A stretch of 64,000 nt of DNA from Escherichia coli (GTDB lineage: Bacteria; Pseudomonadota; Gammaproteobacteria; Enterobacterales; Enterobacteriaceae), in the NCBI RefSeq assembly GCF_044324875.1, contig NZ_CP172185.1; one strand, written 5' to 3'. Below, one piece after another: positions 1 through 64,000 of this stretch (positions within the stretch are counted from its first letter, which is position 1; each line of letters starts with the position of its first letter). Below the pieces are notes generated by a model, which ran no database searches, was not told where the DNA came from, and worked only from the letters and a program-made list of their open reading frames with translations. The position numbers and the translations under genes were made by a program.

Positions 1-1725
<1,725 letters not shown>

Positions 1726-1793
1726 GTCTGAATCCGGCCGACCCAAAATTTTCCCCCAAGCTTCTCCCGGTATCTTTTAAGAGTATTGATTAC

Positions 1794-3002
1794 ATGAACG
1801 ACACCGTTTTAAACGTAATCCCGGTGCCTGTACGCACTTGGGTGGCTATAGCAGCGCTCGGTATCAGTGCATTTTCGATTGTGACCAGCGAGCTTGCGCC
1901 TGTTGGCATGCTTAGTATGCTAGCAAAGGACCTGAACCAGACTGAATCGGACACGGACCTTGTCGTGACTGCATACGGCTGGGTTGGGGCTCTGGCAGCA
2001 CTTTTGTCTGGATTGATACCAGCGAGAATTTCACGTAAGTCTTTGTTAGTGACTCTTATGGTAGTGTTTGCTTTGTCTTGTGTGGCGGCGACACAGTCAT
2101 CACTCGATGACCCTATTTATGGGGGCGCGTATGACAGGCGCTTTAGCACATGGTGCTTTCTGGGCTTTGATTGGAGCAGTGGCTTCACAGCTTGTTCCGG
2201 CTGAAAAACTAGGACTGGCCACCTCAGTTATTTTTGGCGGCGTTTCGGCTGCCAGCGTTCTGGGTGTGCCACTGTCGAGTTTTATTGCGGATATGGCCGG
2301 GTGGCGGAGTGCGTTTACGGCGATTTCTCTGCTGTCACTTGCCGCCGCCTGTGCTCTATTCTGGACGCTCCCCACACTGACGGTGCCACAACCACTGAGG
2401 CTGCGTGTTTACTACGGGATATTCAAAAACCCGGTGCTCCTTTCCCTCTATGGTGCCACTGCCTGTATTATTTCGGCTCATTTTGCGGCATTCACTTACC
2501 TCCAACCACTACTGACGAAGACTCAGGAAGTACCGACGGCTTCGATTTCTGGCCTACTGCTGATGTCCGGGCTCTCCGGTCTGGCCGGAAATATCATTGC
2601 CGGAAAGCTGATCGACCGTCATATCAAAGGGCTGATTTTCGCTTCACTGCTCCTGAGCGCAGGTGCGCTCGGCATACTTGGTATGAGGAGCGCTGCACCA
2701 CTGCCTTTCTGGTTCACAGGCATACTGCTCGCAGTTTGGGGCGCGGGTATCGCCATTGTATTCGTTGGGTTGCAGACAGGTTGCTCCGTAGCGCCGGGGA
2801 TGCTGTACAACCGGCGTCAGCCATTTACGTTACAATTTTTAACGCAGCGATCGGCACCGGTGCGCTTGTGGGAGGCCAGGTATTAGCCGTAAAAGGTATT
2901 CAGGGTATGGCCTTACTTGCTGCGGGCATCATTGCATGCAGCATAGCTCTGGTCGCAATGCTGAAAAGCCCCGCGAATAAGCTCAGGCCTGAAAGGTCGT
3001 GA
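1794..3002 (+). pseudogene. MFS transporter (DHA1 / sugar-efflux-like) disrupted by two frameshifts
   Basis: Three consecutive overlapping ORFs in different frames (1722-2204, 2068-2886, 2301-3002) together give a continuous 12-TMS-like MFS protein. Frame switches fall near 2100-2200 and 2800-2880. Confidence 0.65.
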
Positions 3003-3370
3003 CGAATTCAAAAACGCATTAACCGACAGTAATTAAATGAGAGGGACGTGTCAGAAGAGGCTTCCCCTTATTTTATACGTCCAGTTCGGTAAAGAGTATT
3101 AGCCCACAGGACGAGGCTTATCCGAAACTACAACTCTGAAGGATTTAGTTAATCGCTTTAGAATTTCCAACTTCCGTTCCTCGCTCACAGCAGACCTTAA
3201 GATCTAGGAGGGAGTCCGCTCAGTGCCATGGGCGGACCTTAAGCTTCAGTAATTTGATTAGCACAATCCCTATGATAAATAGACTGGCCCCCTGAATCTC
3301 CAGACAACCAGTATCACTTAAATAAGTGATAGTCTTAATACTAGTTTTTAGACTAGTCATTGGAGAACAG

Positions 3371-3736
3371 ATGATTGATGTCTTAGGGCCGGAGAAACGC
3401 AGACGGCGTACCACACAGGAAAAGATCGCAATTGTTCAGCAGAGCTTTGAACCGGGGATGACGGTCTCCCTCGTTGCCCGGCAACATGGTGTAGCAGCCA
3501 GCCAGTTATTTCTCTGGCGTAAGCAATACCAGGAAGGAAGTCTTACTGCTGTCGCCGCCGGAGAACAGGTTGTTCCTGCCTCTGAACTTGCTGCCGCCAT
3601 GAAGCAGATTAAAGAACTCCAGCGCCTGCTCGGCAAGAAAACGATGGAAAATGAACTCCTCAAAGAAGCCGTTGAATATGGACGGGCAAAAAAGTGGATA
3701 GCGCACGCGCCCTTATTGCCCGGGGATGGGGAGTAA
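3371..3736 (+). CDS. insC: IS2 InsC (OrfA, HTH)
   Basis: Translation reads [56 protein letters not shown].... Confidence 0.85.
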
Positions 3737-4599
3737 GCTTAGTCAGCCGTTGTCTCCGGGTCTCACGTGCGCAACTGCATGCCATGGCCCGTCGGTCGAA
3801 GGACTGGCAGGATCGTCGGTGCAAGCGCAAGCCTGATGATACTGACGCGCTGGCCCGTATCCATACCGTTATCGGCGATCTGCCCACCTATGGTTATCGT
3901 CGGGTATGGGCACTGCTGCGCAGACAATCAGAAACTGACGACATGGCGGTGATCAATGCCAAACGCGTATACCGCATCATGCGTCAGAATGCGCTGCTGC
4001 TTGAGCGTAAACCGGAAATACCGCCATCGAAGCGGGCGCATACAGGGAAAGTGGCCGTTGGAGAAAGTAACCAGCGGTGGTGCTCTGACGGCTTCGAGTT
4101 CAGCTGTGATAACGGTGAAAAACTGCGGGTCACGTTCGCTCTGGACTGTTGCGATCGCGAGGCACTTTACTGGGCGGCCAGTAACGGTGGATATGACAGT
4201 GAAACCGTGCAGGACGTCATGCTGGGTGCCGTGGAGCGTCGTTTCGGTAACAGCCTGCCGACATCCCCAGTTGAGTGGCTGACAGACAACGGTTCAGCCT
4301 ACCGTTCTTATCAGACGCGTCAGTTCGCCAGAATGGTAGGACTGGAGCCTAAACATACGGCGGTACGTAGCCCGGAAAGCAACGGGATGGCAGAGAGCTT
4401 CGTGAAAACGATGAAGCGCGATTACATCAGCATCATGCCGAAACCCGACGGGTTAACAGCGGTAAAGAACCTTGCGGAGGCCTTCGAACATTACAACGAA
4501 TGGCATCCGCATAGTGCACTGGGGTATCGTTCGCCACGGGAATATCTGCGGCGGCGAACCAGTAATGGGTTAAGTGATAAAAAGTGTATGGAAATATAG
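3694..4599 (+). CDS. insD: IS2 InsD (OrfB, DDE integrase core); expressed as InsCD by a -1 frameshift
   Basis: 301-aa ORF with the retroviral-integrase-like core ...[11 protein letters not shown]...[12 protein letters not shown]. It overlaps insC in the -1 frame. Confidence 0.85.
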
Positions 4600-4613
4600 G
4601 GGCCAATCCAATT

Positions 4614-4967
4614 GCACTGTTTCGAGGCTATCCGGCGACGATAAGAACTGACCAGGGGCCGGAGTTCACTTGCCGTGCACTGGATCAATGGGCCTTTGAG
4701 CATGGTGTTGAGTTGCGCTTAATCCAGCCGGGCAAGCCAACGCAGAACGGATTTATTGAGAGCTTTAACGGACGATTTCGCGATGAATGTTTGAATGAGC
4801 TCTGGTTCAGCGATATCGTTCATGCCAGGAAAATTATTAATGACTGGCGGCAGGATTATAACGAATGCCGCCCGCACTCCACGCTGAATTATCAGACACT
4901 GTCTGAATTTGCAGCGGGCTGGAGAAAGGGTCATTCTGAGAATGAAGATTCCGACGTTACTAACTGA
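4614..4967 (+). pseudogene. C-terminal remnant of an IS3-family (IS407-group) OrfB transposase, cut by IS2
   Basis: Begins immediately after the IS2 end and reads ...[54 protein letters not shown]...[10 protein letters not shown]. This is the DDE-core tail typical of the IS407 subgroup. No upstream half is present. Confidence 0.7.
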
Positions 4968-4979
4968 GTGTTGTATCTA

Positions 4980-5646
4980 ATCGTGGGGGCAGGTCACAGC
5001 TATACGGACACGGTCAAATAGAGCACTTGCTATAACTGATCTTAAACATCCTAAATTTGATGTTAGAGTTCAGATACATAGTTCTGCCGCAAGGTATGCA
5101 GATAAGTTAGCTGCTGAAATAGTTTCAGCATATTATGATAACTCTGAGCTGGCATATGAAAGCGATTCTCCGTTTCAATTTGGTGTTATTCGAGTTCCTC
5201 GTAACGCTACTCACTTTGAGCATTCATTATATGAAAAGTACTCAGGACTTAATAAGTTCGAGGCTCCTTTTGCTGAGGCTTTAGATAGGTCTGGTTACCC
5301 TTGGCACAGAAACCTGAGCAGTGGCGGTTTTCATATCCCACTATTGACAGAGGGTGATACAAGCTCATTTTATCCAGACTTTTTAGTATGGAAGTCAGAC
5401 CTTGTCTATTGCCTTGATACCAAGGGGGGCCATCTATTGACTGCTGCCGTAGCGCGCAAGCTTTTTAATATTCATGAAGATGGTCGGAGTAAGATTCTAG
5501 TGAGATTTATCACAGAAGGAAAGCAGACAGAGCTGCGCGGCAAAGCAACAAAGGGAGGATATACTGTATGGAAAATGAAATCTGGGCATCCTACCCCAAT
5601 TTATGTGGCGGATTTAGACAAAGCTGTTAGGGAATGTCTAAAATAG
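4980..5646 (+). pseudogene. C-terminal fragment of a restriction-endonuclease-like (type III Res-like helicase-nuclease) protein
   Basis: Low-GC open frame without a start codon. It ends ...SSFYPDFLVWKSDLVYCLDTKGGHLLTAA..., a PD...(D/E)XK nuclease motif (PDF...DTK) of the kind found at the C-terminus of type III Res and related defence helicases. Confidence 0.45.
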
Positions 5647-5792
5647 CGAAGCCATAGCATAGAATTTTTAATGGCATTATGATCAGGACATAAAGGACTT
5701 CATGCAGGGAAAAAATATCCCAAAAGAAACTGGTCATGTCAGCACACCAAAGGATCCTCGCCGGATCCTTTGGTTTTTCTCAGCCACAATCG

Positions 5793-5830
5793 CTTAACGT
5801 GAGTTTTCGTTCCACTGAGCGTCAGACCCC
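5793..5830 (-). repeat. Solitary Tn3-type 38-bp terminal inverted repeat
   Basis: cttaacgtgagttttcgttccactgagcgtcagacccc is the reverse complement of the Tn3 IR GGGGTCTGACGCTCAGTGGAACGAAAACTCACGTTAAG. The outer (GGGG) end is at 5830. The ~30 bp on the inner side resemble the IR-proximal sequence of Tn3. Confidence 0.75.
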
Positions 5831-5905
5831 TATAAACACCTTAGTGAAGTCATCCTCGCAGGTAAGGCAACACATCCGTAAGGTATTTGGCCAAATCAAA
5901 TACAA

Positions 5906-6901
5906 CTAGATTGACTCGCGGGGAAGCCAGGGACTCTCAACTATCACTTTATCCCGGTGGGTGTCACCATTGATAATGTGCAGTGTACTTAAGCGCCCAA
6001 TTTCATAATGCGGTAGCTGGACCGTGGATAATGGGGGTAAAAATAAGTTTCCAATGCCTACAAGATTGTCATAGCCAAGAACGGCAATATCCTGTGGGAT
6101 TCTGATACCCTGCGTTAACAATGTTTGATACACCATAAATGCAATACGATCGTTACCACAGATGACCGAATCAAATCGCGGTTTCCCCTGTTCGATATGC
6201 GCCAGCAACATCTCCGGAATATCTCGGTAGTGCTCATCGCCGAATTGCATATAGCAGTGCTCAAGCGTATCAGGATCGATACTGGCTTCCCTGCAGGCGC
6301 GATCAAGCCCACGACGACGACGACGCGTCGCCAGATGGTTGACGGGTAAATGCAGGCATAGAGGGCGGCTGTATCCTGCTGCCAGCAGTGCCTGTACGGC
6401 CGTATACTGGCCATGTTCATCGTCAGGTATATAGCTGGCAACCGGCTCTCCCTTGTTCTCGCAGTTGGCCAGAACGCAAGGAAGCTCCAGTAACCGGGGA
6501 GGAATACTGACTTCACGCAGCCCCATGGTAGTAAAAATGATCCCCCCGGGTCGATGGGCGAGCAGCAGGTCGACAATATCGTCAGGATTATCATCGGTAA
6601 ACATATTCACCACAAAGCTGTTCCAGCCATACGCCCGCGCGGTTTCTTCAATAGACAGCGTGATTTCTACTGAAAAAGGAGTGGTGACCGTATCCAGCGC
6701 AAGCACACCAATCGTTTTGTTCCGGGTGCCAACACGACGAATCTGCTGGGCAGAAAGGTCTGGCACATAATTTAACTGCGTGATCGCCTCCTGCACCCGA
6801 GCCAGAGTCTCAGGCTTTACGCGTTTCGGGTCATTCAGCACCCGTGAAACCGTCATGAGCGATACATTGGCCAGTTTGGCCACATCCTTTAAAGACGCCA
6901 T
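5906..6901 (-). CDS. fosR: LacI/GalR-family repressor, divergent from the fos operon
   Basis: 331 aa. N-terminal HTH reads MASLKDVAKLANVSLMTVSRVLN, followed by a periplasmic-binding-protein-like sugar-binding domain. It lies divergent to the transporter gene. Confidence 0.85.
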   Translation of the reverse strand: MASLKDVAKLANVSLMTVSRVLNDPKRVKPETLARVQEAITQLNYVPDLSAQQIRRVGTRNKTIGVLALDTVTTPFSVEITLSIEETARAYGWNSFVVNMFTDDNPDDIVDLLLAHRPGGIIFTTMGLREVSIPPRLLELPCVLANCENKGEPVASYIPDDEHGQYTAVQALLAAGYSRPLCLHLPVNHLATRRRRRGLDRACREASIDPDTLEHCYMQFGDEHYRDIPEMLLAHIEQGKPRFDSVICGNDRIAFMVYQTLLTQGIRIPQDIAVLGYDNLVGIGNLFLPPLSTVQLPHYEIGRLSTLHIINGDTHRDKVIVESPWLPRESI

Positions 6902-7031
6902 AGTTTTCCATTATCTGAATGCATACACCCGGTAAGGTGTTGTGAGCAAATGCGAATGCCCTATTCTAGGCACGGACACCCAGGGTTATGCAGACCACTC
7001 TGATAAATTTGAGCTAGATCTCAACATTTCA

Positions 7032-7044
7032 ATGTTAACGTTAA
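7032..7044. promoter_or_regulatory. Candidate LacI-family operator palindrome in the fosR-fosT intergenic region
   Basis: tgttaacgttaac is a near-perfect palindrome with a central CG, ~100 bp upstream of fosT. Confidence 0.35.
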
Positions 7045-7141
7045 CTTTTGTGATTAACATCGACAAACAAATCAAAATCGAGTGTCCCCCCAAAATGATA
7101 ACGTTACCATATTAGCATATCCTTCTTACGAGATTACGTAG

Positions 7142-8380
7142 ATGAAAAAACGGCCTACTCGAAGTTACATGCTGCTCAGCGCTCTGCTGTTCTTTTTCTT
7201 TGTGACCTGGTCCTCATCAAGTTCACTGCTCTCAATCTGGCTTCACCAGGAAGTGGGGCTAAAAGCATCGGAAACCGGCATTATTTTTTCAGTATTATCC
7301 GTCTCCGCGCTCTTCGCGCAGGTCTGTTATGGCTTTATTCAGGACCGACTTGGTCTGCGCAAACATTTGTTATGGTTTATCACCGCGTTGTTGATCCTCT
7401 CCGGCCCGGCTTATCTGCTTTTTAGTTATTTGCTGAGCGTTAATATTCTGCTGGGCAGCGTATTCGGGGGCTTATTTATCGGGCTGACGTTTAATGGGGG
7501 TATCGGCGTTCTGGAGTCCTATACCGAGCGCGTCGCGCGTCAAAGTACCTTTGAGTTTGGGCGGGCACGCATGTGGGGGTCTCTGGGCTGGGCAGTTGCC
7601 ACGTTTTTTGCCGGGTTACTGTTTAATATCAACCCTGACCTTAACTTCCTGGTGGCTTCATGCTCAGGGTTAATCTTCTTCTGCCTCCTGGCCCGATTAA
7701 AGGTGGCCGCGCCGGCAAGCATGGAGAAACTCGAAATTGGCGCTAAAAAAGTTTCTCTGGAAGACGCCCTGCGTCTGCTTACTCTGCCGCGCTTCTGGGC
7801 ACTGATATTCTTCGTGGTCGGAACCTGCATTTACGGCGTATACGATCAGCAATTCCCGGTCTATTTCTCATCACAGTTCCCGACATTACGCGAAGGGAAC
7901 GAGATGTTTGGCTATTTAAACTCTTTCCAGGTCTTTCTCGAGGCCGCAGGTATGTTTTGTGCGCCGTGGCTGGTTAATCGCATTGGTGCTAAAAATGGTC
8001 TGATATTCGCAGGAATGGTGATGGCGCTGCGCATGATTACTTCAGGGCTGGTGGAAGGCCCCCTGCTTATCTCCATTACCAAACTGCTTCACGCGGTCGA
8101 ACTGCCAATATTGTTAGTCGCCATATTTAAATACAACAGTCTGAATTTCGACAAACGTCTCTCCTCCACCATTTATCTGGTGGGATTTGCCTGCACCAGC
8201 TCCGTCATTGGTACCGTATTGTCCCCGCTGGCAGGCTTTAGCTATGAGAGATTTGGCTTCGCCCAATCCTATCTGATCATGGGCATCATGGTGTTCAGCA
8301 CCACGTTTATTTCCATTTTCCTTTTGCGCTCAACTAAATCCTCATCTGAGCCATCTTTTCTGCAGCAAAAAGCTGTGTAA
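7142..8380 (+). CDS. fosT: Oligosaccharide:H+ symporter (LacY/RafB/CscB-like MFS)
   Basis: 412 aa with 12 predicted TMS; OHS-family features throughout the sequence. Confidence 0.85.
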   Translation: MKKRPTRSYMLLSALLFFFFVTWSSSSSLLSIWLHQEVGLKASETGIIFSVLSVSALFAQVCYGFIQDRLGLRKHLLWFITALLILSGPAYLLFSYLLSVNILLGSVFGGLFIGLTFNGGIGVLESYTERVARQSTFEFGRARMWGSLGWAVATFFAGLLFNINPDLNFLVASCSGLIFFCLLARLKVAAPASMEKLEIGAKKVSLEDALRLLTLPRFWALIFFVVGTCIYGVYDQQFPVYFSSQFPTLREGNEMFGYLNSFQVFLEAAGMFCAPWLVNRIGAKNGLIFAGMVMALRMITSGLVEGPLLISITKLLHAVELPILLVAIFKYNSLNFDKRLSSTIYLVGFACTSSVIGTVLSPLAGFSYERFGFAQSYLIMGIMVFSTTFISIFLLRSTKSSSEPSFLQQKAV

Positions 8381-8399
8381 TGTACTGAGAATAAAGACG

Positions 8400-9833
8400 A
8401 TGACATCCTTATTAGAACAGGCTGAACAGGTGCTTGAAAAAGCACAATCCGGGATTAATCCGCGCTGGTATCCGCGCTATCACCTCGCCCCTCGCGCAGG
8501 CTGGATGAATGATCCTAATGGCCTGGTATGGTTTGACGGCTGGTATCACGCCTTTTATCAACACCATCCCTACTCCCCGAAATGGGGTCCGATGCACTGG
8601 GGGCACGCCCGAAGCAAAGATCTGGTGCATTGGGAACATTTGCCCGTCGCGCTAGCGCCGGAAGGCCCGGCGGACAAAGACGGCTGTTTCTCAGGTTCCG
8701 CCGTGGTGGACGGCGATACGCTGGCGCTCATCTATACCGGACATAAATTTCACGGCCCGTCGGACACTGACGACAACCTCTACCAGGTGCAGTGTCTGGC
8801 GACCAGTCGTGACGGCATCCATTTTGAACGGCACGGCAAGGTGATTGATACACCGCCCGGACTGCATCACTTTCGCGATCCGAAGGTGTGGCGCGAAGGT
8901 GAGTTCTGGTACATGGTTGTCGGTTCCCGCGTGGAAAATACCGGTCAGGTGCGCCTGTACCGTTCCACCGATCTCCGCGAATGGCATGACGAAGGTATTT
9001 TCGCCGAGGCTGATGAAGGCAAGGGCTTTATGTGGGAATGCCCGGATTTCTTCCCCCTGGGAGAGAAGCGTGTCCTGATGTTCTCGCCGCAGGGCATGGC
9101 GGCGGAAGGGTATCACTATCGCAACCTGTTCCAGAGCGGTTATTTACTTGGGGACTGGCAGCCAGGTCAACCGTTCACCCACAGCGGACAATTTACTGAG
9201 CTGGACCACGGCCACGACTTTTATGCCCCGCAGAGTTTCCTGACCCCGGATGGCCGACGCATTGTCATCGGGTGGCTGGATATGTGGGAATCATCGATGC
9301 CCGAACAGCAGGATGGCTGGGCCGGAATGCTCTCGCTTCCTCGCGAATTAAGCCTTGTCGATGGTCGTGTGAGAATGAAACCTGCTGCCGAAGTGACCGC
9401 GCTGCGTGGCAGCTATTATCCCACGCCCGTCCGCTGTCTGAACAATCAGAACGTCCTTGTCGCGGCAAATGCCGACGCGGTCGAAGTTCAGTTGGCATGG
9501 GATTTGAGCGCATCGACGGCTGAACAGTTTGGTATCGCGTTGGGCGACGGGTTGAGAATTTACGTCGATGATCAGGCTGGGCGTCTGGTGGTGGAGCGCC
9601 GCTATCCGGAATATTCGCTGGAAGGCACTCGCAGTATTCCGCTTCCAGCAGACAGCGTTCTGTCACTGCGAATTTTTATTGACCGCTCATCGGTGGAAGT
9701 TTTTGTTAACGATGGTGACGCTTGCTTAAGCAGTCGTATTTATCCGCAGCCGGGCGAGCGTGATATTTCATTGTTTGCAAATCTGGGGAAGGCCTCATTA
9801 TACGATGCGGGATACTGGTCTTTAGATAAATAA
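8400..9833 (+). CDS. fosGH2: GH32 beta-fructofuranosidase, cytoplasmic (sucrose-6-P hydrolase / invertase-like)
   Basis: 477 aa. Carries the GH32 N-terminal WMNDPNGL motif, the RDP motif (HFRDPKV) and EC motif (WECPDF). No signal peptide. Confidence 0.85.
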   Translation: MTSLLEQAEQVLEKAQSGINPRWYPRYHLAPRAGWMNDPNGLVWFDGWYHAFYQHHPYSPKWGPMHWGHARSKDLVHWEHLPVALAPEGPADKDGCFSGSAVVDGDTLALIYTGHKFHGPSDTDDNLYQVQCLATSRDGIHFERHGKVIDTPPGLHHFRDPKVWREGEFWYMVVGSRVENTGQVRLYRSTDLREWHDEGIFAEADEGKGFMWECPDFFPLGEKRVLMFSPQGMAAEGYHYRNLFQSGYLLGDWQPGQPFTHSGQFTELDHGHDFYAPQSFLTPDGRRIVIGWLDMWESSMPEQQDGWAGMLSLPRELSLVDGRVRMKPAAEVTALRGSYYPTPVRCLNNQNVLVAANADAVEVQLAWDLSASTAEQFGIALGDGLRIYVDDQAGRLVVERRYPEYSLEGTRSIPLPADSVLSLRIFIDRSSVEVFVNDGDACLSSRIYPQPGERDISLFANLGKASLYDAGYWSLDK

Positions 9834-9997
9834 TTCTCCGTTCCGACCTGTTTCTTGCAGGGTGAGTTTTTATTTCTGCCAGTCTCTGGCTGGCATGTTA
9901 TTGTCTGGAATAATGAGAGAGCAAAATGGATGAAAGCGTAATACCTCAAAATTGCATTACCTCGAAAGATAAAAATATATTTGTTCCAGGAAAACAG

Positions 9998-11191
9998 ATG
10001 CTGGCATTAATGGTGACATTAGCAGCATTTCCTGCCATTGCTGAAGACGTTACAGGAAACTATCAAAGCTATTTTCAGGATGAATCAGACACCAACGGTA
10101 CGAGTGTTTCATTAGCCAATCAAGGCAATGAAAAATCATCCCTTAGCGCTTCATCTTCTCCGGTTGCTGCAGGTCAAAAACCTGAACTCACGACCTCGTC
10201 AAAGCCAGTGACGTTATCGGCACCAATGGAGAATAAGAAAACTGCAGTAGAAAAACGTCCTAAAGGGGATAACCCTAAAGATGTCAGTCTGTTGCGTTTA
10301 AGGCAGGAAGATCCGCCGGTTCACTGGAACAGTATTGGTCGTAACATGGAAGTGGGTAGCTTGCATGGGAACATTGGATCTCAGATAGAAATTGACGATG
10401 TTCGCTGGAGCAATAATAAGAAAAACAGCGGCAAGTTTAAACTCGCCACCATTCAGGCTTTTTTAAGGCACGATGAATTGCCTAACTGGTATTTCGGTTT
10501 CTGGAATGCCAGAGAAGACAGTTATAAAGGACAGTTCAGTAATCAGGACTATAAAGGCACCAATACCATCAATGAATTTTTTGTGGGCCATATTTTCGAA
10601 ACCTGGCGGGGTAATATCGGTACGGAAGTCATGGTCGGCTCCGAAACGGCAACTAAACGCTGGAAAAACCGGTTCAAAGTCTGGCAGGACCTGCGACTGT
10701 CCAACAAATGGAGCCTGGCCGGATACGCGTATGGCGAGTATCAGCCTCAGGGGAACGAACCGGGGAATGGCGATCTGGAGCAGTACATTTTCGAAATTGA
10801 GCCAGCCATTCAATACCGCGTGAATCCGGATCTCGGACTCTATTTGCGGCCCTATTATTACCATAACCGCCAGGAGCGTCAGAGCTGGGGCGACATTGTA
10901 GAAGAAGAATGGAAAGTCACGGCCGGGCTCTGGCGAAACTGGTATCCATTATTAACCTCCCTGTATGTTGGATTTGGCCAGGACAAAATAGATAACGCCA
11001 GCAATGCCAGCGAAGTTTTCTATGACGGCCGTTATAAGTTTATCGGTGGAACGCTGAGTTATCCGGTATTTGGTGAGGTGCGATTATATGGTGAATTCAA
11101 GGCACAATTTACGAAAGAAACCGGACTTTGGACATCAACCGGTCACTCATGGAATCCGTTTACCGTGGTTGGCGTGAATTATAACTTCTGA
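9998..11191 (+). CDS. fosX: Putative outer-membrane beta-barrel protein (candidate oligosaccharide porin); ORF may start at 9926
   Basis: Signal peptide MLALMVTLAAFPAIA begins at 9998. The protein is rich in aromatic/Gly residues and ends ...VGVNYNF with a C-terminal Phe. It is a paralogue of the ORF at 12712-13725 (shared WRNW and NYNF/DYNF motifs). Confidence 0.6.
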   Translation: MLALMVTLAAFPAIAEDVTGNYQSYFQDESDTNGTSVSLANQGNEKSSLSASSSPVAAGQKPELTTSSKPVTLSAPMENKKTAVEKRPKGDNPKDVSLLRLRQEDPPVHWNSIGRNMEVGSLHGNIGSQIEIDDVRWSNNKKNSGKFKLATIQAFLRHDELPNWYFGFWNAREDSYKGQFSNQDYKGTNTINEFFVGHIFETWRGNIGTEVMVGSETATKRWKNRFKVWQDLRLSNKWSLAGYAYGEYQPQGNEPGNGDLEQYIFEIEPAIQYRVNPDLGLYLRPYYYHNRQERQSWGDIVEEEWKVTAGLWRNWYPLLTSLYVGFGQDKIDNASNASEVFYDGRYKFIGGTLSYPVFGEVRLYGEFKAQFTKETGLWTSTGHSWNPFTVVGVNYNF

Positions 11192-11205
11192 TATTCAGGT
11201 GTAGC

Positions 11206-12699
11206 ATGAAAAAATTAATAGTTGCGGCATCTTTCGCTCTGCTTGCGCTTTCGCTCGGCAATAACCCTGCCTGGTCACAGCCTTCGAAAGAGACATTACA
11301 GAATAAAAGCATCACCCATATTAATGGCTTTTTTCCGAGGGTTGAAGGTTCATTCGTGGGCGACCCTATGCCCGTTTTTAACGATGGCAAATTTGATATT
11401 TATTATCTTAATGATGTCCGAGGCGGCAGCGATCTGGGGGTACATGCTTTTCATCTCTTGTCGAGTGCCAACTTGTATGATTATCAGAACCATTCGGAAG
11501 TGATCCCCTACGTTAACGACGTTGACGATCCTGAACTGTTATTGGGAACCGGTTCGATTATTAAAGTCGGCGATACCTGGCATGCCTGGTACACCGCACA
11601 CAATGAAAATGTGTTCCCGGTTGAGTCTGTTATGCACGCGACCAGTAAGGACCGCCTTCACTGGGTGAAACACCCGCAGGACACCCTGTTACCCGGCGGT
11701 AACTATCGGGGTAATGATTTCAGGGACCCTCACGTCGTTTGGGTTGAGGAAAAGAAAGAATACTGGATGTTAATTACTACGCGCAGTAATGGTCGTGGGG
11801 TTATTGCCCGATACAGTTCAACGGATTTAAAGCACTGGGAAGATCGCGGCGTATTTTTTGATAACGACACCATCACCAGCAATGCCAACCTCGAATGCCC
11901 GACACTGGTTTACTTCAACGGACGCTGGTATCTCAGCTTTAGCGACCAATGGCCGTTACGCCTGACACAATACCGGGTTGCGGACAATCCGGAGGGGCCG
12001 TGGCGGAAACTGGACAATTATGTGGTCGACGGCTCAGGTTTTTACGCGGGTAAACTGGTTCTCAAAAACGATCGGCTGTTTGTTTTCGGCTGGATCCCGA
12101 CGAAAGCCGGTAACCGTGACAGCGGCAACATTGATTGGGCAGGGAATCTGGTTGCTCATGAGCTCACCGCAGATGCCCAGGGCCAGCTCAACAGCATCCT
12201 CCCCCAGGAGCTTCAGAAGGTCATCAGTGAGAATCCTGGCCCGGAAACCACCTTGACGAGCACTAAGACACTCAAAACGGACACGTCGTTCGGCCCCTTA
12301 CAGTCGGCGCTGTACCCGGCCTTGCCTGAGCGCGGTGAGTTGAGTGCAACCATCGATGTTCCTTCTGCCGGAATGGTGATGAGCTTTGGTCTGACCGACG
12401 ACAGAGTCAGTGATGCGATGCTGAACGTTGTGTTCAATAAGAGCAAAGGAAAAGTCTATTTTTTCAACGCGCCGCTAGCGTCGATTCATCAGGCTAACGC
12501 GGAATCCTGGGTGGACATTCCGATCGGGGAAAAAATTGAGTTACGCGTTCTCATACAAAACTCAATTGCTGTCTTTTATATAAACAACAAAGTGGCATTC
12601 AGTACCCGGATGTATTCCATGCAGGAGAAACCGTGGAGTATTAGCCTGCCTCAAAACGACCATTTTCACGCGACGTTGAAAATAAAAGAAATGATTTAA
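11206..12699 (+). CDS. fosGH1: GH32 fructan/fructooligosaccharide hydrolase with signal peptide (periplasmic/exported)
   Basis: 497 aa. Signal peptide MKKLIVAASFALLALSLGNNPAWSQ, then the GH32 motifs (RDPHV, ECP). Confidence 0.8.
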   Translation: MKKLIVAASFALLALSLGNNPAWSQPSKETLQNKSITHINGFFPRVEGSFVGDPMPVFNDGKFDIYYLNDVRGGSDLGVHAFHLLSSANLYDYQNHSEVIPYVNDVDDPELLLGTGSIIKVGDTWHAWYTAHNENVFPVESVMHATSKDRLHWVKHPQDTLLPGGNYRGNDFRDPHVVWVEEKKEYWMLITTRSNGRGVIARYSSTDLKHWEDRGVFFDNDTITSNANLECPTLVYFNGRWYLSFSDQWPLRLTQYRVADNPEGPWRKLDNYVVDGSGFYAGKLVLKNDRLFVFGWIPTKAGNRDSGNIDWAGNLVAHELTADAQGQLNSILPQELQKVISENPGPETTLTSTKTLKTDTSFGPLQSALYPALPERGELSATIDVPSAGMVMSFGLTDDRVSDAMLNVVFNKSKGKVYFFNAPLASIHQANAESWVDIPIGEKIELRVLIQNSIAVFYINNKVAFSTRMYSMQEKPWSISLPQNDHFHATLKIKEMI

Positions 12700-12711
12700 C
12701 GGGATATTATT

Positions 12712-13725
12712 ATGAAAAACTATCATGCCCTGTCTGTTATTTTTACTCTTATGTTACCCGCGCTGGCGAATGCGAGCATGAGCATCATGAAGGATCCGTC
12801 TGGAAAGGTTATCGCCGTGGACCCTTGGTCATATCTTGATGAAGATGTTATGTGGACCTCAGCCCGCTCCTCCAATCCTGCCGGTGGCCGCGTTCATGGC
12901 CAACTGAAAATGAAATATGCCATTGAGGATAATAACTGGCGTAACAGCCATTTCCACAACGGGAATGATTCGCTGACGTTTGTACAAGGTGTGATGCGGC
13001 ACGATGCGTTACCCGGTTGGTATCTGGCTTTCTCTGAGGGCAGAACCACTAACTATAACGGGACGTGGGAGGATCAGTCTTACCTCAGCCAAAACCAGTG
13101 GACTCAGTTGATCATCGGCCATGAATATTTTTACAAGCGTCTGCGCTATGGCTGGGATGTGATGGGAGGAAGCGCCTCAATCGAAGACCGCTGGCAAGGC
13201 CGCGTTAAGTTCTTTACCGATCTTCGGGTTACGGATAATTTCTCATTCTTTAACTACCTGTATCAGCAGATCGATCACCGGCGCAGCGGTGGGTCGCAAA
13301 ACGACCGTGACGTGCGTTCATTTCAGATTGAGCCAGGCGTGCAATACATTATTAATAACAACACCGGTGTCTGGTTCCGCCAGCAGTTCGCATCTGCCAT
13401 TTTAGACAGGGCGCAGTGGGGCGATATCGACGAAAAAAGCTGGACCACGTCAGTCGGCGTCTGGCGAAACTGGGGGAAGTTATCCACAACGCTCAGCGGC
13501 GGTTATGGTCATTATAAGAAATACAATGCGCAACCTGAGGATGGCGAAGTCTTTCAGAATACCCGCAATCGCTTCCTGAAGGTATCGGCAAATTATCCTT
13601 TGACCTCTCGTTTTACCGTGTCCGGAGAAGTTACTGGTTCGTTGATCAAACAGAACGGAAGTTGGGTCACTAACGGTGAGGCCATTACCACTGAGTATAA
13701 GCTGATGCTGGATTATAACTTTTAA
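12712..13725 (+). CDS. fosY: Putative outer-membrane beta-barrel protein, paralogue of fosX
   Basis: 337 aa. Signal peptide MKNYHALSVIFTLMLPALANAS; C-terminal ...LMLDYNF. Shares the WRNWG and alternating-aromatic pattern with the 9998-11191 ORF. Confidence 0.6.
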   Translation: MKNYHALSVIFTLMLPALANASMSIMKDPSGKVIAVDPWSYLDEDVMWTSARSSNPAGGRVHGQLKMKYAIEDNNWRNSHFHNGNDSLTFVQGVMRHDALPGWYLAFSEGRTTNYNGTWEDQSYLSQNQWTQLIIGHEYFYKRLRYGWDVMGGSASIEDRWQGRVKFFTDLRVTDNFSFFNYLYQQIDHRRSGGSQNDRDVRSFQIEPGVQYIINNNTGVWFRQQFASAILDRAQWGDIDEKSWTTSVGVWRNWGKLSTTLSGGYGHYKKYNAQPEDGEVFQNTRNRFLKVSANYPLTSRFTVSGEVTGSLIKQNGSWVTNGEAITTEYKLMLDYNF

Positions 13726-13838
13726 ACCGTACGCTGGATAATCCATGCCACCTGAACACGCTGAAGCGTTAGTAAAAATAGTGACCTTACCGCAGGTCAC
13801 GTTTAAAAAAACAAGTTAATTATTATTAAGGAAATATC

Positions 13839-14801
13839 ATGAATATCTGGACTCTTGGCGATGCTGTTGTTGATCTTCTACCCCTTACAGATATGCAATT
13901 TCGTGCTTGTGCAGGAGGTGCGCCATTTAATGTTGCGATAGGTACTGCACAATTGAAATGTCGTACCGGCTTTATAGGTCGCGTAGGGGATGACGATTTT
14001 GGCCATTTCCTGAGAAAAACTCTCGAAGATTCAGGAGTTTCTACACAATGTATCCAAATGGATAAATATCATCGTACAAGTACAGTACTGGTTTCTCTTA
14101 AAGATCAGGGAGAACGTGGTTTTACATTTCTTACGAACCCTTCAGCCGACCAATTTCTAACACAAGATGCCCTTCCAGCTTTTAGTGATGATATCCTGCA
14201 TTTTTGTTCACTTGCGCTGGTTGCTGCAGATTGCCGCACGACTTTGACTAAAGCAGTCCAGGAAGTCATTGACCACGGTGGACTTATCAGCTTTGATGTT
14301 AATTTACGAGACCAAATGTGGCGTGATAAGGAAGAAATGTTTGCGACAGTGAGTCAATTCGCTGAAAAAGCCGATATCCTTAAACTCTCTGAAGAAGAGT
14401 GGTACTGGTTAATGGGTACACATGATTATACAGAGGCGTTAGAAGCACTCAAAACCCATCCTGCCAGATTAAAAGTGGTCACCTTTGGTGCGAGAGGTTC
14501 ATTGGTATTATGGCAAGATATGGTGATACATTTCAGAGGATTTAATGTTAAAAGTATTGACACAACAGGCGCTGGAGATGCTTTTATGGCTGGGTTACTT
14601 GCCAGCATCGCCAATAAAGGTTTGCCAATGAATTTTCCAGAACTTCAATTAGCAATCACTCAGGCCAGTGCCACCGGAGCGCTCGCAACTACCAAAAAAG
14701 GTGCACTTACCGCCCTTCCTGATACAGCCGCACTGGAAACGTTCATTAATCATTTTCCATTACCGGGCTATGAGATCCTTGGAGCAACCGCTACGGTGTA
14801 A
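13839..14801 (+). CDS. fosK: Fructokinase (PfkB ribokinase family)
   Basis: 320 aa with both PfkB signatures (GGAPFN ... DTTGAGDAF). Last gene of the co-oriented cluster. Confidence 0.85.
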   Translation: MNIWTLGDAVVDLLPLTDMQFRACAGGAPFNVAIGTAQLKCRTGFIGRVGDDDFGHFLRKTLEDSGVSTQCIQMDKYHRTSTVLVSLKDQGERGFTFLTNPSADQFLTQDALPAFSDDILHFCSLALVAADCRTTLTKAVQEVIDHGGLISFDVNLRDQMWRDKEEMFATVSQFAEKADILKLSEEEWYWLMGTHDYTEALEALKTHPARLKVVTFGARGSLVLWQDMVIHFRGFNVKSIDTTGAGDAFMAGLLASIANKGLPMNFPELQLAITQASATGALATTKKGALTALPDTAALETFINHFPLPGYEILGATATV

Positions 14802-14909
14802 CAACTTTTCATGCTGTATGGTGTAGGAATATAGCAAACGTATCTTCAATTGTTAGTTATGACCTCTAGAAGTATGAGATATCTTTTGTAGATAATCATG
14901 GCTGTGTAT

Positions 14910-14936
14910 GGGCAGCCTTATACTGCCCCTTTTTCT
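14910..14936 (+). terminator. Rho-independent terminator after fosK
   Basis: Hairpin gggcagccttatactgccc followed by ctttttct. Confidence 0.7.
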
Positions 14937-15081
14937 ATTACCTTAAGAAAGATAAGTACAGTTTGCTTTCCTGGAGATTAATGCATGCTCTGGATAGCAA
15001 TCCTCAACTATCAGCAGAAAGTAGATAAAATTTCAGGGTGGCCCTATAAAAATCATTAGATGCGTTTCTGACGTTACTTAG

Positions 15082-15393
<312 letters not shown>

Positions 15394-15454
15394 TTACTGA
15401 TTTAGTGTATGATGGTGATTTTAAGTAAGCGACTCGTCAGAACCGTATTGATAT

Positions 15455-17026
15455 TTACTGAGAGCTCAGATCAACTTTCCAGGGCAACAGATCGCGTACC
15501 CGGTTTGCCGGCCAGTCCTGGATATGTTCAATGACGTAACGCAGCCACTTTTCTGGCTCCACATTGTTCAGACGGCATGTGCCGATCAGCGAGTACAACA
15601 CCGCCGCATGTTCACCACCGCTGTCGGAACCCGCGAACATCCAGTTTTTCCGGCCTACGGCCACTCCCCGTAAGGCGTTCTCTGCGATGTTGTTGTCGAT
15701 TTCCACCCAGCCATTACTGCAGTACACGTTCAGTGCATCCCACTGTTTCAGCAGGTATGCGAACGCTTTTGCCGTATCTGAGTGACGCGACAGTGTTTTC
15801 ATCTGTTGCTGTATCCAGTCATACAGTGACTGCATCAGTGGCGCGGCTCTGGCTTTTCTTGCCGCCAGACGCTGTTCTGCTGAACAGCCCCGGACCTCTG
15901 CCTCGATGGCATACAGTTCACCGATACGCTGCAGGGCTTCCGTGGTGATGTAGGTGGGCGCTCTTGCATGCACATCGTGGATTTTTCTCCGGGCATGAGC
16001 CATACACGCGGCTTCCGTTATTCTGCCGGATTCGTATAACGCCCGGTAACCACCGTAAGCATCGGCCTGAAGCACACCGCTGTAACCGGCCAGGTGATTT
16101 TGTGGATGGATACCTTTCCGGTCCGGACTGTACGCGAACCAGACCGCCGGGGGCATCTGTGAACCGGCGTTACGGTCATCACGGACGTAGACCCACAGCC
16201 GGGCTGTCCGGGTTTTACCGCTGCCCGGCTCCTGGACCGGGACGGGGATATCATCAGCATGGACTTTACCGGGCATCAGCACATACTGGCGCAGGACGTC
16301 ATACAGCGGCTCCAGCAGTTCAGCAACAGCACCTGTCCAGCGCCCCAGTGTGGCACGGCTCAGCTCCACTCCCTGACGACGGTATATTTCTGACTGGCGG
16401 TATAACGGCAGATGGTCTGCATATTTCCCGGTGACAACATGGGCCAGAAGCCCCGCTCCGGCATAACTGCGTGCAATGGGTTTTGAAGGTACTGGTGCCT
16501 GCACGATATGGTCGCACCGGCAACAGGCCTGTTTCGGACGTTGTGTTTCGATAACCTTAAAGGCGCTGCTGATAAGCTCCAGTTGCTCTGACACATCACA
16601 TCCCAGAGAACTGAGTTCACCACCACAGGCAGGACAGCATTCCTCTTCCGGCCGGATAACCCGGGTTTCACGGGGAAGTGAGGCCGGTAACGGTTTACGG
16701 GCTGAAGACTGGCGCAGGGCGGATGGCAGTACCGGGTCATATTGCTCACCCAGCGTTTCCGCCATTTCTTCCTGAAGTGCGCTGATTCGCTCCTGTGCTT
16801 CCTGTATCTGCCGTTCGGTTTTTGCACGAAGTTTTTCTGAGCTTTTACCGAACTGCATACGTTGCAGTTTCGCAACCAGCGCCTTCAGCCGGTTGATTTC
16901 GGAAGCATAAGCCGCCACCCGCTGTGAGAGCAGGCGGTTGTATTCAGCCATCTGGCGGATGGTGTCCTGTTGCGTCTGCAACAGTGCCCGCAGGCGGGCG
17001 TTCTCATGAGCAAGTGAGGTGTCCAT
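15455..17026 (-). CDS. tnpC: IS66-family transposase TnpC
   Basis: 523 aa with N-terminal coiled-coil/leucine zipper, a CxxC...CxxC zinc motif and the IS66 DDE core. Confidence 0.85.
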
Positions 17027-17045
17027 ATCCTCACTTTACAACGGG

Positions 17046-17393
17046 TTATATGCGGATTCCAGCGCGTTCCGTTCGTTTCGGGTGCTTCCAGTTGATACCT
17101 TCAAGAAGCATGGATAACTGAGCCGGAGTAAGGTGCACCTTGCCGTCACGGGTGACTGGCCAGACGAAGCGGCCCCGCTCCAGGCGTTTGGTGAAGAGGC
17201 ACAGTCCGTCACTGTCAGCCCACAACACTTTTATCTGGTCACCCCGGCGTCCGCGGAAGATGAACAGGTGTCCGGAGAACGGGTCATCCTTCAGGACGTT
17301 CTGAACTTTTGATGCCAGGCCGTTAAAGCCATTTCGCATATCGGTGATACCTGCAACCAGCCAGATACGCGAACCTGCAGGGAGAGATATCAT
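17046..17393 (-). CDS. tnpB: IS66-family Orf2 (TnpB)
   Basis: 115 aa starting MISLPAGSRIWLVAGITDMRNGFNGLA..., a conserved IS66 accessory protein. Confidence 0.85.
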   Translation of the reverse strand: MISLPAGSRIWLVAGITDMRNGFNGLASKVQNVLKDDPFSGHLFIFRGRRGDQIKVLWADSDGLCLFTKRLERGRFVWPVTRDGKVHLTPAQLSMLLEGINWKHPKRTERAGIRI

Positions 17394-18070
17394 CAGTGGC
17401 TGCTCCCTTTTATTTCGCGGATAAGTGTCTGTAATAACGCCGGCGTCAGTTTACCTTTAAGCCTGAGAGTTCCGGCCGGCAGAACCAGCTCACAACACAG
17501 ACTGTCGGACGGTGTATTTATCTGCTCTGGTTCCTGTGCGGGGGCCGGGATTTTATTATCCGGCTCCGGCGTTAACGTCACGGGAAGCAGTGCCGGCATA
17601 TTTTTTCCGGAAGGCAGCAGGCCACCTTTCCGGTATTGATGGCGCCAGTTGAAGAGCAGGTTATCGTTGATTCCGTTTTCCCGGGCGATCTGCGCCACAC
17701 AGGCTCCGGGCTGCAGTGACTGCTCCACTAAGGCGATTTTAAACTCATAAGGGAAGTTGGGCCGCCGGGGACGTTTTTTTACCACGGGGGCTTCGGATAT
17801 AACGGTGCTTTCAGGACGTACGACTGGTACCGTGGAAAATTGTCCGTAAAGGCAGGCATCAAGTTCCTGCTCCGACATGCCTGCGGGCAAAGGCCACGAA
17901 AGGCCAGCTCTCCGAAAGCGCACGAACATACTACAAACTGTTGATTTTGGTACACCCAGGCGACGCCCGGCCACAACCCGGGGTAAATGTTCTTCAAAGT
18001 GAAGACGTAAAGCTTCAGTGATCCAGGTCCGGTGTTTCATACGATAGTGTCCATTAAAAATGATGGACAT
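17393..18070 (-). CDS. tnpA: IS66-family Orf1 (TnpA, HTH)
   Basis: ORF of 225 aa overlapping tnpB by ATGA. The true start may be an internal Met, since IS66 Orf1 is usually shorter. Confidence 0.65.
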   Translation of the reverse strand: MSIIFNGHYRMKHRTWITEALRLHFEEHLPRVVAGRRLGVPKSTVCSMFVRFRRAGLSWPLPAGMSEQELDACLYGQFSTVPVVRPESTVISEAPVVKKRPRRPNFPYEFKIALVEQSLQPGACVAQIARENGINDNLLFNWRHQYRKGGLLPSGKNMPALLPVTLTPEPDNKIPAPAQEPEQINTPSDSLCCELVLPAGTLRLKGKLTPALLQTLIREIKGSSH

Positions 18071-18140
18071 TATTTTTGTAGAGCCGGAGGAAACAGACCA
18101 GACGGTTTAAATGAGCCGGTTACGATTTTAAGGTGCTTGC

Positions 18141-18416
18141 GTGGCTTCCATTTCCATCAGATGTCCTTCCTGCTCCGCTACTGAAGGCGTGGTGCGTAAC
18201 GGCAAAAGCACTGCCGGACATCAGCGCTATCTCTGCTCTCATTGCCGTAAAACATGGCAACTACAGTTCACTTACACCGCCTCTCAGCCCGGTACGCACC
18301 AGAAAATCATTGATATGGCCATGAATAGCGTCGGATGTCGCGCCAGTGCACGCATTATGGGCGTTGGCCTCAACACGGTTTTACGTCACTTAAAAAACTC
18401 AGGCCGCAGTCGGTAA
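18141..18416 (+). CDS. insA: IS1 InsA
   Basis: Translation [43 protein letters not shown]..., an IS1 InsA variant. Confidence 0.9.
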
Positions 18417-18790
18417 CCTCGCGCATACAACCGGGCAGTGATGTGATTGTCTGCGCTGAAATGGACGAACAGTGGGGCTACGTCGGTGCTAAATCACGTC
18501 AGCGCTGGCTGTTTTACGCGTATGACAGGATACGGAGGACGGTTGTGGCGCACGTCTTCGGTGAACGCACTCTGGCCACACTGGAGCGTCTTCTGAGCCT
18601 GCTGTCGGCCTTTGAGGTCGTGGTATGGATGACGGATGGCTGGCCGCTGTATGAATCACGCCTGAAGGGAAAGCTGCACGTTATCAGCAAGCGTTACACT
18701 CAGCGCATTGAGCGACATAATCTGAATCTGAGATCTGGCAAGGCTGGGACGGAAGTCACTGTCGTTCTCAAAATCGGTGGAGCTGCATGA
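18335..18790 (+). CDS. insB: IS1 InsB' frame (InsAB' transposase made by -1 frameshift at the A-run)
   Basis: IS1 B' reading frame; the slippery ttaaaaaactc motif at ~18388 sits in the insA/insB overlap. Confidence 0.85.
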
Positions 18791-19430
18791 CAAGGTCATC
18801 GGGCATTATCTGAACATAAAACACTATCAGTAAGTTGGAGTCATTACCAACGGTAAATATCCATAAGTGTGGGCTTGCGGAATAAATAGTTTGGTTAAAG
18901 ATAAGGTGGTTTAATACTGCTGAGTATTTTATAGGAGATATGATGTTGTTTTATAAACAAACTAAAAAACATGAAGTTTAATTGATAGGGGACAATGAAA
19001 TCTCCTTTTTAAACTCAATTGCTATGTTGGGTTTATGGGGTTGCTATAAACGGTTTTGAATAAACGCTTTACTATTCTCATGAAAACAGTGTTATGTTGT
19101 TATTTTAACAACCCCGCATTGTTTTTTGATGGGATGGGTATTAAGACTTTAGAGAAACTTTATAAATAAATATATGTATTCAATAGTGGCGAAAATAATA
19201 ACCCATCTTATTATTACATTGTGGAAGTGCTCTTTTTTATTATCGCTCATGTTTTACCTTTCTGTTAAAACATATTCTTTCGGATATGTAAAATGGTAAG
19301 AGATAGTTAATCTACGTATGCATGGGGGCGTTTCATTGCATGGCGTTATAATCTGGCTTGTATATAAAGGCACTATAAGTTTTACTCTTACAGTGCCTTT
19401 ATTTGGCCATGATTTACCCTCTACAATAAA

Positions 19431-21818
19431 TTAATCATTACAGGATAGGTTCATATTCCATTCATAAGCCTCAATGCCGTTAATCAGTAGTTGACGACTT
19501 TCTCCCTGAGGAATTATCACTTTCAATGTTTCCCATGCAGGGCGATAATCTCCATGAGTGTTTATTCTTAACTCAATTGTAGTGGCTGTGCAGTCCAGCT
19601 CCCATTCAAGCCACAGAGCATTACCTTCAGTATATCCCCAAGTTTCGCCATCATCTTCAAACAGAAGTCCGGTGGATTTACCCGTTCCTTTAATTGGGAA
19701 TAATTTCAATTTACGATGATTATCTTCCGCTTCACTCACGTATGTTATACGTTCACTAAGAGGAATACCTGCACCTGCACGTACTAATAATGGTAGTTTT
19801 TCCAGTGGCGCGTCGATTGTTATCCATTGACCACCACAGAACCATTCGCCATTGTAAAAGTCGTACCATCCTGTTTTGTTGTCGGGTAACCATACTCGTC
19901 GTTGTCGTTGCCCTGCTTCCACGACACTTGCAACCAGAATATCGCGTCCCAGCATAAAATCATCACATTCTTCAAATGTCTGAACATCGTGCTCATGATC
20001 AAGGAAGGTTGGACGTAATATTGGCTCATCATCGGCATGTGCCTGCCACAATAATGTATATAAATAAGGCATAAGACGATAACGTAACTCAATTGCACTA
20101 CGAATCGCGGGTGTTACTTCCGGATACATCCATGGTTCATTGACAGTATGATCATCATTCCACGAGTGGATCGTAAATCGGGGGTGCATAACACCGTTCT
20201 GAACCCAACGAACAAATAATTCTGGATCAGGCTTATCACCAGAAAAACCACCGACATCATGACCAATGTTATACAATCCTGAGAGGCTCATTCCCAGCCC
20301 CATGCGGGTGTTGTATCGAAGGGTATCCCAGTTAGTTCGGTTGTCCCCACTCCATGTCTGAACATAACGCTGCAATCCGGCGCATCCAGAGCGGGAAATC
20401 AAATATGGTCGTTTGTTCGGTGCAAATTTTTGCTGTGCTTCCATAGATGCTCTGCACATTAAAAGAGGCATTACTGGCCGAATGTGTTTAATGGCGATTT
20501 CTTTGCCAAAACCATGACAGCGCGCTTCCCCATCCCATACTTCAAACTCATTGTTATCATTCCAGGTGGAATCAATTCCCATTTCAAGTAGTTGTGTGGT
20601 TACACCTTCCTGCCACCATGCGACTGTTTGTGGGTTCGTAAAGTCCAGATGAGAACCCTCATCATCCCAGAAGCTGGAGCGTTCCGGGACGTTGTATTCA
20701 GAGTCACGAATAAAGAGCTCTTGTTCTGCTACTTCGTTATAGCGAGGATGATCCTGCAATAAACATGGTTTTATATTAGCGGCCAGGTGTATCCCTGCAT
20801 TATGAAACTCCTGACTCATCATTTTAGGGTGTGGAACTTTGTCGTAATTCCAGTTGAATACGTAGCGTTTACCATTAATAGAAGTATAACCAGAAGATAG
20901 CTGGAAAGAATCACATGGAATAGCATGTTCCTTACAAAGACGAATAAACTGCATCAATTGATTCTGAGCATCCGGTGCATCTGTATAGTGCATCGTGGAA
21001 CCGCTGTACCCAAGACTCCATTTTGGACCGAAGAGTGTTTTCCCCGTCAAACGAACAAAGGCTTTGGTGATATCAAGTACACATCTGCCAGTGAAAAGAT
21101 AATAATCAATATCTCCCGCCTCAGCCTGCCAACGGCGGTAAGTTGTATGATAATTATCTATTTCATTACCTAAATCCAGCCAACTATTGCTGAGGTTATC
21201 ATAAAATAATCCAAAGCTAATATCGCTACGGTGAGTAATTGTAAATGGAATATGTTTATAAAGAGGGTCTGTACTTACTGCATTATATCCCATTGCGTCC
21301 AGGTTCCGCATTTCATAGCGTTTTCCTGTGCGTTGCAGATCCCCGGATTTATCACCAAGTCCATAAAAACGCTCGTCATTACGTCGACTTTGATAGTGTG
21401 CAACACCATCACCATGAGCGTTTATCAGATAAGCACTGGTAGGGCGATCATTAACAAGTTCCTGCCACTGACCAGCATTATCCTTATAATGCCATTCAAG
21501 CCATAAAGGCTTGTGAATAATTACGCGTAATGAACTGGTCGTGATTGTCAGTAATTCATCATTCTGCTCCATGTTCCAGGTCGGCAGTGAAAAACCGCTA
21601 ATATCTTCGCGATGACGCCCTTCCCACGGGACATCCTTTTCCGGAGCAATGCTCCAGGTTCGGTCCAGCGACAAAACCCCCTTCCGTTTTAATAGAACCC
21701 GGAACATATTTTCTTCGAGTATATACAGGCAAAGAGAATGCTGACCATCAACTAATAGCTCTATATGATGGGCTGACTGATTTTGTAGTTTCCAGTTTTT
21801 TAATGTTTTCATCTCCAC
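19431..21818 (-). CDS. GH31 alpha-glucosidase / alpha-xylosidase-family glycoside hydrolase
   Basis: 795 aa; GH31 catalytic-nucleophile region GIDSTWNDNNEF. Co-oriented with the upstream MFS gene. Possibly aec37 of the selC island of APEC. Confidence 0.8.
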   Translation of the reverse strand: MEMKTLKNWKLQNQSAHHIELLVDGQHSLCLYILEENMFRVLLKRKGVLSLDRTWSIAPEKDVPWEGRHREDISGFSLPTWNMEQNDELLTITTSSLRVIIHKPLWLEWHYKDNAGQWQELVNDRPTSAYLINAHGDGVAHYQSRRNDERFYGLGDKSGDLQRTGKRYEMRNLDAMGYNAVSTDPLYKHIPFTITHRSDISFGLFYDNLSNSWLDLGNEIDNYHTTYRRWQAEAGDIDYYLFTGRCVLDITKAFVRLTGKTLFGPKWSLGYSGSTMHYTDAPDAQNQLMQFIRLCKEHAIPCDSFQLSSGYTSINGKRYVFNWNYDKVPHPKMMSQEFHNAGIHLAANIKPCLLQDHPRYNEVAEQELFIRDSEYNVPERSSFWDDEGSHLDFTNPQTVAWWQEGVTTQLLEMGIDSTWNDNNEFEVWDGEARCHGFGKEIAIKHIRPVMPLLMCRASMEAQQKFAPNKRPYLISRSGCAGLQRYVQTWSGDNRTNWDTLRYNTRMGLGMSLSGLYNIGHDVGGFSGDKPDPELFVRWVQNGVMHPRFTIHSWNDDHTVNEPWMYPEVTPAIRSAIELRYRLMPYLYTLLWQAHADDEPILRPTFLDHEHDVQTFEECDDFMLGRDILVASVVEAGQRQRRVWLPDNKTGWYDFYNGEWFCGGQWITIDAPLEKLPLLVRAGAGIPLSERITYVSEAEDNHRKLKLFPIKGTGKSTGLLFEDDGETWGYTEGNALWLEWELDCTATTIELRINTHGDYRPAWETLKVIIPQGESRQLLINGIEAYEWNMNLSCND

Positions 21819-21826
21819 ATACTCCC

Positions 21827-23128
21827 TCAGGTGCGTTTTTTGCGACGTTCTGCAATAAAAGTAACCAGAAAAAAAGCACCAATAAGATCAAAAAATCCCA
21901 TGGCGATAAATAGCGGGTTAAAGCCTATTTTGTCAGCAGTAACGCCAATAATCAGTGAGAACAAAAAGCTGGCAATCCATGCGGCTGAACCACGCATTCC
22001 ATTAACAGTGGCCATCTGCCCCTTATCAAAAGATTCAACGACCAGGGCACTTAACATGCAGGAAATTATCTGATGACCAAAACCACCAATGGAGATAAGT
22101 ACAATAGCAATATATGGATTGTCGATAAAAGCAATCACAGCAAGCGAAACCATTAGAAATGCTCCGCTTACAGAGGACGCAATAACAGAATTTACTCTGC
22201 TTAACCCAAACAGACGGGTATAGAGTTTTGTCAGATATCCGCTGGCAATACTTCCTAAATCAGCGCAAAGAAATGGTAACCATGCAAACAGAGCTATTTG
22301 TTTAAGGTCCATGCCATATGCTTTTGCAAGATATAATGGCACCCAAAAGCTCATTACAGCCCATGCTGGCTCTGCCATAAATGCAGGGATAGCGATTCCA
22401 TAAAAGCGTTTATTTTTACTAACTGTTTTTAACGCGGTCAGAAAAGGCATTTTTACCGGAGGAGCTTCGTTATCCTGTCGGATAAAGTTGAGCTCATTTT
22501 TACTTAAGTTTGGGTGCTCTTCTGGTGTGTTATAACACGCCCACCAAAGGAAAACCCAAAGAATTGCAAGTGCACCTGTAAACATAAATGCACCCTGCCA
22601 ACCAAATGACGCATGTGCAAAGTAAATAATTGGTGGTGCAAGCATTGCACCGATAGAAAAACCGACACCCGCCCAGCCAGCAGCAACAGGACGTTCAGAT
22701 TTTGGAAACCACTCACCTATAATTTTTGCATTTGCAGGTGTCGCAGAAGCCTCAGCACCTCCCATGAAAAAACGAAGCAACGCAAGCTGTATCCAGCTTC
22801 CTGCTCCTGCATGCAGAAGACAAGCAATTCCCCATAATGAAGCACAAATCATAAATCCAATCTTGAGCCCAATAACATCAATTAGCCATCCACAAAGTGG
22901 CTGAAAAAGGGTATATGCAAGCTGAAATCCACCAACAATCCAGGAGTATTGTTCAGTTGTAATTCCAAGGCTGTCTTTTAACTCTGGTGCCAAAATACCT
23001 AATGAGTTTCTGGTAATATAATTGACAGTGACACCCATTAGAAAAAGGATTAACATCCACCACCGTAGTTGTCTTATTATTCGACGGTGTTTGCTGACAG
23101 CTATATTATTATTTATATCCTGACTCAT
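21827..23128 (-). CDS. MFS transporter (anion:cation / hexuronate-type subfamily)
   Basis: The ORF runs to 23185, but the likely start is MSQDINNN at 23128, preceded by ggtgggg. Twelve TMS. Possibly aec36. Confidence 0.8.
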   Translation of the reverse strand: MSQDINNNIAVSKHRRIIRQLRWWMLILFLMGVTVNYITRNSLGILAPELKDSLGITTEQYSWIVGGFQLAYTLFQPLCGWLIDVIGLKIGFMICASLWGIACLLHAGAGSWIQLALLRFFMGGAEASATPANAKIIGEWFPKSERPVAAGWAGVGFSIGAMLAPPIIYFAHASFGWQGAFMFTGALAILWVFLWWACYNTPEEHPNLSKNELNFIRQDNEAPPVKMPFLTALKTVSKNKRFYGIAIPAFMAEPAWAVMSFWVPLYLAKAYGMDLKQIALFAWLPFLCADLGSIASGYLTKLYTRLFGLSRVNSVIASSVSGAFLMVSLAVIAFIDNPYIAIVLISIGGFGHQIISCMLSALVVESFDKGQMATVNGMRGSAAWIASFLFSLIIGVTADKIGFNPLFIAMGFFDLIGAFFLVTFIAERRKKRT

Positions 23129-23389
23129 AATCACCCCACCGGATGTAATAAATGATCGAGCGACAACGCAGCTCGGGGTTGCCACATCCCACTTTACCTT
23201 TCGGCTTAATACTTAAACCGGAACTACTCATTCACAATAAAAGAGGGGGGCGATGAAAAAAAGTTGGTATTGTGCACGTTTTTTCATAAGTAGTTCATAT
23301 AAATTCTAAAAATAGTCAGAAGTCCTTGCAGTCAGGCTATTCCATCCCATGAGAATTTTTTCATTTTGAAATTAGAGATAGATCACAAT

Positions 23390-24460
23390 ATGGAAAAAAA
23401 ACTAAAGATTGCTGATATTGCCATGCGAACAGGCCTTTCATCCAGCACCGTGTCACGGGTTTTAGCGGGTAAAGCTAATACCAGTTATCGTGCCCGCGAG
23501 AAAGTATTGGCGTGTGCCAGAGAGCTTGGGGTTATGGATGGAATGGCATCCGGCCGTATGTTGTTAAACAACCTTGTCATTTTTGCTCCTCAACGGGCTT
23601 TTGATGAGCGAACAGACATTTTTTATTTCCGCGTAATCCAAAGCATCAGCAAGGCATTATCGCATTATGAGGTTCGGTTGCGTTACTGTGCCCTTGATGA
23701 GTTCGATAGTACACCTTCAAAATTCCTGGCGCGCATGAATGAGGCAGAAACACAGGCTGCAATATTGCTTGGTATTGATGATCCTCATATACATGATCTT
23801 GCAGCAGATTTTTCTAAGCCGTGCGTAATGATTAACTGCCATGATCGACGTATGCGTCTTCCCACAGTTGCTCCAGATCACAAAAACATTGGTGCTTTTG
23901 CGTCTCACTTTCTGTTTGAAATGGGGCATCGCAGAGTAATGAACATTATGTGTTTACGTCGATACACAATGGAACTGCGACTTGCCGGAATTAAAGAAGC
24001 ATGGGAGAGACAGAATCAGAACTTTAAAGATGACAGAGATTTACTCACTATTAATAGTTTCAGCGCCAAAGAAGCCGAAGAAAAAGTCGGAGCATGGCTG
24101 GATATGACAGAGAAAAGTATGCTACCGACTGCTTTTTTGGCAAGTGGGGACTTCATTGCTGCAGGTATAATTAACGCTTTAAAAAAACGTAATATACGAG
24201 TGCCACAAGATGTGTCCGTAATGAGTATTGATGGGTTTAATCTGGCTGCAATAGAAGATGTGCCACTTACGGCAGTACATGTACCTCGCGATGAACTGGG
24301 TACTGAAGCGGTACATATGTTACAACAAAGACTTGTACGTCCTGATGCAACTGTTGGTGCATTACTTTTGTATGGGAAACTGGTAATACGAGAATCTGTT
24401 CGCCGTATACGGCCAGGGAAAGAGCCAACTCCGATTAAAGGAGATGGACTGTATGACTGA
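23390..24460 (+). CDS. LacI-family transcriptional regulator, divergent from the MFS-GH31 pair
   Basis: HTH MEKKLKIADIAMRTGLSSSTVSRVLAG followed by a sugar-binding domain. The ORF could alternatively start at 23366. Possibly aec35. Confidence 0.8.
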   Translation: MEKKLKIADIAMRTGLSSSTVSRVLAGKANTSYRAREKVLACARELGVMDGMASGRMLLNNLVIFAPQRAFDERTDIFYFRVIQSISKALSHYEVRLRYCALDEFDSTPSKFLARMNEAETQAAILLGIDDPHIHDLAADFSKPCVMINCHDRRMRLPTVAPDHKNIGAFASHFLFEMGHRRVMNIMCLRRYTMELRLAGIKEAWERQNQNFKDDRDLLTINSFSAKEAEEKVGAWLDMTEKSMLPTAFLASGDFIAAGIINALKKRNIRVPQDVSVMSIDGFNLAAIEDVPLTAVHVPRDELGTEAVHMLQQRLVRPDATVGALLLYGKLVIRESVRRIRPGKEPTPIKGDGLYD

Positions 24461-24857
24461 AACCACAGCCTCTGATTCTTCCGGTCAAGGGAAAATAAGC
24501 GTAATGTTCATCACCAGATTATGTACGATGAGTTTTCCACTGTTTATAGCAATTATCTTGCTAATAACCAGACAGGAGTAACCAGACCAACCGAAAACAC
24601 CGGGAAGGTGATTACCCGCTGGCAGAGGAAATCCGGTTTTTTTTGATGTCAGCCATAACGTGTTTGACAATAAAGCATTATGAAAGGGTGTTAATGAGTC
24701 CATGGGATAATTCATAAAAATAATTTACTGTGTTATCCTTTTCAAAAGAAATATTCAGAAGATAACCCCTGGCTGACAACCAGGGGAAGGGGACATTAAC
24801 AGTGTTATTATTGGTGGATAAATTATTACTTGTGTGCAGGATACACTAATGCAATAT

Positions 24858-25901
24858 CTACTGATACTGTATGCCAGTATGTTTCATGCCTGCCGCTGAA
24901 AACGGCAATATCCAGGGCCAGACATATTCACCATTCATATTTCTGCATTTCTGTACAATTTTTTCAGAAAGCGTCTCATCAATTCTTTCACGCAACTTCT
25001 CCTGCTGTCTTAAAATACTTTCGCATATTTCGAAATCACCTTCCTGCATCAGCATTTCGGCGCATTTAATGATTTCTGCCCGTTCATGCAGCACAGAGGA
25101 ATGATTATAGAGCCAGTTTACAAACAGCAATGCTTCCGGATATTGTCCCCATAATGGTGAGTATGTTGCATAGTAATCTTCTGCCGTATCCAGAGAGCCG
25201 GAGAAGTCATGCCACACAGCAAGTGGAAATGGATGCAGATTTCCGCACAGCATTTCTGCGATGTAAGTGTTTGTGGCAAAGCCATGGCGAAAATCTGTGG
25301 CGGCCTTAACATGTTCCCCGTTCAGAAAATGCAGGAGACCGAGTTCATACCAGTAAGGTGAAAATTCATCAGCATGCTCTTTCAGTACACTGAAGGCTCG
25401 CTCATGATCGCCGGTGCGTAACAGCTCTGAACCCAACAACCAGCGAGCCCCCTGATTATCTTCAGGATTGTATGCCAGTATTTTATCAGTGAGCATAACC
25501 GCATCCTGATGGCGCTGTAAGTGCACATTTGCGAGAATTGCTGCATAAAGCGCGCGCAGATAAGGCCGGTTTTCGGGATGCATCCAGATTATTTCACCAC
25601 AGAAACTTTCCGGGATGATACGATTACCTGCCGCCAGTCCTTTAAGAGCGGCGTTCAGTGCCTTACGCGGGGCATTCTGTTCCAGAAATGCATATGCCAG
25701 ATGAGCGTGTATATCAATAAAATCCGGCTCCCGTTGAGCAAGGCGTCGGAGTTTGTTGATGTAACTCGTCTCGCTGATTTCATCAGCGTCGTATGCATCA
25801 AGCACTTCTTCAAACTCCCCCAGCAATGGGCCAAACCAGGTATCCGGAAATACGAAATAACCCTGGTTATCGTGCACTTCAAAGCATAATCTATCGTTCA
25901 T
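24858..25901 (-). CDS. Hypothetical protein with TPR-like helical repeats
   Basis: 347-aa ORF, mostly alpha-helical repeat-like, with no recognisable catalytic motif. Lies between the integrase and the carbohydrate module. Confidence 0.55.
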   Translation of the reverse strand: MNDRLCFEVHDNQGYFVFPDTWFGPLLGEFEEVLDAYDADEISETSYINKLRRLAQREPDFIDIHAHLAYAFLEQNAPRKALNAALKGLAAGNRIIPESFCGEIIWMHPENRPYLRALYAAILANVHLQRHQDAVMLTDKILAYNPEDNQGARWLLGSELLRTGDHERAFSVLKEHADEFSPYWYELGLLHFLNGEHVKAATDFRHGFATNTYIAEMLCGNLHPFPLAVWHDFSGSLDTAEDYYATYSPLWGQYPEALLFVNWLYNHSSVLHERAEIIKCAEMLMQEGDFEICESILRQQEKLRERIDETLSEKIVQKCRNMNGEYVWPWILPFSAAGMKHTGIQYQ

Positions 25902-26220
25902 TTTCTGAGCCTGTAAAACATGTGGTGATATAGTCTGAGAGCATAAAAGTTGAGATTCTGTGTATCAAGTCCTGTCTTGGCACTGAATGAATATTGCTTA
26001 CAAAGCCCCTTCATGCTTTCCTTGAGAACAATAATTTTATCTTTATGTGAATCTCATTTTTTATAATGATGTCAGATGATTGAAATGCTAAATTATATCT
26101 GAATCAACTTTTCCTTTGCTAAAGGTATCGAAATAACTGCAAGGCTGTATTTTGTAATTGCCAATTTTAAAATGTCAATTTGCTTTTAATTATGTTTTTG
26201 TAATAAGTTTGAAGACGCAA

Positions 26221-26265
26221 AAAATAATATAATAACAAAAATCCTCCAGCCTTGTAGGCCAGAGG
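26221..26265 (-). terminator. Probable rho-independent terminator downstream of int
   Basis: Minus-strand hairpin cctctggcctacaaggctggagg followed by a U-rich tract (atttttgttattatatt). Confidence 0.5.
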
Positions 26266-26311
26266 ATAAAATACTTAATTGAGGAAAACATCAGGGAAAA
26301 GTATTTTTGAC

Positions 26312-27496
26312 TTAACTTTCCCGGCTGGAGAGTGAATCAATGTAATCAGCGTACCATTGCATCATTTCACGGCGGCCATCGAGATACAGGGCATGATTAT
26401 AGGTACCCCTGATGGAATTTTTATCCACATGAGCTAACTGCATTTCAATCCAGGCGGAATTAAAGCCTTGTTCATGCAGAATTGTACTCATGGTGTGTCT
26501 GAAACCGTGCCCTGTGAGTCTTCCCTTATATCCAAGTAATTCAATTACTTGGTTAATGCTTTCCTTACTAATTGGTTTGCGGGGATCATTTCTACCGATA
26601 AAGACTAGGGGATGATGTTTTGAGATTGGTTCAAGCTGCTTAAATAGCATAATGACCTGCTCAGAGAGCGGCACAATATGAGGTCGCTTCATCTTCATTA
26701 CTTCTGCCGGGATCTCCCACAATTTTGTCTCAAAATCGATATCTTCCCAGCGTGCAAAACGCAGTTCTTGTGTTCGTACGCCGGTTAACATAATGATCTG
26801 AGTAGCTGTCTTAGTGATTATACTTCCGGTATAACCCGCCAGATCGTTGAGGAAGTGGGGAAGTTCATTAGCAGTAAGAAAGGGAAAATGTACTTTTTTC
26901 GGTGTAGCTAAAGCACTGGCAAGATCGGGGGCTGGGTTATAGTCTGCCCGGCCAGTAACAATTGCATAGCGGAACACCTCACCACAGCGCTGGCGGACCT
27001 TGCGCATTTTCTCCAGAGCTCCACGTTTTTCCATTTTACGCAGTGCTTCCAGTAACTCCATTGGTTTGATTTCGGCAATAGGGCGCTTGCCAATGTAGGG
27101 AAAAATGTCTTTTTCAAAGGTATCAATGATTTCATCACGATAGCGTAATGACCACCGATCGGCTTTTGACTGGTGCCATTCGCGAGCAATAGCCTCGAAC
27201 GTATTTTGCAGACTCATTTGCTGCGCGATTTTTTCTTCCTTTTTTGCCTCCCCTGGATCGCCTCCAGCAGCGAGGAGTTTCCTGGCTTCACTGCGTTTCT
27301 CGCGAGCATCGGCTAGCGTTACATCGGGGTATACGCCAATAGAAAGCATCTTTTCTTTACCAGCAAAGCGGTACTTCATGCGCCAGTATTTAGAACCATT
27401 AGTGTTAATCAGTAGATACATACCGCCGCCATCAGCAAGCTTATAGGGTTTGTCTTTGGGTTTTGCGGTTTTCACTTTGATATCGGTTAATGCCAT
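26312..27496 (-). CDS. int: P4-family tyrosine integrase of the selC island
   Basis: 394 aa starting MALTDIKVKTAKPKDKPYKLADGGGMYLLI; the C-terminal catalytic region has the R...HxxR...Y pattern. Located ~300 bp downstream of the tRNA 3' end. Confidence 0.9.
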   Translation of the reverse strand: MALTDIKVKTAKPKDKPYKLADGGGMYLLINTNGSKYWRMKYRFAGKEKMLSIGVYPDVTLADAREKRSEARKLLAAGGDPGEAKKEEKIAQQMSLQNTFEAIAREWHQSKADRWSLRYRDEIIDTFEKDIFPYIGKRPIAEIKPMELLEALRKMEKRGALEKMRKVRQRCGEVFRYAIVTGRADYNPAPDLASALATPKKVHFPFLTANELPHFLNDLAGYTGSIITKTATQIIMLTGVRTQELRFARWEDIDFETKLWEIPAEVMKMKRPHIVPLSEQVIMLFKQLEPISKHHPLVFIGRNDPRKPISKESINQVIELLGYKGRLTGHGFRHTMSTILHEQGFNSAWIEMQLAHVDKNSIRGTYNHALYLDGRREMMQWYADYIDSLSSRES

Positions 27497-27794
27497 GACA
27501 TCCTCCGGCTTTTGATGAATTCATGTTCCTGAGGGGGATTTCTGCCAGTAACTAACCTGATACCCCCAATACACCCCTTGTATAACAAAGATGTTGTTAA
27601 AAGCCGTTGTTATATATCATATTTTTCCTATTATGGGGGTGCTGGTATTTCAATAGGAAATAACACCCCCTAAAGTACCCCCAAAAGAAACTTGATACGG
27701 GGTGAAGTAGGTTGACCTCTGGATACAAATAAATACTGATATACAAGGGATTAGAAGAGATTTATTGACATTGGGAGAGTTCAGAAGAGGTAAA

Positions 27795-27889
27795 CTGGCG
27801 GAAGATCACAGGAGTCGAACCTGCCCGGGACCGCTGGCGGCCCCAACTGGATTTGAAGTCCAGCCGCCTCACCGGAGACGACGATCTTC
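27795..27889 (-). tRNA. selC: tRNA-Sec (selC)
   Basis: The reverse complement matches the E. coli selC sequence GGAAGATCGTCGTCTCCGGTGAGGCGGCTGGACTTCAAATCCAGTTGGGGCCGCCAGCGGTCCCGGGCAGGTTCGACTCCTGTGATCTTCCGCCA (95 nt). Confidence 0.95.
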
Positions 27890-28182
27890 CGCGCCTCGAT
27901 TGCTACATGGAGGCGGGGCGCATTATAGCTACTTCCTTGAGTTTCTACATCCCCCAGATCAGTTTTTTCCGCCTAATACACGCAGCGTATTATCACGGAA
28001 GCATTATAATTCATATAAAACCCATATTTTACAATGATATATGAGCGGAATTAACGCTACCACGATCACATAAAACAAGAATCATAAATTAATAACCAGA
28101 TATCGGAATATTCGCTCTCACAGGGATGGTTTACAAAATGCGTTATCGGTCTCAGCACCCCTATAGCATCAAGGAAAAGCAG

Positions 28183-29565
28183 ATGAAGAGTGAAGTGTTG
28201 TCCGTTAAAGAGAAAATTGGTTATGGCATGGGAGACGCCGCCAGCCACATTATTTTCGATAACGTAATGTTATATATGATGTTCTTTTATACCGATATTT
28301 TTGGCATTCCTGCCGGATTTGTCGGAACTATGTTTTTGGTCGCTCGTGCACTGGATGCGATTTCCGATCCTTGCATGGGGTTGTTGGCCGATCGAGCGCG
28401 CTCTCGCTGGGGTAAATTTCGTCCGTGGGTACTGTTTGGCGCACTGCCATTTGGGATCGTCTGTGTACTGGCCTATAGCACGCCAGATCTCAGTATGAAC
28501 GGAAAAATGATTTATGCAGCAATTACTTACACCCTACTTACCTTACTTTATACCATCGTTAATATCCCTTACTGCGCATTGGGTGGTGTAATCACCAATG
28601 ACCCGACTCAGCGTATCTCGCTGCAATCCTGGCGTTTTGTGCTGGCGACCGCGGGAGGCATGCTCTCTACTGTGCTGATGATGCCGCTGGTTAATTTAAT
28701 TGGTGGTGATAATAAACCACTCGGTTTCCAGGGCGGTATCGCGGTCCTTTCCGTGGTGGCATTCATGATGCTGGCATTTTGTTTCTTTACCACTAAAGAA
28801 CGCGTTGAAGCACCACCTACAACGACGTCTATGCGGGAAGATTTACGTGATATCTGGCAAAACGATCAGTGGCGGATTGTCGGTTTACTGACCATTTTCA
28901 ATATTCTGGCGGTGTGCGTACGCGGCGGGGCGATGATGTATTACGTCACATGGATTTTGGGTACGCCGGAAGTGTTTGTCGCTTTTCTTACCACTTATTG
29001 CGTGGGTAACCTGATTGGTTCCGCACTGGCGAAACCGCTGACCGACTGGAAATGTAAAGTCACTATCTTCTGGTGGACGAACGCCCTGCTGGCAGTGATT
29101 AGCCTCGCGATGTTCTTTGTTCCTATGCAGGCCAGCATCACTATGTTTGTCTTCATCTTCGTGATTGGTGTGTTGCATCAACTGGTGACACCTATCCAGT
29201 GGGTAATGATGTCCGATACCGTCGACTACGGCGAGTGGTGCAATGGTAAACGCCTGACCGGGATCAGTTTTGCTGGCACGCTGTTTGTGCTCAAGCTGGG
29301 GTTGGCCTTCGGCGGCGCTCTTATCGGCTGGATGCTGGCTTATGGCGGATATGATGCGGCAGAAAAAGCGCAGAACAGCGCCACGATTAGCATCATTATC
29401 GCGCTATTCACGATTGTTCCGGCGATCTGTTATTTGCTGAGCGCGATTATCGCTAAACGCTACTACTCACTCACGACGCACAATCTGAAAACCGTTATGG
29501 AACAGCTGGCTCAGGGCAAACGCCGTTGCCAGCAACAATTCACCTCTCAAAATGTGCAGAACTAA
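28183..29565 (+). CDS. yicJ: GPH-family glycoside/pentoside/hexuronide:cation symporter
   Basis: 460 aa starting MKSEVLSVKEKIGYGMGDAASHIIFDN, matching K-12 YicJ. Confidence 0.9.
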   Translation: MKSEVLSVKEKIGYGMGDAASHIIFDNVMLYMMFFYTDIFGIPAGFVGTMFLVARALDAISDPCMGLLADRARSRWGKFRPWVLFGALPFGIVCVLAYSTPDLSMNGKMIYAAITYTLLTLLYTIVNIPYCALGGVITNDPTQRISLQSWRFVLATAGGMLSTVLMMPLVNLIGGDNKPLGFQGGIAVLSVVAFMMLAFCFFTTKERVEAPPTTTSMREDLRDIWQNDQWRIVGLLTIFNILAVCVRGGAMMYYVTWILGTPEVFVAFLTTYCVGNLIGSALAKPLTDWKCKVTIFWWTNALLAVISLAMFFVPMQASITMFVFIFVIGVLHQLVTPIQWVMMSDTVDYGEWCNGKRLTGISFAGTLFVLKLGLAFGGALIGWMLAYGGYDAAEKAQNSATISIIIALFTIVPAICYLLSAIIAKRYYSLTTHNLKTVMEQLAQGKRRCQQQFTSQNVQN

Positions 29566-29574
29566 GGAACGGCA

Positions 29575-31893
29575 ATGAAAATTAGCGACGGAAACTGGTT
29601 GATTCAACCTGGCCTCAATTTGATTCACCCGCTTCAGGTGTTCGAGGTTGAACAGCAGGGTAATGAAATGGTGGTCTATGCTGCCCCTCGTGATGTGCGT
29701 GAACGTACCTGGCAGCTTGATACGCCTTTATTTACGCTGCGCTTTTTCTCCCCACAGGAAGGTATTGTCGGTGTACGGATTGAGCATTTTCAGGGGGCGC
29801 TGAATAACGGTCCTCATTACCCGCTCAATATTTTGCAGGACGTGAAGGTCACAATCGAAAACACAGAACGTTACGCTGAGTTTAAAAGTGGCAACTTAAG
29901 TGCGCGTGTCAGCAAAGGTGAGTTCTGGTCACTGGATTTTCTGCGTAACGGCGAACGTATTACCGGTAGTCAGGTGAAAAATAATGGCTACGTGCAGGAC
30001 ACGAATAATCAACGAAATTATATGTTTGAGCGGCTGGATCTTGGCGTTGGCGAAACAGTTTACGGTCTGGGAGAGCGCTTTACTGCGCTGGTGCGCAATG
30101 GCCAGACGGTAGAGACCTGGAACCGGGACGGCGGCACAAGTACTGAACAGGCGTATAAAAATATCCCGTTCTATATGACTAACCGTGGCTATGGGGTACT
30201 GGTCAATCATCCTCAATGCGTCTCTTTTGAAGTGGGATCGGAGAAAGTCTCCAAAGTGCAGTTCAGCGTTGAGAGTGAATATCTCGAATACTTTGTTATC
30301 GACGGCCCGACGCCGAAAGCGGTACTTGATCGTTATACCCGTTTTACTGGTCGTCCGGCGCTGCCGCCCGCGTGGTCCTTCGGCCTGTGGCTAACCACTT
30401 CATTTACCACCAACTACGACGAAGCGACGGTAAACAGTTTTATCGATGGTATGGCGGAACGCAATCTGCCACTGCATGTTTTCCACTTTGACTGTTTCTG
30501 GATGAAAGCCTTCCAGTGGTGCGATTTTGAGTGGGACCCGCTGACTTTCCCGGACCCGGAAGGGATGATCCGCCGCCTGAAAGCGAAAGGGCTAAAAATC
30601 TGCGTCTGGATTAACCCCTATATCGGGCAAAAATCCCCTGTCTTTAAAGAGTTACAAGAGAAAGGCTATTTACTCAAACGCCCGGACGGTTCGTTATGGC
30701 AGTGGGATAAATGGCAGCCAGGTCTGGCGATTTATGACTTTACCAATCCGGATGCCTGCAAATGGTACGCCGACAAACTGAAAGGTCTGGTCGCGATGGG
30801 CGTTGATTGCTTTAAGACCGACTTTGGCGAACGTATTCCAACCGATGTTCAGTGGTTTGACGGTTCCGATCCGCAGAAAATGCATAACCATTATGCGTAC
30901 ATCTACAACGAACTGGTGTGGAAAGTGCTCAAGGAAACCGTTGGCGAGGAAGAAGCCGTCTTGTTTGCTCGCTCGGCCTCCGTTGGTGCGCAGAAATTCC
31001 CGGTACACTGGGGTGGTGACTGTTACGCTAACTACGAATCAATGGCGGAAAGCCTGCGCGGTGGTTTGTCTATTGGCCTTTCAGGTTTTGGTTTCTGGAG
31101 CCACGATATCGGCGGCTTTGAGAATACCGCGCCGGCGCACGTTTACAAACGCTGGTGCGCGTTTGGTTTGCTCTCCAGCCATAGCCGTTTACACGGCAGC
31201 AAATCTTATCGTGTGCCGTGGGCCTACGATGATGAGTCCTGTGATGTGGTGCGCTTCTTCACGCAACTGAAATGCCGCATGATGCCGTATCTGTATCGTG
31301 AAGCTGCTCGTGCGAACGCGCGGGGTACGCCGATGATGCGGGCCATGATGATGGAGTTTCCGGACGATCCGGCTTGTGATTACCTTGACCGTCAATACAT
31401 GTTAGGCGACAACGTGATGGTTGCGCCTGTGTTCACTGAATCGGGCGATGTGCAGTTCTACTTGCCTGAAGGTCGCTGGACACACCTGTGGCACAACGAT
31501 GAACTCGATGGTAGTCGCTGGCATAAACAGCAGCACAGCTTCCTGAGTCTGCCCGTTTATGTGCGTGATAACACCCTACTGGCGCTGGGCAACAACGAGC
31601 AACGTCCCGATTACGCGTGGCACGAAGGCACGGCATTCCAGCTCTTTAATCTACAAGACGGGCATGAAGCCATCTGTGAAGTGCCCGCTGCTGACGGTTC
31701 CGTTCTTTTCACCCTGAAAGCGGCGCGTACTGGCAACACGATTACTGTGACTGGTGCGGGCGAGGCGAAGAACTGGACACTGTGCTTGCGCAATATTGTG
31801 AAAGTAAATGGTCTGCAAGGTGGTTCGCAGGCTGAAAGTGAGCAGGGACTGGTGGTGACTCCTCAAGGGAATGCGCTGACAATTACGTTGTAA
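29575..31893 (+). CDS. yicI: GH31 alpha-xylosidase
   Basis: 772 aa starting [25 protein letters not shown] with the catalytic region KTDFGE; matches K-12 YicI. Confidence 0.95.
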
Positions 31894-32187
31894 TCTATTG
31901 AAGAATGCCGGATACGAATGGTTTTGTGTCGTATCCGGTAAATAATCTCACATCTGGTAATAAATATTTCTTCCATCGTATTTGCGAGCATGATCACGAT
32001 TATTCATCACGAAAATGTGATCTGTGCCGAAAAATATCTATTAACCGCCCCGTTTTGTTTTATACATGTCCGGACTACGGACAGATTTTAGTATTGTTGT
32101 GAAATTATTCTGCTTTATATTTACCCTCAGAGATGGCAACTGAAGCTCTTCCACATGGGGCTTCTTAATCTGTGATAAGGGTAAAAA

Positions 32188-33741
32188 ATGCAAATGATTA
32201 CCTCGCGACAAAACAGATTATTACGATTCCTTTTACCACGAAGGGAATATACGACTATTGTTACGATTGCCGGCTATTTAAATGTTTCGGAAAAAACCAT
32301 TCAACGTGATTTACGTTTACTTGAGCAATGGCTGGAACAATGGCGAATAACCGTTGAGAAGCGTGCTGGCGCAGGTGTGATGTTAGACTCGAAGAATATT
32401 ACTGATTTGCTGCATCTTGATCATTTGTTGGGAGCAGAATGTGAAGAGATTGATGGTGTAATGAATAATGCCAGGCGCGTTAAAATAGCGTCGCAGTTAT
32501 TAATTGAAACACCGAATGAAACGTCGATCAGTAAATTGTCAGAGCGCTATTTTATCAGTGGAGCCTCTATTGTTAATGACCTGAGAGTGATTGAGTCCTG
32601 GCTTGCGCCGTTGGGGTTATCATTGATCCGCAGCCCAAGTGGTACGCATATTGAAGGTAGTGAAGGGCAAGTCCGACAGGCAATGGCATTACTGATTAAC
32701 GGCATTATTAACCATAATGAGCCGCAAGGTGTCGTGTATTCACGTCTGGATCCCGGAAGTTATAAAGCATTAGTCCATTATTTTGGAGAAGAAGAGGTGT
32801 TATTTGTCCAGTCATTGTTACTGGATATGGAAAATGAATTAAGTTGGTCTTTGGGAGAGCCTTATTACGTTAACATTTTTACTCACATCCTTATTATGAT
32901 GTATCGCAACACGCACGGGAATGCGTTATCCAGAGAAGAAGATCAAACCAGGCAATATGATGAAAATATCTTTAATGTTGCCAGTCAGATGATTCATAAG
33001 ATAGAACAACGAATTGCACATACATTGCCCGATGATGAAGTCTGGTTTATTTATCAATATATCATTTCATCAGGTGTGGCGATTGATGGACAAAAAGATG
33101 TTAGCATTATTTCACATATGCAGGCCAGCAATGAAGCGCGTCTGATTACCTGGCGTTTAATTACGGTATTCAGTGACATCGTGGACTGCGATTTTAGTGA
33201 AGACAGCGCATTATATGATGGCTTGTTGGTTCATATTAAGCCGCTGATTAACCGACTAAATTATCGCATTCATATCCGTAATCCATTGCTGGAAGATATT
33301 AAAGCAGAATTAGCGGATGTCTGGCGGTTGACGCAATATGTGGTGAATCAGGTATTTAAAACCTGGGGTGAGAATGCAGTGAGCGAGGATGAAGTAGGTT
33401 ACCTGACCGTTCATTTTCAGGCTGCGATGGAGCGGCAAATTGCCCGTAAACGTGTATTACTGGTCTGTTCAACCGGAATCGGAACTTCGCATCTACTGAA
33501 AAGCCGTATTCTGCGAGCATTTCCTGAATGGACGATTGTTGATGTTATTTCAGCAGCGAATTTATCACAGGTTTTGCCTGACAATATCGAACTGATTATT
33601 TCGACCATTAATTTGCCTACAGTCACTATGCCGGTCGCTTATGTTACCGCTTTTTTTAATGATGCCGATATTAAGCGAGTCACTGAAATGGTGATTACGG
33701 GAAAATTACATCATGCGACATCTCGGGTCGTTGAAATTTAA
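32188..33741 (+). CDS. PRD-domain transcriptional regulator (MtlR/MgA/BglG-type, HTH + PRDs + EIIB-like domain)
   Basis: 517 aa: N-terminal HTH/Mga-like, central PRD region, C-terminal EIIB(Gat)-like segment (VLLVCSTGIGTSHLLK). First gene of the PTS cluster inserted between yicI and yicH. Confidence 0.8.
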   Translation: MQMITSRQNRLLRFLLPRREYTTIVTIAGYLNVSEKTIQRDLRLLEQWLEQWRITVEKRAGAGVMLDSKNITDLLHLDHLLGAECEEIDGVMNNARRVKIASQLLIETPNETSISKLSERYFISGASIVNDLRVIESWLAPLGLSLIRSPSGTHIEGSEGQVRQAMALLINGIINHNEPQGVVYSRLDPGSYKALVHYFGEEEVLFVQSLLLDMENELSWSLGEPYYVNIFTHILIMMYRNTHGNALSREEDQTRQYDENIFNVASQMIHKIEQRIAHTLPDDEVWFIYQYIISSGVAIDGQKDVSIISHMQASNEARLITWRLITVFSDIVDCDFSEDSALYDGLLVHIKPLINRLNYRIHIRNPLLEDIKAELADVWRLTQYVVNQVFKTWGENAVSEDEVGYLTVHFQAAMERQIARKRVLLVCSTGIGTSHLLKSRILRAFPEWTIVDVISAANLSQVLPDNIELIISTINLPTVTMPVAYVTAFFNDADIKRVTEMVITGKLHHATSRVVEI

Positions 33742-33767
33742 TGTCAGAATTTTATGAGGTATGACGA

Positions 33768-34238
33768 ATGGACATAACAAAAATCCTGAATACGAATCGC
33801 GTTATTTTAGATATGCAAGCGACGAATAAAGCGGAGGCGATTGAAGAATTAACTAATCTTCTCAAAAAAGATGGTGCGATCGATTGTCGGGAAACCTTTA
33901 TTAAAGATGTCTGGCAGCGCGAAGCGGAAGGCTCGACTGGTTTTGAAAATCATATTGCGATCCCGCATGGTAAATCTTCTGCGGTAATTAATACCACGCT
34001 GGCTATCGGGCGTACCCGGCAGGATATTCCCTGGGAAACACTGGATGGCAGTAGCGTACGCTGTATTATTTTATTTGCGGTACGTCTTGAAGATCAAAAT
34101 ACCACTCATATCCGTTTACTTTCCCAGGTCGCGGGCGCGCTTGCAGATGATGACATCATAGCGCAATTGCTGGTTGAGACGAGCCCGCAAAAAATCATTG
34201 ATCTCTTTAGTCAGTATGCACAATCCGATGTCTACTAA
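33768..34238 (+). CDS. PTS EIIA, fructose/mannitol (EIIA-2) family
   Basis: 156 aa with the phosphorylatable His in HIAIPHG. Confidence 0.85.
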   Translation: MDITKILNTNRVILDMQATNKAEAIEELTNLLKKDGAIDCRETFIKDVWQREAEGSTGFENHIAIPHGKSSAVINTTLAIGRTRQDIPWETLDGSSVRCIILFAVRLEDQNTTHIRLLSQVAGALADDDIIAQLLVETSPQKIIDLFSQYAQSDVY

Positions 34239-34255
34239 ATAACAGGGAGTATATC

Positions 34256-34570
34256 ATGAATATTGTCTGTGTTGCCGCCTGCACGGCGGGTATTGCTCAC
34301 ACCTATATTGCTCGTGAAAAGTTAATTAAAGGGGCAAAAGCACTGGGCCACACCATTAAAGTTGAAACCCAGGGAACCATTGGTACAGAAAACGAATTAC
34401 AGGCGGCAGAGATCTCTGCTGCTGACGTCGTGATTCTTGCTGTGGATGTGAAAATAAAAGGAGAAGAACGTTTTACCAATAAACGCATTGTGCGAGTAAA
34501 GACAGAGATCGTCATTAAATCGCCCGTTCAATTTCTTGAAAAGGTCGAAAAATCACTGGGAAATAAATGA
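34256..34570 (+). CDS. PTS EIIB, fructose-type
   Basis: 104 aa; N-terminal MNIVCVAACTAGIAHTY carries the EIIB(Fru) Cys site. Confidence 0.85.
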   Translation: MNIVCVAACTAGIAHTYIAREKLIKGAKALGHTIKVETQGTIGTENELQAAEISAADVVILAVDVKIKGEERFTNKRIVRVKTEIVIKSPVQFLEKVEKSLGNK

Positions 34571-34594
34571 TCCTTATACTGGAGGGATCTTAAT

Positions 34595-35686
34595 ATGAAA
34601 GAAAATGAAATTCCGGTTTCACAGGAAATTAAAAAACATTTATTAACCGGCATCTCGTGGATGATACCCCTTATTGTGGCCGCCGGGATATGTATTGCGT
34701 TGGGGCAAGTTCTTGGCGGTACAGATGTTGGTGAAAAAACAGGAACAATCCCGTGGATGCTTAATCAGATTGGCGGCTGGGGAATGGGGCTGATTGTGCC
34801 GCTGATTAGCGCGGCAATTGCCTATTCTATTGCCGATCGTCCCGGATTTGCCCCGGGCCTGATTGTCGGCTTTCTCTGTGGGCAAATCCATACCGGATTT
34901 ATTGGCGGTATGTTGGGTGGTTTCCTGGTGGGCTACACCATTTTGCTACTTAAACGCTATATTCGCCTGCCGCAGTCGATGCAAGGACTCATGCCAATCA
35001 TGGTGTTGCCGGTATTAAGCACCATTATCGGTGGGCTGTTAATGATGACGCTGATTGGTAAACCCATCGCCTGGTTACAAGAAGCACTGATTCATTTGCT
35101 CGAGTCGATGCAGGGCGGATCGCGCTTCCTGATGGGGGCCATACTTGGCGCGATGGCAACCTTCGATTTCGGTGGTCCGGTCAACAAAACCATGTCGCTG
35201 TTTTCCGATGGCTTGCTGGTCAGTGGCGTCTACGGACCAGAAGCCGTGAAATTTGTCGGCTCAATCATCCCTCCGTTTGGCATCACACTTTCGTTCTTAC
35301 TGACACGCCATAAATACACCCGTGCGGAGCGCGAGGCGCTGAAAGCCGCGTTTCCGATGGGGATCTGCATGATCACTGAAGGAGTCATTCCGATCGCCGC
35401 GCGTGACCTGTTGCGAGTAGTGGGATCTTGTGTGGTGGCATCGGCGGTCGCGGGCGGCTTAATCATGGTGTGGGGCGTGGAGAGTCCGGTTCCACATGGC
35501 GGCATGTTTGTTGTGCCTCTGTTCACCCATCCTCTGCTGTTTTGCCTGGCGCTGGGTATAGGCACGGTGATTTGTGGCGTGATGCTTTCACTCTGGAAGA
35601 AACCGGTAACGGAACGCGACGAAGAGTTTGACGAACTGAGCGATCAAAAGCTGAAAGATGAAGAGATCATTTTCACCCTCGAATAA
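34595..35686 (+). CDS. PTS EIIC, fructose-like permease
   Basis: 363 aa polytopic membrane protein, EIIC(Fru)-like. Confidence 0.85.
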   Translation: MKENEIPVSQEIKKHLLTGISWMIPLIVAAGICIALGQVLGGTDVGEKTGTIPWMLNQIGGWGMGLIVPLISAAIAYSIADRPGFAPGLIVGFLCGQIHTGFIGGMLGGFLVGYTILLLKRYIRLPQSMQGLMPIMVLPVLSTIIGGLLMMTLIGKPIAWLQEALIHLLESMQGGSRFLMGAILGAMATFDFGGPVNKTMSLFSDGLLVSGVYGPEAVKFVGSIIPPFGITLSFLLTRHKYTRAEREALKAAFPMGICMITEGVIPIAARDLLRVVGSCVVASAVAGGLIMVWGVESPVPHGGMFVVPLFTHPLLFCLALGIGTVICGVMLSLWKKPVTERDEEFDELSDQKLKDEEIIFTLE

Positions 35687-35697
35687 CCGGAGGCCCT

Positions 35698-36549
35698 ATG
35701 TTTGCCGATATGAAAAGTATGGTGATGAAAGCCTGGCATGAACATTACGCCTTGCTGGCGATCAACTGTATGAATCTGGAAAGTGCTCGCGCAGCTATCC
35801 GCGTGGCGGAGAAGAATCGCGCTCCGATCATTCTCAATCTCTATCAGGGGCATCTGGCGCATTTTCCTGCACCCGTCGCGGCGGCAGTGGTTAAAACGCT
35901 CGCGGAATCTGCCTCAGTACCGGTCACTCTGGCGCTTGATCATGGCAAAAATCCGGACTGTATTCGTCAGGCGTTTCGTGCTGGTTTCAGCGGATTAATG
36001 ATTGATGCTTCTGCTTTTCCCTTGGAGGAAAACGTGCGCCAGACCAAGGCGGTGGTGGAACTCGCCGCCAGCGCGCAGCTCTGCGTTGAAGGCGAACTGG
36101 GCCATCTGGCAGATGCGCCGCGTTACGACCAGGCCGCCAATGCAGACATGATGACGCAACCCACTGATGTGGAAGCGTTTATCGCGCAGACAGGCATTGA
36201 TCTACTGGCCGTTTCGGTAGGCACGGCGCACGGCATGTACGCGCCTGGTGTTGTACCTGCTATTGATTTTCAGCGTCTGGCGGAGATTTTCCACTGCTCG
36301 AGCGTGCCTCTGGCATTACATGGTTGTAGCGGTACGCCGTTCGATCAGCTCCAGCTCTGTACGACTCTGGGGGTAGCAAAAATCAACGTGGGGGCGGCCA
36401 TTTTTGAACGGGGGAAATCCGCGCTCCTGCATACCCTCTGTCACGATATATCCATTGAACTGGTGGACGCGCTGAAAGCTATGGAACTGGCCTTCGAAGA
36501 AGCGATTACACCGTATTTACAGGCGAGCGGCTCTATCGGCAAAGCCTGA
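35698..36549 (+). CDS. Class II ketose-bisphosphate aldolase (FbaA/GatY/KbaY family)
   Basis: 283 aa; the zinc and catalytic residues are retained (LALDHG, EGELG, GTAHGMY, LHGCSG). Confidence 0.8.
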   Translation: MFADMKSMVMKAWHEHYALLAINCMNLESARAAIRVAEKNRAPIILNLYQGHLAHFPAPVAAAVVKTLAESASVPVTLALDHGKNPDCIRQAFRAGFSGLMIDASAFPLEENVRQTKAVVELAASAQLCVEGELGHLADAPRYDQAANADMMTQPTDVEAFIAQTGIDLLAVSVGTAHGMYAPGVVPAIDFQRLAEIFHCSSVPLALHGCSGTPFDQLQLCTTLGVAKINVGAAIFERGKSALLHTLCHDISIELVDALKAMELAFEEAITPYLQASGSIGKA

Positions 36550-36629
36550 TTCATTTTCTGTCATGGCCTTTATGCCAGTGCAATAACGCACCGGCAGGGC
36601 GGACTACACGCTGAAACTGGAGATTTAAC

Positions 36630-37490
36630 ATGTTAGTTTCGATGAAAGAATTACTGCAACCTACCCGCCAGCACGGCTTTGCCATTGGCGCATTTAATGT
36701 GGCGGATAACTGTTTCCTTCGCGCAGTCGTGGATGAAGCAGAAGCGACAAATACTCCGGCGATTATTGCCATCCATCCCAGCGAACATGATTTTGTGGGC
36801 GATGCCTTTTTCGCTCACGTTCGCGAAATTACCCAGCGTAGTCCGGTCCCGTTTGTACTGCACCTCGATCATGGTGCCTCTGTAGAGCATGTTTTGCGTG
36901 CGATTCGCTGCGGATTTACCTCAGTAATGATCGACGGTTCGCTGCTGCCGTATGAAGAAAACGTGGCGCTGACCGCAGAAGTGGTTCGCCTCGCTCACGC
37001 GGTTGGAGTGTCGGTTGAGGGTGAACTGGGAACCATCGGACAAACAGGAACGTCGGTAGAAGGTGGTGTTTCACAAGTGACCTACACAGATCCGGCGCAG
37101 GCCGCCGATTTTATTGCTCGTACAGGTGCCGACACTCTGGCTGTGGCGATTGGTACAGCGCATGGCATCTATCCAAAAGGGATGCAGCCGAAGCTGCAAA
37201 TGGACATTTTGCGCGACATTGCCGGACGTATTGATATTCCGCTGGTGCTACACGGTGGTTCGGCAAACCCGGACGCGGAGATTGCTGAATCAGTTACGCT
37301 CGGCGTCGGCAAAATCAATATCTCCAGCGATATGAAATACGCCTATTTCCAGAAAGTGCGTGAAATTCTCGCTAAAGAGAGCTGGTGGGACCCGAACGTC
37401 ATCTATCCGGATGCGATTAACGCGGCGCGGGAAGTCATTCGCCACAAAATGAAACTGTTCGGTTCGCTCGGTAAAGCATCACTGTACTAA
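36630..37490 (+). CDS. Class II ketose-bisphosphate aldolase, paralogue of the previous gene
   Basis: 286 aa with LHLDHG, EGELG, GTAHGIY, LHGGSA; closer to tagatose-bisphosphate aldolases. Confidence 0.8.
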   Translation: MLVSMKELLQPTRQHGFAIGAFNVADNCFLRAVVDEAEATNTPAIIAIHPSEHDFVGDAFFAHVREITQRSPVPFVLHLDHGASVEHVLRAIRCGFTSVMIDGSLLPYEENVALTAEVVRLAHAVGVSVEGELGTIGQTGTSVEGGVSQVTYTDPAQAADFIARTGADTLAVAIGTAHGIYPKGMQPKLQMDILRDIAGRIDIPLVLHGGSANPDAEIAESVTLGVGKINISSDMKYAYFQKVREILAKESWWDPNVIYPDAINAAREVIRHKMKLFGSLGKASLY

Positions 37491-37537
37491 GCCAGAAGGG
37501 CGGGGTGACCCGCCTTTTACGCAACAAGGAACGAGAT

Positions 37538-38470
37538 ATGCACTATCTGGGGTTGGATATTGGTGGGACCAAAATCGCCGCCGTCGTCATGGATGCGCAT
37601 GGCTGGGAGATTCGCCGTTACCGCTGCCCGACGCAAAAGTCGACATATCAACAATTTGTCTCATGCGTTGTGGCGTTTATCGAGCAGATTAGGCGGGACG
37701 TTCAACGACCGATGCTGACAGGGATCGCCTTACCCGGCAGTATCTCGCCACTCACTGGCCTGATTAAAAACGCGAATATTCAGGTGATTAACGGTCATGC
37801 GTTACAGGCTGATTTGCAGCAATTGCTTGGGCAACCGGTGGTGATAGCCAATGATGGTAACTGTTTCGCGCTATCAGAAGCTTGCGACGGTGCCGGGCAA
37901 GATTATGACGTGGTATTTGGTATTACGCTTGGTACGGGCTGCGGCGGTGGCATTGCCATCAAGCAACGACCGTTTATAGGGGCCTGGGGAAATGCTGCCG
38001 AATGCGGTCATATCACGTTGCCAGGCTATACGGAGCAGGAAGATGGTCCATCAGTCAGTTGCTATTGCGGCAAACACAACTGCGTGGAGTCGTTTGTTTC
38101 CGGCAGCGGTTTTAGTGAACGCTATCAACAGATGACTGGTAACTTGCTCACTCCTGCGGCGATTGTCACCCTGGCACAACGTGGTGATGCTTGTGCCATG
38201 CAGCAGGTGGCACGTTTTCGCCAACAGCTTGCCCGCACGCTGGCAACCATCGTTAACGTTGTTGACCCTGGCGTGATTGTGATCGGCGGCGGGCTTTCGA
38301 ATGTGGAACTGCTTATCACCGCTCTGAACGCAGAAGTTGCTCCACTGGTTTTCACCGATCAATTCACCACTCCCATTGTAAAAGCACAGCACGGCGACAG
38401 TAGCGGAATGCGTGGCGCTGCCTGGCTTGCTATGCGCAACGGAGAAGCCAATGAAACGTTCACAAATTAA
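37538..38470 (+). CDS. ROK-family sugar kinase
   Basis: Likely start MHYLGLDIGGTKIAAV. Carries the ROK zinc motif CYCGKHNCVE. The ORF extends upstream to 37505. Confidence 0.8.
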   Translation: MHYLGLDIGGTKIAAVVMDAHGWEIRRYRCPTQKSTYQQFVSCVVAFIEQIRRDVQRPMLTGIALPGSISPLTGLIKNANIQVINGHALQADLQQLLGQPVVIANDGNCFALSEACDGAGQDYDVVFGITLGTGCGGGIAIKQRPFIGAWGNAAECGHITLPGYTEQEDGPSVSCYCGKHNCVESFVSGSGFSERYQQMTGNLLTPAAIVTLAQRGDACAMQQVARFRQQLARTLATIVNVVDPGVIVIGGGLSNVELLITALNAEVAPLVFTDQFTTPIVKAQHGDSSGMRGAAWLAMRNGEANETFTN

Positions 38471-39131
38471 TTATGTTATTGATAAAGCACATGCCATTGC
38501 GCAGACCTTCCGCGTTTGTTTGCCAGAGTTCGCCTATTTTACGGTGGATGACTGGCTGCAGCGGGAACGGGATAACTGGCAAGAAGTGGTCGACTTACAG
38601 CTCGGTTGGGATATCACCGATTTTGGTCGTGGTGATTTCAACCAAACGGGACTAACACTGCTAACGATGCGCAACGGCGCGCTGGGGGCGGCGGCATATC
38701 CAAAACCGTATGCTGAGAAAATGTTGCAGATCCAACAAGATCAGCAGACTCCCTGGCATTTTCACACCCACAAAATGGAAGATATCCTCAATCGGGGCGG
38801 TGGAGACTTATGCATGCAGTTGGCCTGGGCCAACGAAGCCAATCTCTGTGATGATCAGCGGGTTATTACCGTGAGTGTTGATGGTCAGCGGCGTGCCGTG
38901 AAACCTGGTGAAACGCTGGTGCTAAAGCCGGGGCAGGGCATTTGCCTGCCGCCGCGTCTGTATCATCGCTTCTGGGCGGAAAAAGCGTTTGTTCTCGGCT
39001 GGGAAATTTCGATGGTAAATGATGACCAACATGATAACCATTTTCTTGAGCCGGGAGGACGTTTTCCGGCGATAGAAGAAGATGAACCGGTGAAATGGTT
39101 ATTGTGTAGTGAGTATGCTGTTTTGCGGTAA
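38451..39131 (+). CDS. Cupin-family sugar isomerase (D-lyxose/D-mannose isomerase-like)
   Basis: Start MKRSQINYVIDKAHAI overlaps the ROK kinase 3' end by 20 bp. Contains the TPWHFHTHKMEDILNRGGGDL cupin metal-binding region. Confidence 0.7.
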   Translation: MKRSQINYVIDKAHAIAQTFRVCLPEFAYFTVDDWLQRERDNWQEVVDLQLGWDITDFGRGDFNQTGLTLLTMRNGALGAAAYPKPYAEKMLQIQQDQQTPWHFHTHKMEDILNRGGGDLCMQLAWANEANLCDDQRVITVSVDGQRRAVKPGETLVLKPGQGICLPPRLYHRFWAEKAFVLGWEISMVNDDQHDNHFLEPGGRFPAIEEDEPVKWLLCSEYAVLR

Positions 39132-39173
39132 TAGCGGGGACGCTAACGTTGATATCCGTTAGCGCCCGCGTAT

Positions 39174-40883
39174 TTACTGCACCGGCTCCGTCGATGTAAC
39201 TTCGCCACTGGAAACGACGCCTGCATTCATGGTTTGAGTCACTTGCTGCTTTGTGGCGTTCATGGCATGCAATTGCCCGCTAACCGTAGGTTTCAGCGGG
39301 ATATTGGCCTGAATATCGCCGCTGGCGGTAAGCTGAATATTGCCGTCGCCAGTCAACGGTAATTCAGGCCATCCCCACTGTTGCAAAATATTCACCGGCA
39401 CACCGCGTCCATTCAGGCTGATATGGGTCTGACGTTGTGGCGTTTGTGAAACACTGGCGGTGGCTTCCAGAATGCCTTTTTCAGTAAATGCACTCAGTTC
39501 GCTGATATTCACCGTGCTGCTGTTGGCGGTCAGCGCCAGCGATGGGCGACGAACATCAACACGATTGAATGTCGCGGCGGCGGCATTCAGATTCGCCGAA
39601 CCACTCCAGACGCCCCATTTATGATCGGTAACCAGCGTCAGGTTGGCACCGTAACCATCGAGCGCGGTGAGCTGCCACGGGAAGTCAGGGTCGATATCAA
39701 TGATCAGATTGCGGCTGGCGCTAAATCTCTTCAGTTGCAGGCTGTTTAACCAGCCGGGTGTCGTTTCCATCCACAACTGTTGCCAGTTTTTCGGCAAGGT
39801 ATATTCCAGCCCGGCAATTGCCGCATCATCAAGGATCAACGTTTTCCCGTCACGCAGCCAGTTCCCTGACGTTCTGACCATGCCCCCTTCCCAGCGGCTG
39901 GTGAACTGGCGCAGCGCTACGCCCTGCGGGGAAAATTCCGCGTTTATAATCGGGTCAAATAAATGCAGCGAACCATAAATGAACTCGCTGGCGTTCATCG
40001 ACAGTTTGCCTTCCTGTGTCTGCCAGTCATCTTTACTGAAGGTCATGTTGCGCAAGCTGAGATCGAGGTCGGTCACCGCCCAGTCCGGACCTTGCAGACG
40101 AGCGTCAATGACTTCCAGGCGACCAATCTGCAACGACGGGACAGAGCGTAATGGCGCAAAGAAATCGGTTAGCGATTTTTCGCTTTGTAGACGGATATCC
40201 GCCATGCGCAGGTTTTCCACTTGCCAGCTGCCGTCAGCGTTACGCTGCGCGTTTCCGGTTAATGTCCCGCGGGCGATGTCGGCACCCAGGTTAGTCAGCG
40301 TAACGCGATCGTTATCAATACTGCCTTCAATCAGTACATTGGTGGCAGGAACATCATTGAGCGAAAGCGATCCGGCACTAAACTGAATCTGCGCCTTCGT
40401 ACCCAGCACTTTACCGGCTTCTGGTGACCACGGAACCACGCCGCCATTTACCCGCTGCGCGCTCAGTTTCCATTCGCTATTCGGGCTATTAAACGCCATC
40501 TCACGCAGTTGCAGACGATCGGCTTTGAACGGTAGCGGCGCGGTCTGGTCGGTGAGATTCAGCGTCCCGTTTTCCAGCAGGATGGTATCGACATGGCGTG
40601 GTTCGGTCAGTTGCCGACTGCTTAGCGCAATGTCGACACTTTTTGCCACCAGGGTCGCGGGCTGGCCATCACGGCCAAACGTGACGTTCTCCAGCACGAT
40701 ATGAGATGGCGCGGAAAAACGGTGATCCATCGCCCCGAAGGCCAGATGATAGTCGCTATTCTCGGAAACCCATGCGCTGATATGTTCTGCTCCCCAGCGG
40801 GTTTGCAGAAGAAAATAGAGGCCAGCGATCACCACTAACAGAGCGATGAAAATGTAGAGAAGCAGCTTCCCAATAAATTTCAT
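39174..40883 (-). CDS. yicH: AsmA-family inner-membrane protein
   Basis: Matches K-12 YicH from MKFIGKLLLYI. The ORF extends 8 codons further upstream. Confidence 0.9.
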   Translation of the reverse strand: MKFIGKLLLYIFIALLVVIAGLYFLLQTRWGAEHISAWVSENSDYHLAFGAMDHRFSAPSHIVLENVTFGRDGQPATLVAKSVDIALSSRQLTEPRHVDTILLENGTLNLTDQTAPLPFKADRLQLREMAFNSPNSEWKLSAQRVNGGVVPWSPEAGKVLGTKAQIQFSAGSLSLNDVPATNVLIEGSIDNDRVTLTNLGADIARGTLTGNAQRNADGSWQVENLRMADIRLQSEKSLTDFFAPLRSVPSLQIGRLEVIDARLQGPDWAVTDLDLSLRNMTFSKDDWQTQEGKLSMNASEFIYGSLHLFDPIINAEFSPQGVALRQFTSRWEGGMVRTSGNWLRDGKTLILDDAAIAGLEYTLPKNWQQLWMETTPGWLNSLQLKRFSASRNLIIDIDPDFPWQLTALDGYGANLTLVTDHKWGVWSGSANLNAAAATFNRVDVRRPSLALTANSSTVNISELSAFTEKGILEATASVSQTPQRQTHISLNGRGVPVNILQQWGWPELPLTGDGNIQLTASGDIQANIPLKPTVSGQLHAMNATKQQVTQTMNAGVVSSGEVTSTEPVQ

Positions 40884-41003
40884 GGTCTTCCATCCCGTGA
40901 AATGCACATAAGGGAGTTATGCACGATTTACGCGCAATCCTCAAGGCGGGAATGGTGAAAGAGGTGAGACTGCGGCGGTAATTATCTTACCGCCGCCAGT
41001 GAA

Positions 41004-42395
41004 TTACTGTTTTTCTGGTGGGAAAATCAGATTCAGCACGATGGCAGTAATACCGCCCGCGGCGATCCCGGAGGAGAGCAGGTTTTTCAGCCACTCAGGG
41101 GCAAACTGCAAAATCAGCGGCTGCTGAGAGACGCCCAGACCAACCGCCAGCGACAGCGCGATAATCAGAATCGCCCGACGGTTCAGCGGCTCACGAGACA
41201 CAATGCGCACACCGGAGGCGGCGATGGTGCCAAACATTACAAGTGTTGCGCCGCCCAGAACCGGTTCTGGAATATGTTGTACAAAACCGCTCACTGCCGG
41301 GAACAGACCCAGCACGATCAACATCAGCGCGACGACAAAACCGACATAGCGGCTGGCAACCCCGGTCAACTGGATCACTCCGTTGTTCTGCCCGAAGCAG
41401 GAGTTCGGGAAGGTGTTAAACACCGCCGAAACAAACGAGTTCAGGCCGTTTGCTAGCACGCCGCCTTTCAGGCGTTTCATGTACAGTGGACCGGACACTG
41501 GCTGTTCGGAAACGTCAGAGGTCGCCGTGATATCGCCAATGGTTTCCAGTGAAGTGATCATAAAGACCAGCATCAGCGGCAGCAGCAGACTCCATTCAAT
41601 GCCAAGACCGTAATAGAGCGGCGTTGGCACCATAATCAGTTCTTGCGTCATCGGTTCGTTGCTTTCTGGCAACATGCCCATAAACCACGCCAGCGCATAT
41701 CCGGCCGCCATCGCAATCACCAGTGAGGCCACGCGTAAGTAAGGGTTACGTTGACGGTTAAGCAGGATAATTAAGGCTAAGACCACGCCTGCCAGCAGCA
41801 GATTTTTCGGTGCGCCGAAGGTGTTATCGCTCATGGCTGCGTAACCGCCGCCAATGGATGTTAGCCCCACCTGAATTAGCGACAGGCCGATAATCATCAC
41901 CACAACGCCAGAAACCAGCGGCGTAATAATGCGGCGCGCCAGATGCAGAACGCGGGAGATCACCATCTCGGTGCAACTTGCCAGCATCAACGTGCCGAAC
42001 AAAGCCGCCATCATGGTAGGAACATCAGCACCACCGGTTTTCAGCGCGGTACCGCCCATAATCAGTGGGGCAACAAAGTTGAAGCTGGTGCCCTGAATAG
42101 ACAACAGCCCGGAGCCAACCGGACCCCAGGCCTTAATTTGAATAATCGATGCCACACCGGAGGCAAACAGCGACATACTAATAATGTGTTGCGTGTCTTG
42201 TGCCGGTAAACCCAGCGCCTGGCAGATTAATAGCGCTGGCGTGATCACCGCAACGAACATCGCCAGCAAATGCTGACAGGCGGCAAACAGAGTTTGAGGA
42301 AGCGGCGGACGATCTTCAAGACGGTAAATCAGTTCGCTGTTTTGAGTCTGCGCAACCGGTTGCGCATTTTCTGACTCGAGGGTGGAAACAGACAT
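41004..42395 (-). CDS. xanP: Xanthine permease (NCS2 family)
   Basis: 463 aa from [18 protein letters not shown]; matches K-12 XanP (YicE). Confidence 0.9.
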
Positions 42396-42436
42396 CGAAA
42401 ACAATCCCGTGGTAGCAAAGCGGGCATTTTAGCTGA

Positions 42437-42452
42437 CCGAAAGAGAAAAGCA
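42437..42452. promoter_or_regulatory. PurR-box-like palindrome upstream of xanP
   Basis: aaGCAAACGTTTGCta matches the PurR operator consensus aNGCAAACGTTTNCNT at 15 of 16 positions, ~45 bp upstream of the xanP start. Confidence 0.4.
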
Positions 42453-42673
42453 AACGTTTGCTACGGCCTCTGCTAAATATTTAAATGAGATAAATGCACT
42501 TTTTTATATAACTTTTGGTATTTTTCTGCTTAAAATCCATGCCATTTGTTCATTAACAGCTGAGAATTTGACCCAGGAAAGCATAACTCGATACCCGTCA
42601 TAGTTCATAAGTTGCCACTGCGCGATGAAGTATGACGAGTATGAAAGAGTGATGCGGATACAAAGGAGTAACT

Positions 42674-43879
42674 ATGTTTCATCTCGATACTTTAGCAACG
42701 CTTGTTGCCGCAACGCTGACGTTGCTGCTCGGGCGTAAGTTGGTCCATTCCGTCTCCTTTTTGAAGAAATACACCATACCGGAACCTGTTGCGGGTGGTT
42801 TGTTGGTGGCGCTGGCGCTACTGGTACTGAAAAAAAGCATGGGCTGGGAAGTCAACTTTGATATGTCCCTGCGCGATCCGTTAATGCTGGCTTTCTTCGC
42901 CACCATTGGCCTGAACGCCAACATTGCCAGTTTGCGTGCCGGTGGGCGTGTGGTTGGCATCTTCTTGATTGTGGTTGTTGGTCTGTTGGTGATGCAAAAT
43001 GCCATTGGCATTGGTATGGCTAGCCTGTTAGGGCTTGATCCGCTGATGGGGCTGTTGGCCGGTTCTATTACGCTTTCCGGCGGTCACGGTACGGGCGCTG
43101 CGTGGAGTAAATTGTTCATTGAACGCTATGGCTTCACCAATGCGACGGAAGTGGCGATGGCCTGTGCGACGTTTGGTCTGGTGCTGGGCGGCTTGATTGG
43201 CGGTCCGGTAGCGCGCTATCTGGTGAAACACTCCACCACGCCGAACGGTATTCCGGATGACCAGGAAGTCCCGACGGCGTTCGAAAAGCCGGATGTGGGC
43301 CGCATGATCACCTCGCTGGTGCTGATTGAAACTATCGCGCTGATTGCTATCTGCCTGACGGTGGGGAAAATTGTTGCGCAACTTTTGGCTGGCACTGCTT
43401 TTGAACTGCCGACCTTCGTCTGTGTACTGTTTGTTGGCGTGATTCTGAGCAACGGTCTGTCAATGATGGGCTTTTACCGCGTCTTTGAGCGTGCGGTATC
43501 CGTGCTGGGTAACGTAAGCCTGTCGTTGTTCCTGGCGATGGCGCTGATGGGGCTGAAACTATGGGAGCTGGCTTCGCTGGCGCTGCCGATGCTGGCGATT
43601 CTGGTGGTACAGACCATCTTCATGGCGTTGTATGCCATCTTCGTTACCTGGCGCATGATGGGCAAAAACTACGATGCGGCGGTGCTGGCTGCGGGTCATT
43701 GTGGTTTTGGCCTCGGTGCAACGCCAACGGCAATCGCCAACATGCAGGCGATCACTGAACGTTTTGGCCCGTCGCACATGGCGTTCCTGGTAGTGCCGAT
43801 GGTCGGTGCGTTCTTTATTGATATCGTTAACGCGCTGGTGATTAAGCTGTATTTAATGTTGCCGATTTTTGCCGGTTAA
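42674..43879 (+). CDS. gltS: Sodium/glutamate symporter
   Basis: 401 aa MFHLDTLATLVAATLTLLLGRK...; matches K-12 GltS. Confidence 0.95.
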   Translation: MFHLDTLATLVAATLTLLLGRKLVHSVSFLKKYTIPEPVAGGLLVALALLVLKKSMGWEVNFDMSLRDPLMLAFFATIGLNANIASLRAGGRVVGIFLIVVVGLLVMQNAIGIGMASLLGLDPLMGLLAGSITLSGGHGTGAAWSKLFIERYGFTNATEVAMACATFGLVLGGLIGGPVARYLVKHSTTPNGIPDDQEVPTAFEKPDVGRMITSLVLIETIALIAICLTVGKIVAQLLAGTAFELPTFVCVLFVGVILSNGLSMMGFYRVFERAVSVLGNVSLSLFLAMALMGLKLWELASLALPMLAILVVQTIFMALYAIFVTWRMMGKNYDAAVLAAGHCGFGLGATPTAIANMQAITERFGPSHMAFLVVPMVGAFFIDIVNALVIKLYLMLPIFAG

Positions 43880-43886
43880 CCGATGA

Positions 43887-43915
43887 AGCGGCGGTCTTCT
43901 CACCGCCGCCTTTTA
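43887..43915 (+). terminator. Hairpin terminator between convergent gltS and recG
   Basis: ggcggtcttctcaccgcc followed by gccttttacg. Confidence 0.5.
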
Positions 43916-45994
43916 CGCATTCGAGTAACGTTCCGTCTCCGGCATCCAGCGTTCTATCAGGGCTTTTGCTTGTTGTGGGTAACGTTCGTGAATATGTCGC
44001 GCCAGGCGCTGAACTTCCGGGATCATCGCCTGGTCGCGCAGTAAATCCGCCACTTTAAACTCAGCATTACCCGTCTGACGCGTACCTAACAGTTCACCCG
44101 GTCCGCGAATCTCTAAGTCTTTCTGTGCAATCACAAACCCGTCATTGCTGTCGCGCAGCACTTGCAGGCGAATTTGCGCCGTTTTAGAAAGCGGCGTTTT
44201 GTAGAGCAGCACGCAGTGAGAAGCCACCGCACCACGACCTACACGCCCGCGAAGCTGGTGTAACTGCGCCAGACCCAGACGCTCAGGGTTTTCGATAATC
44301 ATCAGACTGGCGTTAGGCACATCAACGCCGACTTCAATAACGGTAGTGGCAACCAGCAGGTGTAACTCGCCTTGTTTAAATGATGCCATGACGGCCTGCT
44401 TCTCGGCTGGTTTCATCCGTCCGTGTACCAGACCAACATTCAACTCTGGTAGCGCCAGTTTCAACTCTTCCCAGGTAGCTTCCGCCGCCTGCGCTTCCAG
44501 TAACTCTGACTCTTCAATCAACGTACAAACCCAGTATGCCTGACGACCTTCAGTTATGCAGGCGTGGCGCACGCGGTCAATAATGTCGGTACGGCGGGTA
44601 TCAGGAATAGCGACCGTAGTCACTGGCGTGCGGCCTGGCGGCAGCTCATCTATCACCGAGGTATCGAGATCAGCATACGCAGTCATTGCCAGCGTTCGGG
44701 GGATCGGCGTGGCGGTCATGATCAACTGATGAGGATGGAAGCCTTGCTGCTGGCCTTTCTCCCATAACGCCAGACGCTGATGCACGCCAAAACGATGCTG
44801 TTCGTCGATAATCACCAGCGCCAGGCCGTTAAACTGCACCTGTTCCTGGAAGATGGCGTGTGTTCCGACAATCATCTGCACCTGACCGCTGGCGATGGCT
44901 TCCTGCTGTGCCAGCCGCGCTTTACCTTTCTGCTTACCGGCGAGCCAGCCCACTTCGATACCGAGCGGTGCAAACCAGTTACGGAAGTTATTGGCGTGCT
45001 GTTCGGCGAGTAATTCGGTTGGTGCCATCAATGCCACCTGTTTGCCGTGGGCAATCGCACGCAGCGCGGCGATGGCAGCGACCAGCGTTTTACCGGAACC
45101 TACATCGCCCTGTACCAGGCGCATCATCGGCGCATCCAGCGCCATATCGCGCTCGATCTCCGCCACCACGCGTGCCTGTGCGCCCGTTGGCTTGAACGGT
45201 AAGGCTGCGAGGAGTTTATTTTTCAGCGCGTCATTGGCGCTCAGCGGCTGGGCATGGAAACGTTGTGCACCAGCGCGTAACGCCAACATGCTGAGGTTGT
45301 GCGCAAGCAGTTCTTCCAGAATCAGCCGGCGTTGTGCCGGATGCTGCCCGGTTTCCAGATCGCTAAGCTGTAGCGTCGGTGGCGGGCGGTGCAAAGTGCG
45401 CAACGCTTCCGGTAGCGTCATCATTCCTTGTGACAGTTCCGGCGGCAGGAGTTCTTCAATGGCGCAGGTGTCGAGCAGATCCAGCGCCTGGTCGGTTAAT
45501 TTACGCAGCGTGGCCTGCTTTACGCCTTCCGTTGTTGGGTAAACCGGCGTTAGCGTTTCCTGCAACTCTGGCGTACTGAGATCGCCCTGCACGCGGTATT
45601 CCGGGTGGATCATCTCCGCGCCATATTTACCGCGCTTTGCTTCTCCATAGGCCAGCACGCGGCGGCCCGTCGTCAGGCTATTTTTCATTGCCGCGTTGAA
45701 GTTGAAAAAGCGCATGGTGAGAATGCCGGAACCGTCGCTGATCTGGCAGGTCATCATCCGCCGACCGCCGAAGGAGATATTGCAGTTCAGTACTTCGCCT
45801 TCTACCGTGGCATAAACGCCCGGTAGTAGTTCTCCGATGGGGTAGAGATGGGTGCGATCTTCGTAGCGCAGGGGAAGGTGTAAGAGTAGATCCTGCACGG
45901 TATGCAGGTTGATTTTCGCCAGCTTGTTACTAAGCGCTGCACCAACGCCCGTTAGGGAACTGAGCGGGACAGCATCTAACAGGCGACCTTTCAT
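43913..45994 (-). CDS. recG: ATP-dependent DNA helicase RecG
   Basis: 693 aa from MKGRLLDAVPLSSLTGVGAALSNKLAKI with SF2 helicase motifs (GDVGSGKT, DEQHRFG). The ORF has an 11-codon upstream extension that is unlikely to be real. Confidence 0.95.
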   Translation of the reverse strand: MKGRLLDAVPLSSLTGVGAALSNKLAKINLHTVQDLLLHLPLRYEDRTHLYPIGELLPGVYATVEGEVLNCNISFGGRRMMTCQISDGSGILTMRFFNFNAAMKNSLTTGRRVLAYGEAKRGKYGAEMIHPEYRVQGDLSTPELQETLTPVYPTTEGVKQATLRKLTDQALDLLDTCAIEELLPPELSQGMMTLPEALRTLHRPPPTLQLSDLETGQHPAQRRLILEELLAHNLSMLALRAGAQRFHAQPLSANDALKNKLLAALPFKPTGAQARVVAEIERDMALDAPMMRLVQGDVGSGKTLVAAIAALRAIAHGKQVALMAPTELLAEQHANNFRNWFAPLGIEVGWLAGKQKGKARLAQQEAIASGQVQMIVGTHAIFQEQVQFNGLALVIIDEQHRFGVHQRLALWEKGQQQGFHPHQLIMTATPIPRTLAMTAYADLDTSVIDELPPGRTPVTTVAIPDTRRTDIIDRVRHACITEGRQAYWVCTLIEESELLEAQAAEATWEELKLALPELNVGLVHGRMKPAEKQAVMASFKQGELHLLVATTVIEVGVDVPNASLMIIENPERLGLAQLHQLRGRVGRGAVASHCVLLYKTPLSKTAQIRLQVLRDSNDGFVIAQKDLEIRGPGELLGTRQTGNAEFKVADLLRDQAMIPEVQRLARHIHERYPQQAKALIERWMPETERYSNA

Positions 45995-45999
45995 GGTAC

Positions 46000-46689
46000 T
46001 TACCCTGCAGCTTGCATAGTGGCCCACCAGTCGGCATCGGCTTCAATTTCGCCCTGCTGATTGACGTGGGGGTAAGGCAGGCCTTTGCGTTTTGCGACTT
46101 TCGCCAGCACCGGATAGCCGCCTTCAAACAGCAGGCGTTGTTGCTCTGCTTCCGGCAACATGCTGTTTTCACGCAGGTACATGCCCGCATTTTGCCGCTG
46201 GCGCTGGGCTTCGTAAAGAATGAGGGCTGAGGCAACGGAAACATTCAGCGATTGCACCATGCCAATCATCGGAATGATGATGTCCCGATCCGCCAGGGCC
46301 AACGCTTCCTGCGTGATGCCTGTTTTCTCCTGTCCCATCAAAATACAGGTCGGGCGAGTGTAATCAATTTCGCGGAAATCGACAGCGTTATCAGAAAGAT
46401 GGGTTGCCAGAATCTGCATGCCCTGGCCTTTCAGATGAGCGACGGCATCGCCAATGGTGCGGTGCGTTTTCACCTGTACCCAGCTGTTACTACCCGCAGC
46501 TGCCGAAGCCATGGTGCGCATCCGGCTACCAGGCCAGACAGCATGAACTTCATGTACACCAACGGCATCTGCGGTACGAATAATCGCAGAAACGTTATGA
46601 GGTTTGTGGACCTGCTCCATGCAGACGGTCAGATCAGGCTGCCGCCTGGCGAGCATTTCGCAGATACGTGCATAACGTGTTGGGTTCAT
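46000..46689 (-). CDS. trmH: tRNA (Gm18) 2'-O-methyltransferase
   Basis: 229 aa MNPTRYARICEMLARRQPDLTVCMEQVHKPHNVSAIIRTADAVG (SpoU family). Confidence 0.95.
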   Translation of the reverse strand: MNPTRYARICEMLARRQPDLTVCMEQVHKPHNVSAIIRTADAVGVHEVHAVWPGSRMRTMASAAAGSNSWVQVKTHRTIGDAVAHLKGQGMQILATHLSDNAVDFREIDYTRPTCILMGQEKTGITQEALALADRDIIIPMIGMVQSLNVSVASALILYEAQRQRQNAGMYLRENSMLPEAEQQRLLFEGGYPVLAKVAKRKGLPYPHVNQQGEIEADADWWATMQAAG

Positions 46690-46695
46690 AAAACA

Positions 46696-48804
46696 TTAAT
46701 TTCGGTTTCGGGTGACTTTAATCACGTCTGGCATCACGCGGATTTTGCGCATGATATTCGCCAGATGCACACGGTCACGGGCGGTCAGACGAATAAAGGC
46801 GCTGTAGACGCGACCATCTTTCTCTTCCGTATTCAAACTTTGAATATTCGAGGTGGTGGTGTTAATTGCCGCTGTCAGGTTTGCCAGCGCGCCCTGATGA
46901 TTGAACATCTCCACCTTGATTTCGGTGATGAACTCCTGCGCCGTCTCTTTATCCCATTCCACAGCCATAAACTTCTCTGGCTCTTTCTGGTAGCCACGGA
47001 TGTTACGGCAGGATTCATGGTGGATCACCAGACCTTTACCGGGGCTGACGTGGGCGATAATCGGGTCGCCAGGAATAGGGCGGCAGCATTTCGCAAAGGT
47101 GATCAACACGCCATCGGCACCTTTAATGGGCAGATGTCCGTGACTTTGGGTTGCCGGTGGAATGGAGGCGTCCCCATGTTGCAGATTTTTCGCGACCACC
47201 ACGCTCATTGCGTTACCAAGGCCGATTTCAGCCAGCAGATCGTCAAGCGTTGCCAGCTTCATGCGGTCCAGCTCGCGCTGAATATTTTCCTGCGGGATTT
47301 CATTGAGCTTGCGGCTGCCACCCAACGCATGGTTGAGCAGACGACGGCCCAGGCTTACAGAATCATCACGCTTGAGGTTTTTCAGCAATTGACGAATTTT
47401 GGCGCGCGCTTTCGAGCTAACGACAAAGTTCAGCCACGCGGCATTCGGGCGAGCGCCAGGTGCGGTAATAATTTCAACGGTTTGACCGCTGGTAAGCGGC
47501 TGCGACAGCGGGTAAGGCTGGCGGTCGACGCGTGCGCCCACGCAGGCATGACCGATATCGGTATGCACCGCATAAGCGAAGTCGACGGGCGTTGCACCGG
47601 CAGGCAGCTCTACAATGCGCCCTTCCGGTGTGAAAACGTAAATTTCATCCGGGAAGAGATCGGATTTAACGCTCTCGATAAATTCAAACGAGCTACCGGC
47701 ACTCTGTTGCAGCTCCAGCAGGCTTTGCATCCAGCGCTGGGCGCGGATTTGTGCGGTGGTACTGGTTTCGCCGTGCTCTTTATAAGCCCAGTGCGCGGCA
47801 ACACCCATCTCTGCCATCTGATCCATATCTTCGGTACGGATCTGGACCTCAACCGGCACGCCGTGCGGGCCAATCATCGAGGTGTGCAACGACTGATAGC
47901 CGTTTGCTTTGGGAATGGCGATGTAGTCTTTCACACGACCCGGACGCGGCTTGTACAGGCTATGCATTTGCCCGAGCACGCGATAACAGGTGTCGGAATC
48001 ATTGACGATCACGCGGAAGGCGTAGATGTCCATAATCGAGTGAAAACGCTGCTCTTTGAGCACCATTTTGCAGTAAATCGAATAAAGATGCTTCTCGCGA
48101 CCACTGACGCGGCACGGTATTCCCGCTTCCTGCAAACGCCCTTCGATTTCAGAGAGGATTTTTTGGATCATCTCTTTACGGTTGCCGCGCGCGGCTTTCA
48201 CCACTTCTTTGATTACGCGGTAACGGTTGGGATACAGCGCCTCAAAACCCAGCTCTTCGAGTTCGGTTTTAATGTGGTGGATACCTAAACGGTGCGCCAG
48301 CGGGCTGTAAATTTCGAGTGTTTCACGGGCGATGCGGCGACGTTTGTCCGGGCGAAGTGAGCCCAGCGTGCGCATGTTGTGGGTACGGTCGGCAAGTTTG
48401 ATGAGAATGACGCGGATATCCTGCACCATCGCCATAATCATCTTGCGAAAGTTTTCGGCCTGCGCCTCTTTCTTATCGCGGAACTTGAGCTTATCAAGTT
48501 TCGACACCCCCTCTACCAGCTCGGCGACGCTTTTACCAAAAAGCTGTTCCATGTCCTGGTAGGTGGCGGGAGTATCTTCAATCACGTCATGCAGCAGCGC
48601 CGCCATAAGCGTTTCATAGTCGAGTTTCATCTCGGCCAGAATGCAGGCAACCGCCACCGGGTGCGTGATATAGGGTTCACCGCTTGAACGTGTTTGCCCC
48701 TCGTGAGCATCACGTGCAACGAGATACGCCTGCCGCAGACGCTTGATTTGGTCTTCCGGCAGGTAGGTTTGAATCAGTTGATTCAGGCTTTCAAACAGAT
48801 ACAA
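46696..48804 (-). CDS. spoT: Bifunctional (p)ppGpp synthetase/hydrolase
   Basis: 702 aa MYLFESLNQLIQTYLPEDQIKRLRQAYLVARDAHEGQTRSSGEPYITHP (HD domain). Confidence 0.95.
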   Translation of the reverse strand: MYLFESLNQLIQTYLPEDQIKRLRQAYLVARDAHEGQTRSSGEPYITHPVAVACILAEMKLDYETLMAALLHDVIEDTPATYQDMEQLFGKSVAELVEGVSKLDKLKFRDKKEAQAENFRKMIMAMVQDIRVILIKLADRTHNMRTLGSLRPDKRRRIARETLEIYSPLAHRLGIHHIKTELEELGFEALYPNRYRVIKEVVKAARGNRKEMIQKILSEIEGRLQEAGIPCRVSGREKHLYSIYCKMVLKEQRFHSIMDIYAFRVIVNDSDTCYRVLGQMHSLYKPRPGRVKDYIAIPKANGYQSLHTSMIGPHGVPVEVQIRTEDMDQMAEMGVAAHWAYKEHGETSTTAQIRAQRWMQSLLELQQSAGSSFEFIESVKSDLFPDEIYVFTPEGRIVELPAGATPVDFAYAVHTDIGHACVGARVDRQPYPLSQPLTSGQTVEIITAPGARPNAAWLNFVVSSKARAKIRQLLKNLKRDDSVSLGRRLLNHALGGSRKLNEIPQENIQRELDRMKLATLDDLLAEIGLGNAMSVVVAKNLQHGDASIPPATQSHGHLPIKGADGVLITFAKCCRPIPGDPIIAHVSPGKGLVIHHESCRNIRGYQKEPEKFMAVEWDKETAQEFITEIKVEMFNHQGALANLTAAINTTTSNIQSLNTEEKDGRVYSAFIRLTARDRVHLANIMRKIRVMPDVIKVTRNRN

Positions 48805-48822
48805 GGGCGACCCGCTTTGTGA

Positions 48823-49098
48823 TTAACGACGACCTTCAGCAATAGCGGTAACGGCTTGTAATTCAGCGGCTTCCTGCTCTTGCTGTTCCTGGCGTTCACG
48901 AACGTCGAGGATCTGGTTGTTGATCAGACCTTCTTCGATTTCGCGCAGCGCGATTACAGTGGTTTTATCGTTTTCTTCCGGTACCAGCGGATCCTTTCCG
49001 CCTACCTGCATCTGACGAGCGCGACGCGCGGCGACCAGTACCAGGTCAAAACGGTTACCAATTTTCTCTACAGCGTCCTGAACAGTTACGCGTGCCAT
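48823..49098 (-). CDS. rpoZ: RNA polymerase omega subunit
   Basis: 91 aa [31 protein letters not shown]. Confidence 0.95.
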
Positions 49099-49152
49099 AC
49101 TTAAAAAGCTCCACAGGTGAAGAAATGACTGGGCATGATACTGAAATCAGGT

Positions 49153-49940
<788 letters not shown>

Positions 49941-49941
49941 C

Positions 49942-52330
<2,389 letters not shown>

Positions 52331-52620
52331 GGTTCTCTCCCTAAAAATCTGTCTGGCAGGGTAGCGATTTGTGCGTATTGTCACGATTGAGATTTTTTAA
52401 GGTGAGAGGAAATTGATAACTTGTAGTTATGTGAAATCGCTATTTTCTGTAGCGTAGATGCATTCTTCTGACTTCTTGTCTGAGAAAATGCATAAGAAAA
52501 AATAGGTTAAAATTGAGGGGTGGAAAAGAAAGGTGCAATGTTTAGCCATTGTGTTCACCGCACCTGGACTTTGGCTTACGCATCGGGTATCTCAATCAAC
52601 AAAAGAGTTTTTAGTTTCTG

Positions 52621-53445
52621 CTATTTCTTCTCTGTAATTTTTACACTGTTTTCCAACTGCTTGATGCTGACCTGCGGGGTCGGCAACTCCTCAGGCATGG
52701 TTCCGCCAAGTTCCTGAATGGTTTGCCTCACCTTGCTACCCACGTCAAAGTGTGTGGTATTAGCTTGCTGTTTTGAATTCACGCCATCCCGCTTGAGTTT
52801 TTCTTCTGTTTGGGTAGCTCGAAAGAGATTAGCCGCCAGTTCTGTTGAACCCATATGATCCAGGATCTTCTGACTCTTTTTCAGCCCCTTCCGCTGATGG
52901 ATGGCTTTCTGATCTAATCCACCATACAGCCCCCGGTAACCATGATTCTGAAATATGGCGAAATCGATAGCTGTCGCTACCCCAGCTTGCTGCGCTGCCT
53001 CAACTAATTGTTTGTTATGTTCTTTCAACTCATTTCTCAGAAAAAGACGCTTTTCGTCTTCACGAAGTTGCCTGAAAGCTTCATCGTCAGCCAGCTCCTG
53101 TCGTCGGGTCTGGATAGCAAAATAAGTTTGCCCTGCCGCAATAACCGGTTTCGCAGGGTCGCCGTTTTGTACTACCAGGTAACAGGCATAGCGGGAGAGT
53201 ACGATGTCTTTTAATGCTCTTTTGGCATTTGAGCCAATTTTGACCATATCGAGGATCTCCTCGAAATGGTCATCAATTGTGTGACCACTATTCAGACAAG
53301 CTTCTTTGGCGCGCGTTAATACAGGTATAAAGTGACGATACTCTGAATAACCCAGTAGTTTCCCAAGTTGTCTTGCTGACCATTGTTCTGCTCCGTTTGC
53401 ATTAATCAGCTTTATCTCTTCAAAAGGTTGATGATGTTCGTTCAT
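52621..53445 (-). CDS. dinD: DNA-damage-inducible protein D
   Basis: 274 aa from MNEHHQPFEEIKLINANGAEQWSARQLGKLLGY (Bro-N-like). Confidence 0.9.
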   Translation of the reverse strand: MNEHHQPFEEIKLINANGAEQWSARQLGKLLGYSEYRHFIPVLTRAKEACLNSGHTIDDHFEEILDMVKIGSNAKRALKDIVLSRYACYLVVQNGDPAKPVIAAGQTYFAIQTRRQELADDEAFRQLREDEKRLFLRNELKEHNKQLVEAAQQAGVATAIDFAIFQNHGYRGLYGGLDQKAIHQRKGLKKSQKILDHMGSTELAANLFRATQTEEKLKRDGVNSKQQANTTHFDVGSKVRQTIQELGGTMPEELPTPQVSIKQLENSVKITEKK

Positions 53446-53490
53446 TGCCCACTCCATGTGATATCGATTGCAAGGAAAGTAAGTCTACAA

Positions 53491-53506
53491 CTGTGTTTAT
53501 ATACAG
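53491..53506. promoter_or_regulatory. LexA box (SOS operator) upstream of dinD
   Basis: ctgtgtttatatacag is a perfect CTGT-N8-ACAG, ~50 bp upstream of the dinD start. Confidence 0.8.
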
Positions 53507-53594
53507 TTGTGAGTATCTCACGTTCTCACTGCGCTGGGCAAAAAAACATCGCAAAATCTGGAGCAGGCACGCAAAACAGAATTGAATGTTGCGG

Positions 53595-53629
53595 GGAAGA
53601 AAAATGCCGCTCTGTTTTAGTGGCGGCAT
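53595..53629 (-). terminator. Rho-independent terminator downstream of yicC
   Basis: Minus-strand hairpin atgccgcc...ggcggcat followed by tttttctt. Confidence 0.6.
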
Positions 53630-53665
53630 TTGTGAAGGCGGAAAAGTAAGAATTGGCGTTACGAG

Positions 53666-54529
53666 TTACTCGATATTCTGGATCTGCTCGCGCATCTGCT
53701 CAATCAACACTTTCAGCTCAATCGCGGAGTTTGTCACTTCGGCATTGATAGACTTCGACGCAAGAGTGTTCGACTCGCGGTTGAATTCCTGCATCATAAA
53801 GTCCAGACGACGACCAACGGCTTCTTTTTTCTTCAGAATGTTGTAGGTCTCTTTGACATGCGCTTCTAGGCGGTCCAGTTCTTCGGCAACGTCAATTCGT
53901 TGTGCCAGCAGAACCAACTCCTGCTCCAGACGGTTGTTTTCCAACTGAACCTGAGCATCTTCCAGCTTCGCGACCAGACGCTCACGCTGCCATTGCAGGA
54001 TTTCCGGCATATGGGCGCGGACTTTGACCACTTCGGCGGTGACGCCTTCCAGACGCTGCTCGATCAATGCTTTCAGCGCCTGACCTTCGGTTTCGCGCGC
54101 GACGATAAAGTCGTCCAGCGTACCATCCAACGCCGCGAGAATTTCAGCGGCAATCGCGTCGAGATCCTGCTCCTGGGCTGCCATCACGCCCGGCCAGCGT
54201 AGAATATCAACCGGGTTGATTTCCCCTTCGTCACTCTGCATTTTTACCCAGTTCGCGGCAGTTACCAGCTGTTTAGCCAGTTTTTCGTTGAGGATCAGCT
54301 CACCTTGTGCGCTAACATCTGGTTCATAGCGCAGGGTACATTCCACTTTACCGCGCGTCAGGCGAGAACGAATACGCTCGCGAACGACAGGTTCAAGGCT
54401 ACGGAACTGCTCCGGCAGACGAAAGTAAGTTTCCAGATAACGCTGGTTTACCGAGCGCATTTCCCAGGTTGCGCTCCCCCATTCACCCTTGATTTCACGC
54501 CGGGCGTAGGCGGTCATACTGCGGATCAT
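53666..54529 (-). CDS. yicC: YicC-family stress-induced protein (endoribonuclease YicC)
   Basis: 287 aa MIRSMTAYARREIKGEWGSATWEMRSVNQRYLETYFRLPEQFR. Confidence 0.95.
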   Translation of the reverse strand: MIRSMTAYARREIKGEWGSATWEMRSVNQRYLETYFRLPEQFRSLEPVVRERIRSRLTRGKVECTLRYEPDVSAQGELILNEKLAKQLVTAANWVKMQSDEGEINPVDILRWPGVMAAQEQDLDAIAAEILAALDGTLDDFIVARETEGQALKALIEQRLEGVTAEVVKVRAHMPEILQWQRERLVAKLEDAQVQLENNRLEQELVLLAQRIDVAEELDRLEAHVKETYNILKKKEAVGRRLDFMMQEFNRESNTLASKSINAEVTNSAIELKVLIEQMREQIQNIE

Positions 54530-54655
54530 AGACGTTCCTGTTTATAAAAGGAGAGGTGGAAGGATTATAGCCATCGATGCCTTGTCAGGATAGGAATAAC
54601 CGCCGGAAGTCCGTATAATGCGCAGCCACATTTGTTTCAAGCCGGAGATTTCAAT

Positions 54656-55372
54656 ATGCGTCCAGCAGGCCGTAGCAATAATCAGGTGCGTCCCGTTACC
54701 CTGACTCGTAACTATACAAAACATGCAGAAGGCTCGGTGCTGGTCGAATTTGGCGATACCAAAGTATTGTGTACCGCCTCTATTGAAGAAGGCGTGCCGC
54801 GCTTCCTGAAAGGTCTGGGCCAGGGCTGGATCACCGCAGAGTACGGCATGCTGCCACGTTCTACCCACACCCGTAACGCGCGTGAAGCGGCGAAAGGTAA
54901 GCAGGGTGGACGCACCATGGAAATCCAGCGTCTGATCGCCCGTGCTCTTCGTGCGGCAGTAGATTTGAAAGCGCTGGGTGAGTTCACTATTACGCTGGAC
55001 TGCGACGTGCTTCAGGCTGATGGTGGCACGCGTACCGCTTCGATTACGGGTGCCTGCGTGGCGCTGGCAGATGCGCTACAGAAGCTGGTGGAAAACGGCA
55101 AGCTGAAAACCAACCCGATGAAAGGGATGGTAGCCGCAGTTTCTGTCGGGATTGTGAACGGCGAAGCGGTTTGCGATCTGGAATACGTTGAAGACTCTGC
55201 CGCTGAAACGGACATGAACGTGGTGATGACTGAAGACGGGCGCATCATTGAAGTGCAGGGGACGGCAGAAGGCGAGCCGTTCACCCATGAAGAGCTTCTC
55301 ACCTTGTTGGCGCTGGCCCGAGGGGGAATCGAATCCATTGTAGCGACGCAGAAGGCGGCGCTGGCAAACTGA
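54656..55372 (+). CDS. rph: RNase PH, full-length
   Basis: 238 aa from [39 protein letters not shown], with an intact C-terminus ending ...[11 protein letters not shown]. Confidence 0.95.
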
Positions 55373-55379
55373 TTTTTAA

Positions 55380-55405
55380 GGCGACTGATGAGTCGCCTTT
55401 TTTTT
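55380..55405 (+). terminator. rph terminator / pyrE attenuator hairpin
   Basis: ggcgactgatgagtcgcc followed by eight T residues, lying between the rph stop and the pyrE start. Confidence 0.85.
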
Positions 55406-55437
55406 GTCTGTAGAAAAGTAAGATGAGGAGCGAAGGC

Positions 55438-56079
55438 ATGAAACCATATCAGCGCCAGTTTATTGAATTTGCGCTTAGCAAGCAGGTGTTAAAGTTTGGC
55501 GAGTTTACGCTGAAATCCGGGCGCAAAAGCCCCTATTTCTTCAACGCCGGGCTGTTTAATACCGGGCGCGATCTGGCACTGTTAGGCCGTTTTTACGCTG
55601 AAGCATTGGTGGATTCCGGCATTGAGTTCGATCTGCTGTTTGGCCCTGCTTACAAAGGGATCCCGATTGCGACCACTACCGCCGTGGCGCTGGCGGAGCA
55701 TCATGACCTTGACCTGCCGTACTGCTTTAACCGCAAAGAGGCAAAATACCACGGTGAAGGCGGCAATCTGGTTGGTAGCGCGTTACAAGGACGCGTAATG
55801 CTGGTAGATGATGTGATCACCGCCGGAACGGCGATCCGCGAGTCGATGGAAATTATTCAGGCCAATGGCGCGACGCTTGCTGGCGTATTGATTTCGCTCG
55901 ATCGTCAGGAACGGGGGCGCGGCGAGATTTCGGCAATTCAGGAAGTTGAGCGTGATTACAACTGCAAAGTGATCTCTATCATCACCCTGAAAGACCTGAT
56001 TGCTTACCTGGAAGAGAAGCCGGAAATGGCGAAACATCTGGCGGCGGTTAAGGCCTATCGCGAAGAGTTCGGCGTTTAA
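55438..56079 (+). CDS. pyrE: Orotate phosphoribosyltransferase
   Basis: 213 aa from [38 protein letters not shown]. Confidence 0.95.
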
Positions 56080-56086
56080 AGAAACT

Positions 56087-56110
56087 CGCCGGATGAAAAG
56101 TCATCCGGCG
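56087..56110. terminator. Bidirectional terminator hairpin between pyrE and slmA
   Basis: cgccggatga aaag tcatccggcg, a perfect 10-bp stem. Confidence 0.7.
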
Positions 56111-56115
56111 TCATA

Positions 56116-56712
56116 TTACTGCAACTGTGCGGCAATTAGCGGCCAGCGGGCGTCAAAATCATCCGTCGGGCGGTATTTAAACTCGCTGCGGACAAAGCGT
56201 GACAGCATACCTTCACAGAAGGCCAGGATCTGGCTTGCCAGCAGGGTTTCATCGGTGGTGTAACCTTCACCCTCACGCATTCTCTTTTCGCGCAATACCT
56301 GACGCAACTGCGCTTCAATACGCTCGAACAGCTGGTTGATGCGCCCTTGCAGGCGATCCTGTTCAAACATTAGTGCATGACCAGTGAGGATGCGAGTCAG
56401 GCCAGGATTACGCTCACCAAAACCGAGAAGCAGCAACACAATCAGACGCAGGCGCGCTGTGGTGTCCTTCTCATCTTTCAGAATCAGATTGATGCGAGTA
56501 ATCAGGCTATCTTCGATAAACTCAATCAGGCTATCGAACATGCGGGTCTTACTGGGGAAGTGGCGATACAGTGCCGCTTCGGAAACGCCGACAGAGGCGG
56601 CCAGTTTTGCCGTCGTGATACGTTGGCTTCCATCGCTGGATTCCAGCATCAGCGCCAGAGACTGAAGTATTTCCTCGCGACGGTTCCTTTTCGCAGTTTG
56701 TTTTTCTGCCAT
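56116..56712 (-). CDS. slmA: Nucleoid occlusion factor SlmA (TetR family)
   Basis: 198 aa from [52 protein letters not shown]. Confidence 0.95.
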
Positions 56713-56818
56713 GTTACAAAATACCCCTGAAAATAAGCACTTGCCAGGCGGCACCCACGCTATGACCGCAAACGAAATGTTTGCGGCTATGTTATGACGT
56801 TATTCGGATGCGTATGTG

Positions 56819-57274
56819 TTACTGACGACCAGAGTGACCAAAGCCGCCTTCACCGCGGTCGGTGGCGTCGAAATCTTCCACCAGATTAAATTCAGCCTGT
56901 ACTACCGGAACAAAAATCATCTGGGCGATGCGTTCACCAGGTTGAATGGTGAAGCTGTCCTGACCACGGTTCCACACGGAAATCATTAACTGGCCCTGAT
57001 AGTCGGAATCGATCAATCCTACCAGGTTACCAAGCACGATACCGTGCTTATGTCCCAATCCGGAGCGCGGCAGCATCATTGCCGCCAGTGAAGGATCGGC
57101 AATATGAATCGCCAGCCCGGTCGGAACCAGCGTAGTGTCACCCGGAGCCAGTTCTACGGCGTCGTCGAGACAGGCACGCAGGTCAAGTCCGGCAGAGCCA
57201 GAGGTGGCATAAGTCGGGAGCGGAAATTCCTTCCCAACGCGCGGGTCCAGAATCTTAACGTCGATTTTTTTCAT
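56819..57274 (-). CDS. dut: dUTPase
   Basis: 151 aa [35 protein letters not shown]. Confidence 0.95.
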
Positions 57275-58475
57275 CATAACGGGTCACGATCTCGTCGAGT
57301 AATAATTGGCCAAGGAGCTCTTTGCGCTCAAGCGGTAAGACTTTATCTCCGTCCTGCCAGAAAAGGTGTAATGCGTTGTTGTCGCTGTTAAATCCTTGAG
57401 TTGGCTGGGAAACATCGTTCGCGCAGATCAGATCAAGGTTTTTACGGATACGTTTTTGCCGGGCGTATTCTTCCACATTATTTGTTTCGGCGGCAAATCC
57501 AACGACGTAGGGTCGATGGTCTTTTAGTGCGGCAACGCCTGCGACGATATCGGGGTTTTTAACCATTTTTATTGTTAATTCATCACCCTGCGTGGCCTGC
57601 TTTTTGATTTTTTCTGGGGCCACGGTAGCTGCGCGATAATCCGCCACGGCGGCGCAACCGATAAAAATATTTTGCTGCTGTACAGAAGCATTCACGGCGG
57701 CTTCCATTTCCAGCGCGGTCATCACATCAACACGTTTAACAAACGGTGGCGTCGGTAGTGAAACTGGACCTGATACCAGCGTGACGTTCGCGCCACGACG
57801 GGCAGCAGCGGCGGCGATAGCAAAACCCATCTTGCCGGAGCTGTGATTAGAGATATAACGCACCGGATCGAGCGGTTCACGCGTCGGGCCGGCGGTAATC
57901 ATAATGTTCAGATGTTTCAGGTCGTTGACGGGCGAAAAATGCGCTACTGCCATATCCACAATGGTTAACGGATCGAGCATTCGCCCAGGACCGATATCAC
58001 CACAAGCCTGACTGCCACTGTCTGGCCCCCAGATGAGCAAACCACGGGAAGCAAGCACCTCTAAATTATGCTGCGTGGCAGCGGCACGGTACATCTGCTG
58101 GTTCATGGCGGGGAGCACGGCTACAGGCGCAGGTGTAGCCAGACAAATCGTCGATACCAGGTCATTCGCCATTCCGGCAGCAACACGGGCAATCAAATCT
58201 GCCGTGGCAGGGGCGAGAATCACTAAATCAGCCCATTTACCCAGCTCAATATGGCCCATAGCGGCTTCGGCTGCCGGGTCCAGCAAACTGTCGGAAACGG
58301 GATAACCAGAAACCGCCTGCAAGCTAAGTGGGGTGATAAAGGCTTTTGCCGCTTCGGTCATGGCTACGCGGACGTCGGCCCCGCGATCGCGCAAACGACG
58401 CACCAGTTCAGGGGTTTTATAGGCAGCAATACCGCCGCTGACGCCGAGAACGATTTTTTTACCGGCCAGGCTCAT
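57255..58475 (-). CDS. coaBC: Phosphopantothenoylcysteine decarboxylase / synthetase (CoaBC)
   Basis: 406 aa from [28 protein letters not shown]. The ORF has an upstream extension. Its 3' end overlaps the dut start. Confidence 0.95.
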
Positions 58476-58646
58476 GATGATTTTTCCTGTTTGGTGACAC
58501 CAGAAGTTGGCGATTTTATCACAATACTTTTGTTGTCGTGCCTTCACCTGAGAATCACTTTGCGAGGCGCTTTCCAGGATTGAAAACTGGCCGTCGATTT
58601 AACGGAACGGCTATGACAGGATGCGAGCACCACAAAGGAGGTGAAG

Positions 58647-59315
58647 GTGAAAAACAATTCACAGCTGTTGATGCCGCGCGAAAAAATGCTGAAGTTTGGT
58701 ATTAGCGCCTTAACGGATGTCGAGCTGCTGGCGCTATTTCTGCGTACCGGAACGCGCGGTAAAGATGTATTAACCCTGGCAAAAGAGATGCTGGAGAATT
58801 TCGGCTCTCTTTATGGCTTGTTAACCTCTGAATATGAACAATTTAGTGGCGTTCATGGAATTGGCGTGGCGAAATTTGCCCAGTTAAAGGGGATTGCTGA
58901 ACTGGCGCGGCGTTACTACAACGTGCGGATGCGTGAAGAAAGCCCTTTACTCAGCCCGGAGATGACGAGGGAATTTTTACAAAGCCAGCTCACGGGTGAG
59001 GAGCGGGAGATCTTTATGGTGATCTTTCTCGACTCCCAACACCGGGTTATAACGCATAGCCGCCTTTTTTCCGGCACGCTAAACCATGTTGAAGTCCATC
59101 CTCGGGAAATTATCCGCGAAGCGATAAAAATAAATGCCTCGGCGCTGATCCTTGCACATAATCACCCTTCGGGTTGTGCTGAACCCAGTAAAGCGGATAA
59201 ACTCATTACTGAACGGATAATAAAGAGTTGTCAGTTCATGGATTTACGCGTGCTCGACCATATCGTGATTGGGCGTGGAGAGTATGTTTCTTTTGCCGAA
59301 CGCGGCTGGATTTAA
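58647..59315 (+). CDS. yicR: JAB/MPN-domain protein YicR (formerly RadC)
   Basis: 222 aa from (V)[31 protein letters not shown] with the HNHPSG JAMM motif. A GTG start follows an aggagg ribosome-binding site. Confidence 0.85.
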
Positions 59316-59510
59316 CCCGCTATGCGCGATCCTTCGGGATCTTTGTCTGTTCGGGACTTGAGCACATCGCTGAGTCAGCGTATACTACGCCACCTTTGAG
59401 AATCTCGGGTTTGGCATTTGGGCCTGGCAATCGAGAGTTCACATAGAACTGCGATGACCGGGCTGTAAAGCCTGACGAGGCGCCAATACCCCATACGAAG
59501 CTCGAGCTAA

Positions 59511-59768
<258 letters not shown>

Positions 59769-59785
59769 GTACTTAGAGGAAATAA

Positions 59786-59956
<171 letters not shown>

Positions 59957-59980
59957 TTCTCGCTTTGATGTAACGAAAAA

Positions 59981-60003
59981 CCTCGCTCCGGCGGGGTTTT
60001 TTG
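59981..60003 (+). terminator. Rho-independent terminator after rpmBG
   Basis: cctcgctccggcgggg (stem with one G-U pair) followed by ttttttgtt. Confidence 0.75.
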
Positions 60004-60053
60004 TTATCTGCTTACCCCCATATTGATTGCATCTGTTCATTCCTGGAGATGCT

Positions 60054-60863
60054 ATGCCTGAATTACCCGAAGTTGAAACCAGCCGTCGCGGCATAGAACC
60101 GCATCTCGTTGGTGCAACCATTCTTCATGCGGTGGTGCGCAACGGACGCTTGCGCTGGCCGGTTTCAGAAGAGATTTACCGATTAAGTGATCAACCAGTG
60201 CTTAGCGTGCAGCGGCGGGCTAAATATCTGCTGCTGGAGCTGCCGGAGGGCTGGATTATCATTCATTTGGGGATGTCTGGCAGCCTGCGCATCCTTCCAG
60301 AAGAATTTCCCCCTGAAAAGCATGACCATGTTGATTTGGTGATGAGCAACGGTAAAGTGCTGCGCTACACCGATCCGCGCCGCTTTGGTGCCTGGCTGTG
60401 GACCAAAGAGCTGGAAGGGCATAATGTGCTGGCCCATCTTGGACCGGAGCCGCTTAGCGACGATTTCAACGGTGAGTACCTGCATCAGAAGTGCGCGAAG
60501 AAAAAAACGGCGATTAAACCGTGGCTGATGGATAACAAGCTGGTGGTAGGCGTAGGGAATATCTATGCCAGCGAATCTCTGTTTGCGGCGGGGATCCATC
60601 CGGATCGGCTGGCGTCATCACTGTCGCTGGCAGAGTGTGAATTGTTAACTCAGGTGATTAAAGCGGTGTTGCTGCGTTCGATTGAGCAGGGCGGTACAAC
60701 GCTGAAAGATTTTCTGCAAAGCGACGGTAAACCGGGCTATTTCGCTCAAGAATTGCAGGTTTACGGGCGAAAAGGCGAGCCGTGTCGGGTGTGCGGTACG
60801 CCGATTGTGGCGACTAAACATGCGCAGCGGGCAACGTTTTATTGTCGGCAGTGCCAGAAGTAA
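60054..60863 (+). CDS. mutM: Formamidopyrimidine-DNA glycosylase
   Basis: 269 aa from [13 protein letters not shown] and ending with the zinc finger CxxC...CxxC. Confidence 0.95.
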
Positions 60864-60901
60864 TTCATGCGCGCCGGATGGCGTACCATCCGGCATAAAC
60901 G

Positions 60902-62666
<1,765 letters not shown>

Positions 62667-63017
62667 AGTAAATAGCTGACTTATGGATGTGCTGGGGATT
62701 CTATGTATTTAGCTGTGGCTTTACCATTACTTTTCCCGTTTTTGACTTAAATAGCAATTTAGCCGCCAATTCTTGCTGAACATCTATACTTTTTTTGTAT
62801 TTTTATGCGTTTCATTGATTTCTGCAGTACGTGCAGGAAGGAATCGCAGAGCAACAGTGAAAGAATATGGTTGCTAATGATTTTATTTGATTGATTTCTT
62901 TATTGAAAATCAACAATGTGCTTAAAAATCATTCGGGTCGGATTGCCGCGAAAGAAGTGATACACTAGCGCGTCAATATCAGTGCGGTATCAGTATTCAG
63001 GTAGCTGTTGAGCCTGG

Positions 63018-63029
63018 GGCGGTAGCGTG
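63018..63029 (+). promoter_or_regulatory. ops element (RfaH-dependent antitermination signal) within the JUMPStart region of the waaQ leader
   Basis: ggcggtagcgtg matches the ops consensus GGCGGTAGnnTG, ~50 bp upstream of the waaQ start. Confidence 0.75.
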
Positions 63030-63078
63030 CTTTTTCTGCTTCACCTTAATCGGATAATCTCAACAAAAAGAGTTACTT

Positions 63079-64000
63079 GTGGATAAGCCATTTCGAAGAA
63101 TTTTGCTCATTAAGATGCGTTTTCATGGGGATATGTTATTAACTACTCCCGTCATTAGTTCGCTGAAAAAAAATTACCCTGACGCAAAAATCGATGTGCT
63201 GCTTTATCAGGACACCATCCCGATCCTATCTGAAAATCCAGAGATTAACGCGCTCTACGGCATAAAAAATAAAAAAGCAAAAGCCGCAGAAAAAATTGCC
63301 AACTTTTTTCATCTCATCAAGGTATTACGTGCCAATAAGTATGACCTTATCGTTAATCTTACCGAACAATGGATGGTTGCTATACTGGTTCGCTTATTAA
63401 ATGCCCGTGTGAAAATTTCCCAGGATTATCATCATCGGCAGTCTGCTTTTTGGCGTAATAGTTTCACTCATTTGGTGCCGTTGCAGGGTGGAAATGTGGT
63501 GGAAAGTAACTTATCCGTGCTGACACCATTGGGACTTGATTCGTTGGTGAAGCAGACAACCATGAGTTACCCGCCTGCAAGCTGGAAACGTATGCGTCGC
63601 GAACTTGATCACGCTGGTGTTGGACAAAATTATGTGGTTATCCAACCTACGGCGCGGCAAATCTTCAAATGTTGGGACAACGCCAAGTTTTCCGCTGTGA
63701 TTGATGCCTTACATGCTCGTGGTTATGAAGTCGTTCTGACGTCCGGCCCAGATAAAGACGATCTGGCCTGCGTCAATGAAATTGCGCAGGGATGCCAGAC
63801 GCCACCAGTAACGGCGCTGGCTGGAAAGGTGACCTTCCCGGAACTTGGTGCGTTAATCGATCATGCGCAGCTGTTTATTGGCGTTGATTCCGCACCGGCG
63901 CATATTGCCGCTGCAGTTAATACGCCGCTGATATCGCTGTTTGGTGCGACAGACCATATTTTCTGGCGTCCATGGTCAAATAACATGATTCAATTCTGGG
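63079..64000 (+). CDS. waaQ: LPS heptosyltransferase III, 5' part (continues beyond the window)
   Basis: Begins (V)DKPFRRILLIKMRFHGDMLLTTPVISSLKKNYPDAKIDVLLYQDT, which is GT9 family. The GTG start at 63079 is uncertain. Confidence 0.85.
   Translation, partial: MDKPFRRILLIKMRFHGDMLLTTPVISSLKKNYPDAKIDVLLYQDTIPILSENPEINALYGIKNKKAKAAEKIANFFHLIKVLRANKYDLIVNLTEQWMVAILVRLLNARVKISQDYHHRQSAFWRNSFTHLVPLQGGNVVESNLSVLTPLGLDSLVKQTTMSYPPASWKRMRRELDHAGVGQNYVVIQPTARQIFKCWDNAKFSAVIDALHARGYEVVLTSGPDKDDLACVNEIAQGCQTPPVTALAGKVTFPELGALIDHAQLFIGVDSAPAHIAAAVNTPLISLFGATDHIFWRPWSNNMIQFW

Follow-up and report, generated by a model that had tools for sequence, protein, structure and literature searches.

The region studied here lies in a 64,000-nucleotide stretch of the Escherichia coli contig NZ_CP172185.1, which we call the window and whose numbering we use throughout. 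An island situated between setC and the selC tRNA-Sec gene (27796-27890) occupies this part of the window, and it carries a fos (fructooligosaccharide) locus and an integrase. The region corresponds to AGI-3, which PMC12928451, referring to Chouikha et al. 2006, gives as the genomic island associated with selC in the avian pathogenic E. coli strain BEN2908. The fos locus, the integrase, and tRNA-Sec are common to both, and the match to BEN2908 is ~100% across the junction described below. The two differ in a degenerate IS66-family element that BEN2908 carries in addition (L017 ~1617-4300; 3/3 genes are pseudogenes), located inside the 277-bp spacer after approximately window position 3116. This element is lacking in the window, in LH50-c, and in OY754364.

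On the left, a truncated aldo/keto reductase gene, a frameshifted MFS transporter gene, and the spacer follow one another. An insertion sequence (IS) of the IS3 family comes next, and the 3′ remnant of a second IS3-family element, ISSen4, adjoins it on the right (Table 1). The 5′ part of the aldo/keto reductase gene (157-1179 and upstream) is truncated by IS100 (IS21 family), whose istA is annotated as frameshifted in LH50-c and as intact in the DP051 copy at the same position. The MFS transporter gene (2068-3002) is broken into the overlapping open reading frames 2068-2886 and 2301-3002. LH50-c, BEN2908, Z247, and DP051 all have it annotated as a pseudogene, which places the frameshift before the spread of the module.

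Table 1. Features at the junction between the left-hand island module and ISSen4, in window positions.
Feature	Position	Strand	Description
Spacer	3003..3279	.	277 bp, end of left-hand island module; last 5 bp ATAAA
IS2::ISEc27 hybrid IS	3280..4610	+	1331 bp; IS3 family, IS2 group (assigned from sequence); coding capacity intact
IS2-derived arm	3280..3753 (IS positions 1-474)	+	left terminal repeat, whole orfA, frameshift site, ~20 first orfB codons
Hybrid orfA	3371-3736	+	
Hybrid A6G slippery site	3688-3694	+	intact
Hybrid orfB	3694-4599	+	
Crossover interval	3754..3761 (IS positions 475-482)	+	8-bp block CTCCGGGT common to IS2 and ISEc27
ISEc27-derived arm	3762..4610 (IS positions 483-1331)	+	most of orfB (DDE catalytic region), right terminal repeat
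ISSen4 3′ remnant (IS3 family, IS407 group)	4611..4996	+	positions 836-1221 of 1221, 386 bp

The central element starts with TAGACTGGCCCCC and ends with GGGGCCAATCCA, as read from the sequence and aligned to reference copies. It has two overlapping frames with a -1 frameshift at the A6G site, a helix-turn-helix domain in OrfA, and a DDE (rve) domain in OrfB; the encoded proteins carry the Pfam domains HTH_Tnp_1, rve, and rve_3. IS2-type imperfect terminal inverted repeats (TAGACTGG... / ...ATCCA) are present at its ends. The left one matches IS2 at 41/42 positions, and the right one is identical to that of ISEc27. On its gene organisation, domains, and ends, we assign the element to the IS2 group of the IS3 family. 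The NCBIfam model for “IS2 repressor TnpA” scored 276 bits and that for “IS2 transposase TnpB” 612 bits, in each case above the cut-off, and the RefSeq label is that of an intact ISEc27-family transposase with a programmed frameshift.

We then compared the element position by position with K-12 IS2 and with ISEc27. ISEc27 and ISEc36 are IS2-group elements of Enterobacteriaceae, and we use these names here as they stand in the RefSeq annotation. K-12 IS2 and ISEc27 differ at 252 positions, which served as informative sites. The first 86 of these are IS2-type in the element with one exception (85/86), and the later 166 are ISEc27-type without exception (166/166), so that there is one switch only. 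The hybrid composition can thus be read directly from the informative sites: the last IS2-type site is IS position 474 and the first ISEc27-type site is IS position 483, and the block between them sits 18 bp 3′ of the orfA stop codon. There are no indels, and the length is exactly 1331 bp. The sole difference between the IS2-derived arm and K-12 IS2 is a G at position 32, which we take to be an ordinary IS2 polymorphism because another IS2 copy in DP051 has the G too. The element is an exact in-register hybrid with an IS2 left part and an ISEc27 right part. An earlier note on this DNA, made from the sequence alone, had called it a complete IS2 of 1331 bp with both ends recognisable; the length and the ends hold, and the identification as IS2 does not, since the right 64% is ISEc27.

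Identity values agree with this division. Over its whole length, the element is 87.5% identical to K-12 IS2A (99.8% at positions 1-460 and 80.9% at positions 461-1331) and is therefore not IS2 sensu stricto; at 93.6% whole-length identity to ISEc27 (82% at positions 1-460 and 99.7% at positions 461-1331), it is not a whole-length ISEc27 either. Along the element, identity to K-12 IS2A is 99-100% over the first ~450 bp and then 56-90%, and identity to the ISEc27-family copy of strain 5270 rises from 74-90% in the left part to 100% in the right part. The length of 1331 bp, the left terminal repeat, OrfA (100% as protein, K-12), the A6G site, and the essentially identical first 474 bp are shared with IS2. 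From position 483 on, the element differs from IS2, with ~81% identity in DNA, 84% in the OrfB protein, a right terminal repeat that deviates at 5/42 outermost positions (7, 23, 27, 28, and 30), and no 5-bp duplication. With ISEc27/ISEc36, the element shares its right 849 bp at 99.7-100% identity (comparison with the strain 5270 copy, L010), a stretch that takes in the catalytic region and the right terminal repeat, and OrfB is 98.7% identical to that of ISEc27 as protein; over the left 474 bp identity is no higher than 82%, and 5-bp duplications flank the reference copies. We also considered two local properties that might mark the position of the switch. IS2 and ISEc27 share identical stretches of 34, 27, and 23 bp elsewhere, all longer than the 8-bp block, and a crossover at the longest block of shared identity was rejected. 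DNA folding of window positions 3700-3820 gave z = 0.32, and no hairpin or fragile structure is found at the crossover.

The 5-bp flanks of the hybrid are directly seen to be mismatched, with ATAAA on the left (3275-3279) and ATTGC on the right (4611-4615), exactly as the earlier note had reported. Base-level re-examination revealed no matching 5-bp repeats, and no duplication of 3-6 bp appeared around the hybrid when the boundaries were shifted by up to 3 bp. Perfect 5-bp duplications flank K-12 IS2A (ATTAC on both sides) as well as four ISEc27/ISEc36-type copies from other genomes (5/5), and the mismatch at the hybrid is therefore a meaningful and real anomaly.

Each flank occurs without an IS in other genomes. 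On the left, in DP051, SCEC020001, and VE-V10-F (L007-L009), the spacer runs uninterrupted through ATAAA into CATGCAGTTGCAG..., and the DNA past ATAAA in these genomes encodes a 505-aa hypothetical gene, an IS30 remnant, and a restriction endonuclease. On the right, an intact 1221-bp ISSen4 is found at the same chromosomal position, adjoining fosR, in at least 18 complete E. coli genomes. In strain S51 and others, it reads ...GGACAGC-ATTGC-ACTG, contiguous with the 5′ half, and has CAGC on both sides. The earlier note had proposed looking in related genomes for an intact IS407-group element at this position, and this ISSen4 with its CAGC duplication, found at the exact position in many E. coli, is that element. 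Since the left and right sites are each uninterrupted elsewhere, ATAAA and ATTGC are halves of two different target sites. We take ATAAA to be the target of IS2, and ATTGC, the first 5 bp of the ISSen4 remnant, would be that of ISEc27. Two features expected of a scar left by recombination between IS copies are accordingly present in the DNA itself: each flank comes from a different uninterrupted site, and the single switch among 252 informative sites is internal evidence of exchange.

The ISSen4 remnant shows 99.9% identity to strain S51's intact copy (L001 5166-6386), of which it represents the 3′ 386 bp together with the terminal repeat and the CAGC flank. Its right terminal repeat ends ...GGGGGCAGGTCA at 4996, the IS407-type terminal repeat TGACCTGCCCCC lies at 4982-4996 and, with the sequence identity, identifies the element as ISSen4, and CAGC at 4997-5000 is a copy of the 4-bp target duplication of ISSen4 itself. 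The OrfB C-terminus (4611-4967; 118 aa, rve/rve_3) is in frame from the first base past the hybrid, and here the earlier description of an IS407-group OrfB C-terminus beginning at that base was accurate. It had placed the limits of the whole structure at 3003 and 4967, which needs correction at both ends: the remnant reaches 4996 with its terminal repeat, and 3003-3279 lies outside any IS. A complete ISSen4, with both ends and both frames, is not what the window holds, as 386/1221 bp remain, and the 5′ 835 bp are absent throughout the 64-kb window, in agreement with the earlier statement that the left side has no matching 5′ half. Since OrfA has been lost together with the frameshift region and the N-terminal portion of the DDE domain, the remnant is dead.

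To place the hybrid among other genomes, we relied on 5,426 complete E. coli genomes. Full-length copies at 99.9-100% identity occur in BEN2908, LH50-c, and OY754364, always at this locus only, a restriction that is directly apparent from the gap to the next-best full-length match (93.6%). On plasmids, the best IS matches to the hybrid are ~93-94% identical, among the matches listed. Several further genomes carry shortened forms. USMARC-49610 has the hybrid from position 105 on and derives from an LH50-c-like structure through a deletion of ~26 kb. JNE170426, E100341, LH85-a, and CP134663 keep the right junction, and their ISEc27 part breaks off at approximately position 494, where the beginning of an IS66 tnpC is joined to it. 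The right junction, in which the ISEc27 right end meets the ATTGC of ISSen4, is common to eight records with differing left sides, and it is therefore older than the left-side rearrangements. Judged by its sequence, the scar appears to be a passive structure, in which the hybrid has intact frames and shows no sign of having moved.

The junction is, in our judgement, very probably the product of one in-register crossover between an IS2 and an ISEc27 in the same orientation. One parent would have been an IS2 in a CP4-57-like island module, with the pentamer ATAAA, downstream of the MFS pseudogene, as its insertion site. The other would have been an ISEc27 at ATTGC, at ISSen4 position 836, at the far end of the fos island adjoining selC. 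Both parents would once have been simple insertions. An exchange within or beside the 8-bp block at IS positions 475-482 would leave a single hybrid, with the IS2 left end and orfA joined to the ISEc27 orfB and right end, which would retain half of the target duplication of each parent. The loss would comprise the initial 835 bp of ISSen4 together with everything to the right of IS2. One such crossover accounts for the exact length and mixed composition of the element, for its two unmatched half-duplications, for the missing 5′ part of ISSen4, and for the restriction to a single locus.

We searched for both parents and for the reciprocal product. An ISEc27 or hybrid within intact ISSen4 is defined by a junction of GTATTCTGGACAGCATTGC followed directly by TAGACTGGCC. 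In the complete E. coli genomes, a synthetic junction query did not find the parent with ISEc27 in intact ISSen4, and gave only two-piece matches, to other IS2 insertions ~410 bp away. Exact-pattern searches of metagenome contigs and species-representative genomes gave zero matches to this parent. An IS at ATAAA with a DP051-type continuation is defined by ATCCA followed directly by ATAAACATGCAGTTGCAG. The parent with IS2 at ATAAA was found neither in the complete E. coli genomes nor in exact scans of metagenome contigs and species-representative genomes. The IS2 of seven genomes, a candidate for this parent, was rejected, as it lies ~208 bp upstream of the breakpoint and at a different site. 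A reciprocal hybrid, with ISEc27 on the left and IS2 on the right, does not occur in the complete genomes (best match 92.8%), which makes an inversion or a retained cointegrate unlikely; deletion and replacement both fit. Related genomes thus show the two uninterrupted sites, and among those searched they yielded neither the parental insertions nor the reciprocal product.

Several other histories can be weighed against the single crossover. In a transposase-mediated adjacent deletion, a single IS residing in ISSen4 would attack ATAAA on the same molecule, its right junction would be kept, and the DNA between would be deleted. The eight records that share the right junction and have different left sides look as if one end had been fixed, and adjacent deletion is an often-cited source of IS copies without a target site duplication (PMC11708052). 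One element cannot, however, turn from IS2 to ISEc27 part-way, and other left-side variants truncate inside the IS (positions 105 and 494) and not at the IS end. Classical adjacent deletions are not expected from the IS3-family transposition pathway. IS2 transposes by way of a figure-of-eight and then a minicircle, and its right end alone acts as donor (PMC3299598); an adjacent deletion is a poor fit to this pathway. We consider this history very unlikely. The earlier note had named either an adjacent deletion or recombination. Its core inference of a rearrangement at the IS, as opposed to a simple insertion, was right, and of the two routes it is recombination that the single switch from IS2 to ISEc27 at positions 475-482 bears out and adjacent deletion that is disfavoured. 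A gene conversion, in which an IS2 copy overwrote the left 474 bp of an ISEc27 in ISSen4 with no crossover and a separate deletion changed the flank, would explain why the IS2 arm extends to the IS tip, like a tract reaching the end of homology. It leaves unexplained why the flank changes exactly at the IS tip and why the ATTGC copy is lost, so that a second precise event would be needed, and a genome with the ISSen4 5′ half to the left of the hybrid was looked for in complete E. coli genomes, metagenome contigs, and species-representative genomes, and none was found. This reading, too, is highly improbable.

It is also conceivable that a mobile hybrid existed beforehand and inserted in ISSen4, duplicating ATTGC, and that its left flank was later replaced through a second hybrid copy or an event ending at the IS tip. 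The orfA, frameshift site, orfB, and both terminal repeats of the hybrid are intact, and mosaicism is known among ISEc27-like copies, for example in L012 with its patchy identity of 86-100%. Against this, no second copy exists in the 5,426 complete genomes or among the best plasmid matches listed, and two rare events are required in place of one; we regard the proposal as unlikely. A different emphasis would make the hybrid a working new IS formed by module exchange, with the DNA-binding OrfA and left end of IS2 combined with the catalytic OrfB and donor right end of ISEc27, and with the region just past orfA as a favoured site of exchange among IS2-group elements. At this locus, two independent breakpoints do fall within ~20 bp of each other, one at the crossover (475-482) and one at the JNE170426-type IS66 tnpC fusion (~494). 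We hold this interpretation to be quite doubtful. Finally, copies of an IS are classic sites of misassembly, and a repeat-induced misjoin across two IS copies could in principle create such a junction. Three independent complete genomes, produced by different laboratories, share the same structure, however, and it occurs elsewhere with further changes (the IS66 insertion in BEN2908 and the 26-kb deletion in USMARC-49610). Its presence in independent assemblies with later modifications excludes an artefact.

For the preferred reading of a crossover between IS2 and ISEc27, more than one route of exchange may apply. Between sequences 18% diverged, classical RecA recombination should be rare and should take place preferentially in longer blocks. 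With so short an identical block, and with parents of only 82% identity, the exchange could have been RecA-driven recombination of diverged sequences or a RecA-independent event involving short homology or template switching. With regard to topology, the crossover may have been a deletion between direct repeats on one chromosome, or the setC-proximal segment may have been replaced by incoming DNA, in which case the ISs would have been the site of one crossover and shared sequence that of the other. Such an import is as plausible as a deletion inside a tandem island. The left-flank module of DP051 is located within a pap/kps pathogenicity island, far from selC, and the DNA “lost” to the right of ATAAA therefore need never have been at selC.

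Recombination between IS copies is a known source of copies without a target site duplication, the E. coli long-term evolution experiment being one example (PMC11708052). As in those scars, one IS is left here, half of each parental duplication is present, and the DNA between or beside the parents is lost. Known scars usually arise from identical copies and carry no internal mark; here, the partners are 82% identical and the crossover maps to 8 bp. Because the partners are different elements, the crossover is directly visible, where usually it can only be inferred from missing duplications. A duplication-less IS scar is a known and ordinary class of structure with no new biology, and the only unusual feature of this one is that the partners are different elements. 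The junction accounts for the assembly of the composite selC island of BEN2908-like avian E. coli: a CP4-57-like segment with Ag43 and toxin-antitoxin genes was joined to the fos sugar-utilisation island via a pair of IS copies. It further provides a clear case of crossover between insertion sequences that are just 82% identical. In addition, it calls for caution in annotation, as labels such as “IS2” or “ISEc27 family” can mask hybrids.

We made several smaller observations at and around this locus. A GTG-started frame of 127 aa (4584-4967) begins inside the hybrid's right terminal repeat, crosses the junction, and continues in frame through the ISSen4 OrfB C-terminus; as a potential fusion product, it is probably meaningless. 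In USMARC-49610, the deletion extends from inside cbtA to hybrid position 104 (L003 6001; L014 LH50-c 9912, 35935; window 3384), with 3 bp of microhomology at the joint, and the left end of the IS is lost. This genome has an annotated CbtA with N-terminal codons from IS sequence. In the four IS66 fusion records, as in JNE170426 (L002 5918-6001; window 3773), the fusion takes the first ~20 codons of the IS66 tnpC. The sequence AACTGC(G/A)TGCCATGGCC is common to both partners across the ISEc27/IS66 tnpC joint, and this breakpoint is 12-20 bp from the hybrid crossover.

The 99-bp segment 3181-3279, at the end of the spacer, was found in ~30 complete genomes with different DNA to the left of 3181, for example in SCEC020001, which makes 3181 a further module boundary. 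Seven of the ~30 genomes have an IS2 that ends ~109 bp upstream of the segment. In Z247 (L006 6973-6981, 9681-9688), the IS66-family element ISCro1 is present with the 8-bp duplication TGATAAAC (window 3272-3279), which overlaps ATAAA. The same few bases of this AT-rich spacer were thus targeted by two unrelated IS families.

What the first reader, a model, noticed from the sequence alone, without database searches (positions are those of the whole stretch)
4980..5830. Relic of a restriction/defence-type helicase-nuclease next to a solitary Tn3-type inverted repeat
A low-GC open frame with no start codon ends ...FYPDFLVWKSDLVYCLDTKGG..., the PD-(D/E)XK arrangement found at the C-terminus of type III Res subunits and related defence helicase-nucleases. 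A 38-bp sequence 150 bp downstream is the reverse complement of the Tn3 terminal IR (GGGGTCTGACGCTCAGTGGAACGAAAACTCACGTTAAG), with its outer end facing away from the fragment. The ~30 bp inside it resemble Tn3 IR-proximal sequence. This suggests a Tn3-family transposon that once carried a restriction/defence cargo gene and was later truncated by IS activity. The intact form could be a mobile defence module worth finding.
Basis: partly seen in the sequence, partly recalled or inferred. Interest (0 to 1): 0.55.

Follow-up and report, generated by a model that had tools for sequence, protein, structure and literature searches.

The report
Dead end-fragment of transposon Tn7442
This is the last 835 bp of Tn7442, an already described transposon that carries a restriction-modification system, left as a non-functional scar beside the sugar-utilisation (fos) genes of an E. 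coli genomic island; it is ordinary.

Summary
An exact 38-bp Tn3 terminal inverted repeat lies at 5793-5830 (- strand). An open frame with no start codon (4981-5646) ends in a PD...DxK motif.

Window 4996-5830 is 99.76% identical to the last 835 bp of an 8,349-bp Tn3-family transposon found on plasmids of Citrobacter, Klebsiella, Enterobacter and Serratia. Its layout is IR, tnpA, tnpR, type III mod, res, IR. In size, structure and hosts it matches Tn7442 (Sattler et al., AAC 2022, PMC9664867).

The relic keeps only:
- codons 576-791 of the 791-aa Res subunit, which form the nuclease domain;
- the operon terminator;
- the right IR.

On the left it is cut by the intact end of an ISSen4 element. 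Other E. coli genomes carry the same ISSen4 end cutting further into the relic, at 5653 or 5684. On the right, the IR's outer base meets the fos locus exactly where plasmids and another chromosome show an uninterrupted "empty site".

No tnpA, tnpR, mod or helicase part is present in the window, so the relic has no function. The element is already known and interest is low.

The parts
4996..5830 (+). Whole relic: the last 835 bp (positions 7515-8349) of a Tn7442-type Tn3-family transposon
   Evidence: 99.76% identity (2 mismatches) to L004:12426-13260, and to L005. No other part of the transposon matches anywhere in the 64-kb window.
4996..5646 (+). 3' end of the type III res gene: codons 576-791 of 791 plus the stop, encoding the PD-(D/E)XK nuclease domain. 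It has no start codon and no helicase domain.
5746..5774 (+). Intrinsic terminator hairpin of the mod-res operon: a 12-bp stem followed by TTTTT, 19 bp inside the IR
   Evidence: Found by the terminator scan. The RNA fold has -20.5 kcal/mol and z = -3.97. It aligns with the hairpin-terminator at the bla-side end of Tn2/Tn3.
5793..5830 (-). Right terminal 38-bp inverted repeat of Tn3/Tn7442, with its outer end at 5830
   Evidence: Exact match, unique in the window, with 0 of 100 shuffles matching. The same IR ends the element in L002-L006, and both ends in L004.
5831..5835 (.). TATAA, the first bases of the target. This would be the right copy of the 5-bp target duplication; the left copy has been lost.
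   Evidence: Uninterrupted sites in pEQ2 (L010), pLR-25_1 (L009) and the E. coli S43 chromosome (L011) read ...cagtgatcgt|TATAAACACC. Their homology to the window begins exactly at 5831.
4611..4996 (+). 386-bp remnant of ISSen4 (IS3 family). Its intact terminal repeat (...GGGGGCAGGTCA, 4985-4996) forms the left boundary of the relic. Its other side is cut at 4611 by an ISEc27-like IS (transposase gene about 3370-4598).
   Evidence: 99.5% identity to the ISSen4 in L006. The end sequence was compared directly. The BEN2908 annotation agrees.

Best explanation
The feature is a non-functional scar of a Tn7442-type transposon.

**The intact element.** Tn7442 is 8,349 bp and belongs to the Tn3 family. 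Its layout is IR, tnpA, res site, tnpR, mod, res, terminator, IR. From what is known of Tn3, it moves by replicative transposition: TnpA acts on the 38-bp IRs and TnpR resolves the cointegrate. Its cargo is a type III restriction-modification operon. From what is known of type III enzymes such as EcoP15I, Mod hemimethylates an asymmetric site. REBASE predicts this site to be CCGCAG, as cited in PMC9664867. The Res-Mod complex uses the Res ATPase to communicate between two unmodified sites, and it cuts with the C-terminal PD-(D/E)XK domain.

**History of this locus.**
1. Shown: a copy inserted at TATAA, 75 bp beyond the 3' end of the fos regulator gene (5906-6901, - strand).
2. Shown for the junctions, inferred for the mechanism: an ISSen4 element then removed everything to the left by IS-adjacent deletion. 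This took out tnpA, tnpR, mod and res codons 1-575, plus at least 2 kb of the original fos flank.
3. In this window the ISSen4 was itself later cut by another IS.

**What remains.** The relic holds the Res nuclease domain without a start codon, the terminator and one IR. It cannot transpose, methylate or restrict.
For: - The 835 bp at 4996-5830 are 99.76% identical to the right end of the complete element in L004 and L005, and nothing else of the element is in the window.
- L004:4912-13260 is 8,349 bp long and bounded by two exact 38-bp IRs. It contains a Tn3-family tnpA (NF033527, 1163 bits), a resolvase, a type III Mod and a ResIII protein.
- The published Tn7442 is 8,349 bp, with a Tn1 tnpA, a TnpR 87% identical to that of Tn2, and type III R-M cargo. 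It was reported in Citrobacter portucalensis, Hafnia and Klebsiella plasmids.
- The empty site begins exactly at window 5831 in three independent replicons.
- The ISSen4 terminal repeat lies directly on res codon 576. The same IS end joins the relic at 5653 or 5684 in three other genomes, which is a nested deletion series.
- The relic carries one private substitution, D725A, at a residue conserved in at least 90% of close homologues. This fits loss of constraint.
- No usable start codon is present, and only consensus-level promoter matches occur, at the rate expected by chance.
Against: - I did not have the deposited Tn7442 sequence itself. Identity with Tn7442 rests on exact length, gene content, hybrid structure and host species, not on a direct alignment.
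- The left target duplication is gone, so the 5-bp duplication cannot be verified at this site.
- One substitution is too few to demonstrate relaxed selection.
- The restriction activity and recognition site of this R-M system are REBASE predictions. The plasmid-stability effect in the paper is a correlation.
Confidence: 0.95

Rival explanations
1. The 38-mer and its neighbourhood are the end of an ordinary blaTEM transposon (Tn1/Tn2/Tn3) or of pBR322-type vector DNA, unrelated to the upstream ORF fragment.
For: The IR is identical to that of Tn3. The 45 bp inside it resemble the bla-side end of Tn2/Tn3. Thousands of plasmids match 5784-5830 at 95.7%.
Against: Similarity to Tn2/Tn3 stops about 45 bp inside the IR, and even there it is only about 75% with gaps. 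By contrast, the whole 835 bp is colinear at 99.76% with the res-terminator-IR end of the R-M transposon. No bla sequence is present. Thirty E. coli chromosomes, including complete genomes, share the junction with fos, which rules out vector contamination.
Confidence: 0.02
2. The helicase-nuclease belongs to a defence system other than type III R-M, for example a standalone or newer helicase-nuclease system that merely sits beside a methyltransferase.
Against: The adjacent, overlapping upstream gene is an unambiguous type III Mod: PADLOC MTase_III 1e-76, H. pylori type III Mod 3e-40, EcoP15I Mod 6e-33. Pfam ResIII matches 26 of 30 diverse family members, and the family profile's best PDB hit is EcoP15I Res. 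No other PADLOC system matched. JGI and REBASE both label the family as type III.
Confidence: 0.05
3. The relic is retained because it does something. It might act as a terminator or insulator protecting fosR and the fos operon from read-through out of the upstream IS elements, or it might express a stand-alone nuclease domain from the internal TTG ORF (5344-5646).
For: A strong terminator hairpin survives. The relic is 100% conserved in 27 genomes. A 100-aa ORF covers the catalytic core.
Against: The 100% identity extends across the neighbouring IS and fos DNA, so it reflects recent common descent rather than selection. Three genomes have lost all of the res part, and fos loci on plasmids lack the relic altogether. 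The terminator points towards fosR's 3' end, and fosR is read on the opposite strand. The 100-aa ORF would lack the invariant E664 helix.
Confidence: 0.03

Closest known systems
Tn7442 (Tn3-family transposon with type III R-M cargo; Sattler et al., Antimicrob Agents Chemother 2022, PMC9664867)
   Same: The right-end 835 bp (the 3' part of res, the terminator and the 38-bp IR) are 99.76% identical to the 8,349-bp element in a Citrobacter portucalensis plasmid. That element matches the published description in length, hybrid Tn1 tnpA / Tn2-like tnpR structure, cargo and host.
   Different: Only 10% of the element is present. tnpA, tnpR, the res site, mod, the Res helicase part and the left IR are missing. 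The relic is chromosomal, in a selC island beside the fos locus, rather than on a plasmid, and it is non-functional.
Tn3 / Tn2 / Tn1 (blaTEM transposons)
   Same: The 38-bp IR is identical. A homologous hairpin-terminator lies just inside the right IR, and the backbone logic is the same, with cargo between tnpR and the right IR. In Tn7442 the tnpA is the Tn1 tnpA.
   Different: The cargo is mod-res instead of blaTEM. Similarity inside the IR fades after about 45 bp.
EcoP15I / EcoP1I type III restriction-modification enzymes
   Same: The operon order is mod then res. Mod is homologous (E = 6e-33 to EcoP15I Mod). Res has SF2 ATPase motifs (GAGKT, DEGH, SAT, QxxGRxxR) followed by a C-terminal PD-(D/E)XK domain. 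EcoP15I Res is the best PDB hit of the family profile.
   Different: Res is about 180 aa shorter and very divergent. Only the region around helicase motif VI aligns by sequence, and the nuclease domain is not detectably similar by sequence. None of this matters for the window, where only the nuclease domain survives.
IS-mediated adjacent deletions (IS3-family ISSen4)
   Same: A constant, intact IS end is joined to progressively shorter neighbouring DNA in different strains, at junctions 4997, 5653 and 5684.
   Different: Nothing unusual was seen. The mechanism is inferred from junction structure only.

Membership tests
Tn3-family transposon (specifically Tn7442) | 38-bp terminal inverted repeat of the Tn3 type | tested here: met
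   Exact 38/38 match at 5793-5830 (-), unique in the window. The same IR terminates the intact element in L002-L006.
Tn3-family transposon (specifically Tn7442) | Tn3-family DDE transposase TnpA | tested here: not met
   No tnpA sequence anywhere in the window. It is present in the intact plasmid copies (NF033527, 1163 and 1140 bits). The window therefore holds a fragment, not a member capable of transposition.
Tn3-family transposon (specifically Tn7442) | Serine resolvase TnpR plus res site | tested here: not met
   Absent from the window. Present in the intact copies (Pfam Resolvase 1e-39).
Tn3-family transposon (specifically Tn7442) | Insertion with a precise junction at the IR tip and a 5-bp target duplication | tested here: inconclusive
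   The junction is precise: three uninterrupted sites share homology with the window starting exactly at 5831 (TATAA...). The left end and left duplicate have been deleted, so the duplication itself cannot be seen.
Tn3-family transposon (specifically Tn7442) | Sequence identity with the named element | tested here: met
   835 bp at 99.76% to the 8,349-bp element in C. portucalensis plasmid CP039328. That element fits the published description of Tn7442. I did not align directly to the registry sequence.
Type III restriction-modification system, Res subunit | N-terminal SF2 helicase-like ATPase (ResIII domain, motifs I, II, III, VI) | tested here: met
   Met for the intact protein: Pfam ResIII 7.5e-7 above the cut-off; invariant GAGKT, DEGH, SAT and Q425/G428/R429/R432; family profile against EcoP15I Res 1.3e-4. 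Not present in the window fragment, which starts at codon 576.
Type III restriction-modification system, Res subunit | C-terminal PD-(D/E)XK endonuclease domain | tested here: met
   [not shown]
Type III restriction-modification system, Res subunit | Partner type III Mod methyltransferase encoded immediately upstream | tested here: met
   Met in the intact element: mod (647 aa) overlaps res by 8 bp. PADLOC MTase_III 1e-76; 6k0w Mod 3e-40 and EcoP15I Mod 5.8e-33. Absent from the window.
Type III restriction-modification system, Res subunit | ATP-dependent cleavage that requires two inversely oriented unmethylated sites | not testable with these tools
   This is a biochemical property. Only REBASE predictions (site CCGCAG) are cited in PMC9664867.

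The most novel reading that the evidence does not exclude
The ~790-aa Res family that Tn7442 carries could be a mechanistically distinct, compact type III-like enzyme class. The family has more than 1,500 homologues and about 240 clusters at 50% identity. Its nuclease domain is not recognised by Pfam, NCBIfam or PADLOC, and its nearest structural neighbours are Bax1 and Can2-like nucleases. The relic would then also show that this R-M transposon was circulating in Enterobacteriaceae well before its 2022 description, since it is fixed in the fos island of old NCTC and APEC strains. This concerns the intact family, not the dead fragment in the window.
Probability: 0.08. Interest if true: 0.35.

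Novelty: already known. Interest (0 to 1): 0.1.

Why it matters
It matters little. The relic is a useful historical marker. It shows that the chromosomal fos (fructooligosaccharide) locus of the selC island once hosted a Tn7442-type R-M transposon and was then eroded by ISSen4. The plasmid-borne fos loci keep the uninterrupted site. It also confirms that R-M systems travel as Tn3-family cargo, which has already been published. No new biology or testable open question follows from the fragment itself.

Tried and rejected
- **Single-sequence and close-family PDB searches with Res** gave only non-significant XPB hits. EcoP15I Res appeared only with a diverse profile.
- **The full-length AF2 model** was poor (pLDDT 59.7). 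Its Foldseek search returned only generic SF2 helicases, which says nothing about the nuclease domain. I replaced it with a model of the C-terminal domain alone.
- **Pfam, NCBIfam and PADLOC** give no hit for the 221-aa window fragment on its own. NCBIfam gives nothing even for the full Res.
- **Target-site duplications** around the complete plasmid copies L004, L005 and L006 were not found (GTAAT/TATTC, GTTCA/AGACA, CTTTT/AATTC). These copies therefore sit in rearranged or recombined contexts.
- **A search for other pieces of the transposon** in the 64-kb window found none.
- **Literature searches** for Tn3-family type III R-M passengers and for Tn5403 were unproductive until a broader query found the Tn7442 paper. 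The BEN2908 genome paper does not mention the relic.
- **Correction of an early assumption.** I first assumed the window was colinear with BEN2908. It is not: the IS66 block lies at 15425-18124 in the window.

Full report
**1. What is in the sequence**

The 38-mer GGGGTCTGACGCTCAGTGGAACGAAAACTCACGTTAAG occurs exactly once in the window, at 5793-5830 on the minus strand. None of 100 shuffles gave a match. Its outer end (GGGG) is at 5830.

Upstream, the frame ending at the TAG at 5644-5646 is open back to 4981. It reads ...FYPDFLVWKSDLVYCLDTKGG.... No ATG/GTG/TTG-initiated ORF longer than 100 aa exists in that frame. GC falls to 0.40-0.44 across 5000-5800, against 0.50-0.56 on either side.

**2. 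Where the window comes from**

The region is 100% identical to chromosomes of 27 complete E. coli genomes, including the avian pathogenic strain BEN2908. There it lies in the selC-associated island that carries the fos (fructooligosaccharide) locus. The genes that follow are a LacI-family regulator at 5906-6901 (-), an MFS transporter, two GH32 hydrolases, OmpG-like porins and a kinase. tRNA-Sec is at 27796-27890.

**3. The intact element**

A blastn search of 4985-5792 against plasmids found 63 records, 55 of them at 99% identity or more. They come from Klebsiella, Citrobacter, Enterobacter, Raoultella, Serratia, Hafnia and E. coli. In these records the fragment is the 3' end of a 791-aa 'DEAD/DEAH box helicase family protein'.

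The complete context is tnpA (about 1,001 aa, leftward), then rightward tnpR (182 aa), a 647-aa DNA methyltransferase, the 791-aa protein overlapping it by 8 bp, and the IR. In Citrobacter portucalensis plasmid CP039328 (L004) two exact copies of the 38-bp IR bound an element of 8,349 bp, at 4912-13260.

**4. It is already named**

Sattler et al. (Antimicrob Agents Chemother 2022, PMC9664867) describe Tn7442 as an 8,349-bp Tn3-family hybrid. It has the Tn1 tnpA side, a TnpR 87% identical to that of Tn2, and a type III R-M cargo. The REBASE names are Kgr39ORF30055P and M.SmaBWH35ORF26500P, with predicted site CCGCAG. They found it in plasmids of K. pneumoniae, Hafnia paralvei and C. portucalensis, and it was associated with higher plasmid stability. 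Length, architecture, cargo and hosts all coincide with L004. I could not align to the registry sequence itself.

**5. Extent of the relic**

A blastn search of the full element against the window matches only window 4996-5830. This corresponds to element positions 7515-8349 at 99.76% identity; nothing else of the element is present. The fragment begins at codon 576 of res, in phase, so 216 of 791 codons remain.

One substitution is private to the chromosomal relic. C5444 is A in all five plasmid copies examined, giving D725A at a residue conserved in at least 90% of close homologues.

**6. Left boundary**

Window 4611-4996 is a 386-bp remnant of ISSen4 (IS3 family, 99.5% identity to the copy in L006). 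Its intact terminal repeat ...GGGGGCAGGTCA ends at 4996. At 4611 the ISSen4 is itself interrupted by an ISEc27-like element.

In other E. coli genomes ISSen4 is complete, and what lies to its left varies. In three genomes the same ISSen4 end is joined further into the relic, at window 5653 (SW070917, NCTC9064) or 5684 (GDSC2BY4G). In those genomes the res fragment has gone entirely. A constant IS end with nested endpoints in the neighbouring DNA is the signature of IS-adjacent deletions. The mechanism is inferred from these junctions.

**7. Right boundary**

Many plasmids carry the fos locus, among them IncHI1 pEQ2 and an IncY plasmid, as does the E. coli S43 chromosome. Their homology to the window begins exactly at 5831. 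Their sequence reads ...cagtgatcgt|TATAAACACC..., identical in three independent replicons.

This is the uninterrupted target. The IR tip therefore marks a true transposition junction, and TATAA is the presumed duplicated target. The original left flank is absent from the window. At least 2.2 kb of that flank is shared between pEQ2 and S43.

**8. Relation to Tn3 proper**

About 45 bp inside the IR align with the bla-side end of Tn2/Tn3, including the hairpin AAAGGATC...GATCCTTT. Thousands of plasmids match only 5784-5830. In the window this hairpin is a 12-bp-stem intrinsic terminator followed by T5 (5746-5774; -20.5 kcal/mol, z = -3.97). It also shows the same backbone with mod-res in place of bla.

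**9. Is the protein a type III Res with a PD-(D/E)XK C-terminus?**

*Mod.* Mod is unambiguous, with these matches:
- PADLOC MTase_III, 1e-76
- H. pylori type III Mod 6k0w, 3e-40
- EcoP15I Mod, 5.8e-33

*Res, helicase part.* Res is divergent.
- It matches Pfam ResIII at residues 10-207 (7.5e-7, above the cut-off) and PADLOC REase_III weakly. NCBIfam gives nothing.
- More than 1,595 homologues of about 790 aa exist, and several sources label them 'type III restriction enzyme'.
- Invariant residues include GAGKT, DEGH, SAT and the motif VI residues Q425, G428, R429 and R432.
- A profile of 30 diverse members has EcoP15I Res (4zcf_C) as its best PDB hit, at E = 1.3e-4. ResIII matches 26 of the 30 members.

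*Res, C-terminal domain.* An exhaustive search with the 216-aa fragment found 237 clusters, all C-termini of proteins of about 750-815 aa, or fragments of them.
- Across diverse members E664 and D703 are invariant, P702 is present in 29/30, position 716 is D or E in 30/30, and K718 is present in 24/30.
- The first, full-length model was poor (pLDDT 59.7) and gave only generic helicase matches.
- A model of the fragment alone, built with the diverse alignment, reached pLDDT 94.6 and pTM 0.88, with alpha-beta-beta-beta-alpha-beta topology around the motif.
- These scores are modest, but the matches are almost uniformly restriction-endonuclease-fold proteins.

I therefore accept the PD-(D/E)XK assignment with good, though not crystallographic, confidence.

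**10. Function in the window**

There is none. The relic lacks tnpA, tnpR, the second IR, mod, the ATPase part of res and a start codon, and no convincing promoter is present. Its perfect conservation among 27 genomes extends equally over the flanking IS and fos DNA. Some strains and all plasmid fos loci lack it. Conservation therefore reflects recent shared ancestry, not selection.

**11. Verdict**

The 'intact mobile defence module' exists, is common on enterobacterial plasmids, and has been described and named. The window contains only its dead right end. Novelty: already known. Interest: low.

Noticed in passing
window 4985-4996 junction; L015:3489-3500, L016:3489-3500, L007:9085-9096: The same intact ISSen4 end abuts the Tn7442 relic at three different points in different E. 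coli genomes: window positions 4997, 5653 and 5684. This is a nested series of IS-adjacent deletions that is progressively erasing the relic.
   Followed up: yes
L005:4909-13260 and L006 (Serratia marcescens and Citrobacter freundii plasmids): A second hybrid transposon carries the same tnpR-mod-res-IRR module. It has a different tnpA (65% aa identity) and a gamma-delta/Tn1000-like left IR that matches the right IR at only 29 of 38 positions. Homology with Tn7442 starts inside the 5' part of tnpA. No target duplication flanks either copy.
   Followed up: partly
L010 (pEQ2) 1-6000; L009; L011: The fos locus also occurs on IncHI1 and IncY plasmids and in another chromosomal context, with an uninterrupted left flank. 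In pEQ2 that flank lies next to TniQ-family and ATP-binding genes, so fos might be cargo of a Tn7-like or Tn5053-like element.
   Followed up: no
window 5444: A single private substitution in the relic (C here, A in all plasmid copies) changes Res D725 to A. This residue is conserved in at least 90% of close homologues but varies in distant ones.
   Followed up: yes
window 1-3116, 3109-4610 and 15425-18124: Dense IS debris surrounds the relic: IS100 istA/istB (about 1-1179), aldo/keto reductase and MFS pseudogenes, and an ISEc27-like IS3-family element (transposase gene about 3370-4598). An IS66-family block lies downstream of fos here (15425-18124), whereas it lies upstream in BEN2908, so the window is rearranged relative to that strain.
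   Followed up: partly
window 27796-27890 (-): This is the tRNA-Sec (selC) gene. By comparison with BEN2908 it marks the edge of the selC-associated island that contains the fos locus and the relic.
   Followed up: partly
[not shown]
   Followed up: no
E. coli hits H106-H108 and H114 (NCTC9041, NCTC9699, NCTC10444, NCTC9064): Old culture-collection strains already carry the relic or its further-deleted form. This suggests that Tn7442-type elements circulated long before the 2016-2020 clinical isolates in which Tn7442 was named. The strain ages come from my own knowledge of NCTC numbering and were not checked.
   Followed up: no

Follow-up and report, generated by a model that had tools for sequence, protein, structure and literature searches.

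The fos locus of a selC-associated island in Escherichia coli and its conserved, predicted fosX-fosGH2-fosY envelope module

The seven-gene cluster at positions 5906-14936 of the window, by which we mean the whole 64,000-nt stretch of E. coli DNA that was analysed (contig NZ_CP172185.1 of assembly GCF_044324875.1), is, with a probability of roughly 90 %, the fos locus, which resides on the selC-associated island AGI-3 and is a horizontally mobile operon for the breakdown of short-chain fructooligosaccharides (scFOS) under the control of CRP and FosR. The chromosome of strain BEN2908 (NZ_LR740776.1) matches the cluster with 100.0 % identity over 9,031 nt, and many other E. coli chromosomes are 100 % identical over the same 9,031 nt at the precision reported. 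Since the BEN2908 locus has been described and tested as fos, the finding is already known, and there is nothing new in the presence of the locus here. The locus of BEN2908 (GenBank AY857617) is reportedly the subject of Schouler 2009 and of Porcheron 2011 and 2012. The initial annotation had called the cluster a fos-like operon for fructooligosaccharide utilisation, which was correct and even understated, and it missed that the locus had been published.

Gene content, island setting and distribution

The ORF list, combined with Pfam and NCBIfam profile searches, gave seven intact ORFs in the cluster, with the order, coordinates and gene families originally assigned to them. The gene fosR is followed by the divergent fosT-fosGH1-fosX-fosGH2-fosY-fosK, the same order as in the published gene lists (PMC3325963; bioRxiv 10.64898/2026.02.25.707879), and the six plus-strand genes are tightly packed, with spacings of 19, 92, 14, 12 and 113 nt. 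An island integrase ORF (26312-27496, minus strand) and tRNA-Sec (27796-27890, minus strand) lie 13 kb downstream of the fos locus, and this layout, together with the downstream genes, recurs in the BEN2908 annotation.

Within E. coli, such loci proved as rare as had been supposed: any match at all was found in 52 of 5,426 complete genomes, and at least 80 % of the locus in 37 of 5,426, which we count as complete copies. In addition, 37 plasmid records carry the locus (99.7-99.8 % identity), and Salmonella enterica and Klebsiella michiganensis are among the hosts. Of the 47 plasmids with a match to fos, 39 were predicted to be conjugative. An IncHI1 fos operon has been described (PMC8926264; PMC12987596). 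Some plasmids carry truncated fosR-fosT-fosGH1 loci from which fosX-fosGH2-fosY is missing, as do Klebsiella (PMC3325963).

BEN2908 needs the fos locus for growth on scFOS (PMC3325963, Fig. 3) and colonises the chicken caecum better with it (PMC3325963). K-12 also acquires the ability from the cloned locus (PMC3325963; bioRxiv 10.64898/2026.02.25.707879), which gave MG1655 an advantage on scFOS (bioRxiv 10.64898/2026.02.25.707879). A fosT mutant of BEN2908 has a Fos- phenotype (PMC3325963). As this mutant contains a Kan cassette and its complementation used the entire locus (PMC3325963, Table 1), downstream genes may be affected by polarity, and the part played by FosT itself cannot be cleanly isolated. 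The locus has been documented as a fitness island, and prebiotic scFOS are usable by a minority of E. coli strains. The beneficiaries are extraintestinal pathogenic E. coli and strains with certain conjugative and resistance-associated plasmids, a point of relevance when prebiotics are given to poultry, horses or humans. The locus is already in use as a positive-selection cassette.

Regulatory layout of the operon

The gene fosR (5906-6901, minus strand; 331 aa) encodes a LacI/GalR-family repressor, with Pfam matches to LacI HTH (E 4e-19) and Peripla_BP_1 (E 6e-45). According to published work, FosR represses the operon via two operators in the fos promoter, a CRP-cAMP site and catabolite repression act at fos, scFOS are the inducers and glucose is the repressor, and a single FosR-controlled promoter drives co-transcription of the entire cluster (PMC3325963).

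A LacI-type palindrome occurs twice in the 64-kb window against 0.18 copies expected, and both copies fall in the fosR-fosT intergenic region. The first candidate FosR operator consists of TGTTAACGTTAAC and the adjoining TGATTAACATC (7033-7061, plus strand, with the palindrome at 7033-7046), and the second, TGATAACGTTACCA (7096-7109, plus strand), is located 33 nt upstream of the fosT start codon; both are invariant in orthologues from 12 genera. The same region contains a CRP-like site, TTTGAGCTAGATCTCA (7008-7023, plus strand), with two mismatches to TGTGA-N6-TCACA, which is not significant by itself within the 64-kb window and whose TTTGA..TC.CA core is kept in 12 orthologous intergenic regions. 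Judged by these motifs, the published layout of two operators and a CRP site appears to be present in the window, with the palindromes as operator candidates.

Between fosGH1 and fosX, we found a hairpin with an 8-bp stem, TGCCAGTCTCTGGCTGGCA (9877-9895, plus strand), which is nearly invariant across orthologous loci while the flanking intergenic sequence is variable, and which shows pairing-preserving changes in two of them (L010 and L016). A clean terminator had been proposed for the end of the operon, and a terminator-like hairpin, GGGCAG-N7-CTGCCC, was indeed found at 14910-14928. This hairpin (GGGCAGCCTTATACTGCCC), followed by CTTTTTCT, forms a predicted intrinsic terminator at 14910-14936 (plus strand), which places the operon end at 14936, as first given.

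Cytoplasmic and envelope components and the proposed uptake route

The gene fosT (7142-8380, plus strand; 412 aa) encodes a LacY-family oligosaccharide:H+ symporter of the inner membrane. The LacY_symp profile covers residues 7-400 (E 7e-126), the NCBIfam oligosaccharide MFS transporter model TIGR00882 gives 419 bits and passes its cut-off of 220, and solved LacY structures match with E 1e-83; FosT is cited as an importer of oligomers up to DP4 (PMC13543919). The product of fosGH1 (FosE1; 8400-9833, plus strand; 477 aa) is a cytoplasmic GH32 beta-fructofuranosidase with Glyco_hydro_32N and 32C domains, a score of 477 bits against scrB_fam (NCBIfam), which is above the cut-off, and the catalytic triad D38, D160 and E213 in the motifs WMNDPNG35, RDP159 and ECP213; its nearest solved structure is 7vco (E 2.5e-163). 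For fosK (13839-14801, plus strand; 320 aa; PfkB E 1e-53), a PfkB-family fructokinase, the best NCBIfam model is the fructokinase NF006957, at 346 bits and below the equivalog cut-off of 450. In RefSeq the product is named 'aminoimidazole riboside kinase'. Among its solved relatives, two fructokinases, 5ey7 and 5ygg (E 8e-77), match best, and the aminoimidazole riboside kinase 1tyy follows with E 1e-57.

These core families are also those of the csc regulon, which has the LacY-family permease CscB, the GH32 invertase CscA, the fructokinase CscK and the LacI repressor CscR, and FosGH1 passes the cut-off set for the sucrose-6-phosphate hydrolase subfamily model, so the cluster could be read as a sucrose (csc/scr-like) or raffinose-type operon in which FOS use is incidental. 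However, both induction and growth were found to depend on scFOS in a strain with identical DNA, and disruption of that DNA gives a Fos- phenotype (PMC3325963). For sucrose, moreover, neither the two large-pore barrels nor the additional, exported GH32 of an endo-fructanase clade would be needed, yet these are strictly conserved together, and we consider the sucrose or raffinose reading extremely improbable and retain the assignment to scFOS.

The signal peptides of the cluster were called by a rule of thumb rather than by SignalP. On this basis, signal-peptide-like N-termini were found in FosX, FosGH2 and FosY; FosK gave no signal peptide, and FosGH1 has neither a hydrophobic stretch nor a signal peptide at its N-terminus. 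The signal-peptide check of both GH32 enzymes that had been suggested at the outset was thus positive for FosGH2 and negative for FosGH1.

FosX and FosY have been listed as proteins of 'unknown function' (PMC3325963). The genes fosX (9926-11191, plus strand; 421 aa; Porin_OmpG_1_2 E 4e-130) and fosY (12712-13725, plus strand; 337 aa; Porin_OmpG_1_2 E 8e-129) encode predicted outer-membrane proteins with 31 % identity to each other. Both model as 14-stranded barrels whose closest structures are, by a clear margin, CymA and OmpG, and no sequence-level PDB match was obtained for either. Their hydrophobic N-terminal cores ending in A-x-A and their invariant C-terminal ..YNF point, again by rule of thumb, to outer-membrane targeting. 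In FosX the core comprises residues 25-39 and ends in AIA followed by ED, and the last residue is Phe. The Porin_OmpG_1_2 match in Pfam spans residues 118-421, and the AF2 model gives a confident 14-strand barrel for residues 144-421 and pLDDT below 50 for residues 1-143. The N-terminal extension carries a conserved YQSYF.DE motif followed by a linker of variable length. CymA lets sugars of about 1 kDa through by passive passage (PMC8049027), and FosX and FosY would be monomeric sugar channels of the CymA/OmpG-like kind.

The gene between them, fosGH2 (FosE2; 11206-12699, plus strand; 497 aa), encodes a protein with a Glyco_hydro_32N domain and a C-terminal match to PF16346 (GH32_BT1760-like_C), which we predict to be a periplasmic GH32 of the BT1760 clade. 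Its N-terminus, MKKLIVAASFALLALSLGNNPAWS followed by Q, resembles a signal peptide cleaved between AWS and Q, contains no lipobox Cys and no recognisable secretion signal beyond that of an ordinary Sec signal peptide, and is kept in proteobacterial orthologues. The triad D53 (GDPMP), D174 (RDP) and E230 (ECP) is invariant in 19 homologues. FosGH2 shares 31 % identity with BT1760 over 429 aa (E 1e-45), and entries of this endo-levanase are its only close solved relatives. In the alignment, FosGH2 has conserved equivalents of the BT1760 -1/+1 subsite residues T104, C222, Q239 and R244, and among the loops, loop 1 has the same length with another sequence, while loops 2 and 4 are shorter by 3 and 5 residues, respectively (BT1760 residues and loops per PMC6560043). 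Since BT1760, the nearest relative to have been characterised, acts on beta-2,6 levan and not on beta-2,1 scFOS, and since loops 2 and 4 are shorter, the linkage and the endo/exo specificity of FosGH2 are unreadable from its sequence.

In each of the 29 loci examined from Gram-negative species, fosX-fosGH2-fosY forms a contiguous triplet, even where fosT and fosGH1 are elsewhere or absent; in Anaerobiospirillum, it stands alone with fosR, with fosT and fosGH1 absent. The triplet behaves as one conserved envelope module, and fosT-fosGH1(-fosK) as a separable cytoplasmic module. A pair of GH32 enzymes in two compartments had been considered unusual, which holds within E. coli but not in the locus family, where the pair is standard (at least 24 of 29 Gram-negative species loci).

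We consider the following route the most likely mechanism, with its steps as far as import by FosT inferred from these assignments. The scFOS substrates are GF2-GF4, of which GF3 (666 Da) and GF4 (828 Da) exceed the general-porin limit of about 600 Da and would enter the periplasm by way of FosX and FosY. The Sec-exported FosGH2 would cut the longer oligomers in the periplasm, possibly in an endo-type manner because it falls in the BT1760 clade with an open pocket. FosT would then take in oligomers up to about DP4 together with H+. On this route, FosGH1 converts them to fructose and glucose in the cytoplasm, FosK phosphorylates fructose to fructose-6-phosphate, and the imported oligosaccharide lifts FosR repression. 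A periplasm-to-cytoplasm route of this kind had been put forward before, and the localisations are consistent with it (signal peptides on FosX, FosGH2 and FosY, 14-strand models and catalytic triads); the roles of FosX, FosY and FosGH2 are still inferred. The accompanying idea that the exported GH32 trims its substrates fits in regard to the predicted export, but the closest solved relative is an endo-acting levanase and no exo-trimmer. Testable assignments are now given both for the entry of oligomers above the general-porin limit and for the exported GH32.

The envelope module might instead serve mainly longer or beta-2,6 fructans (levan, levan-type FOS, inulin), with FosGH2 as a periplasmic endo-fructanase on chains let in by the large-pore barrels, and fosT-fosGH1-fosK alone handling GF2-GF4. 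The BT1760 endo-levanase relationship and the conserved subsite residues of FosGH2 would fit, as would the module-less loci in Klebsiella (PMC3325963) and on plasmids, the module without fosT or fosGH1 in Anaerobiospirillum, and the passage of molecules of about 1 kDa through CymA-like channels (PMC8049027). However, scFOS induce the operon and all genes of the cluster are co-transcribed from the same FosR-controlled promoter (PMC3325963). In addition, FosGH2 has shorter versions of loops 2 and 4, by which the distal subsites of BT1760 are shaped, and a 14-stranded barrel is impassable to high-molecular-weight fructan. We regard a main role in longer or beta-2,6 fructans as unlikely.

Substrate-specific porins inside sugar operons have an established precedent in ScrY, LamB, CymA, OmpG and KdgM. 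This precedent, the clear margin by which sugar channels are the top structural matches of FosX and FosY, and the ordinary Sec-type signal peptide of FosGH2 make it very improbable that the barrels serve the envelope in some other way, for instance by exporting FosGH2 to the cell surface or anchoring it there, even though two different barrel genes always flank the enzyme gene and FosX bears a conserved motif on a disordered tether that could take part. We tentatively propose, as a possible but doubtful extension, that fosX-fosGH2-fosY is a self-contained, previously uncharacterised Gram-negative fructan-uptake module, in which a periplasmic endo-fructanase is combined with two CymA-like barrels that are non-redundant. 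In this module, YQSYF.DE on its variable-length tether might serve as a plug that gates either FosX itself or FosY, or as a dock for FosGH2 at the channel exit.

Comparison with known systems

The AGI-3 fos locus of BEN2908 has the same seven genes, order, selC-island context and regulatory layout of two operators and a CRP site, and within the locus itself there is no difference from the window copy. The flanking IS content differs, with an intact IS66-type ORF (15455-17026) in the window and IS5 and IS1 remnants there in BEN2908. The plasmid-borne copies, on IncHI1 and other conjugative plasmids, represent the same locus, whereas the window copy is chromosomal and adjoins tRNA-Sec.

The csc and scr sucrose regulons differ from fos in having no exported GH32 and another substrate range. 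The scr regulon has an extra dedicated porin, ScrY, with an N-terminal periplasmic extension, which is an 18-stranded LamB-type trimer, unlike the fos barrels. CymA of Klebsiella oxytoca and OmpG of E. coli share only about 10-17 % sequence identity with FosX and FosY, which belong to a separate Pfam family (PF16946); fos also has two barrel paralogues side by side, and FosX has a leader of about 100 residues predicted to be disordered rather than a 15-residue plug.

Like FosGH2, BT1760 of the B. thetaiotaomicron fructan PUL combines a GH32 catalytic domain with a BT1760-like C-terminal sandwich, and the two systems share the logic of an envelope fructanase that yields oligomers for an importer and further GH32 enzymes. 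BT1760 works at the surface, as a lipoprotein alongside a TonB-dependent SusC/D pair (PMC7782687), whereas the signal peptide of FosGH2 is not of the lipoprotein type and its partners are passive barrels and an MFS symporter, and the ORF list and Pfam searches gave no SusC/D-type gene in the fos locus. If the proposal of a self-contained module is true, fosX-fosGH2-fosY would be a passive-diffusion counterpart of the Bacteroides SusC/D 'utilisome'.

Gene content and candidate control elements of the fos operon

ORF calling and profile searches recovered all seven intact ORFs listed at 5906-14936 in the initial annotation. The gene fosR (5906-6901, minus strand) encodes a LacI/GalR regulator according to its profile match, and the remaining six genes lie on the plus strand. 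The first of these, fosT (7142-8380), encodes a LacY-family symporter (E 7e-126) that also scored above the cut-off of an oligosaccharide MFS model, and fosGH1 (8400-9833) encodes a GH32 enzyme with canonical N- and C-terminal domains and a sucrose-6-phosphate-hydrolase subfamily match above cut-off. Both fosX (9926-11191) and fosY (12712-13725) matched Porin_OmpG_1_2 (E 4e-130 and 8e-129, respectively); between them lies fosGH2 (11206-12699), encoding a divergent GH32 with a BT1760-like C-terminal domain. The last gene, fosK (13839-14801), encodes a PfkB kinase for which fructokinase was the best model. From fosT to fosK the genes are close-packed, with intergenic gaps of 19, 92, 14, 12 and 113 nt, and the operon does end in a clean terminator, a hairpin GGGCAG-N7-CTGCCC followed by CTTTTTCT at 14910-14928. 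A sucrose operon was also considered for this cluster and then rejected; we retain its reading as a fructooligosaccharide (FOS) operon.

At up to two mismatches, the 64-kb window contains just two copies of the LacI-type palindrome TGTTAACGTTAACA (expected 0.18), and both (7033-7046 and 7096-7109) fall between fosR and fosT, where they are candidate FosR operators. Neither copy varies in 12 orthologous intergenic regions whose column identity otherwise averages 55%, and the same holds for another TGATTAACATC and for a CRP-like TTTGA-N6-TCTCA at 7008-7023. A CRP consensus search across the window gave chance-level matches; conservation and the published CRP dependence are what speak for this putative site. 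A scan for consensus sigma-70 promoters gave no excess of matches over shuffled sequence, and the region between fosR and fosT contained none.

At 5746-5774, just 3' of the end of fosR, lies a perfect hairpin with a 12-bp stem (ACCAAAGGATCC..GGATCCTTTGGT) and a T-run. Beyond it lies a 100-aa ORF at 5344-5646, and the matching place in the reference strain BEN2908 carries no annotation. The ORF and hairpin look like a gene remnant with its own terminator.

Distribution and modular composition

The locus was expected to be rare in E. coli, and the genome counts agree: 52 of 5,426 complete genomes held any match and 37 held at least 80% of the locus, or about 0.7-1%. In published work, 10/133 strains carried it (PMC3325963). 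The 53 matching places in E. coli genomes comprised 35 chromosomal and 18 plasmid sites. PLSDB has the locus on 47 plasmid records, of which 39 are predicted to be conjugative; plasmids of Salmonella enterica and Klebsiella michiganensis were among the matches at 99.7% identity. IncHI1 plasmids have been reported to carry the operon (PMC8926264, PMC12987596).

By scanning one genome per species, we found FosGH2 relatives in 80 loci, and we then searched the 30 closest of these for all seven Fos proteins. The triplet fosX-fosGH2-fosY was carried by 29 of these, all Gram-negative, and was contiguous and in the same order in every one (29/29); the thirtieth, from a Vibrio MAG (L031), carries just a relative of GH2 with 40% identity. 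The 29 loci represent Enterobacter, Erwinia, Citrobacter, Pantoea, Kosakonia, Phytobacter, Lelliottia, Hafnia, Klebsiella, Cedecea, Raoultella, Pseudescherichia, Brenneria, Orbaceae and Anaerobiospirillum. That the barrels are so strictly linked to a predicted exported enzyme is, among the indirect lines of evidence, the strongest for FosX, FosGH2 and FosY acting together.

The genes fosT and fosGH1 are neighbours in 22 loci. In three Brenneria loci (L026, L027, L030), fosT lies 2-8 kb farther downstream beside an inverted fosK, and fosGH1 comes after it where the fetched stretch extends far enough. An Orbaceae genome carries fosT with the triplet, fosGH1 being missing. In Anaerobiospirillum sp. 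(L020, 7165-12502), fosR and the triplet stand alone, flanked by the housekeeping genes glnA/metG on one side and a MatE gene on the other, and none of fosT, fosGH1 and fosK lies within 10 kb. The triplet can apparently function alongside other, unlinked uptake systems. Truncated fosR-fosT-fosGH1 loci without the triplet have been described in Klebsiella (PMC3325963), and we found such loci on plasmids as well. Because the triplet and fosR-fosT-fosGH1 occur separately, we view the cluster as an envelope module joined to a cytoplasmic one. The presence of two GH32 enzymes in separate compartments, which the initial annotation regarded as unusual, is not so within this locus family, where one exported and one cytoplasmic enzyme are the norm.

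GC content is about 0.53-0.58 across fosGH1 and falls to about 0.42-0.49 over the stretch fosX-fosK. In L003-L015 of the compared loci, fosK is only 66-71% identical, versus about 71-98% for the other fos genes, whereas the copy in Enterobacter sp. MGH 24 shows 100% identity. The GC drop and the fosK identity pattern suggest that the operon is a mosaic in which fosK was exchanged separately. At the boundary between the modules, the fosGH1-fosX gap holds a hairpin or inverted repeat, TGCCAGTCTCTGGCTGGCA, at 9877-9895. Across genera it varies less than the sequence on either side, and the changes seen in two Pantoea loci (L010, L016) preserve pairing. In context it folds with a z-score of only -1.7, and it has no clear T-run. 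Rfam gave no match anywhere in 5500-15500 at E up to 1, so the hairpin does not belong to a known RNA family; attenuation, RNA stabilisation or protein binding are possible roles.

Predicted functions and route of FOS utilisation

The closest solved relative of FosGH1 is 7vco, a beta-fructofuranosidase-type enzyme (E 2.5e-163), and its GH32 catalytic triad lies within WMNDPNG, RDP and ECP. LacY structures matched FosT at E 1e-83. Since FosK matched fructokinase 5ey7 (E 8e-77) more strongly than Salmonella aminoimidazole riboside kinase 1tyy (E 1e-57), fructokinase fits better than 'aminoimidazole riboside kinase', the name that RefSeq uses in most genomes. Profile comparison also favours fructokinase, the best model, at 346 bits and below its cut-off of 450, and the RefSeq name is probably an annotation-transfer artefact.

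Signal peptides were assessed by hydrophobic core and the -3/-1 rule. Inspection for a hydrophobic core found no hydrophobic N-terminus in FosGH1 or FosK. FosGH2 begins with a predicted signal peptide, MKKLIVAASFALLALSLGNNPAWS followed by Q, without a lipobox cysteine; it is present in all enterobacterial and Orbaceae orthologues, and in Firmicute homologues (~40% identity) it is absent or lipoprotein-type. These predictions are consistent with one cytoplasmic and one exported GH32, as initially proposed. The FosGH2 triad lies within GDPMP, RDP and ECP, and none of D53, D174 and E230 varies among 19 homologues. Its close solved relatives are BT1760 entries only (E 1e-45, 31% identity over 429 residues). 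BT1760 is a Bacteroides thetaiotaomicron endo-levanase with an open pocket and internal cleavage. Set against the BT1760 structure (PMC6560043), FosGH2 has conserved counterparts of its nucleophile and -1/+1 subsite residues (T104, C222, Q239, R244), whereas loop 2 is shorter by three residues and loop 4 by five. Given the open pocket and internal cleavage of BT1760, FosGH2 may likewise split GF3/GF4 or longer chains. The exported GH32 had been proposed to trim FOS: its predicted export holds, and internal splitting may take the place of trimming from one end. Sequence alone does not decide its linkage preference or endo/exo mode.

Sequence search detected no solved structure for FosX or FosY. 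The AlphaFold2 model of FosY (24 homologues) has 14 transmembrane strands (pLDDT 81.6, pTM 0.77), and that of FosX contains a confident 14-stranded barrel at residues 144-421. The two proteins share 31% identity and an invariant ..YNF at the C-terminus, where an aromatic residue is the usual signal of outer-membrane barrels. The initial term 'porin-like' is supported and can be sharpened, on these models, to a predicted CymA/OmpG-like 14-stranded channel. GF3 (666 Da) and GF4 (828 Da) exceed the OmpF/OmpC cut-off of roughly 600 Da, which gives a reason for having dedicated channels. CymA passes alpha-cyclodextrin (~1 kDa) passively through a 15-Å pore, and its N-terminal segment occupies the pore from the periplasmic side (PMC8049027).

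FosY starts with a predicted signal peptide, MKNYHALSVIFTLMLPALANA followed by S. In FosX, the hydrophobic core (residues 25-39, ending in AIA before ED) is preceded by an unusually long n-region. A shorter fosX starting at Met25 is annotated in some database entries; this start is less likely, as orthologues without Met there retain the upstream MDE.. start, and we consider the long form more likely. The FosX leader (residues 1-143, window 9926-10350) has a near-invariant motif Y.G.YQSYF.DE right after the predicted cleavage site (alignment A3, L002-L025), then a variable S/T/A/P-rich linker of very roughly 25 to 150 residues, after which a conserved VSLLRLRQ..PPVHW starts the barrel. Such a leader is absent from FosY, Brenneria FosX orthologues are shorter and lack the motif, and we found no published function for the motif. 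In the full-length AlphaFold2 model the leader is unstructured (pLDDT <50), which speaks neither for nor against a plug.

In the proposed route, FOS would pass the barrels, undergo periplasmic cleavage, and then be handled by FosT, FosGH1 and FosK in turn. We consider this specific route reasonably probable; its envelope steps are the ones we infer. In BEN2908, a fosT::kan mutant did not grow on scFOS and a plasmid with the whole locus restored growth (PMC3325963). In that mutant a kanamycin cassette replaces fosT, and the whole locus was used for complementation (PMC3325963, Table 1), so polarity may have affected the five genes further down the operon. Moreover, without FosT no inducer should reach FosR, so the operon, including fosGH2, would remain repressed, and the Fos- phenotype therefore neither proves import of intact oligomers nor opposes periplasmic hydrolysis.

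Island context and the published fos locus

In BEN2908, the fos locus sits on the selC-associated pathogenicity island AGI-3. The window has tRNA-Sec at 27796-27890, as in the BEN2908 context, and a 394-aa ORF at 26312-27496 that is a tyrosine recombinase per the BEN2908 annotation. Genes for GH31, MFS and LacI proteins lie between the fos locus and this ORF, and yicJ and yicI on the far side of tRNA-Sec, again as in BEN2908. The former group forms a second sugar-utilisation cluster on the same island (19431-24460), likewise annotated in BEN2908, with a GH31 glycosidase (19431-21818, minus strand), an MFS transporter (21827-23185, minus) and a divergent LacI-family regulator (23366-24460, plus).

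The surroundings of the fos locus differ from BEN2908 only in insertion-sequence content. Insertion sequences are numerous (window 1-5000 and 15455-18070), including IS3-family (ISEc27-like) ORFs at 3694-4967 upstream and an intact 523-aa IS66-type transposase ORF at 15455-17026 directly after the fos terminator; at that place BEN2908 carries remnants of IS5 and IS1. Flanking insertion sequences may explain transfer of the locus onto plasmids.

Over its full 9,031 nt, the locus is 100.0% identical to many E. coli chromosomes, including NZ_LR740776.1 of BEN2908, the avian extraintestinal pathogenic strain in which the cluster received its name, fos locus (GenBank AY857617). The FOS-operon identification was correct, the identical DNA being the published locus, and we put the probability that the window cluster is this known locus at about 0.9. 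With scFOS as the only carbon source BEN2908 is able to grow; FosR binds two operators and thereby represses the operon, whose expression requires scFOS and is under catabolite repression (PMC3325963). The locus is not needed for virulence and gives an advantage in caecal content and chicken caeca (PMC3325963); when cloned in E. coli K-12 MG1655, it gave an approximately tenfold competitive advantage with scFOS (bioRxiv 10.64898/2026.02.25.707879). The growth advantage on short-chain FOS on which the initial annotation would have staked its reading had thus already been found in these two studies. A 2026 review credits FosT, an MFS transporter, with the ability to import up to DP4 (PMC13543919). 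The fos system is therefore one already described and experimentally studied, with identical copies in dozens of sequenced strains.

Follow-up and report, generated by a model that had tools for sequence, protein, structure and literature searches.

The fos operon of Escherichia coli encodes two paralogous proteins, FosX and FosY, which are predicted to be 14-stranded outer-membrane barrels of a small and already catalogued porin family, Pfam PF16946, and which quite probably act as channels that feed fructans to the pathway formed by GH32, FosT and FosK. The operon lies in a stretch of 64,000 nucleotides (contig NZ_CP172185.1), referred to as the window. An earlier reading of its sequence, the preliminary description, had noted both open reading frames as parts of the fos operon and proposed that they encode outer-membrane beta-barrels. 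Both frames are real, and the barrel proposal is supported, yet it was largely present in public annotation already.

The operon surrounding the two porin genes contains the components expected to receive their substrate. A divergently transcribed LacI-family repressor, fosR (5906..6901, minus strand; ORF and RefSeq annotation), for which a regulatory model has been described (PMC3325963), is followed on the plus strand by fosT (7142..8380), coding for a LacY-family inner-membrane permease (Pfam LacY_symp, E 6.9e-126) that imports FOS up to DP4 according to a review (PMC13543919). The next gene (8400..9833, plus strand) codes for a cytoplasmic GH32 which lacks a signal peptide, carries the Pfam GH32N and GH32C domains, resembles sucrose-6-phosphate hydrolases/beta-fructofuranosidases and scores 476.9 bits, above the cut-off, against TIGR01322 (scrB_fam). 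As the preliminary description stated, fosX and fosY flank a second, exported GH32 of the FosE2/FosGH2 type (11206..12699, plus strand; Pfam Glyco_hydro_32N and GH32_BT1760-like_C), whose N-terminal signal peptide reads MKKLIVAASFALLALSLGNNPAWS... and whose translation retains intact catalytic D, RDP and ECP motifs. This enzyme is similar to the endo-levanase BT1760; its best PDB sequence matches are 8a9y, 6r3r and 7znr (E 1e-45 to 3e-45, 'Glycoside hydrolase family 32'), entries which we take to be BT1760 itself. The operon ends with fosK (13839..14801, plus strand), a PfkB-family fructokinase gene (Pfam PfkB, E 1.1e-53), and a terminator-like hairpin followed by a T-run stands 3' of it at 14910-14928.

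The fosX gene (9926..11191, plus strand; RefSeq WP_001313399.1) codes for a precursor of 421 residues and fosY (12712..13725, plus strand) for one of 337. For fosX, the end at 11191 had been placed correctly, whereas the start originally given, 9998, is an internal ATG of the longer frame. The start at 9926 is the more likely one from the alignment of 22 orthologues, because these begin in register there with M[DKN][ER], while the internal methionine (Met25) is not conserved; RefSeq likewise annotates the 421-residue form. The two proteins share 31% identity over 329 residues (BLASTP, E 1e-52), which bears out their description as paralogues, and the pair was born by duplication within the fructan-locus lineage.

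Both proteins carry predicted cleavable signal peptides, as had been claimed, and both follow the small-residue rule at positions -3 and -1. The signal peptide of FosX, read from the sequence, spans residues 1-39 (9926..10042, plus strand) and has an unusually long n-region of 24 residues; its hydrophobic core, LALMVTLAAFPAIA, leads to a cleavage site between AIA and ED, so that the mature protein would begin with EDV. In FosY the N-terminus reads MKNYHALSVIFTLMLPALANA, with cleavage before SMS.

FosX matches the PF16946 profile with 433.9 bits (E 3.9e-130; residues 118-421, profile positions 2-294 of 294) and FosY with 429.5 bits (E ~1e-130; residues 43-337, profile positions 1-294 of 294), where the gathering score is 23 bits. 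Pfam names this family Porin_OmpG_1_2, 'OMPG-porin 1 family', and RefSeq calls both proteins 'OmpG porin family protein', whereas NCBIfam has no model for either. The label 'function-unknown' used in the preliminary description thus applies to the fos literature, in which papers of 2012 and 2026 still assign no function to FosX and FosY, and not to current annotation. The suggestion of a small porin family holds well: an exhaustive profile search of 1.84 billion proteins, which also brought up distant members, yielded 24 representatives at 50% identity, and a third, word-indexed profile search for homologues added no further full-length members. Literature searches on PF16946, on 'OmpG porin family' and on OmpG together with FOS or GH32 returned nothing, and no experiments on FosX, FosY or other PF16946 members were found in the searchable literature, which excludes the original genetic study of the locus (Schouler 2009, J Bacteriol).

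The AF2 models display 14 strands in each protein, with a mean pLDDT of 85.8 for FosY and 76.7 for FosX, so that the structure prediction called for in the preliminary description gives confident beta-barrels and not a soluble fold. The strands of the FosX barrel occupy mature residues 107-381, with block pLDDT values of ~83-96 (~90 overall), and for the barrels of the two proteins taken together the values are ~85-96. The top Foldseek matches of FosX are OmpG (2iwv; E 2.4e-11, TM 0.77 on target) and CymA, and for both proteins these outer-membrane oligosaccharide channels are the nearest solved folds, with superposable 14-stranded barrels. A PDB sequence search with FosY alone, and then with a 23-sequence profile, gave no relevant match. 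Together with family membership, the predicted fold favors the outer-membrane barrel reading, and the hallmarks of such proteins, namely a signal peptide, an even number of strands and a C-terminal aromatic beta-signal, are present in both; the outer membrane is their presumed location. By analogy with OmpG and CymA, each is probably a monomer.

The features of composition from which the barrels had originally been proposed fare unequally. The termini end in Phe as a beta-signal (...VGVNYNF in FosX, ...LMLDYNF in FosY), WRNW is common to both as a single copy (mature residue 297 in FosX, 230 in FosY), and the barrels are rich in Gly (10.1% in FosX, 9.4% in FosY) and in Phe/Trp/Tyr (18.1% and 15.9%, respectively). 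The alternation of hydrophobic residues is only weakly significant: when even and odd Kyte-Doolittle values were compared over the predicted strands, the observed value was reached by 35 of 1000 shuffles for FosX and by 148 of 1000 for FosY. This cue is too weak to support the barrel reading by itself, and the PF16946 matches, which exceed the 23-bit cut-off with 434 and 430 bits, are far stronger evidence against chance.

The gene context is stable. In all 24 loci, which belong to different species, the gene of the exported GH32 lies between that of FosX, which comes first, and that of FosY; Anaerobiospirillum and Orbaceae, with 39-41% identity, are among them. The two paralogues are always retained together. 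PF16946 genes in general sit in sugar-utilization loci. Distant members stand directly downstream of a GH32 gene in four of the six loci examined, and in one of the other two the porin follows GH65 and beta-phosphoglucomutase genes, as at E. coli ompG. A truncated fos variant on an E. coli plasmid, comprising an MFS permease, GH32, a kinase and a RafY-type glycoporin (PF16966, 501 bits), is without the FosX-GH32-FosY triplet, which looks as if one type of porin had displaced the other. Vibrio-type loci contain one PF16946 porin only. A 401-residue protein encoded downstream of the Vibrio viridaestus porin was considered as a second porin and rejected (hhalign probability 0.1%); it bears a lipoprotein-type signal sequence, as does a 229-residue neighbor in V. 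natriegens.

In their most likely role, FosX and FosY let FOS or fructan oligosaccharides enter passively through the outer membrane. Where FOS are too bulky for the general porins OmpF and OmpC, or present at too low a concentration, FosX and/or FosY would allow them to diffuse into the periplasm, where the Sec-exported, BT1760-like GH32 would shorten them; FosT would then import the short products, up to ~DP4, and their breakdown would be completed by the GH32 of the cytoplasm together with FosK, the fructokinase. An exported endo-fructanase-like GH32 makes sense only if oligosaccharides above the DP4 limit of FosT enter the periplasm. Since the two paralogues are always kept together, they are probably not redundant, and differences may lie, for instance, in the chain lengths or linkages that each prefers or in how each is gated; the channel model as such gives no account of the need for two.

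Preference for FOS is suggested by gene context, the genomic linkage to GH32 being its one line of support, and it is on this point that the first alternative differs. FosX and FosY may instead be OmpG-like, non-specific large pores which, upon induction, admit any solute up to ~900 Da with no recognition of fructans. OmpG, which is described as a non-selective large channel (PMC4827864), is among their two best structural matches, and some PF16946 members occur in non-fructan sugar loci, such as those with GH65 or GDE-type hydrolases. This reading appears unlikely.

A second possibility extends the fructan-channel explanation and does not compete with it, and it takes its departure from the N-terminus of FosX. 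There, the mature protein begins with a predicted periplasmic region containing the motif GNYQSYFQDE (residues 44-53; 10055..10084, plus strand), recognized from the orthologue alignment, in which 22 orthologues show no substitution at Y46, S48 or Y49 and hardly any at Q47 and F50. A scripted test for Y[QH]SY[FY] plus a downstream LHGN/FHGN anchor was positive in 71 of 77 full-length orthologues; the six failures comprise three with YESYF, one with YQSYL and two with YQSYF, in which presumably the downstream anchor failed. The motif is followed by a Ser/Thr/Ala/Pro-rich, low-complexity linker (residues 54-117; 10085..10276, plus strand), predicted to be disordered from the AF2 model and orthologue comparison, which varies from 60 to 143 residues in orthologues and consists of S/T/A/P/G/N/Q to 46-78%. 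The conserved YQSYFxDE on this tether stands out among the traits of FosX, as does the long n-region of its signal peptide. A TonB box, a lipobox and a ScrY-type coiled-coil extension were weighed for the FosX N-terminus, and none fits the sequence. The remainder of FosX (residues 118-421; 10277..11188, plus strand), delimited by the Pfam match and the AF2 model, forms a pre-barrel segment and the barrel. FosY has a conserved pre-barrel segment as its mature residues 1-39 (SMSIM...PWSYLDEDVMW...; 12775..12891, plus strand): among the 38 FosY-type sequences listed, 36 have SMS as the mature N-terminus and 37 contain WSY[LI]DE, shifted in position in one N-terminally truncated entry. The pre-barrel segments of the two proteins have pLDDT values of ~57-66 (~57-62 in FosY).

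These features would be consistent with a physical complex of FosX, GH32 and FosY, a proteobacterial counterpart of the levan utilisome, in which YQSYFxDE would dock the GH32 at the periplasmic mouth of the channels or serve as a plug of the ball-and-chain type. The invariant gene order, the retention of the motif by essentially all FosX orthologues, in which it sits on a disordered tether whose length varies, and the resemblance of the GH32 to the utilisome enzyme BT1760 speak for it, as do the documented gating of CymA and VhChiP by an N-terminal plug (PMC5768706) and the periplasmic N-terminal extensions of ScrY/RafY-type sugar porins. However, the motif has a pLDDT of ~30 and no placement in the AF2 model, mature residues 1-78 as a whole scoring 25-39; operon co-transfer also accounts for the conserved order, and Vibrio-type loci cope with a single porin. 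Such a complex is regarded as improbable. In a bolder and similarly doubtful form, FosX, the BT1760-like GH32 and FosY would constitute a dedicated three-part module for fructans beyond scFOS, with distinct roles for the two channels and with a FosX 'ball' on a periplasmic chain that gates the channel or docks the fructanase at its exit; if true, proteobacterial sugar porins of the passive kind would gain a new regulatory or organizational variant. That the proteins are no uptake channels at all, being plugged barrels with another function (lateral transport of the FadL kind, adhesion, catalysis or product export), is very improbable.

The fos locus confers fitness and is mobile, occurring both on conjugative plasmids and on an island associated with selC; it enables prebiotic FOS consumption by E. 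coli and related Enterobacterales. For this locus, the assignment of FosX and FosY as channels of the OmpG/CymA class completes a pathway model of outer-membrane entry, periplasmic trimming, import by FosT and cytoplasmic hydrolysis, and it suggests that fructans longer than DP4 may be handled. This is an incremental advance, since the PF16946 assignment is already part of public annotation. The family itself offers an uncharacterized, GH32-linked group of small porins amenable to electrophysiology.

Among known systems, one of the two closest by fold is OmpG of E. coli K-12 (PF09381; PDB 2iwv, 2f1c), a 14-stranded monomer with a large pore that is encoded in the ycj sugar operon. FosX and FosY share 10-16% identity with it and have no detectable HMM relationship: neither matches PF09381 at E <= 1, and E. 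coli OmpG matches PF09381 and not PF16946. An hhalign comparison with E. coli OmpG reached a probability of just 44.6%, over the C-terminal half only, and sequence homology is therefore not claimed. Unlike OmpG, both proteins possess a conserved pre-barrel segment of ~40 residues, and FosX the long tether in addition. CymA of Klebsiella oxytoca (PDB 4d5b, 4v3h) is likewise a monomeric 14-stranded channel, for cyclodextrins and malto-oligosaccharides, with an N-terminal plug gate; FosX and FosY share 10-12% identity with it and no sequence-level match, and their substrates are presumably fructans, as opposed to the alpha-glucans of CymA. The channel activity and specificity proposed for FosX and FosY would follow from homology at the level of the fold (10-16% identity to CymA and OmpG).

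The sugar porins ScrY, LamB and RafY are functional analogues, and not relatives, of FosX and FosY. As the preliminary description had supposed, kinship with LamB/ScrY is lacking: neither protein matches the maltoporin family PF02264, characterized by 18-stranded trimers, or the RafY glycoporin family PF16966 (Porin_8), and both also fall outside the 12-stranded KdgM/NanC family PF06178. ScrY, LamB and RafY, as 18-stranded trimers, belong to another fold class than the 14-stranded and probably monomeric fos proteins, yet they share the proposed role of oligosaccharide entry for an operon with GH32 and a kinase, and the periplasmic N-terminal extensions of ScrY and RafY (Sugarporin_N match) invite comparison with the FosX tether. 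In the levan utilisome of Bacteroides thetaiotaomicron, where the endo-levanase BT1760 acts with SusC/D BT1762-63, a fructanase gene adjoins outer-membrane importer genes, as it does in fos. The importer of the utilisome is a TonB-dependent SusC with SusD, whereas that of fos is predicted to be a pair of small passive barrels, and since the fos GH32 has a plain signal peptide with no lipobox, the enzyme is probably periplasmic and a utilisome-like exposure at the cell surface is unlikely.

The fructooligosaccharide (FOS) operon in the window is the published Escherichia coli fos locus, carried on a selC-associated island and 100% identical to its counterpart in many E. coli chromosomes, that of strain BEN2908 among them. 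It comprises fosR (5906-6901, minus strand), fosT (7142-8380), which codes for a LacY-type permease, a cytoplasmic GH32 gene (8400-9833), fosX (9926-11191), an exported GH32 gene (11206-12699), fosY (12712-13725) and fosK (13839-14801), which codes for a PfkB kinase. Directly downstream of fosK lie IS66-family genes (15455-18070, minus strand) and IS1-like ORFs (18141-18790), which, together with the tRNA-Sec gene (27796-27890), fit the selC-associated setting. Within the 92 nt that separate the cytoplasmic GH32 gene from fosX (9834-9925) are two hairpins, at 9847-9861 and 9877-9895, both with a T-rich stretch behind them; they could terminate transcription in part or affect mRNA stability, and in this way set how strongly the envelope genes are expressed compared with fosT and the GH32 gene.

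The preliminary description had taken FosX and FosY for paralogous outer-membrane beta-barrels. The barrel inference is correct, and it is backed independently by family membership, fold and gene context. Both ORFs exist and show the cues on which it was based, namely signal-peptide-like N-termini (cut after ...AAFPAIA and before EDV in FosX, and between ...LPALANA and SMS in FosY), one WRNW motif each, the C-termini ...NYNF and ...DYNF, respectively, and a content of 9-10% Gly and 16-18% aromatic residues in the barrel part. The alternation of hydrophobic residues on the predicted strands exceeds a shuffle control, but weakly so (35/1000 shuffles for FosX and 148/1000 for FosY). The two proteins are indeed paralogues, sharing 31% identity over 329 residues (E 1e-52). 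The start first assigned to FosX, ATG 9998, needs revision: it is an internal ATG, and ATG 9926 is the more likely start, since 22 aligned orthologues begin in register there and the internal Met is not conserved. RefSeq also gives this 421-aa form. The internal ATG, preceded by a good AGGA Shine-Dalgarno sequence, is not conserved in other genera. Starting at 9926, the signal peptide (9926-10042) has an unusually long n-region, with 24 residues before the hydrophobic core, whose length and start position, but not sequence, are conserved in the orthologues.

Pfam PF16946 (Porin_OmpG_1_2, "OMPG-porin 1 family") aligns over its full length with FosX (434 bits) and with FosY (430 bits), its cut-off being 23 bits. 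Their identification is not new, since both carry the name "OmpG porin family protein" in the RefSeq PGAP annotation; two papers on fos still list them as being of unknown function (PMC3325963; 2026 bioRxiv preprint), and no mention of PF16946 was found in the literature searched. The earlier term "small porin family" fits well: when 1.84 billion representative proteins were searched exhaustively with a profile, only 24 came up at E <= 1e-3, and word-indexed searches gave about 125 clusters at 90% identity, all with PF16946, from Enterobacterales, Aeromonas and Orbaceae and, more distantly, Vibrio. In a rough NJ tree, the FosX and FosY clades are sisters, and the next branch is a single-copy, GH32-linked group of one V. 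natriegens protein (P0128) and two metagenomic proteins, which points to a duplication inside the fructan-locus lineage.

AlphaFold2 models built on a 93-sequence alignment predict a 14-stranded barrel for each protein (FosY: mean pLDDT 85.8, pTM 0.82; FosX: pLDDT of about 83-96 in the barrel block), the 78 residues ahead of the FosX barrel being modelled as disordered (pLDDT 25-39). At the sequence level a link to OmpG is not demonstrable: neither protein matches PF09381, OmpG likewise has no PF16946 match, hhalign against OmpG gave a probability of 44.6%, and sequence and profile searches of the PDB returned nothing relevant. FosX and FosY are therefore placed in PF16946, and in the OmpG/CymA class by predicted fold, rather than in the OmpG or CymA sequence families.

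The genomic context is the main functional evidence. The order FosX, exported GH32, FosY is kept in 24/24 loci of different species, which were located with one peptide pattern derived from the family alignment and then verified by tblastn. It persists even in Anaerobiospirillum and where protein identity falls to 39-41% (an Orbaceae bacterium), and the two paralogues are without exception retained together. Only 37 of the 52 complete E. coli genomes with part of the fos locus have this triplet, which thus behaves as a module. It also occurs on 44 plasmids in PLSDB, of which 37 are predicted conjugative plasmids. A truncated plasmid variant (NZ_CP141751.1, 5112-10696) codes for an MFS permease, a GH32 and a kinase at about 82% identity, and lacks the triplet; next to its LacI regulator is instead a RafY-type glycoporin (PF16966, 501 bits) with a sub-threshold match to the Sugarporin_N extension, so that one kind of porin has apparently taken the other's place. 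Among six distant members examined, four (V. natriegens, V. viridaestus and two metagenomic contigs) have a GH32 gene immediately upstream of the porin, one lies in a locus with an ABC transporter, LacI and a glycosidase, and one (3974-7978 of its locus) follows GH65 and a HAD-family hydrolase that is presumably a beta-phosphoglucomutase. The last order mirrors ycjT-ycjU-(ycjV)-ompG of E. coli K-12, with the PF16946 porin in the place of ompG, so that the two are tied by context despite having no detectable sequence similarity. The single porin is followed by a protein with a lipoprotein-type signal sequence in the fructan loci of V. natriegens (229 aa, 8971-9660 of its locus) and V. viridaestus (401 aa, 8136-9341 of its locus), and by a 1297-aa protein in a metagenomic contig (7262-11155 of that contig). 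No significant Pfam match was obtained for any of these three proteins, which are candidate partners in glycan binding.

The exported GH32 begins with an ordinary Sec signal peptide that lacks a lipobox, retains the catalytic motifs GDP..., RDP and ECP in its translation, and carries a BT1760-like C-terminal domain, as does the V. natriegens enzyme. Its best PDB matches ("Glycoside hydrolase family 32", E 1e-45 to 3e-45) are chains of 8a9y, 6r3r and 7znr, which we take to be the Bacteroides endo-levanase BT1760; it is unlike exo-acting sucrose or FOS hydrolases. This likeness suggests that fructans longer than scFOS, or levan-type fructans, may be among the substrates of the locus. Bulky oligosaccharides pass through CymA-class channels. 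A periplasmic endo-type fructanase makes sense if oligosaccharides above the import limit of FosT, up to fructotetraose (2026 review, PMC13543919), cross the outer membrane. Family membership, predicted fold and gene linkage make one mechanism, taken as a whole, the probable one: FOS and fructan oligosaccharides would cross the outer membrane passively via FosX and FosY, the periplasmic GH32 would trim them, FosT would import the short products, and the cytoplasmic GH32 and FosK would complete catabolism. The localisation, conductance and specificity of the porins, and a division of labour between them, are what we infer. Non-specific, OmpG-like large pores are an unlikely alternative. Ligand gating is mentioned for 14-stranded channels (PMC5768706).

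A few residues past the signal-peptide cut, every full-length FosX orthologue carries Y-[QEH]-S-Y-[FYL] followed by acidic residues (YQSYFxDE in E. coli; motif and linker, 10055-10276), joined to the barrel by a low-complexity, predicted disordered linker whose length varies (60-143 residues, median 70). A similar W-S-Y-[LI]-D-E immediately precedes the barrel in 37/38 FosY-type sequences listed (WSYLDE in E. coli), a resemblance of about six residues only that may be coincidental. Physical assembly of FosX, the GH32 and FosY into a complex, or a plug held on a tether, either compatible with passive channels, is a tentative and rather doubtful addition. That the barrels are not channels at all is highly improbable.

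The potentially new parts are confined to the paired-paralogue arrangement and the tethered motif. As channels, FosX and FosY fit a known kind, that of monomeric sugar channels with 14 strands whose genes lie in utilisation operons, and precedents for functional porin N-termini are provided by the plugs of CymA and VhChiP and by the periplasmic extensions of ScrY and RafY.

Follow-up and report, generated by a model that had tools for sequence, protein, structure and literature searches.

The frz operon between yicI and yicH of Escherichia coli: gene content, distribution and a proposed carbohydrate pathway

The segment at positions 31894–39173 of the window (the whole 64-kb stretch of Escherichia coli DNA analyzed here) is, as judged from its sequence, almost certainly the frz operon, an accessory carbohydrate operon on the E. 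coli chromosome. Because the segment was 98.3% identical in nucleotides to, and colinear with, that of strain BEN2908 (NZ_LR740776.1; 7274 of 7280 bp) and the published frz primers gave the expected product, it is considered to be frz itself. The first-pass annotation had named frz of ExPEC as a similar operon, and the relationship is closer than that. The frz operon was first described in the avian ExPEC (APEC) strain BEN2908 (Rouquet et al. 2009, J Bacteriol 191:4427), and the yicH..yicI region is named frz (GR27) in PMC12928451. The block is already published and hence known, and the window copy is not new. Overall, frz with the mechanism proposed below is very probably the best explanation of the segment, and frz is probably a PTS-dependent catabolic operon for a carbohydrate.

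Identity and organization of the frz operon

The site (yicI/yicH), the eight genes and their order were all the same in BEN2908 as in the window, and the two copies differ only as allelic variants. The identities between their proteins ranged from 96.5 to 100%. The published PCR primers matched positions 32593–32612 and 33416–33435, both inside frzR, with zero mismatches, and in silico PCR yielded the expected 843 bp. Synonymous divergence from BEN2908 was mosaic, with dS of ~0.01 in the genes for EIIC, aldolase 2 and the ROK kinase, 0.03 in that for aldolase 1 and 0.07–0.18 across frzR to the EIIB gene. The closest alleles, found in strains such as ETEC1738, were 99.7% identical to that of the window.

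The operon is flanked on the left by yicI (29575–31893, + strand), which encodes an alpha-xylosidase (GH31) by Pfam and by the RefSeq annotation of homologous loci, and on the right by yicH (AsmA family by Pfam and RefSeq annotation; 39174–40883, − strand). As previously noted, eight co-oriented genes lie between them on the + strand (32188–39131), coding for a PRD-type regulator, EIIA, EIIB, EIIC, two class II aldolases, a ROK kinase and a cupin; this content and order agreed with the ORF listing and the Pfam/NCBIfam scans. The ORF boundaries first given were right within a few codons, and PGAP places the starts of the ROK and cupin genes at 37538 and 38451, respectively. The intergenic gaps ranged from −20 to 80 nt, a Shine-Dalgarno-like sequence precedes each gene and no internal stop was found in the eight ORFs, in line with the earlier view that no gene is inactivated. 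Thus, frz is a single, tightly packed and intact eight-gene unit in the yicI/yicH intergenic site.

In K-12 (a DH1 derivative), yicI and yicH are separated by a 52-bp spacer, which bears out the adjacency given in the first-pass annotation. Comparison with the K-12 sequence revealed a hairpin after yicI (31907–31938, + strand) that is kept in both frz-positive and frz-negative alleles, with one compensatory change in the stem, where A-T is replaced by G-C. The indel begins immediately 3' of this hairpin, and spacer base 24 is where the megablast match to the K-12 junction ends. A GC-rich hairpin formed by an inverted repeat between the stops of the cupin gene and yicH (39134–39169) likely serves as a bidirectional terminator and marks the right end of the indel. 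Also as first reported, the ORF listing contained no mobility ORF within 31894–39173, and no direct or inverted repeats were found to flank the junctions. A search of the segment for Rfam elements was likewise negative. A separate selC island with an integrase starts ~4.4 kb upstream of frz, beyond yicJI. The tRNA-Sec gene selC (27796–27890, − strand; ARAGORN), an island integration hotspot, is ~4 kb from frz, and the P4-type tyrosine integrase (26312–27496, − strand; Pfam Arm-DNA-bind_3, Phage_int_M and Phage_integrase) lies outside frz.

Distribution and age of the cassette

In E. coli, the yicI/yicH site has essentially two alleles. Among 5426 complete genomes, 1602 (~30%) carried frz, always as a single chromosomal copy, and 3814 (~70%) had the common K-12-type empty junction; in none of the E. 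coli genomes did blastn detect the frz genes a second time. That K-12 and ~70% of genomes do without frz would fit a decaying or cryptic remnant that lacks a current function. Such a remnant is highly improbable, however, given the intact ORFs with their ribosome-binding sites and the upstream regulatory motifs conserved in nine genera. Moreover, only 3 of the 1605 carriers identified with the ROK-cupin segment held <80% of that segment, and dN/dS in deep comparisons with orthologues of Escherichia sp., Salmonella and Klebsiella was 0.00–0.14, which effectively refutes this explanation. The frz cassette is old, functionally constrained and under purifying selection.

Many Enterobacterales carry the cassette together with an upstream region that has the conserved motifs. 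In Klebsiella aerogenes, orthologous frz genes are in the same interval (yicI-frz-...-yicH), which is also occupied in an Escherichia cryptic-clade genome. In Salmonella Ituri, frz is inside a selC island behind a truncated integrase, with transposase remnants nearby. The Pantoea cassette, which adjoins parC, consists of a 6-gene core that lacks both ROK and cupin, and that of Izhakiella keeps both aldolases and has no ROK. The cupin is missing from the cassettes of Brenneria (within the nif cluster), Gibbsiella and Mangrovibacter (adjoining yicJI), all three of which retain ROK, as do those of E. coli, Salmonella and Klebsiella. Given that ROK or cupin is missing from orthologous cassettes of several genera, they are accessory rather than core steps. 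By gene content, the core consists of the regulator, EIIA, EIIB, EIIC and the two aldolases, to which ROK and cupin are optional additions.

A pathogenicity or fitness island that was acquired horizontally and newly entered an ancestral, K-12-like yicI/yicH site would account for several features. The GC3 of frzR and the EIIA and EIIB genes (0.38–0.42) was well below that of the flanks (0.57–0.65), which speaks for a foreign origin at some time. The patchy occurrence across Enterobacterales, the differing chromosomal contexts in Pantoea and Brenneria, the Salmonella Ituri cassette and the nearby selC hotspot of the window also point in this direction. However, the E. coli junctions are without integrase, IS, tRNA or repeat, and the nucleotide divergence of frz, ~2% between E. 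coli lineages and ~5–8% to cryptic-clade Escherichia, matches or exceeds that of the flanks. Furthermore, the dS of frz to Salmonella and Klebsiella was saturated, similar to that of yicI and yicH, and therefore there was no recent transfer between genera. The occupied K. aerogenes interval and the Mangrovibacter cassette next to yicJI likewise oppose recent arrival, which we consider unlikely. Because the K. aerogenes and cryptic-clade intervals are occupied and dS equals that of the flanks, the term "inserted" used in the first-pass annotation implies a polarity that is not established. A loss in K-12-like lineages is no less probable than a gain, and ancestral presence with later loss there is slightly favored. 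Spread and loss would have occurred through homologous recombination in the conserved flanks and not via a site-specific mobile element.

FrzR and the upstream region

FrzR (517 aa; 32188–33741) contained HTH_11, Mga, two PRD and EIIB-like domains in the Pfam scan, and its PDB relatives were AtxA, AcpB and the LicT PRDs. As no CAT RNA-binding domain was detected by Pfam, "BglG family antiterminator" is a misleading RefSeq name. Similar to PRD PTS activators of the MtlR/LicR/ManR type and to Mga/AtxA/AcpB, FrzR combines an N-terminal HTH/Mga part with two PRDs and an EIIB-like domain. It differs in that no EIIA domain is present at its C terminus; EIIA is instead encoded by the separate gene that comes next.

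Alignment of the upstream regions of nine genera revealed several candidate elements on the + strand. A CRP-like site reads TGCGA-N6-TCACG in the window (31983–31998) and TGAGA-N6-TCAC[A/G] in most other genera, and a TGTGA motif (32016–32020) whose columns were invariant across the aligned genera may be a second CRP half-site. Further downstream is the palindrome TGTCC-N7-GGACA (32067–32083), a proposed FrzR operator whose arms were invariant and whose spacer was free. It is followed by a putative sigma-70 promoter (32094–32121) with a −35 TTGTTG, a 16-nt spacer and a −10 TATATT; the −10 block was invariant across genera, and a consensus scan missed this promoter. FrzR would be a DNA-binding activator of the Mga/PRD type, not an antiterminator, and would bind this palindrome, which lies immediately upstream of the promoter. 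The PTS would phosphorylate the PRD and EIIB-like domains of FrzR and in this way turn it on or off, and the CRP-like site may add catabolite control. The palindrome was also flagged by a scan as a weak terminator-like hairpin and could lie in a leader RNA instead.

According to the literature, frz phenotypes include fitness under oxygen restriction and in serum and the type 1 fimbriae switch; reviews of Rouquet et al. (2009) state that frz deletion shifts fimS to OFF with fewer type 1 fimbriae and lowers stress fitness in LB and serum, and leave the sugar undefined. These effects, together with the relatedness of FrzR to the virulence regulators Mga, AtxA and AcpB, raise the possibility that frz is mainly a sensory or regulatory PTS, in which the phosphorylation state or a metabolite that it produces signals to other loci, for example the fim switch, and carbon yield matters less. 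On the other hand, purifying selection on each of the five metabolic or transport-coupled genes is as strong as that on the regulator, and the palindrome occurs only once in the 64-kb window, at the operon's own promoter. In addition, the core cassette is found in Pantoea and Brenneria, which are plant-associated and for which we know of no fim-switch connection. A mainly sensory role is therefore doubtful, and a catabolic one is preferred.

Enzymes and the proposed pathway

All three PTS proteins belong to the fructose family: EIIA (33768–34238; PF00359; TIGR00848, 126.9 bits vs. a cutoff of 103.5), EIIB (34256–34570; PF02302; TIGR00829, 99.4 vs. 76.85) and EIIC (34595–35686; TIGR01427, 311.7 bits vs. 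157.55). EIIC scored below every K-12 equivalog cutoff (FruA, FrwC-type and MngA). Aldolase 1 (35698–36549; PF01116, E 1e-74; PDB alignments) and aldolase 2 (36630–37490; PF01116, E 8e-91; NF006042/PRK08185 subfamily) are of the class II (Zn) family, and the Zn ligands D-H, H and H were invariant in the alignment. The arginine of the DPR motif, which by numbering is Arg331 of E. coli FbaA, was missing from both and from YdjI in the alignment. In FbaA this residue reportedly binds the C6 phosphate. Aldolase 1 has a YdjI-like ELGH loop without a DPR motif and matched no NCBIfam model above its cutoff. Aldolase 2 has DPN in place of DPR, conserved in three genera, and neither enzyme reached an FBA or TBA equivalog cutoff in NCBIfam.

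The ROK-family sugar kinase (37538–38470; PF00480, E 3e-74) was nearest to the models of NagK and of Mak fructokinase, for which it scored 317 bits and thus fell short of the cutoff of 443. The cupin (38451–39131; PF07385, E 2e-86) belongs to the D-lyxose/D-mannose isomerase family. It shares PF07385 and the HxH..E..H metal motif with the D-lyxose/D-mannose isomerase z5688 of O157:H7 (PDB 3KMH/3MPB; E 6e-65), the motif being kept relative to 3KMH. The z5688 gene, however, is at another locus, the identity was only ~55% by manual count and the cupin scored below the NCBIfam equivalog cutoff (271 vs. 350).

In the pathway of the first-pass annotation, as spelled out here, the PTS would form a ketose 1-phosphate, ROK would convert it to a ketose 1,6-bisphosphate, the aldolases would cleave this to triose phosphates and the cupin would supply ketose from an aldose. 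Intact genes for all four enzyme classes are present, ROK chemistry is typically hexose 6-phosphorylation, most cassette variants retain ROK and aldolase 2 passed the cutoff of the broad TIGR00167 "ketose-bisphosphate aldolase" subfamily (259.5 vs. 215.6). However, the nearest ROK relatives, Mak, NagK and PDB 2AP1, are free-sugar kinases, and to our knowledge no ROK kinase uses a sugar phosphate. Pantoea and Izhakiella keep both aldolases without ROK, so that a second phosphorylation by ROK is not borne out. The missing Arg331 equivalent and the scores below the FBA and TBA cutoffs also weaken the name "ketose-bisphosphate aldolases". Consequently, the bisphosphate route is rather unlikely. 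Loss of one arginine is no proof of lost bisphosphate binding, and non-bisphosphate aldolase chemistry is itself only tentatively suggested.

In the preferred catabolic scheme, the fructose-family EIIABC would import and phosphorylate a sugar, which is most probably a 3S ketose or closely derived from one, and the two Zn-dependent aldolase-family enzymes would split the sugar phosphate to DHAP and an aldehyde. A housekeeping kinase may act before the aldolases, by analogy with gat and aga. Since neither aldolase has the Arg331-equivalent ligand of the distal phosphate, we favor substrates whose far end is not the canonical 6-phosphate, similar to YdjI. ROK and the cupin would form a side branch that converts a free lyxo- or manno-configured aldose to the ketose and phosphorylates a free sugar. 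We share the earlier view that the sequence does not allow the substrate to be deduced, and no measured frz substrate, transport or enzyme activity was found in the accessible literature.

Similar arrangements are found in other systems. The Listeria monocytogenes genes lmo2133–lmo2137 are described as a homologue of ExPEC frz (PMC2996996); compared by description, their two class II aldolases and fructose-like PTS IIC, IIB and IIA match the content of the Pantoea 6-gene core. Different from frz, they are in a Gram-positive host with no ROK or cupin listed, and no report of their substrate was found in the literature either. Like the frz core, the E. coli gat and aga systems (GatY/GatZ and KbaY/KbaZ) combine a PTS with a class II PF01116 aldolase and have no dedicated operon kinase; their aldolase works with a second protein and shares the Zn ligands of the frz aldolases. 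However, their PTS is of the galactitol or mannose family, the partner GatZ/KbaZ is from another family, the DPR arginine is present in GatY and KbaY, and the scores of the frz aldolases fall far short of the cutoffs for these two enzymes. YdjI (PDB 6OFU), another PF01116 aldolase without this arginine, has the same ELGH motif and loop length as aldolase 1 at ~31% identity and is annotated in RefSeq as L-glycero-L-galacto-octuluronate-1-phosphate aldolase. Different from frz, the ydj cluster has no PTS link and contains a PfkB-type kinase and dehydrogenases.

Identity and integrity of the frz locus

Between yicI (29575-31893, + strand) and yicH (39174-40883, - strand), the ORF listing contained eight + strand ORFs, each with a strong family match in Pfam/NCBIfam, which bore out the eight-gene block described in the first-pass annotation. 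The intergenic gaps ranged from -20 to 80 nt, and a Shine-Dalgarno-like sequence was found at each start. The annotation had allowed that the operon might carry inactivating mutations. Our search found no internal stops in the eight ORFs, and in the deeper comparisons dN/dS was 0.00-0.14 for every frz gene. The adjacency of yicI and yicH in K-12, as given in the annotation, was also confirmed, as their spacer in a K-12 derivative was only 52 bp.

The chromosome of BEN2908, the avian ExPEC strain in which frz was defined (Rouquet 2009), possesses the same eight genes in the same order between yicH and yicI. The segment at 31894-39173 was colinear with that of BEN2908 and 98.3% identical at the nucleotide level (7274/7280 bp). 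The identities between the encoded proteins ranged from 96.5 to 100%. The 2026 genome paper of BEN2908 lists region GR27 (yicH..yicI, 7227 bp) as the "frz operon" (PMC12928451). Moreover, the published frz PCR primers, whose amplicon is 843 bp (PMC6238794), matched at 32593-32612 (+) and 33416-33435 (-) with 0 mismatches and yielded an in-silico product of 843 bp. Thus, the block is the published, already known frz operon, and the "similar frz operon" mentioned in the annotation is frz itself. The annotation's interpretation is partly supported: this guess at identity held, the pathway detail proved weak, and the proposed insertion may equally be a loss elsewhere.

According to reviews, frz promotes growth in serum and gut as well as survival of oxygen restriction during late stationary phase, biases the fim switch to ON and aids type 1 fimbriae expression. 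frz is also in use as an ExPEC/APEC marker. Seventeen years after its description, no paper naming a sugar substrate of frz or of Listeria lmo2133-2137 was found. Re-examination leaves the identity of the locus unchanged, and the additions made here are modest, testable leads rather than discoveries. They are the core/accessory structure, the missing distal-phosphate arginine of both aldolases, a conserved putative operator and promoter, a selC-island copy in Salmonella and prevalence figures. They narrow the experiments to the six-gene core, ketose 1-phosphates and the palindrome/promoter region.

Aldolases, core genes and accessory genes

Both frz aldolases belong to the class II family with the PF01116 fold, and at the positions of the KbaY and GatY Zn ligands they retain Asp-His, His and His. 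The zinc/catalytic residues D81, H82, H178 and H208 were invariant in the aldolase alignment. The C-terminal DPR motif was present in GatY, KbaY, T. aquaticus FBA and 7NCC. In aldolase 2 and its Klebsiella and Pantoea orthologues, DPN replaces DPR. Aldolase 1 contains nothing comparable to the motif, a feature conserved in its Klebsiella and Pantoea orthologues. Residue 331 (mature numbering) is the DPR arginine of E. coli FbaA and reportedly the ligand of the C6-phosphate, i.e., the distal phosphate; a literature search on Arg331 found nothing useful. Aldolase 1 scored above the cutoff of no NCBIfam model, aldolase 2 passed only NF006042, an uncharacterised subfamily, and the broad TIGR00167, and neither reached the FBA/TBA equivalog score. 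YdjI, which RefSeq annotates as an octuluronate-1-phosphate (monophosphate) aldolase, is without DPR like both frz aldolases. Taken together, the loss of the DPR arginine from both aldolases, the parallel with YdjI and the family scores suggest, at the level of sequence, that the substrates may not be canonical ketose 1,6-bisphosphates. A pattern scan, which returned one close match (Escherichia sp. MOD1-EC7003), had raised the possibility that aldolase 1 is restricted to Escherichia; the protein search found orthologues of 57-86% identity in many Enterobacterales.

The genes for the regulator, EIIA, EIIB, EIIC and both aldolases were found in every cassette variant seen. The cassette of Pantoea contained only these six core genes, those of Gibbsiella, Brenneria and Mangrovibacter also contained the ROK gene, that of Izhakiella also contained the cupin gene, and those of E. 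coli, Salmonella and Klebsiella contained both in addition to the core. The same core is found in Listeria lmo2133-2137 (PMC2996996). Given their patchy occurrence, the ROK and cupin genes are not obligatory between uptake and cleavage.

The ROK protein matched PF00480 at 250.6 bits, and the C..CxCGxxxC region of its Cys-rich zinc motif aligned with that of NagK. It reached none of the ROK equivalogs for Mak, NagK, AlsK and NanK, the best score being 316.9 for Mak against a cutoff of 443. The protein was nearest to the Mak fructokinase and NagK, both below cutoff, and its solved relatives are free-sugar kinases. The cupin matched PF07385, the D-lyxose isomerase family, at 289.6 bits, and its metal motif HxH..E..H was intact in comparison with 3KMH. 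It was ~55% identical, by our own alignment count, to the D-lyxose/D-mannose isomerase z5688 of O157:H7 (E 6e-65), and scored below the NCBIfam equivalog NF051472 (271.1 vs cutoff 350). No second frz copy, such as the z5688 cluster, was found in E. coli genomes with "distant" blastn, a paralogue of this kind being too diverged for a DNA search.

In the cupin family, the known enzymes convert lyxo/manno/talo aldoses to 3S ketoses and back, and 3S is also the ketose stereochemistry made by PF01116 aldolases. The ROK protein and the cupin could thus form a side branch, in which a free aldose would be converted to a ketose and a free sugar would be phosphorylated. Such a side branch fits better than the second phosphorylation that the first-pass annotation had assigned to the ROK kinase, against which stand the free-sugar kinases among its relatives and the lack of the gene in the Pantoea and Izhakiella cassettes. 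The gat and aga pathways, which borrow PfkA, likewise have no dedicated sugar-phosphate kinase and provide a precedent for frz. A further reading, which we hold only tentatively and consider rather unlikely, is that the core, with its fructose-family PTS and two paralogous Zn aldolases that both lack the Arg331-type ligand, constitutes a hitherto undescribed two-step route. A ketose 1-phosphate or similar non-bisphosphate made by the PTS would be cleaved directly to DHAP and an aldehyde, with no second phosphorylation, and the ROK protein and the cupin would be a bolt-on salvage of the matching free aldose. If this were true, the frz aldolases would form a new class, that of monophosphate aldolases linked to a PTS, common to ExPEC, many other Enterobacterales and, via lmo2133-2137, Listeria.

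PTS genes, FrzR and the upstream region

EIIA (TIGR00848, 126.9 vs cutoff 103.5), EIIB (TIGR00829, 99.4 vs cutoff 76.85) and EIIC (TIGR01427, 311.7 vs cutoff 157.55) all scored above the trusted cutoffs of the TIGRFAM Fru family. None of them was an equivalog of the characterised K-12 PTS FruA, Frv, Frw and MngA, as all of these NCBIfam models remained below cutoff.

The product of frzR is 517 amino acid residues long and was predicted by Pfam to possess HTH_11, Mga, two PRD and EIIB-like domains, while the CAT RNA-binding domain and an EIIA domain were absent from the Pfam results. Among proteins of solved structure, it is related to AtxA, AcpB and the LicT PRDs. RefSeq names FrzR a "BglG family antiterminator", which would make it a BglG/LicT-type protein. 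Given the DNA-binding HTH_11 and Mga domains in place of the CAT domain, this label is misleading, and an Rfam scan of the frz block returned no family matches. FrzR is presumably an activator under PTS control, similar in type to MtlR/LicR/ManR.

Phylogenetic footprinting of the upstream regions from nine genera identified four conserved elements. They are a CRP-like TGAGA-N6-TCAC[A/G] at 31983-31998, an invariant TGTGA at 32016-32020, a palindrome TGTCC-N7-9-GGACA with invariant arms at 32067-32083, and TTTAGTATTG with, after it, a -35-like TTGTTG and an invariant -10-like TATATT at 32094-32121. A scan with the consensus promoter found fewer sites than in shuffled sequences and missed the conserved frz promoter. 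The TGTCC/GGACA palindrome occurred once within the 64-kb window. From this conservation, we infer that the palindrome is a putative FrzR operator. That the same 32067-32083 sequence forms a hairpin serving as an antiterminator target is less likely, given that its T-run is not conserved and that no CAT domain was found in FrzR.

Distribution, age and exchange of frz

The frz segment was found in 1602 of the 5426 complete E. coli genomes, always on the chromosome and in single copy, and in the six carriers listed the alignment covered all of the 9-kb query with its flanks. The K-12-type empty junction was found as one contiguous match in 3814 genomes. The yicI/yicH site is thus essentially biallelic. 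A search with the ROK-cupin segment found 1605 carriers, of which only 3 had less than 80% of the segment.

In comparison with the K-12 junction, homology of the carriers ends 24 nt into the spacer and picks up at the yicH stop. A hairpin after yicI (31907-31938) is common to the frz+ and frz- alleles, and a second one (39134-39169) closes frz against yicH. The stem of the former and its counterpart at 2411-2436 of the K-12 junction (L002) differ by a compensatory change (GCCGGATACG/CGTATCCGG vs GCCGGGTACG/CGTACCCGG), and their loops are different. The junction sequences gave no indication whether the indel was a gain or a loss. In K-12, the 11 nt to the left of the yicH stop correspond to neither end of the 7.2-kb segment.

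The first-pass annotation had described an insertion with no mobility gene. The latter part was upheld, since the ORF listing contained no mobility ORF within the block and the repeat search found no meaningful pair of direct or inverted repeats around it; yet the neighborhood is a classic island hotspot. A P4-type integrase gene (26312-27496) and the tRNA-Sec gene selC (27796-27890) lie ~4.4 kb from frz, beyond yicJI. For an integrase-mobilised genomic island, an integrase, a tRNA target and flanking direct repeats would be expected at the frz junctions. None was found there, and the 26312-27890 region belongs to a different island, separated from frz by yicJI.

Several findings speak for long residence. 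The yicI/yicH interval is also occupied in a cryptic-clade Escherichia genome (MOD1-EC7003, L003) and in K. aerogenes, where the order is yicJ-yicI-frz-rpiR-GH4-EIICB-yicH, and in Mangrovibacter the cassette adjoins yicJI. Moreover, dS between frz of E. coli and its Salmonella/Klebsiella orthologues was saturated (1.1-2.3), similar to yicI and yicH. The difference of frz between E. coli lineages was ~2%, also similar to the flanks, and the divergence from the cryptic-clade genome was greater than that of the flanks. Other findings speak for horizontal movement at some time. GC3 of frzR and the EIIA and EIIB genes was 0.38-0.42 vs 0.57-0.65 in the flanks. The cassette was also found in unrelated chromosomal contexts, by parC in Pantoea, inside nif in Brenneria and in Izhakiella, as well as in several Salmonella enterica serovars, with a selC-island copy in serovar Ituri, and selC and an integrase gene are near frz in the window. 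Deletion is at least as likely as insertion, and the term "insertion" is no safer than "deletion".

dS between the window and BEN2908 was mosaic, with ~0.01 for EIIC, aldolase 2 and ROK, 0.03 for aldolase 1, 0.07-0.18 for frzR, EIIA and EIIB, and ~0.1 for the flanks, which suggests a recombination tract that may be common to distant E. coli lineages. In our reading, which this mosaic fits, frz is an old cassette exchanged by homologous recombination in the conserved flanks. Caution with "insertion" is advisable, as frz behaves as an old, recombining presence/absence polymorphism beside the selC hotspot.

The flanks of the window were closer to those of frz- O157:H7 (yicI, 29575-31893, 99.0%; gltS, 42674-43879, 98.6%) than to those of frz+ B2-type strains (97.3 and 96.1%, respectively). 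Thus, the presence of frz does not simply track flank ancestry. In MOD1-EC7003, the best tblastn segment for yicI (2540-4856) covered only 640/772 residues, and yicI may be disrupted there. In K. aerogenes, frz and yicH are separated by additional genes (13503-17671) for an RpiR/SIS regulator, a GH4 phospho-glycosidase and a glucose-family EIICB. Sugar operons thus accumulate between yicI and yicH in more than one genus. In Brenneria, a seven-gene frz-like cassette without the cupin gene (4440-10757) is embedded between nitrogenase (nif) blocks. In serovar Ituri of S. enterica, a full eight-gene cassette (5200-14160) is on that side of tRNA-Sec (13774-13868) which belongs to the island. A truncated integrase, an Arm-DNA-binding fragment of 55 aa, directly precedes it, and transposase fragments lie upstream. 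In this genome, yicI and yicH are adjacent with a REP-like spacer.

The selC-associated island of the window (1-27890) contains a TPR-like ORF, genes for a LacI regulator and an MFS transporter, IS1/IS3/IS66 transposase genes and a second GH31 glycosidase gene (19431-21818). Its make-up is similar to that of the AGI-3 island and fos locus reported in BEN2908. Its fos-like locus encodes a LacI regulator (5906-6901), a LacY-type transporter (7142-8380), GH32 proteins (8400-9833 and 11206-12699) and a PfkB kinase (13839-14801). FosX and FosY are of "unknown function" in the literature; the ORFs at their positions (9926-11191 and 12712-13725) matched the OmpG-porin family PF16946 with E ~1e-129.
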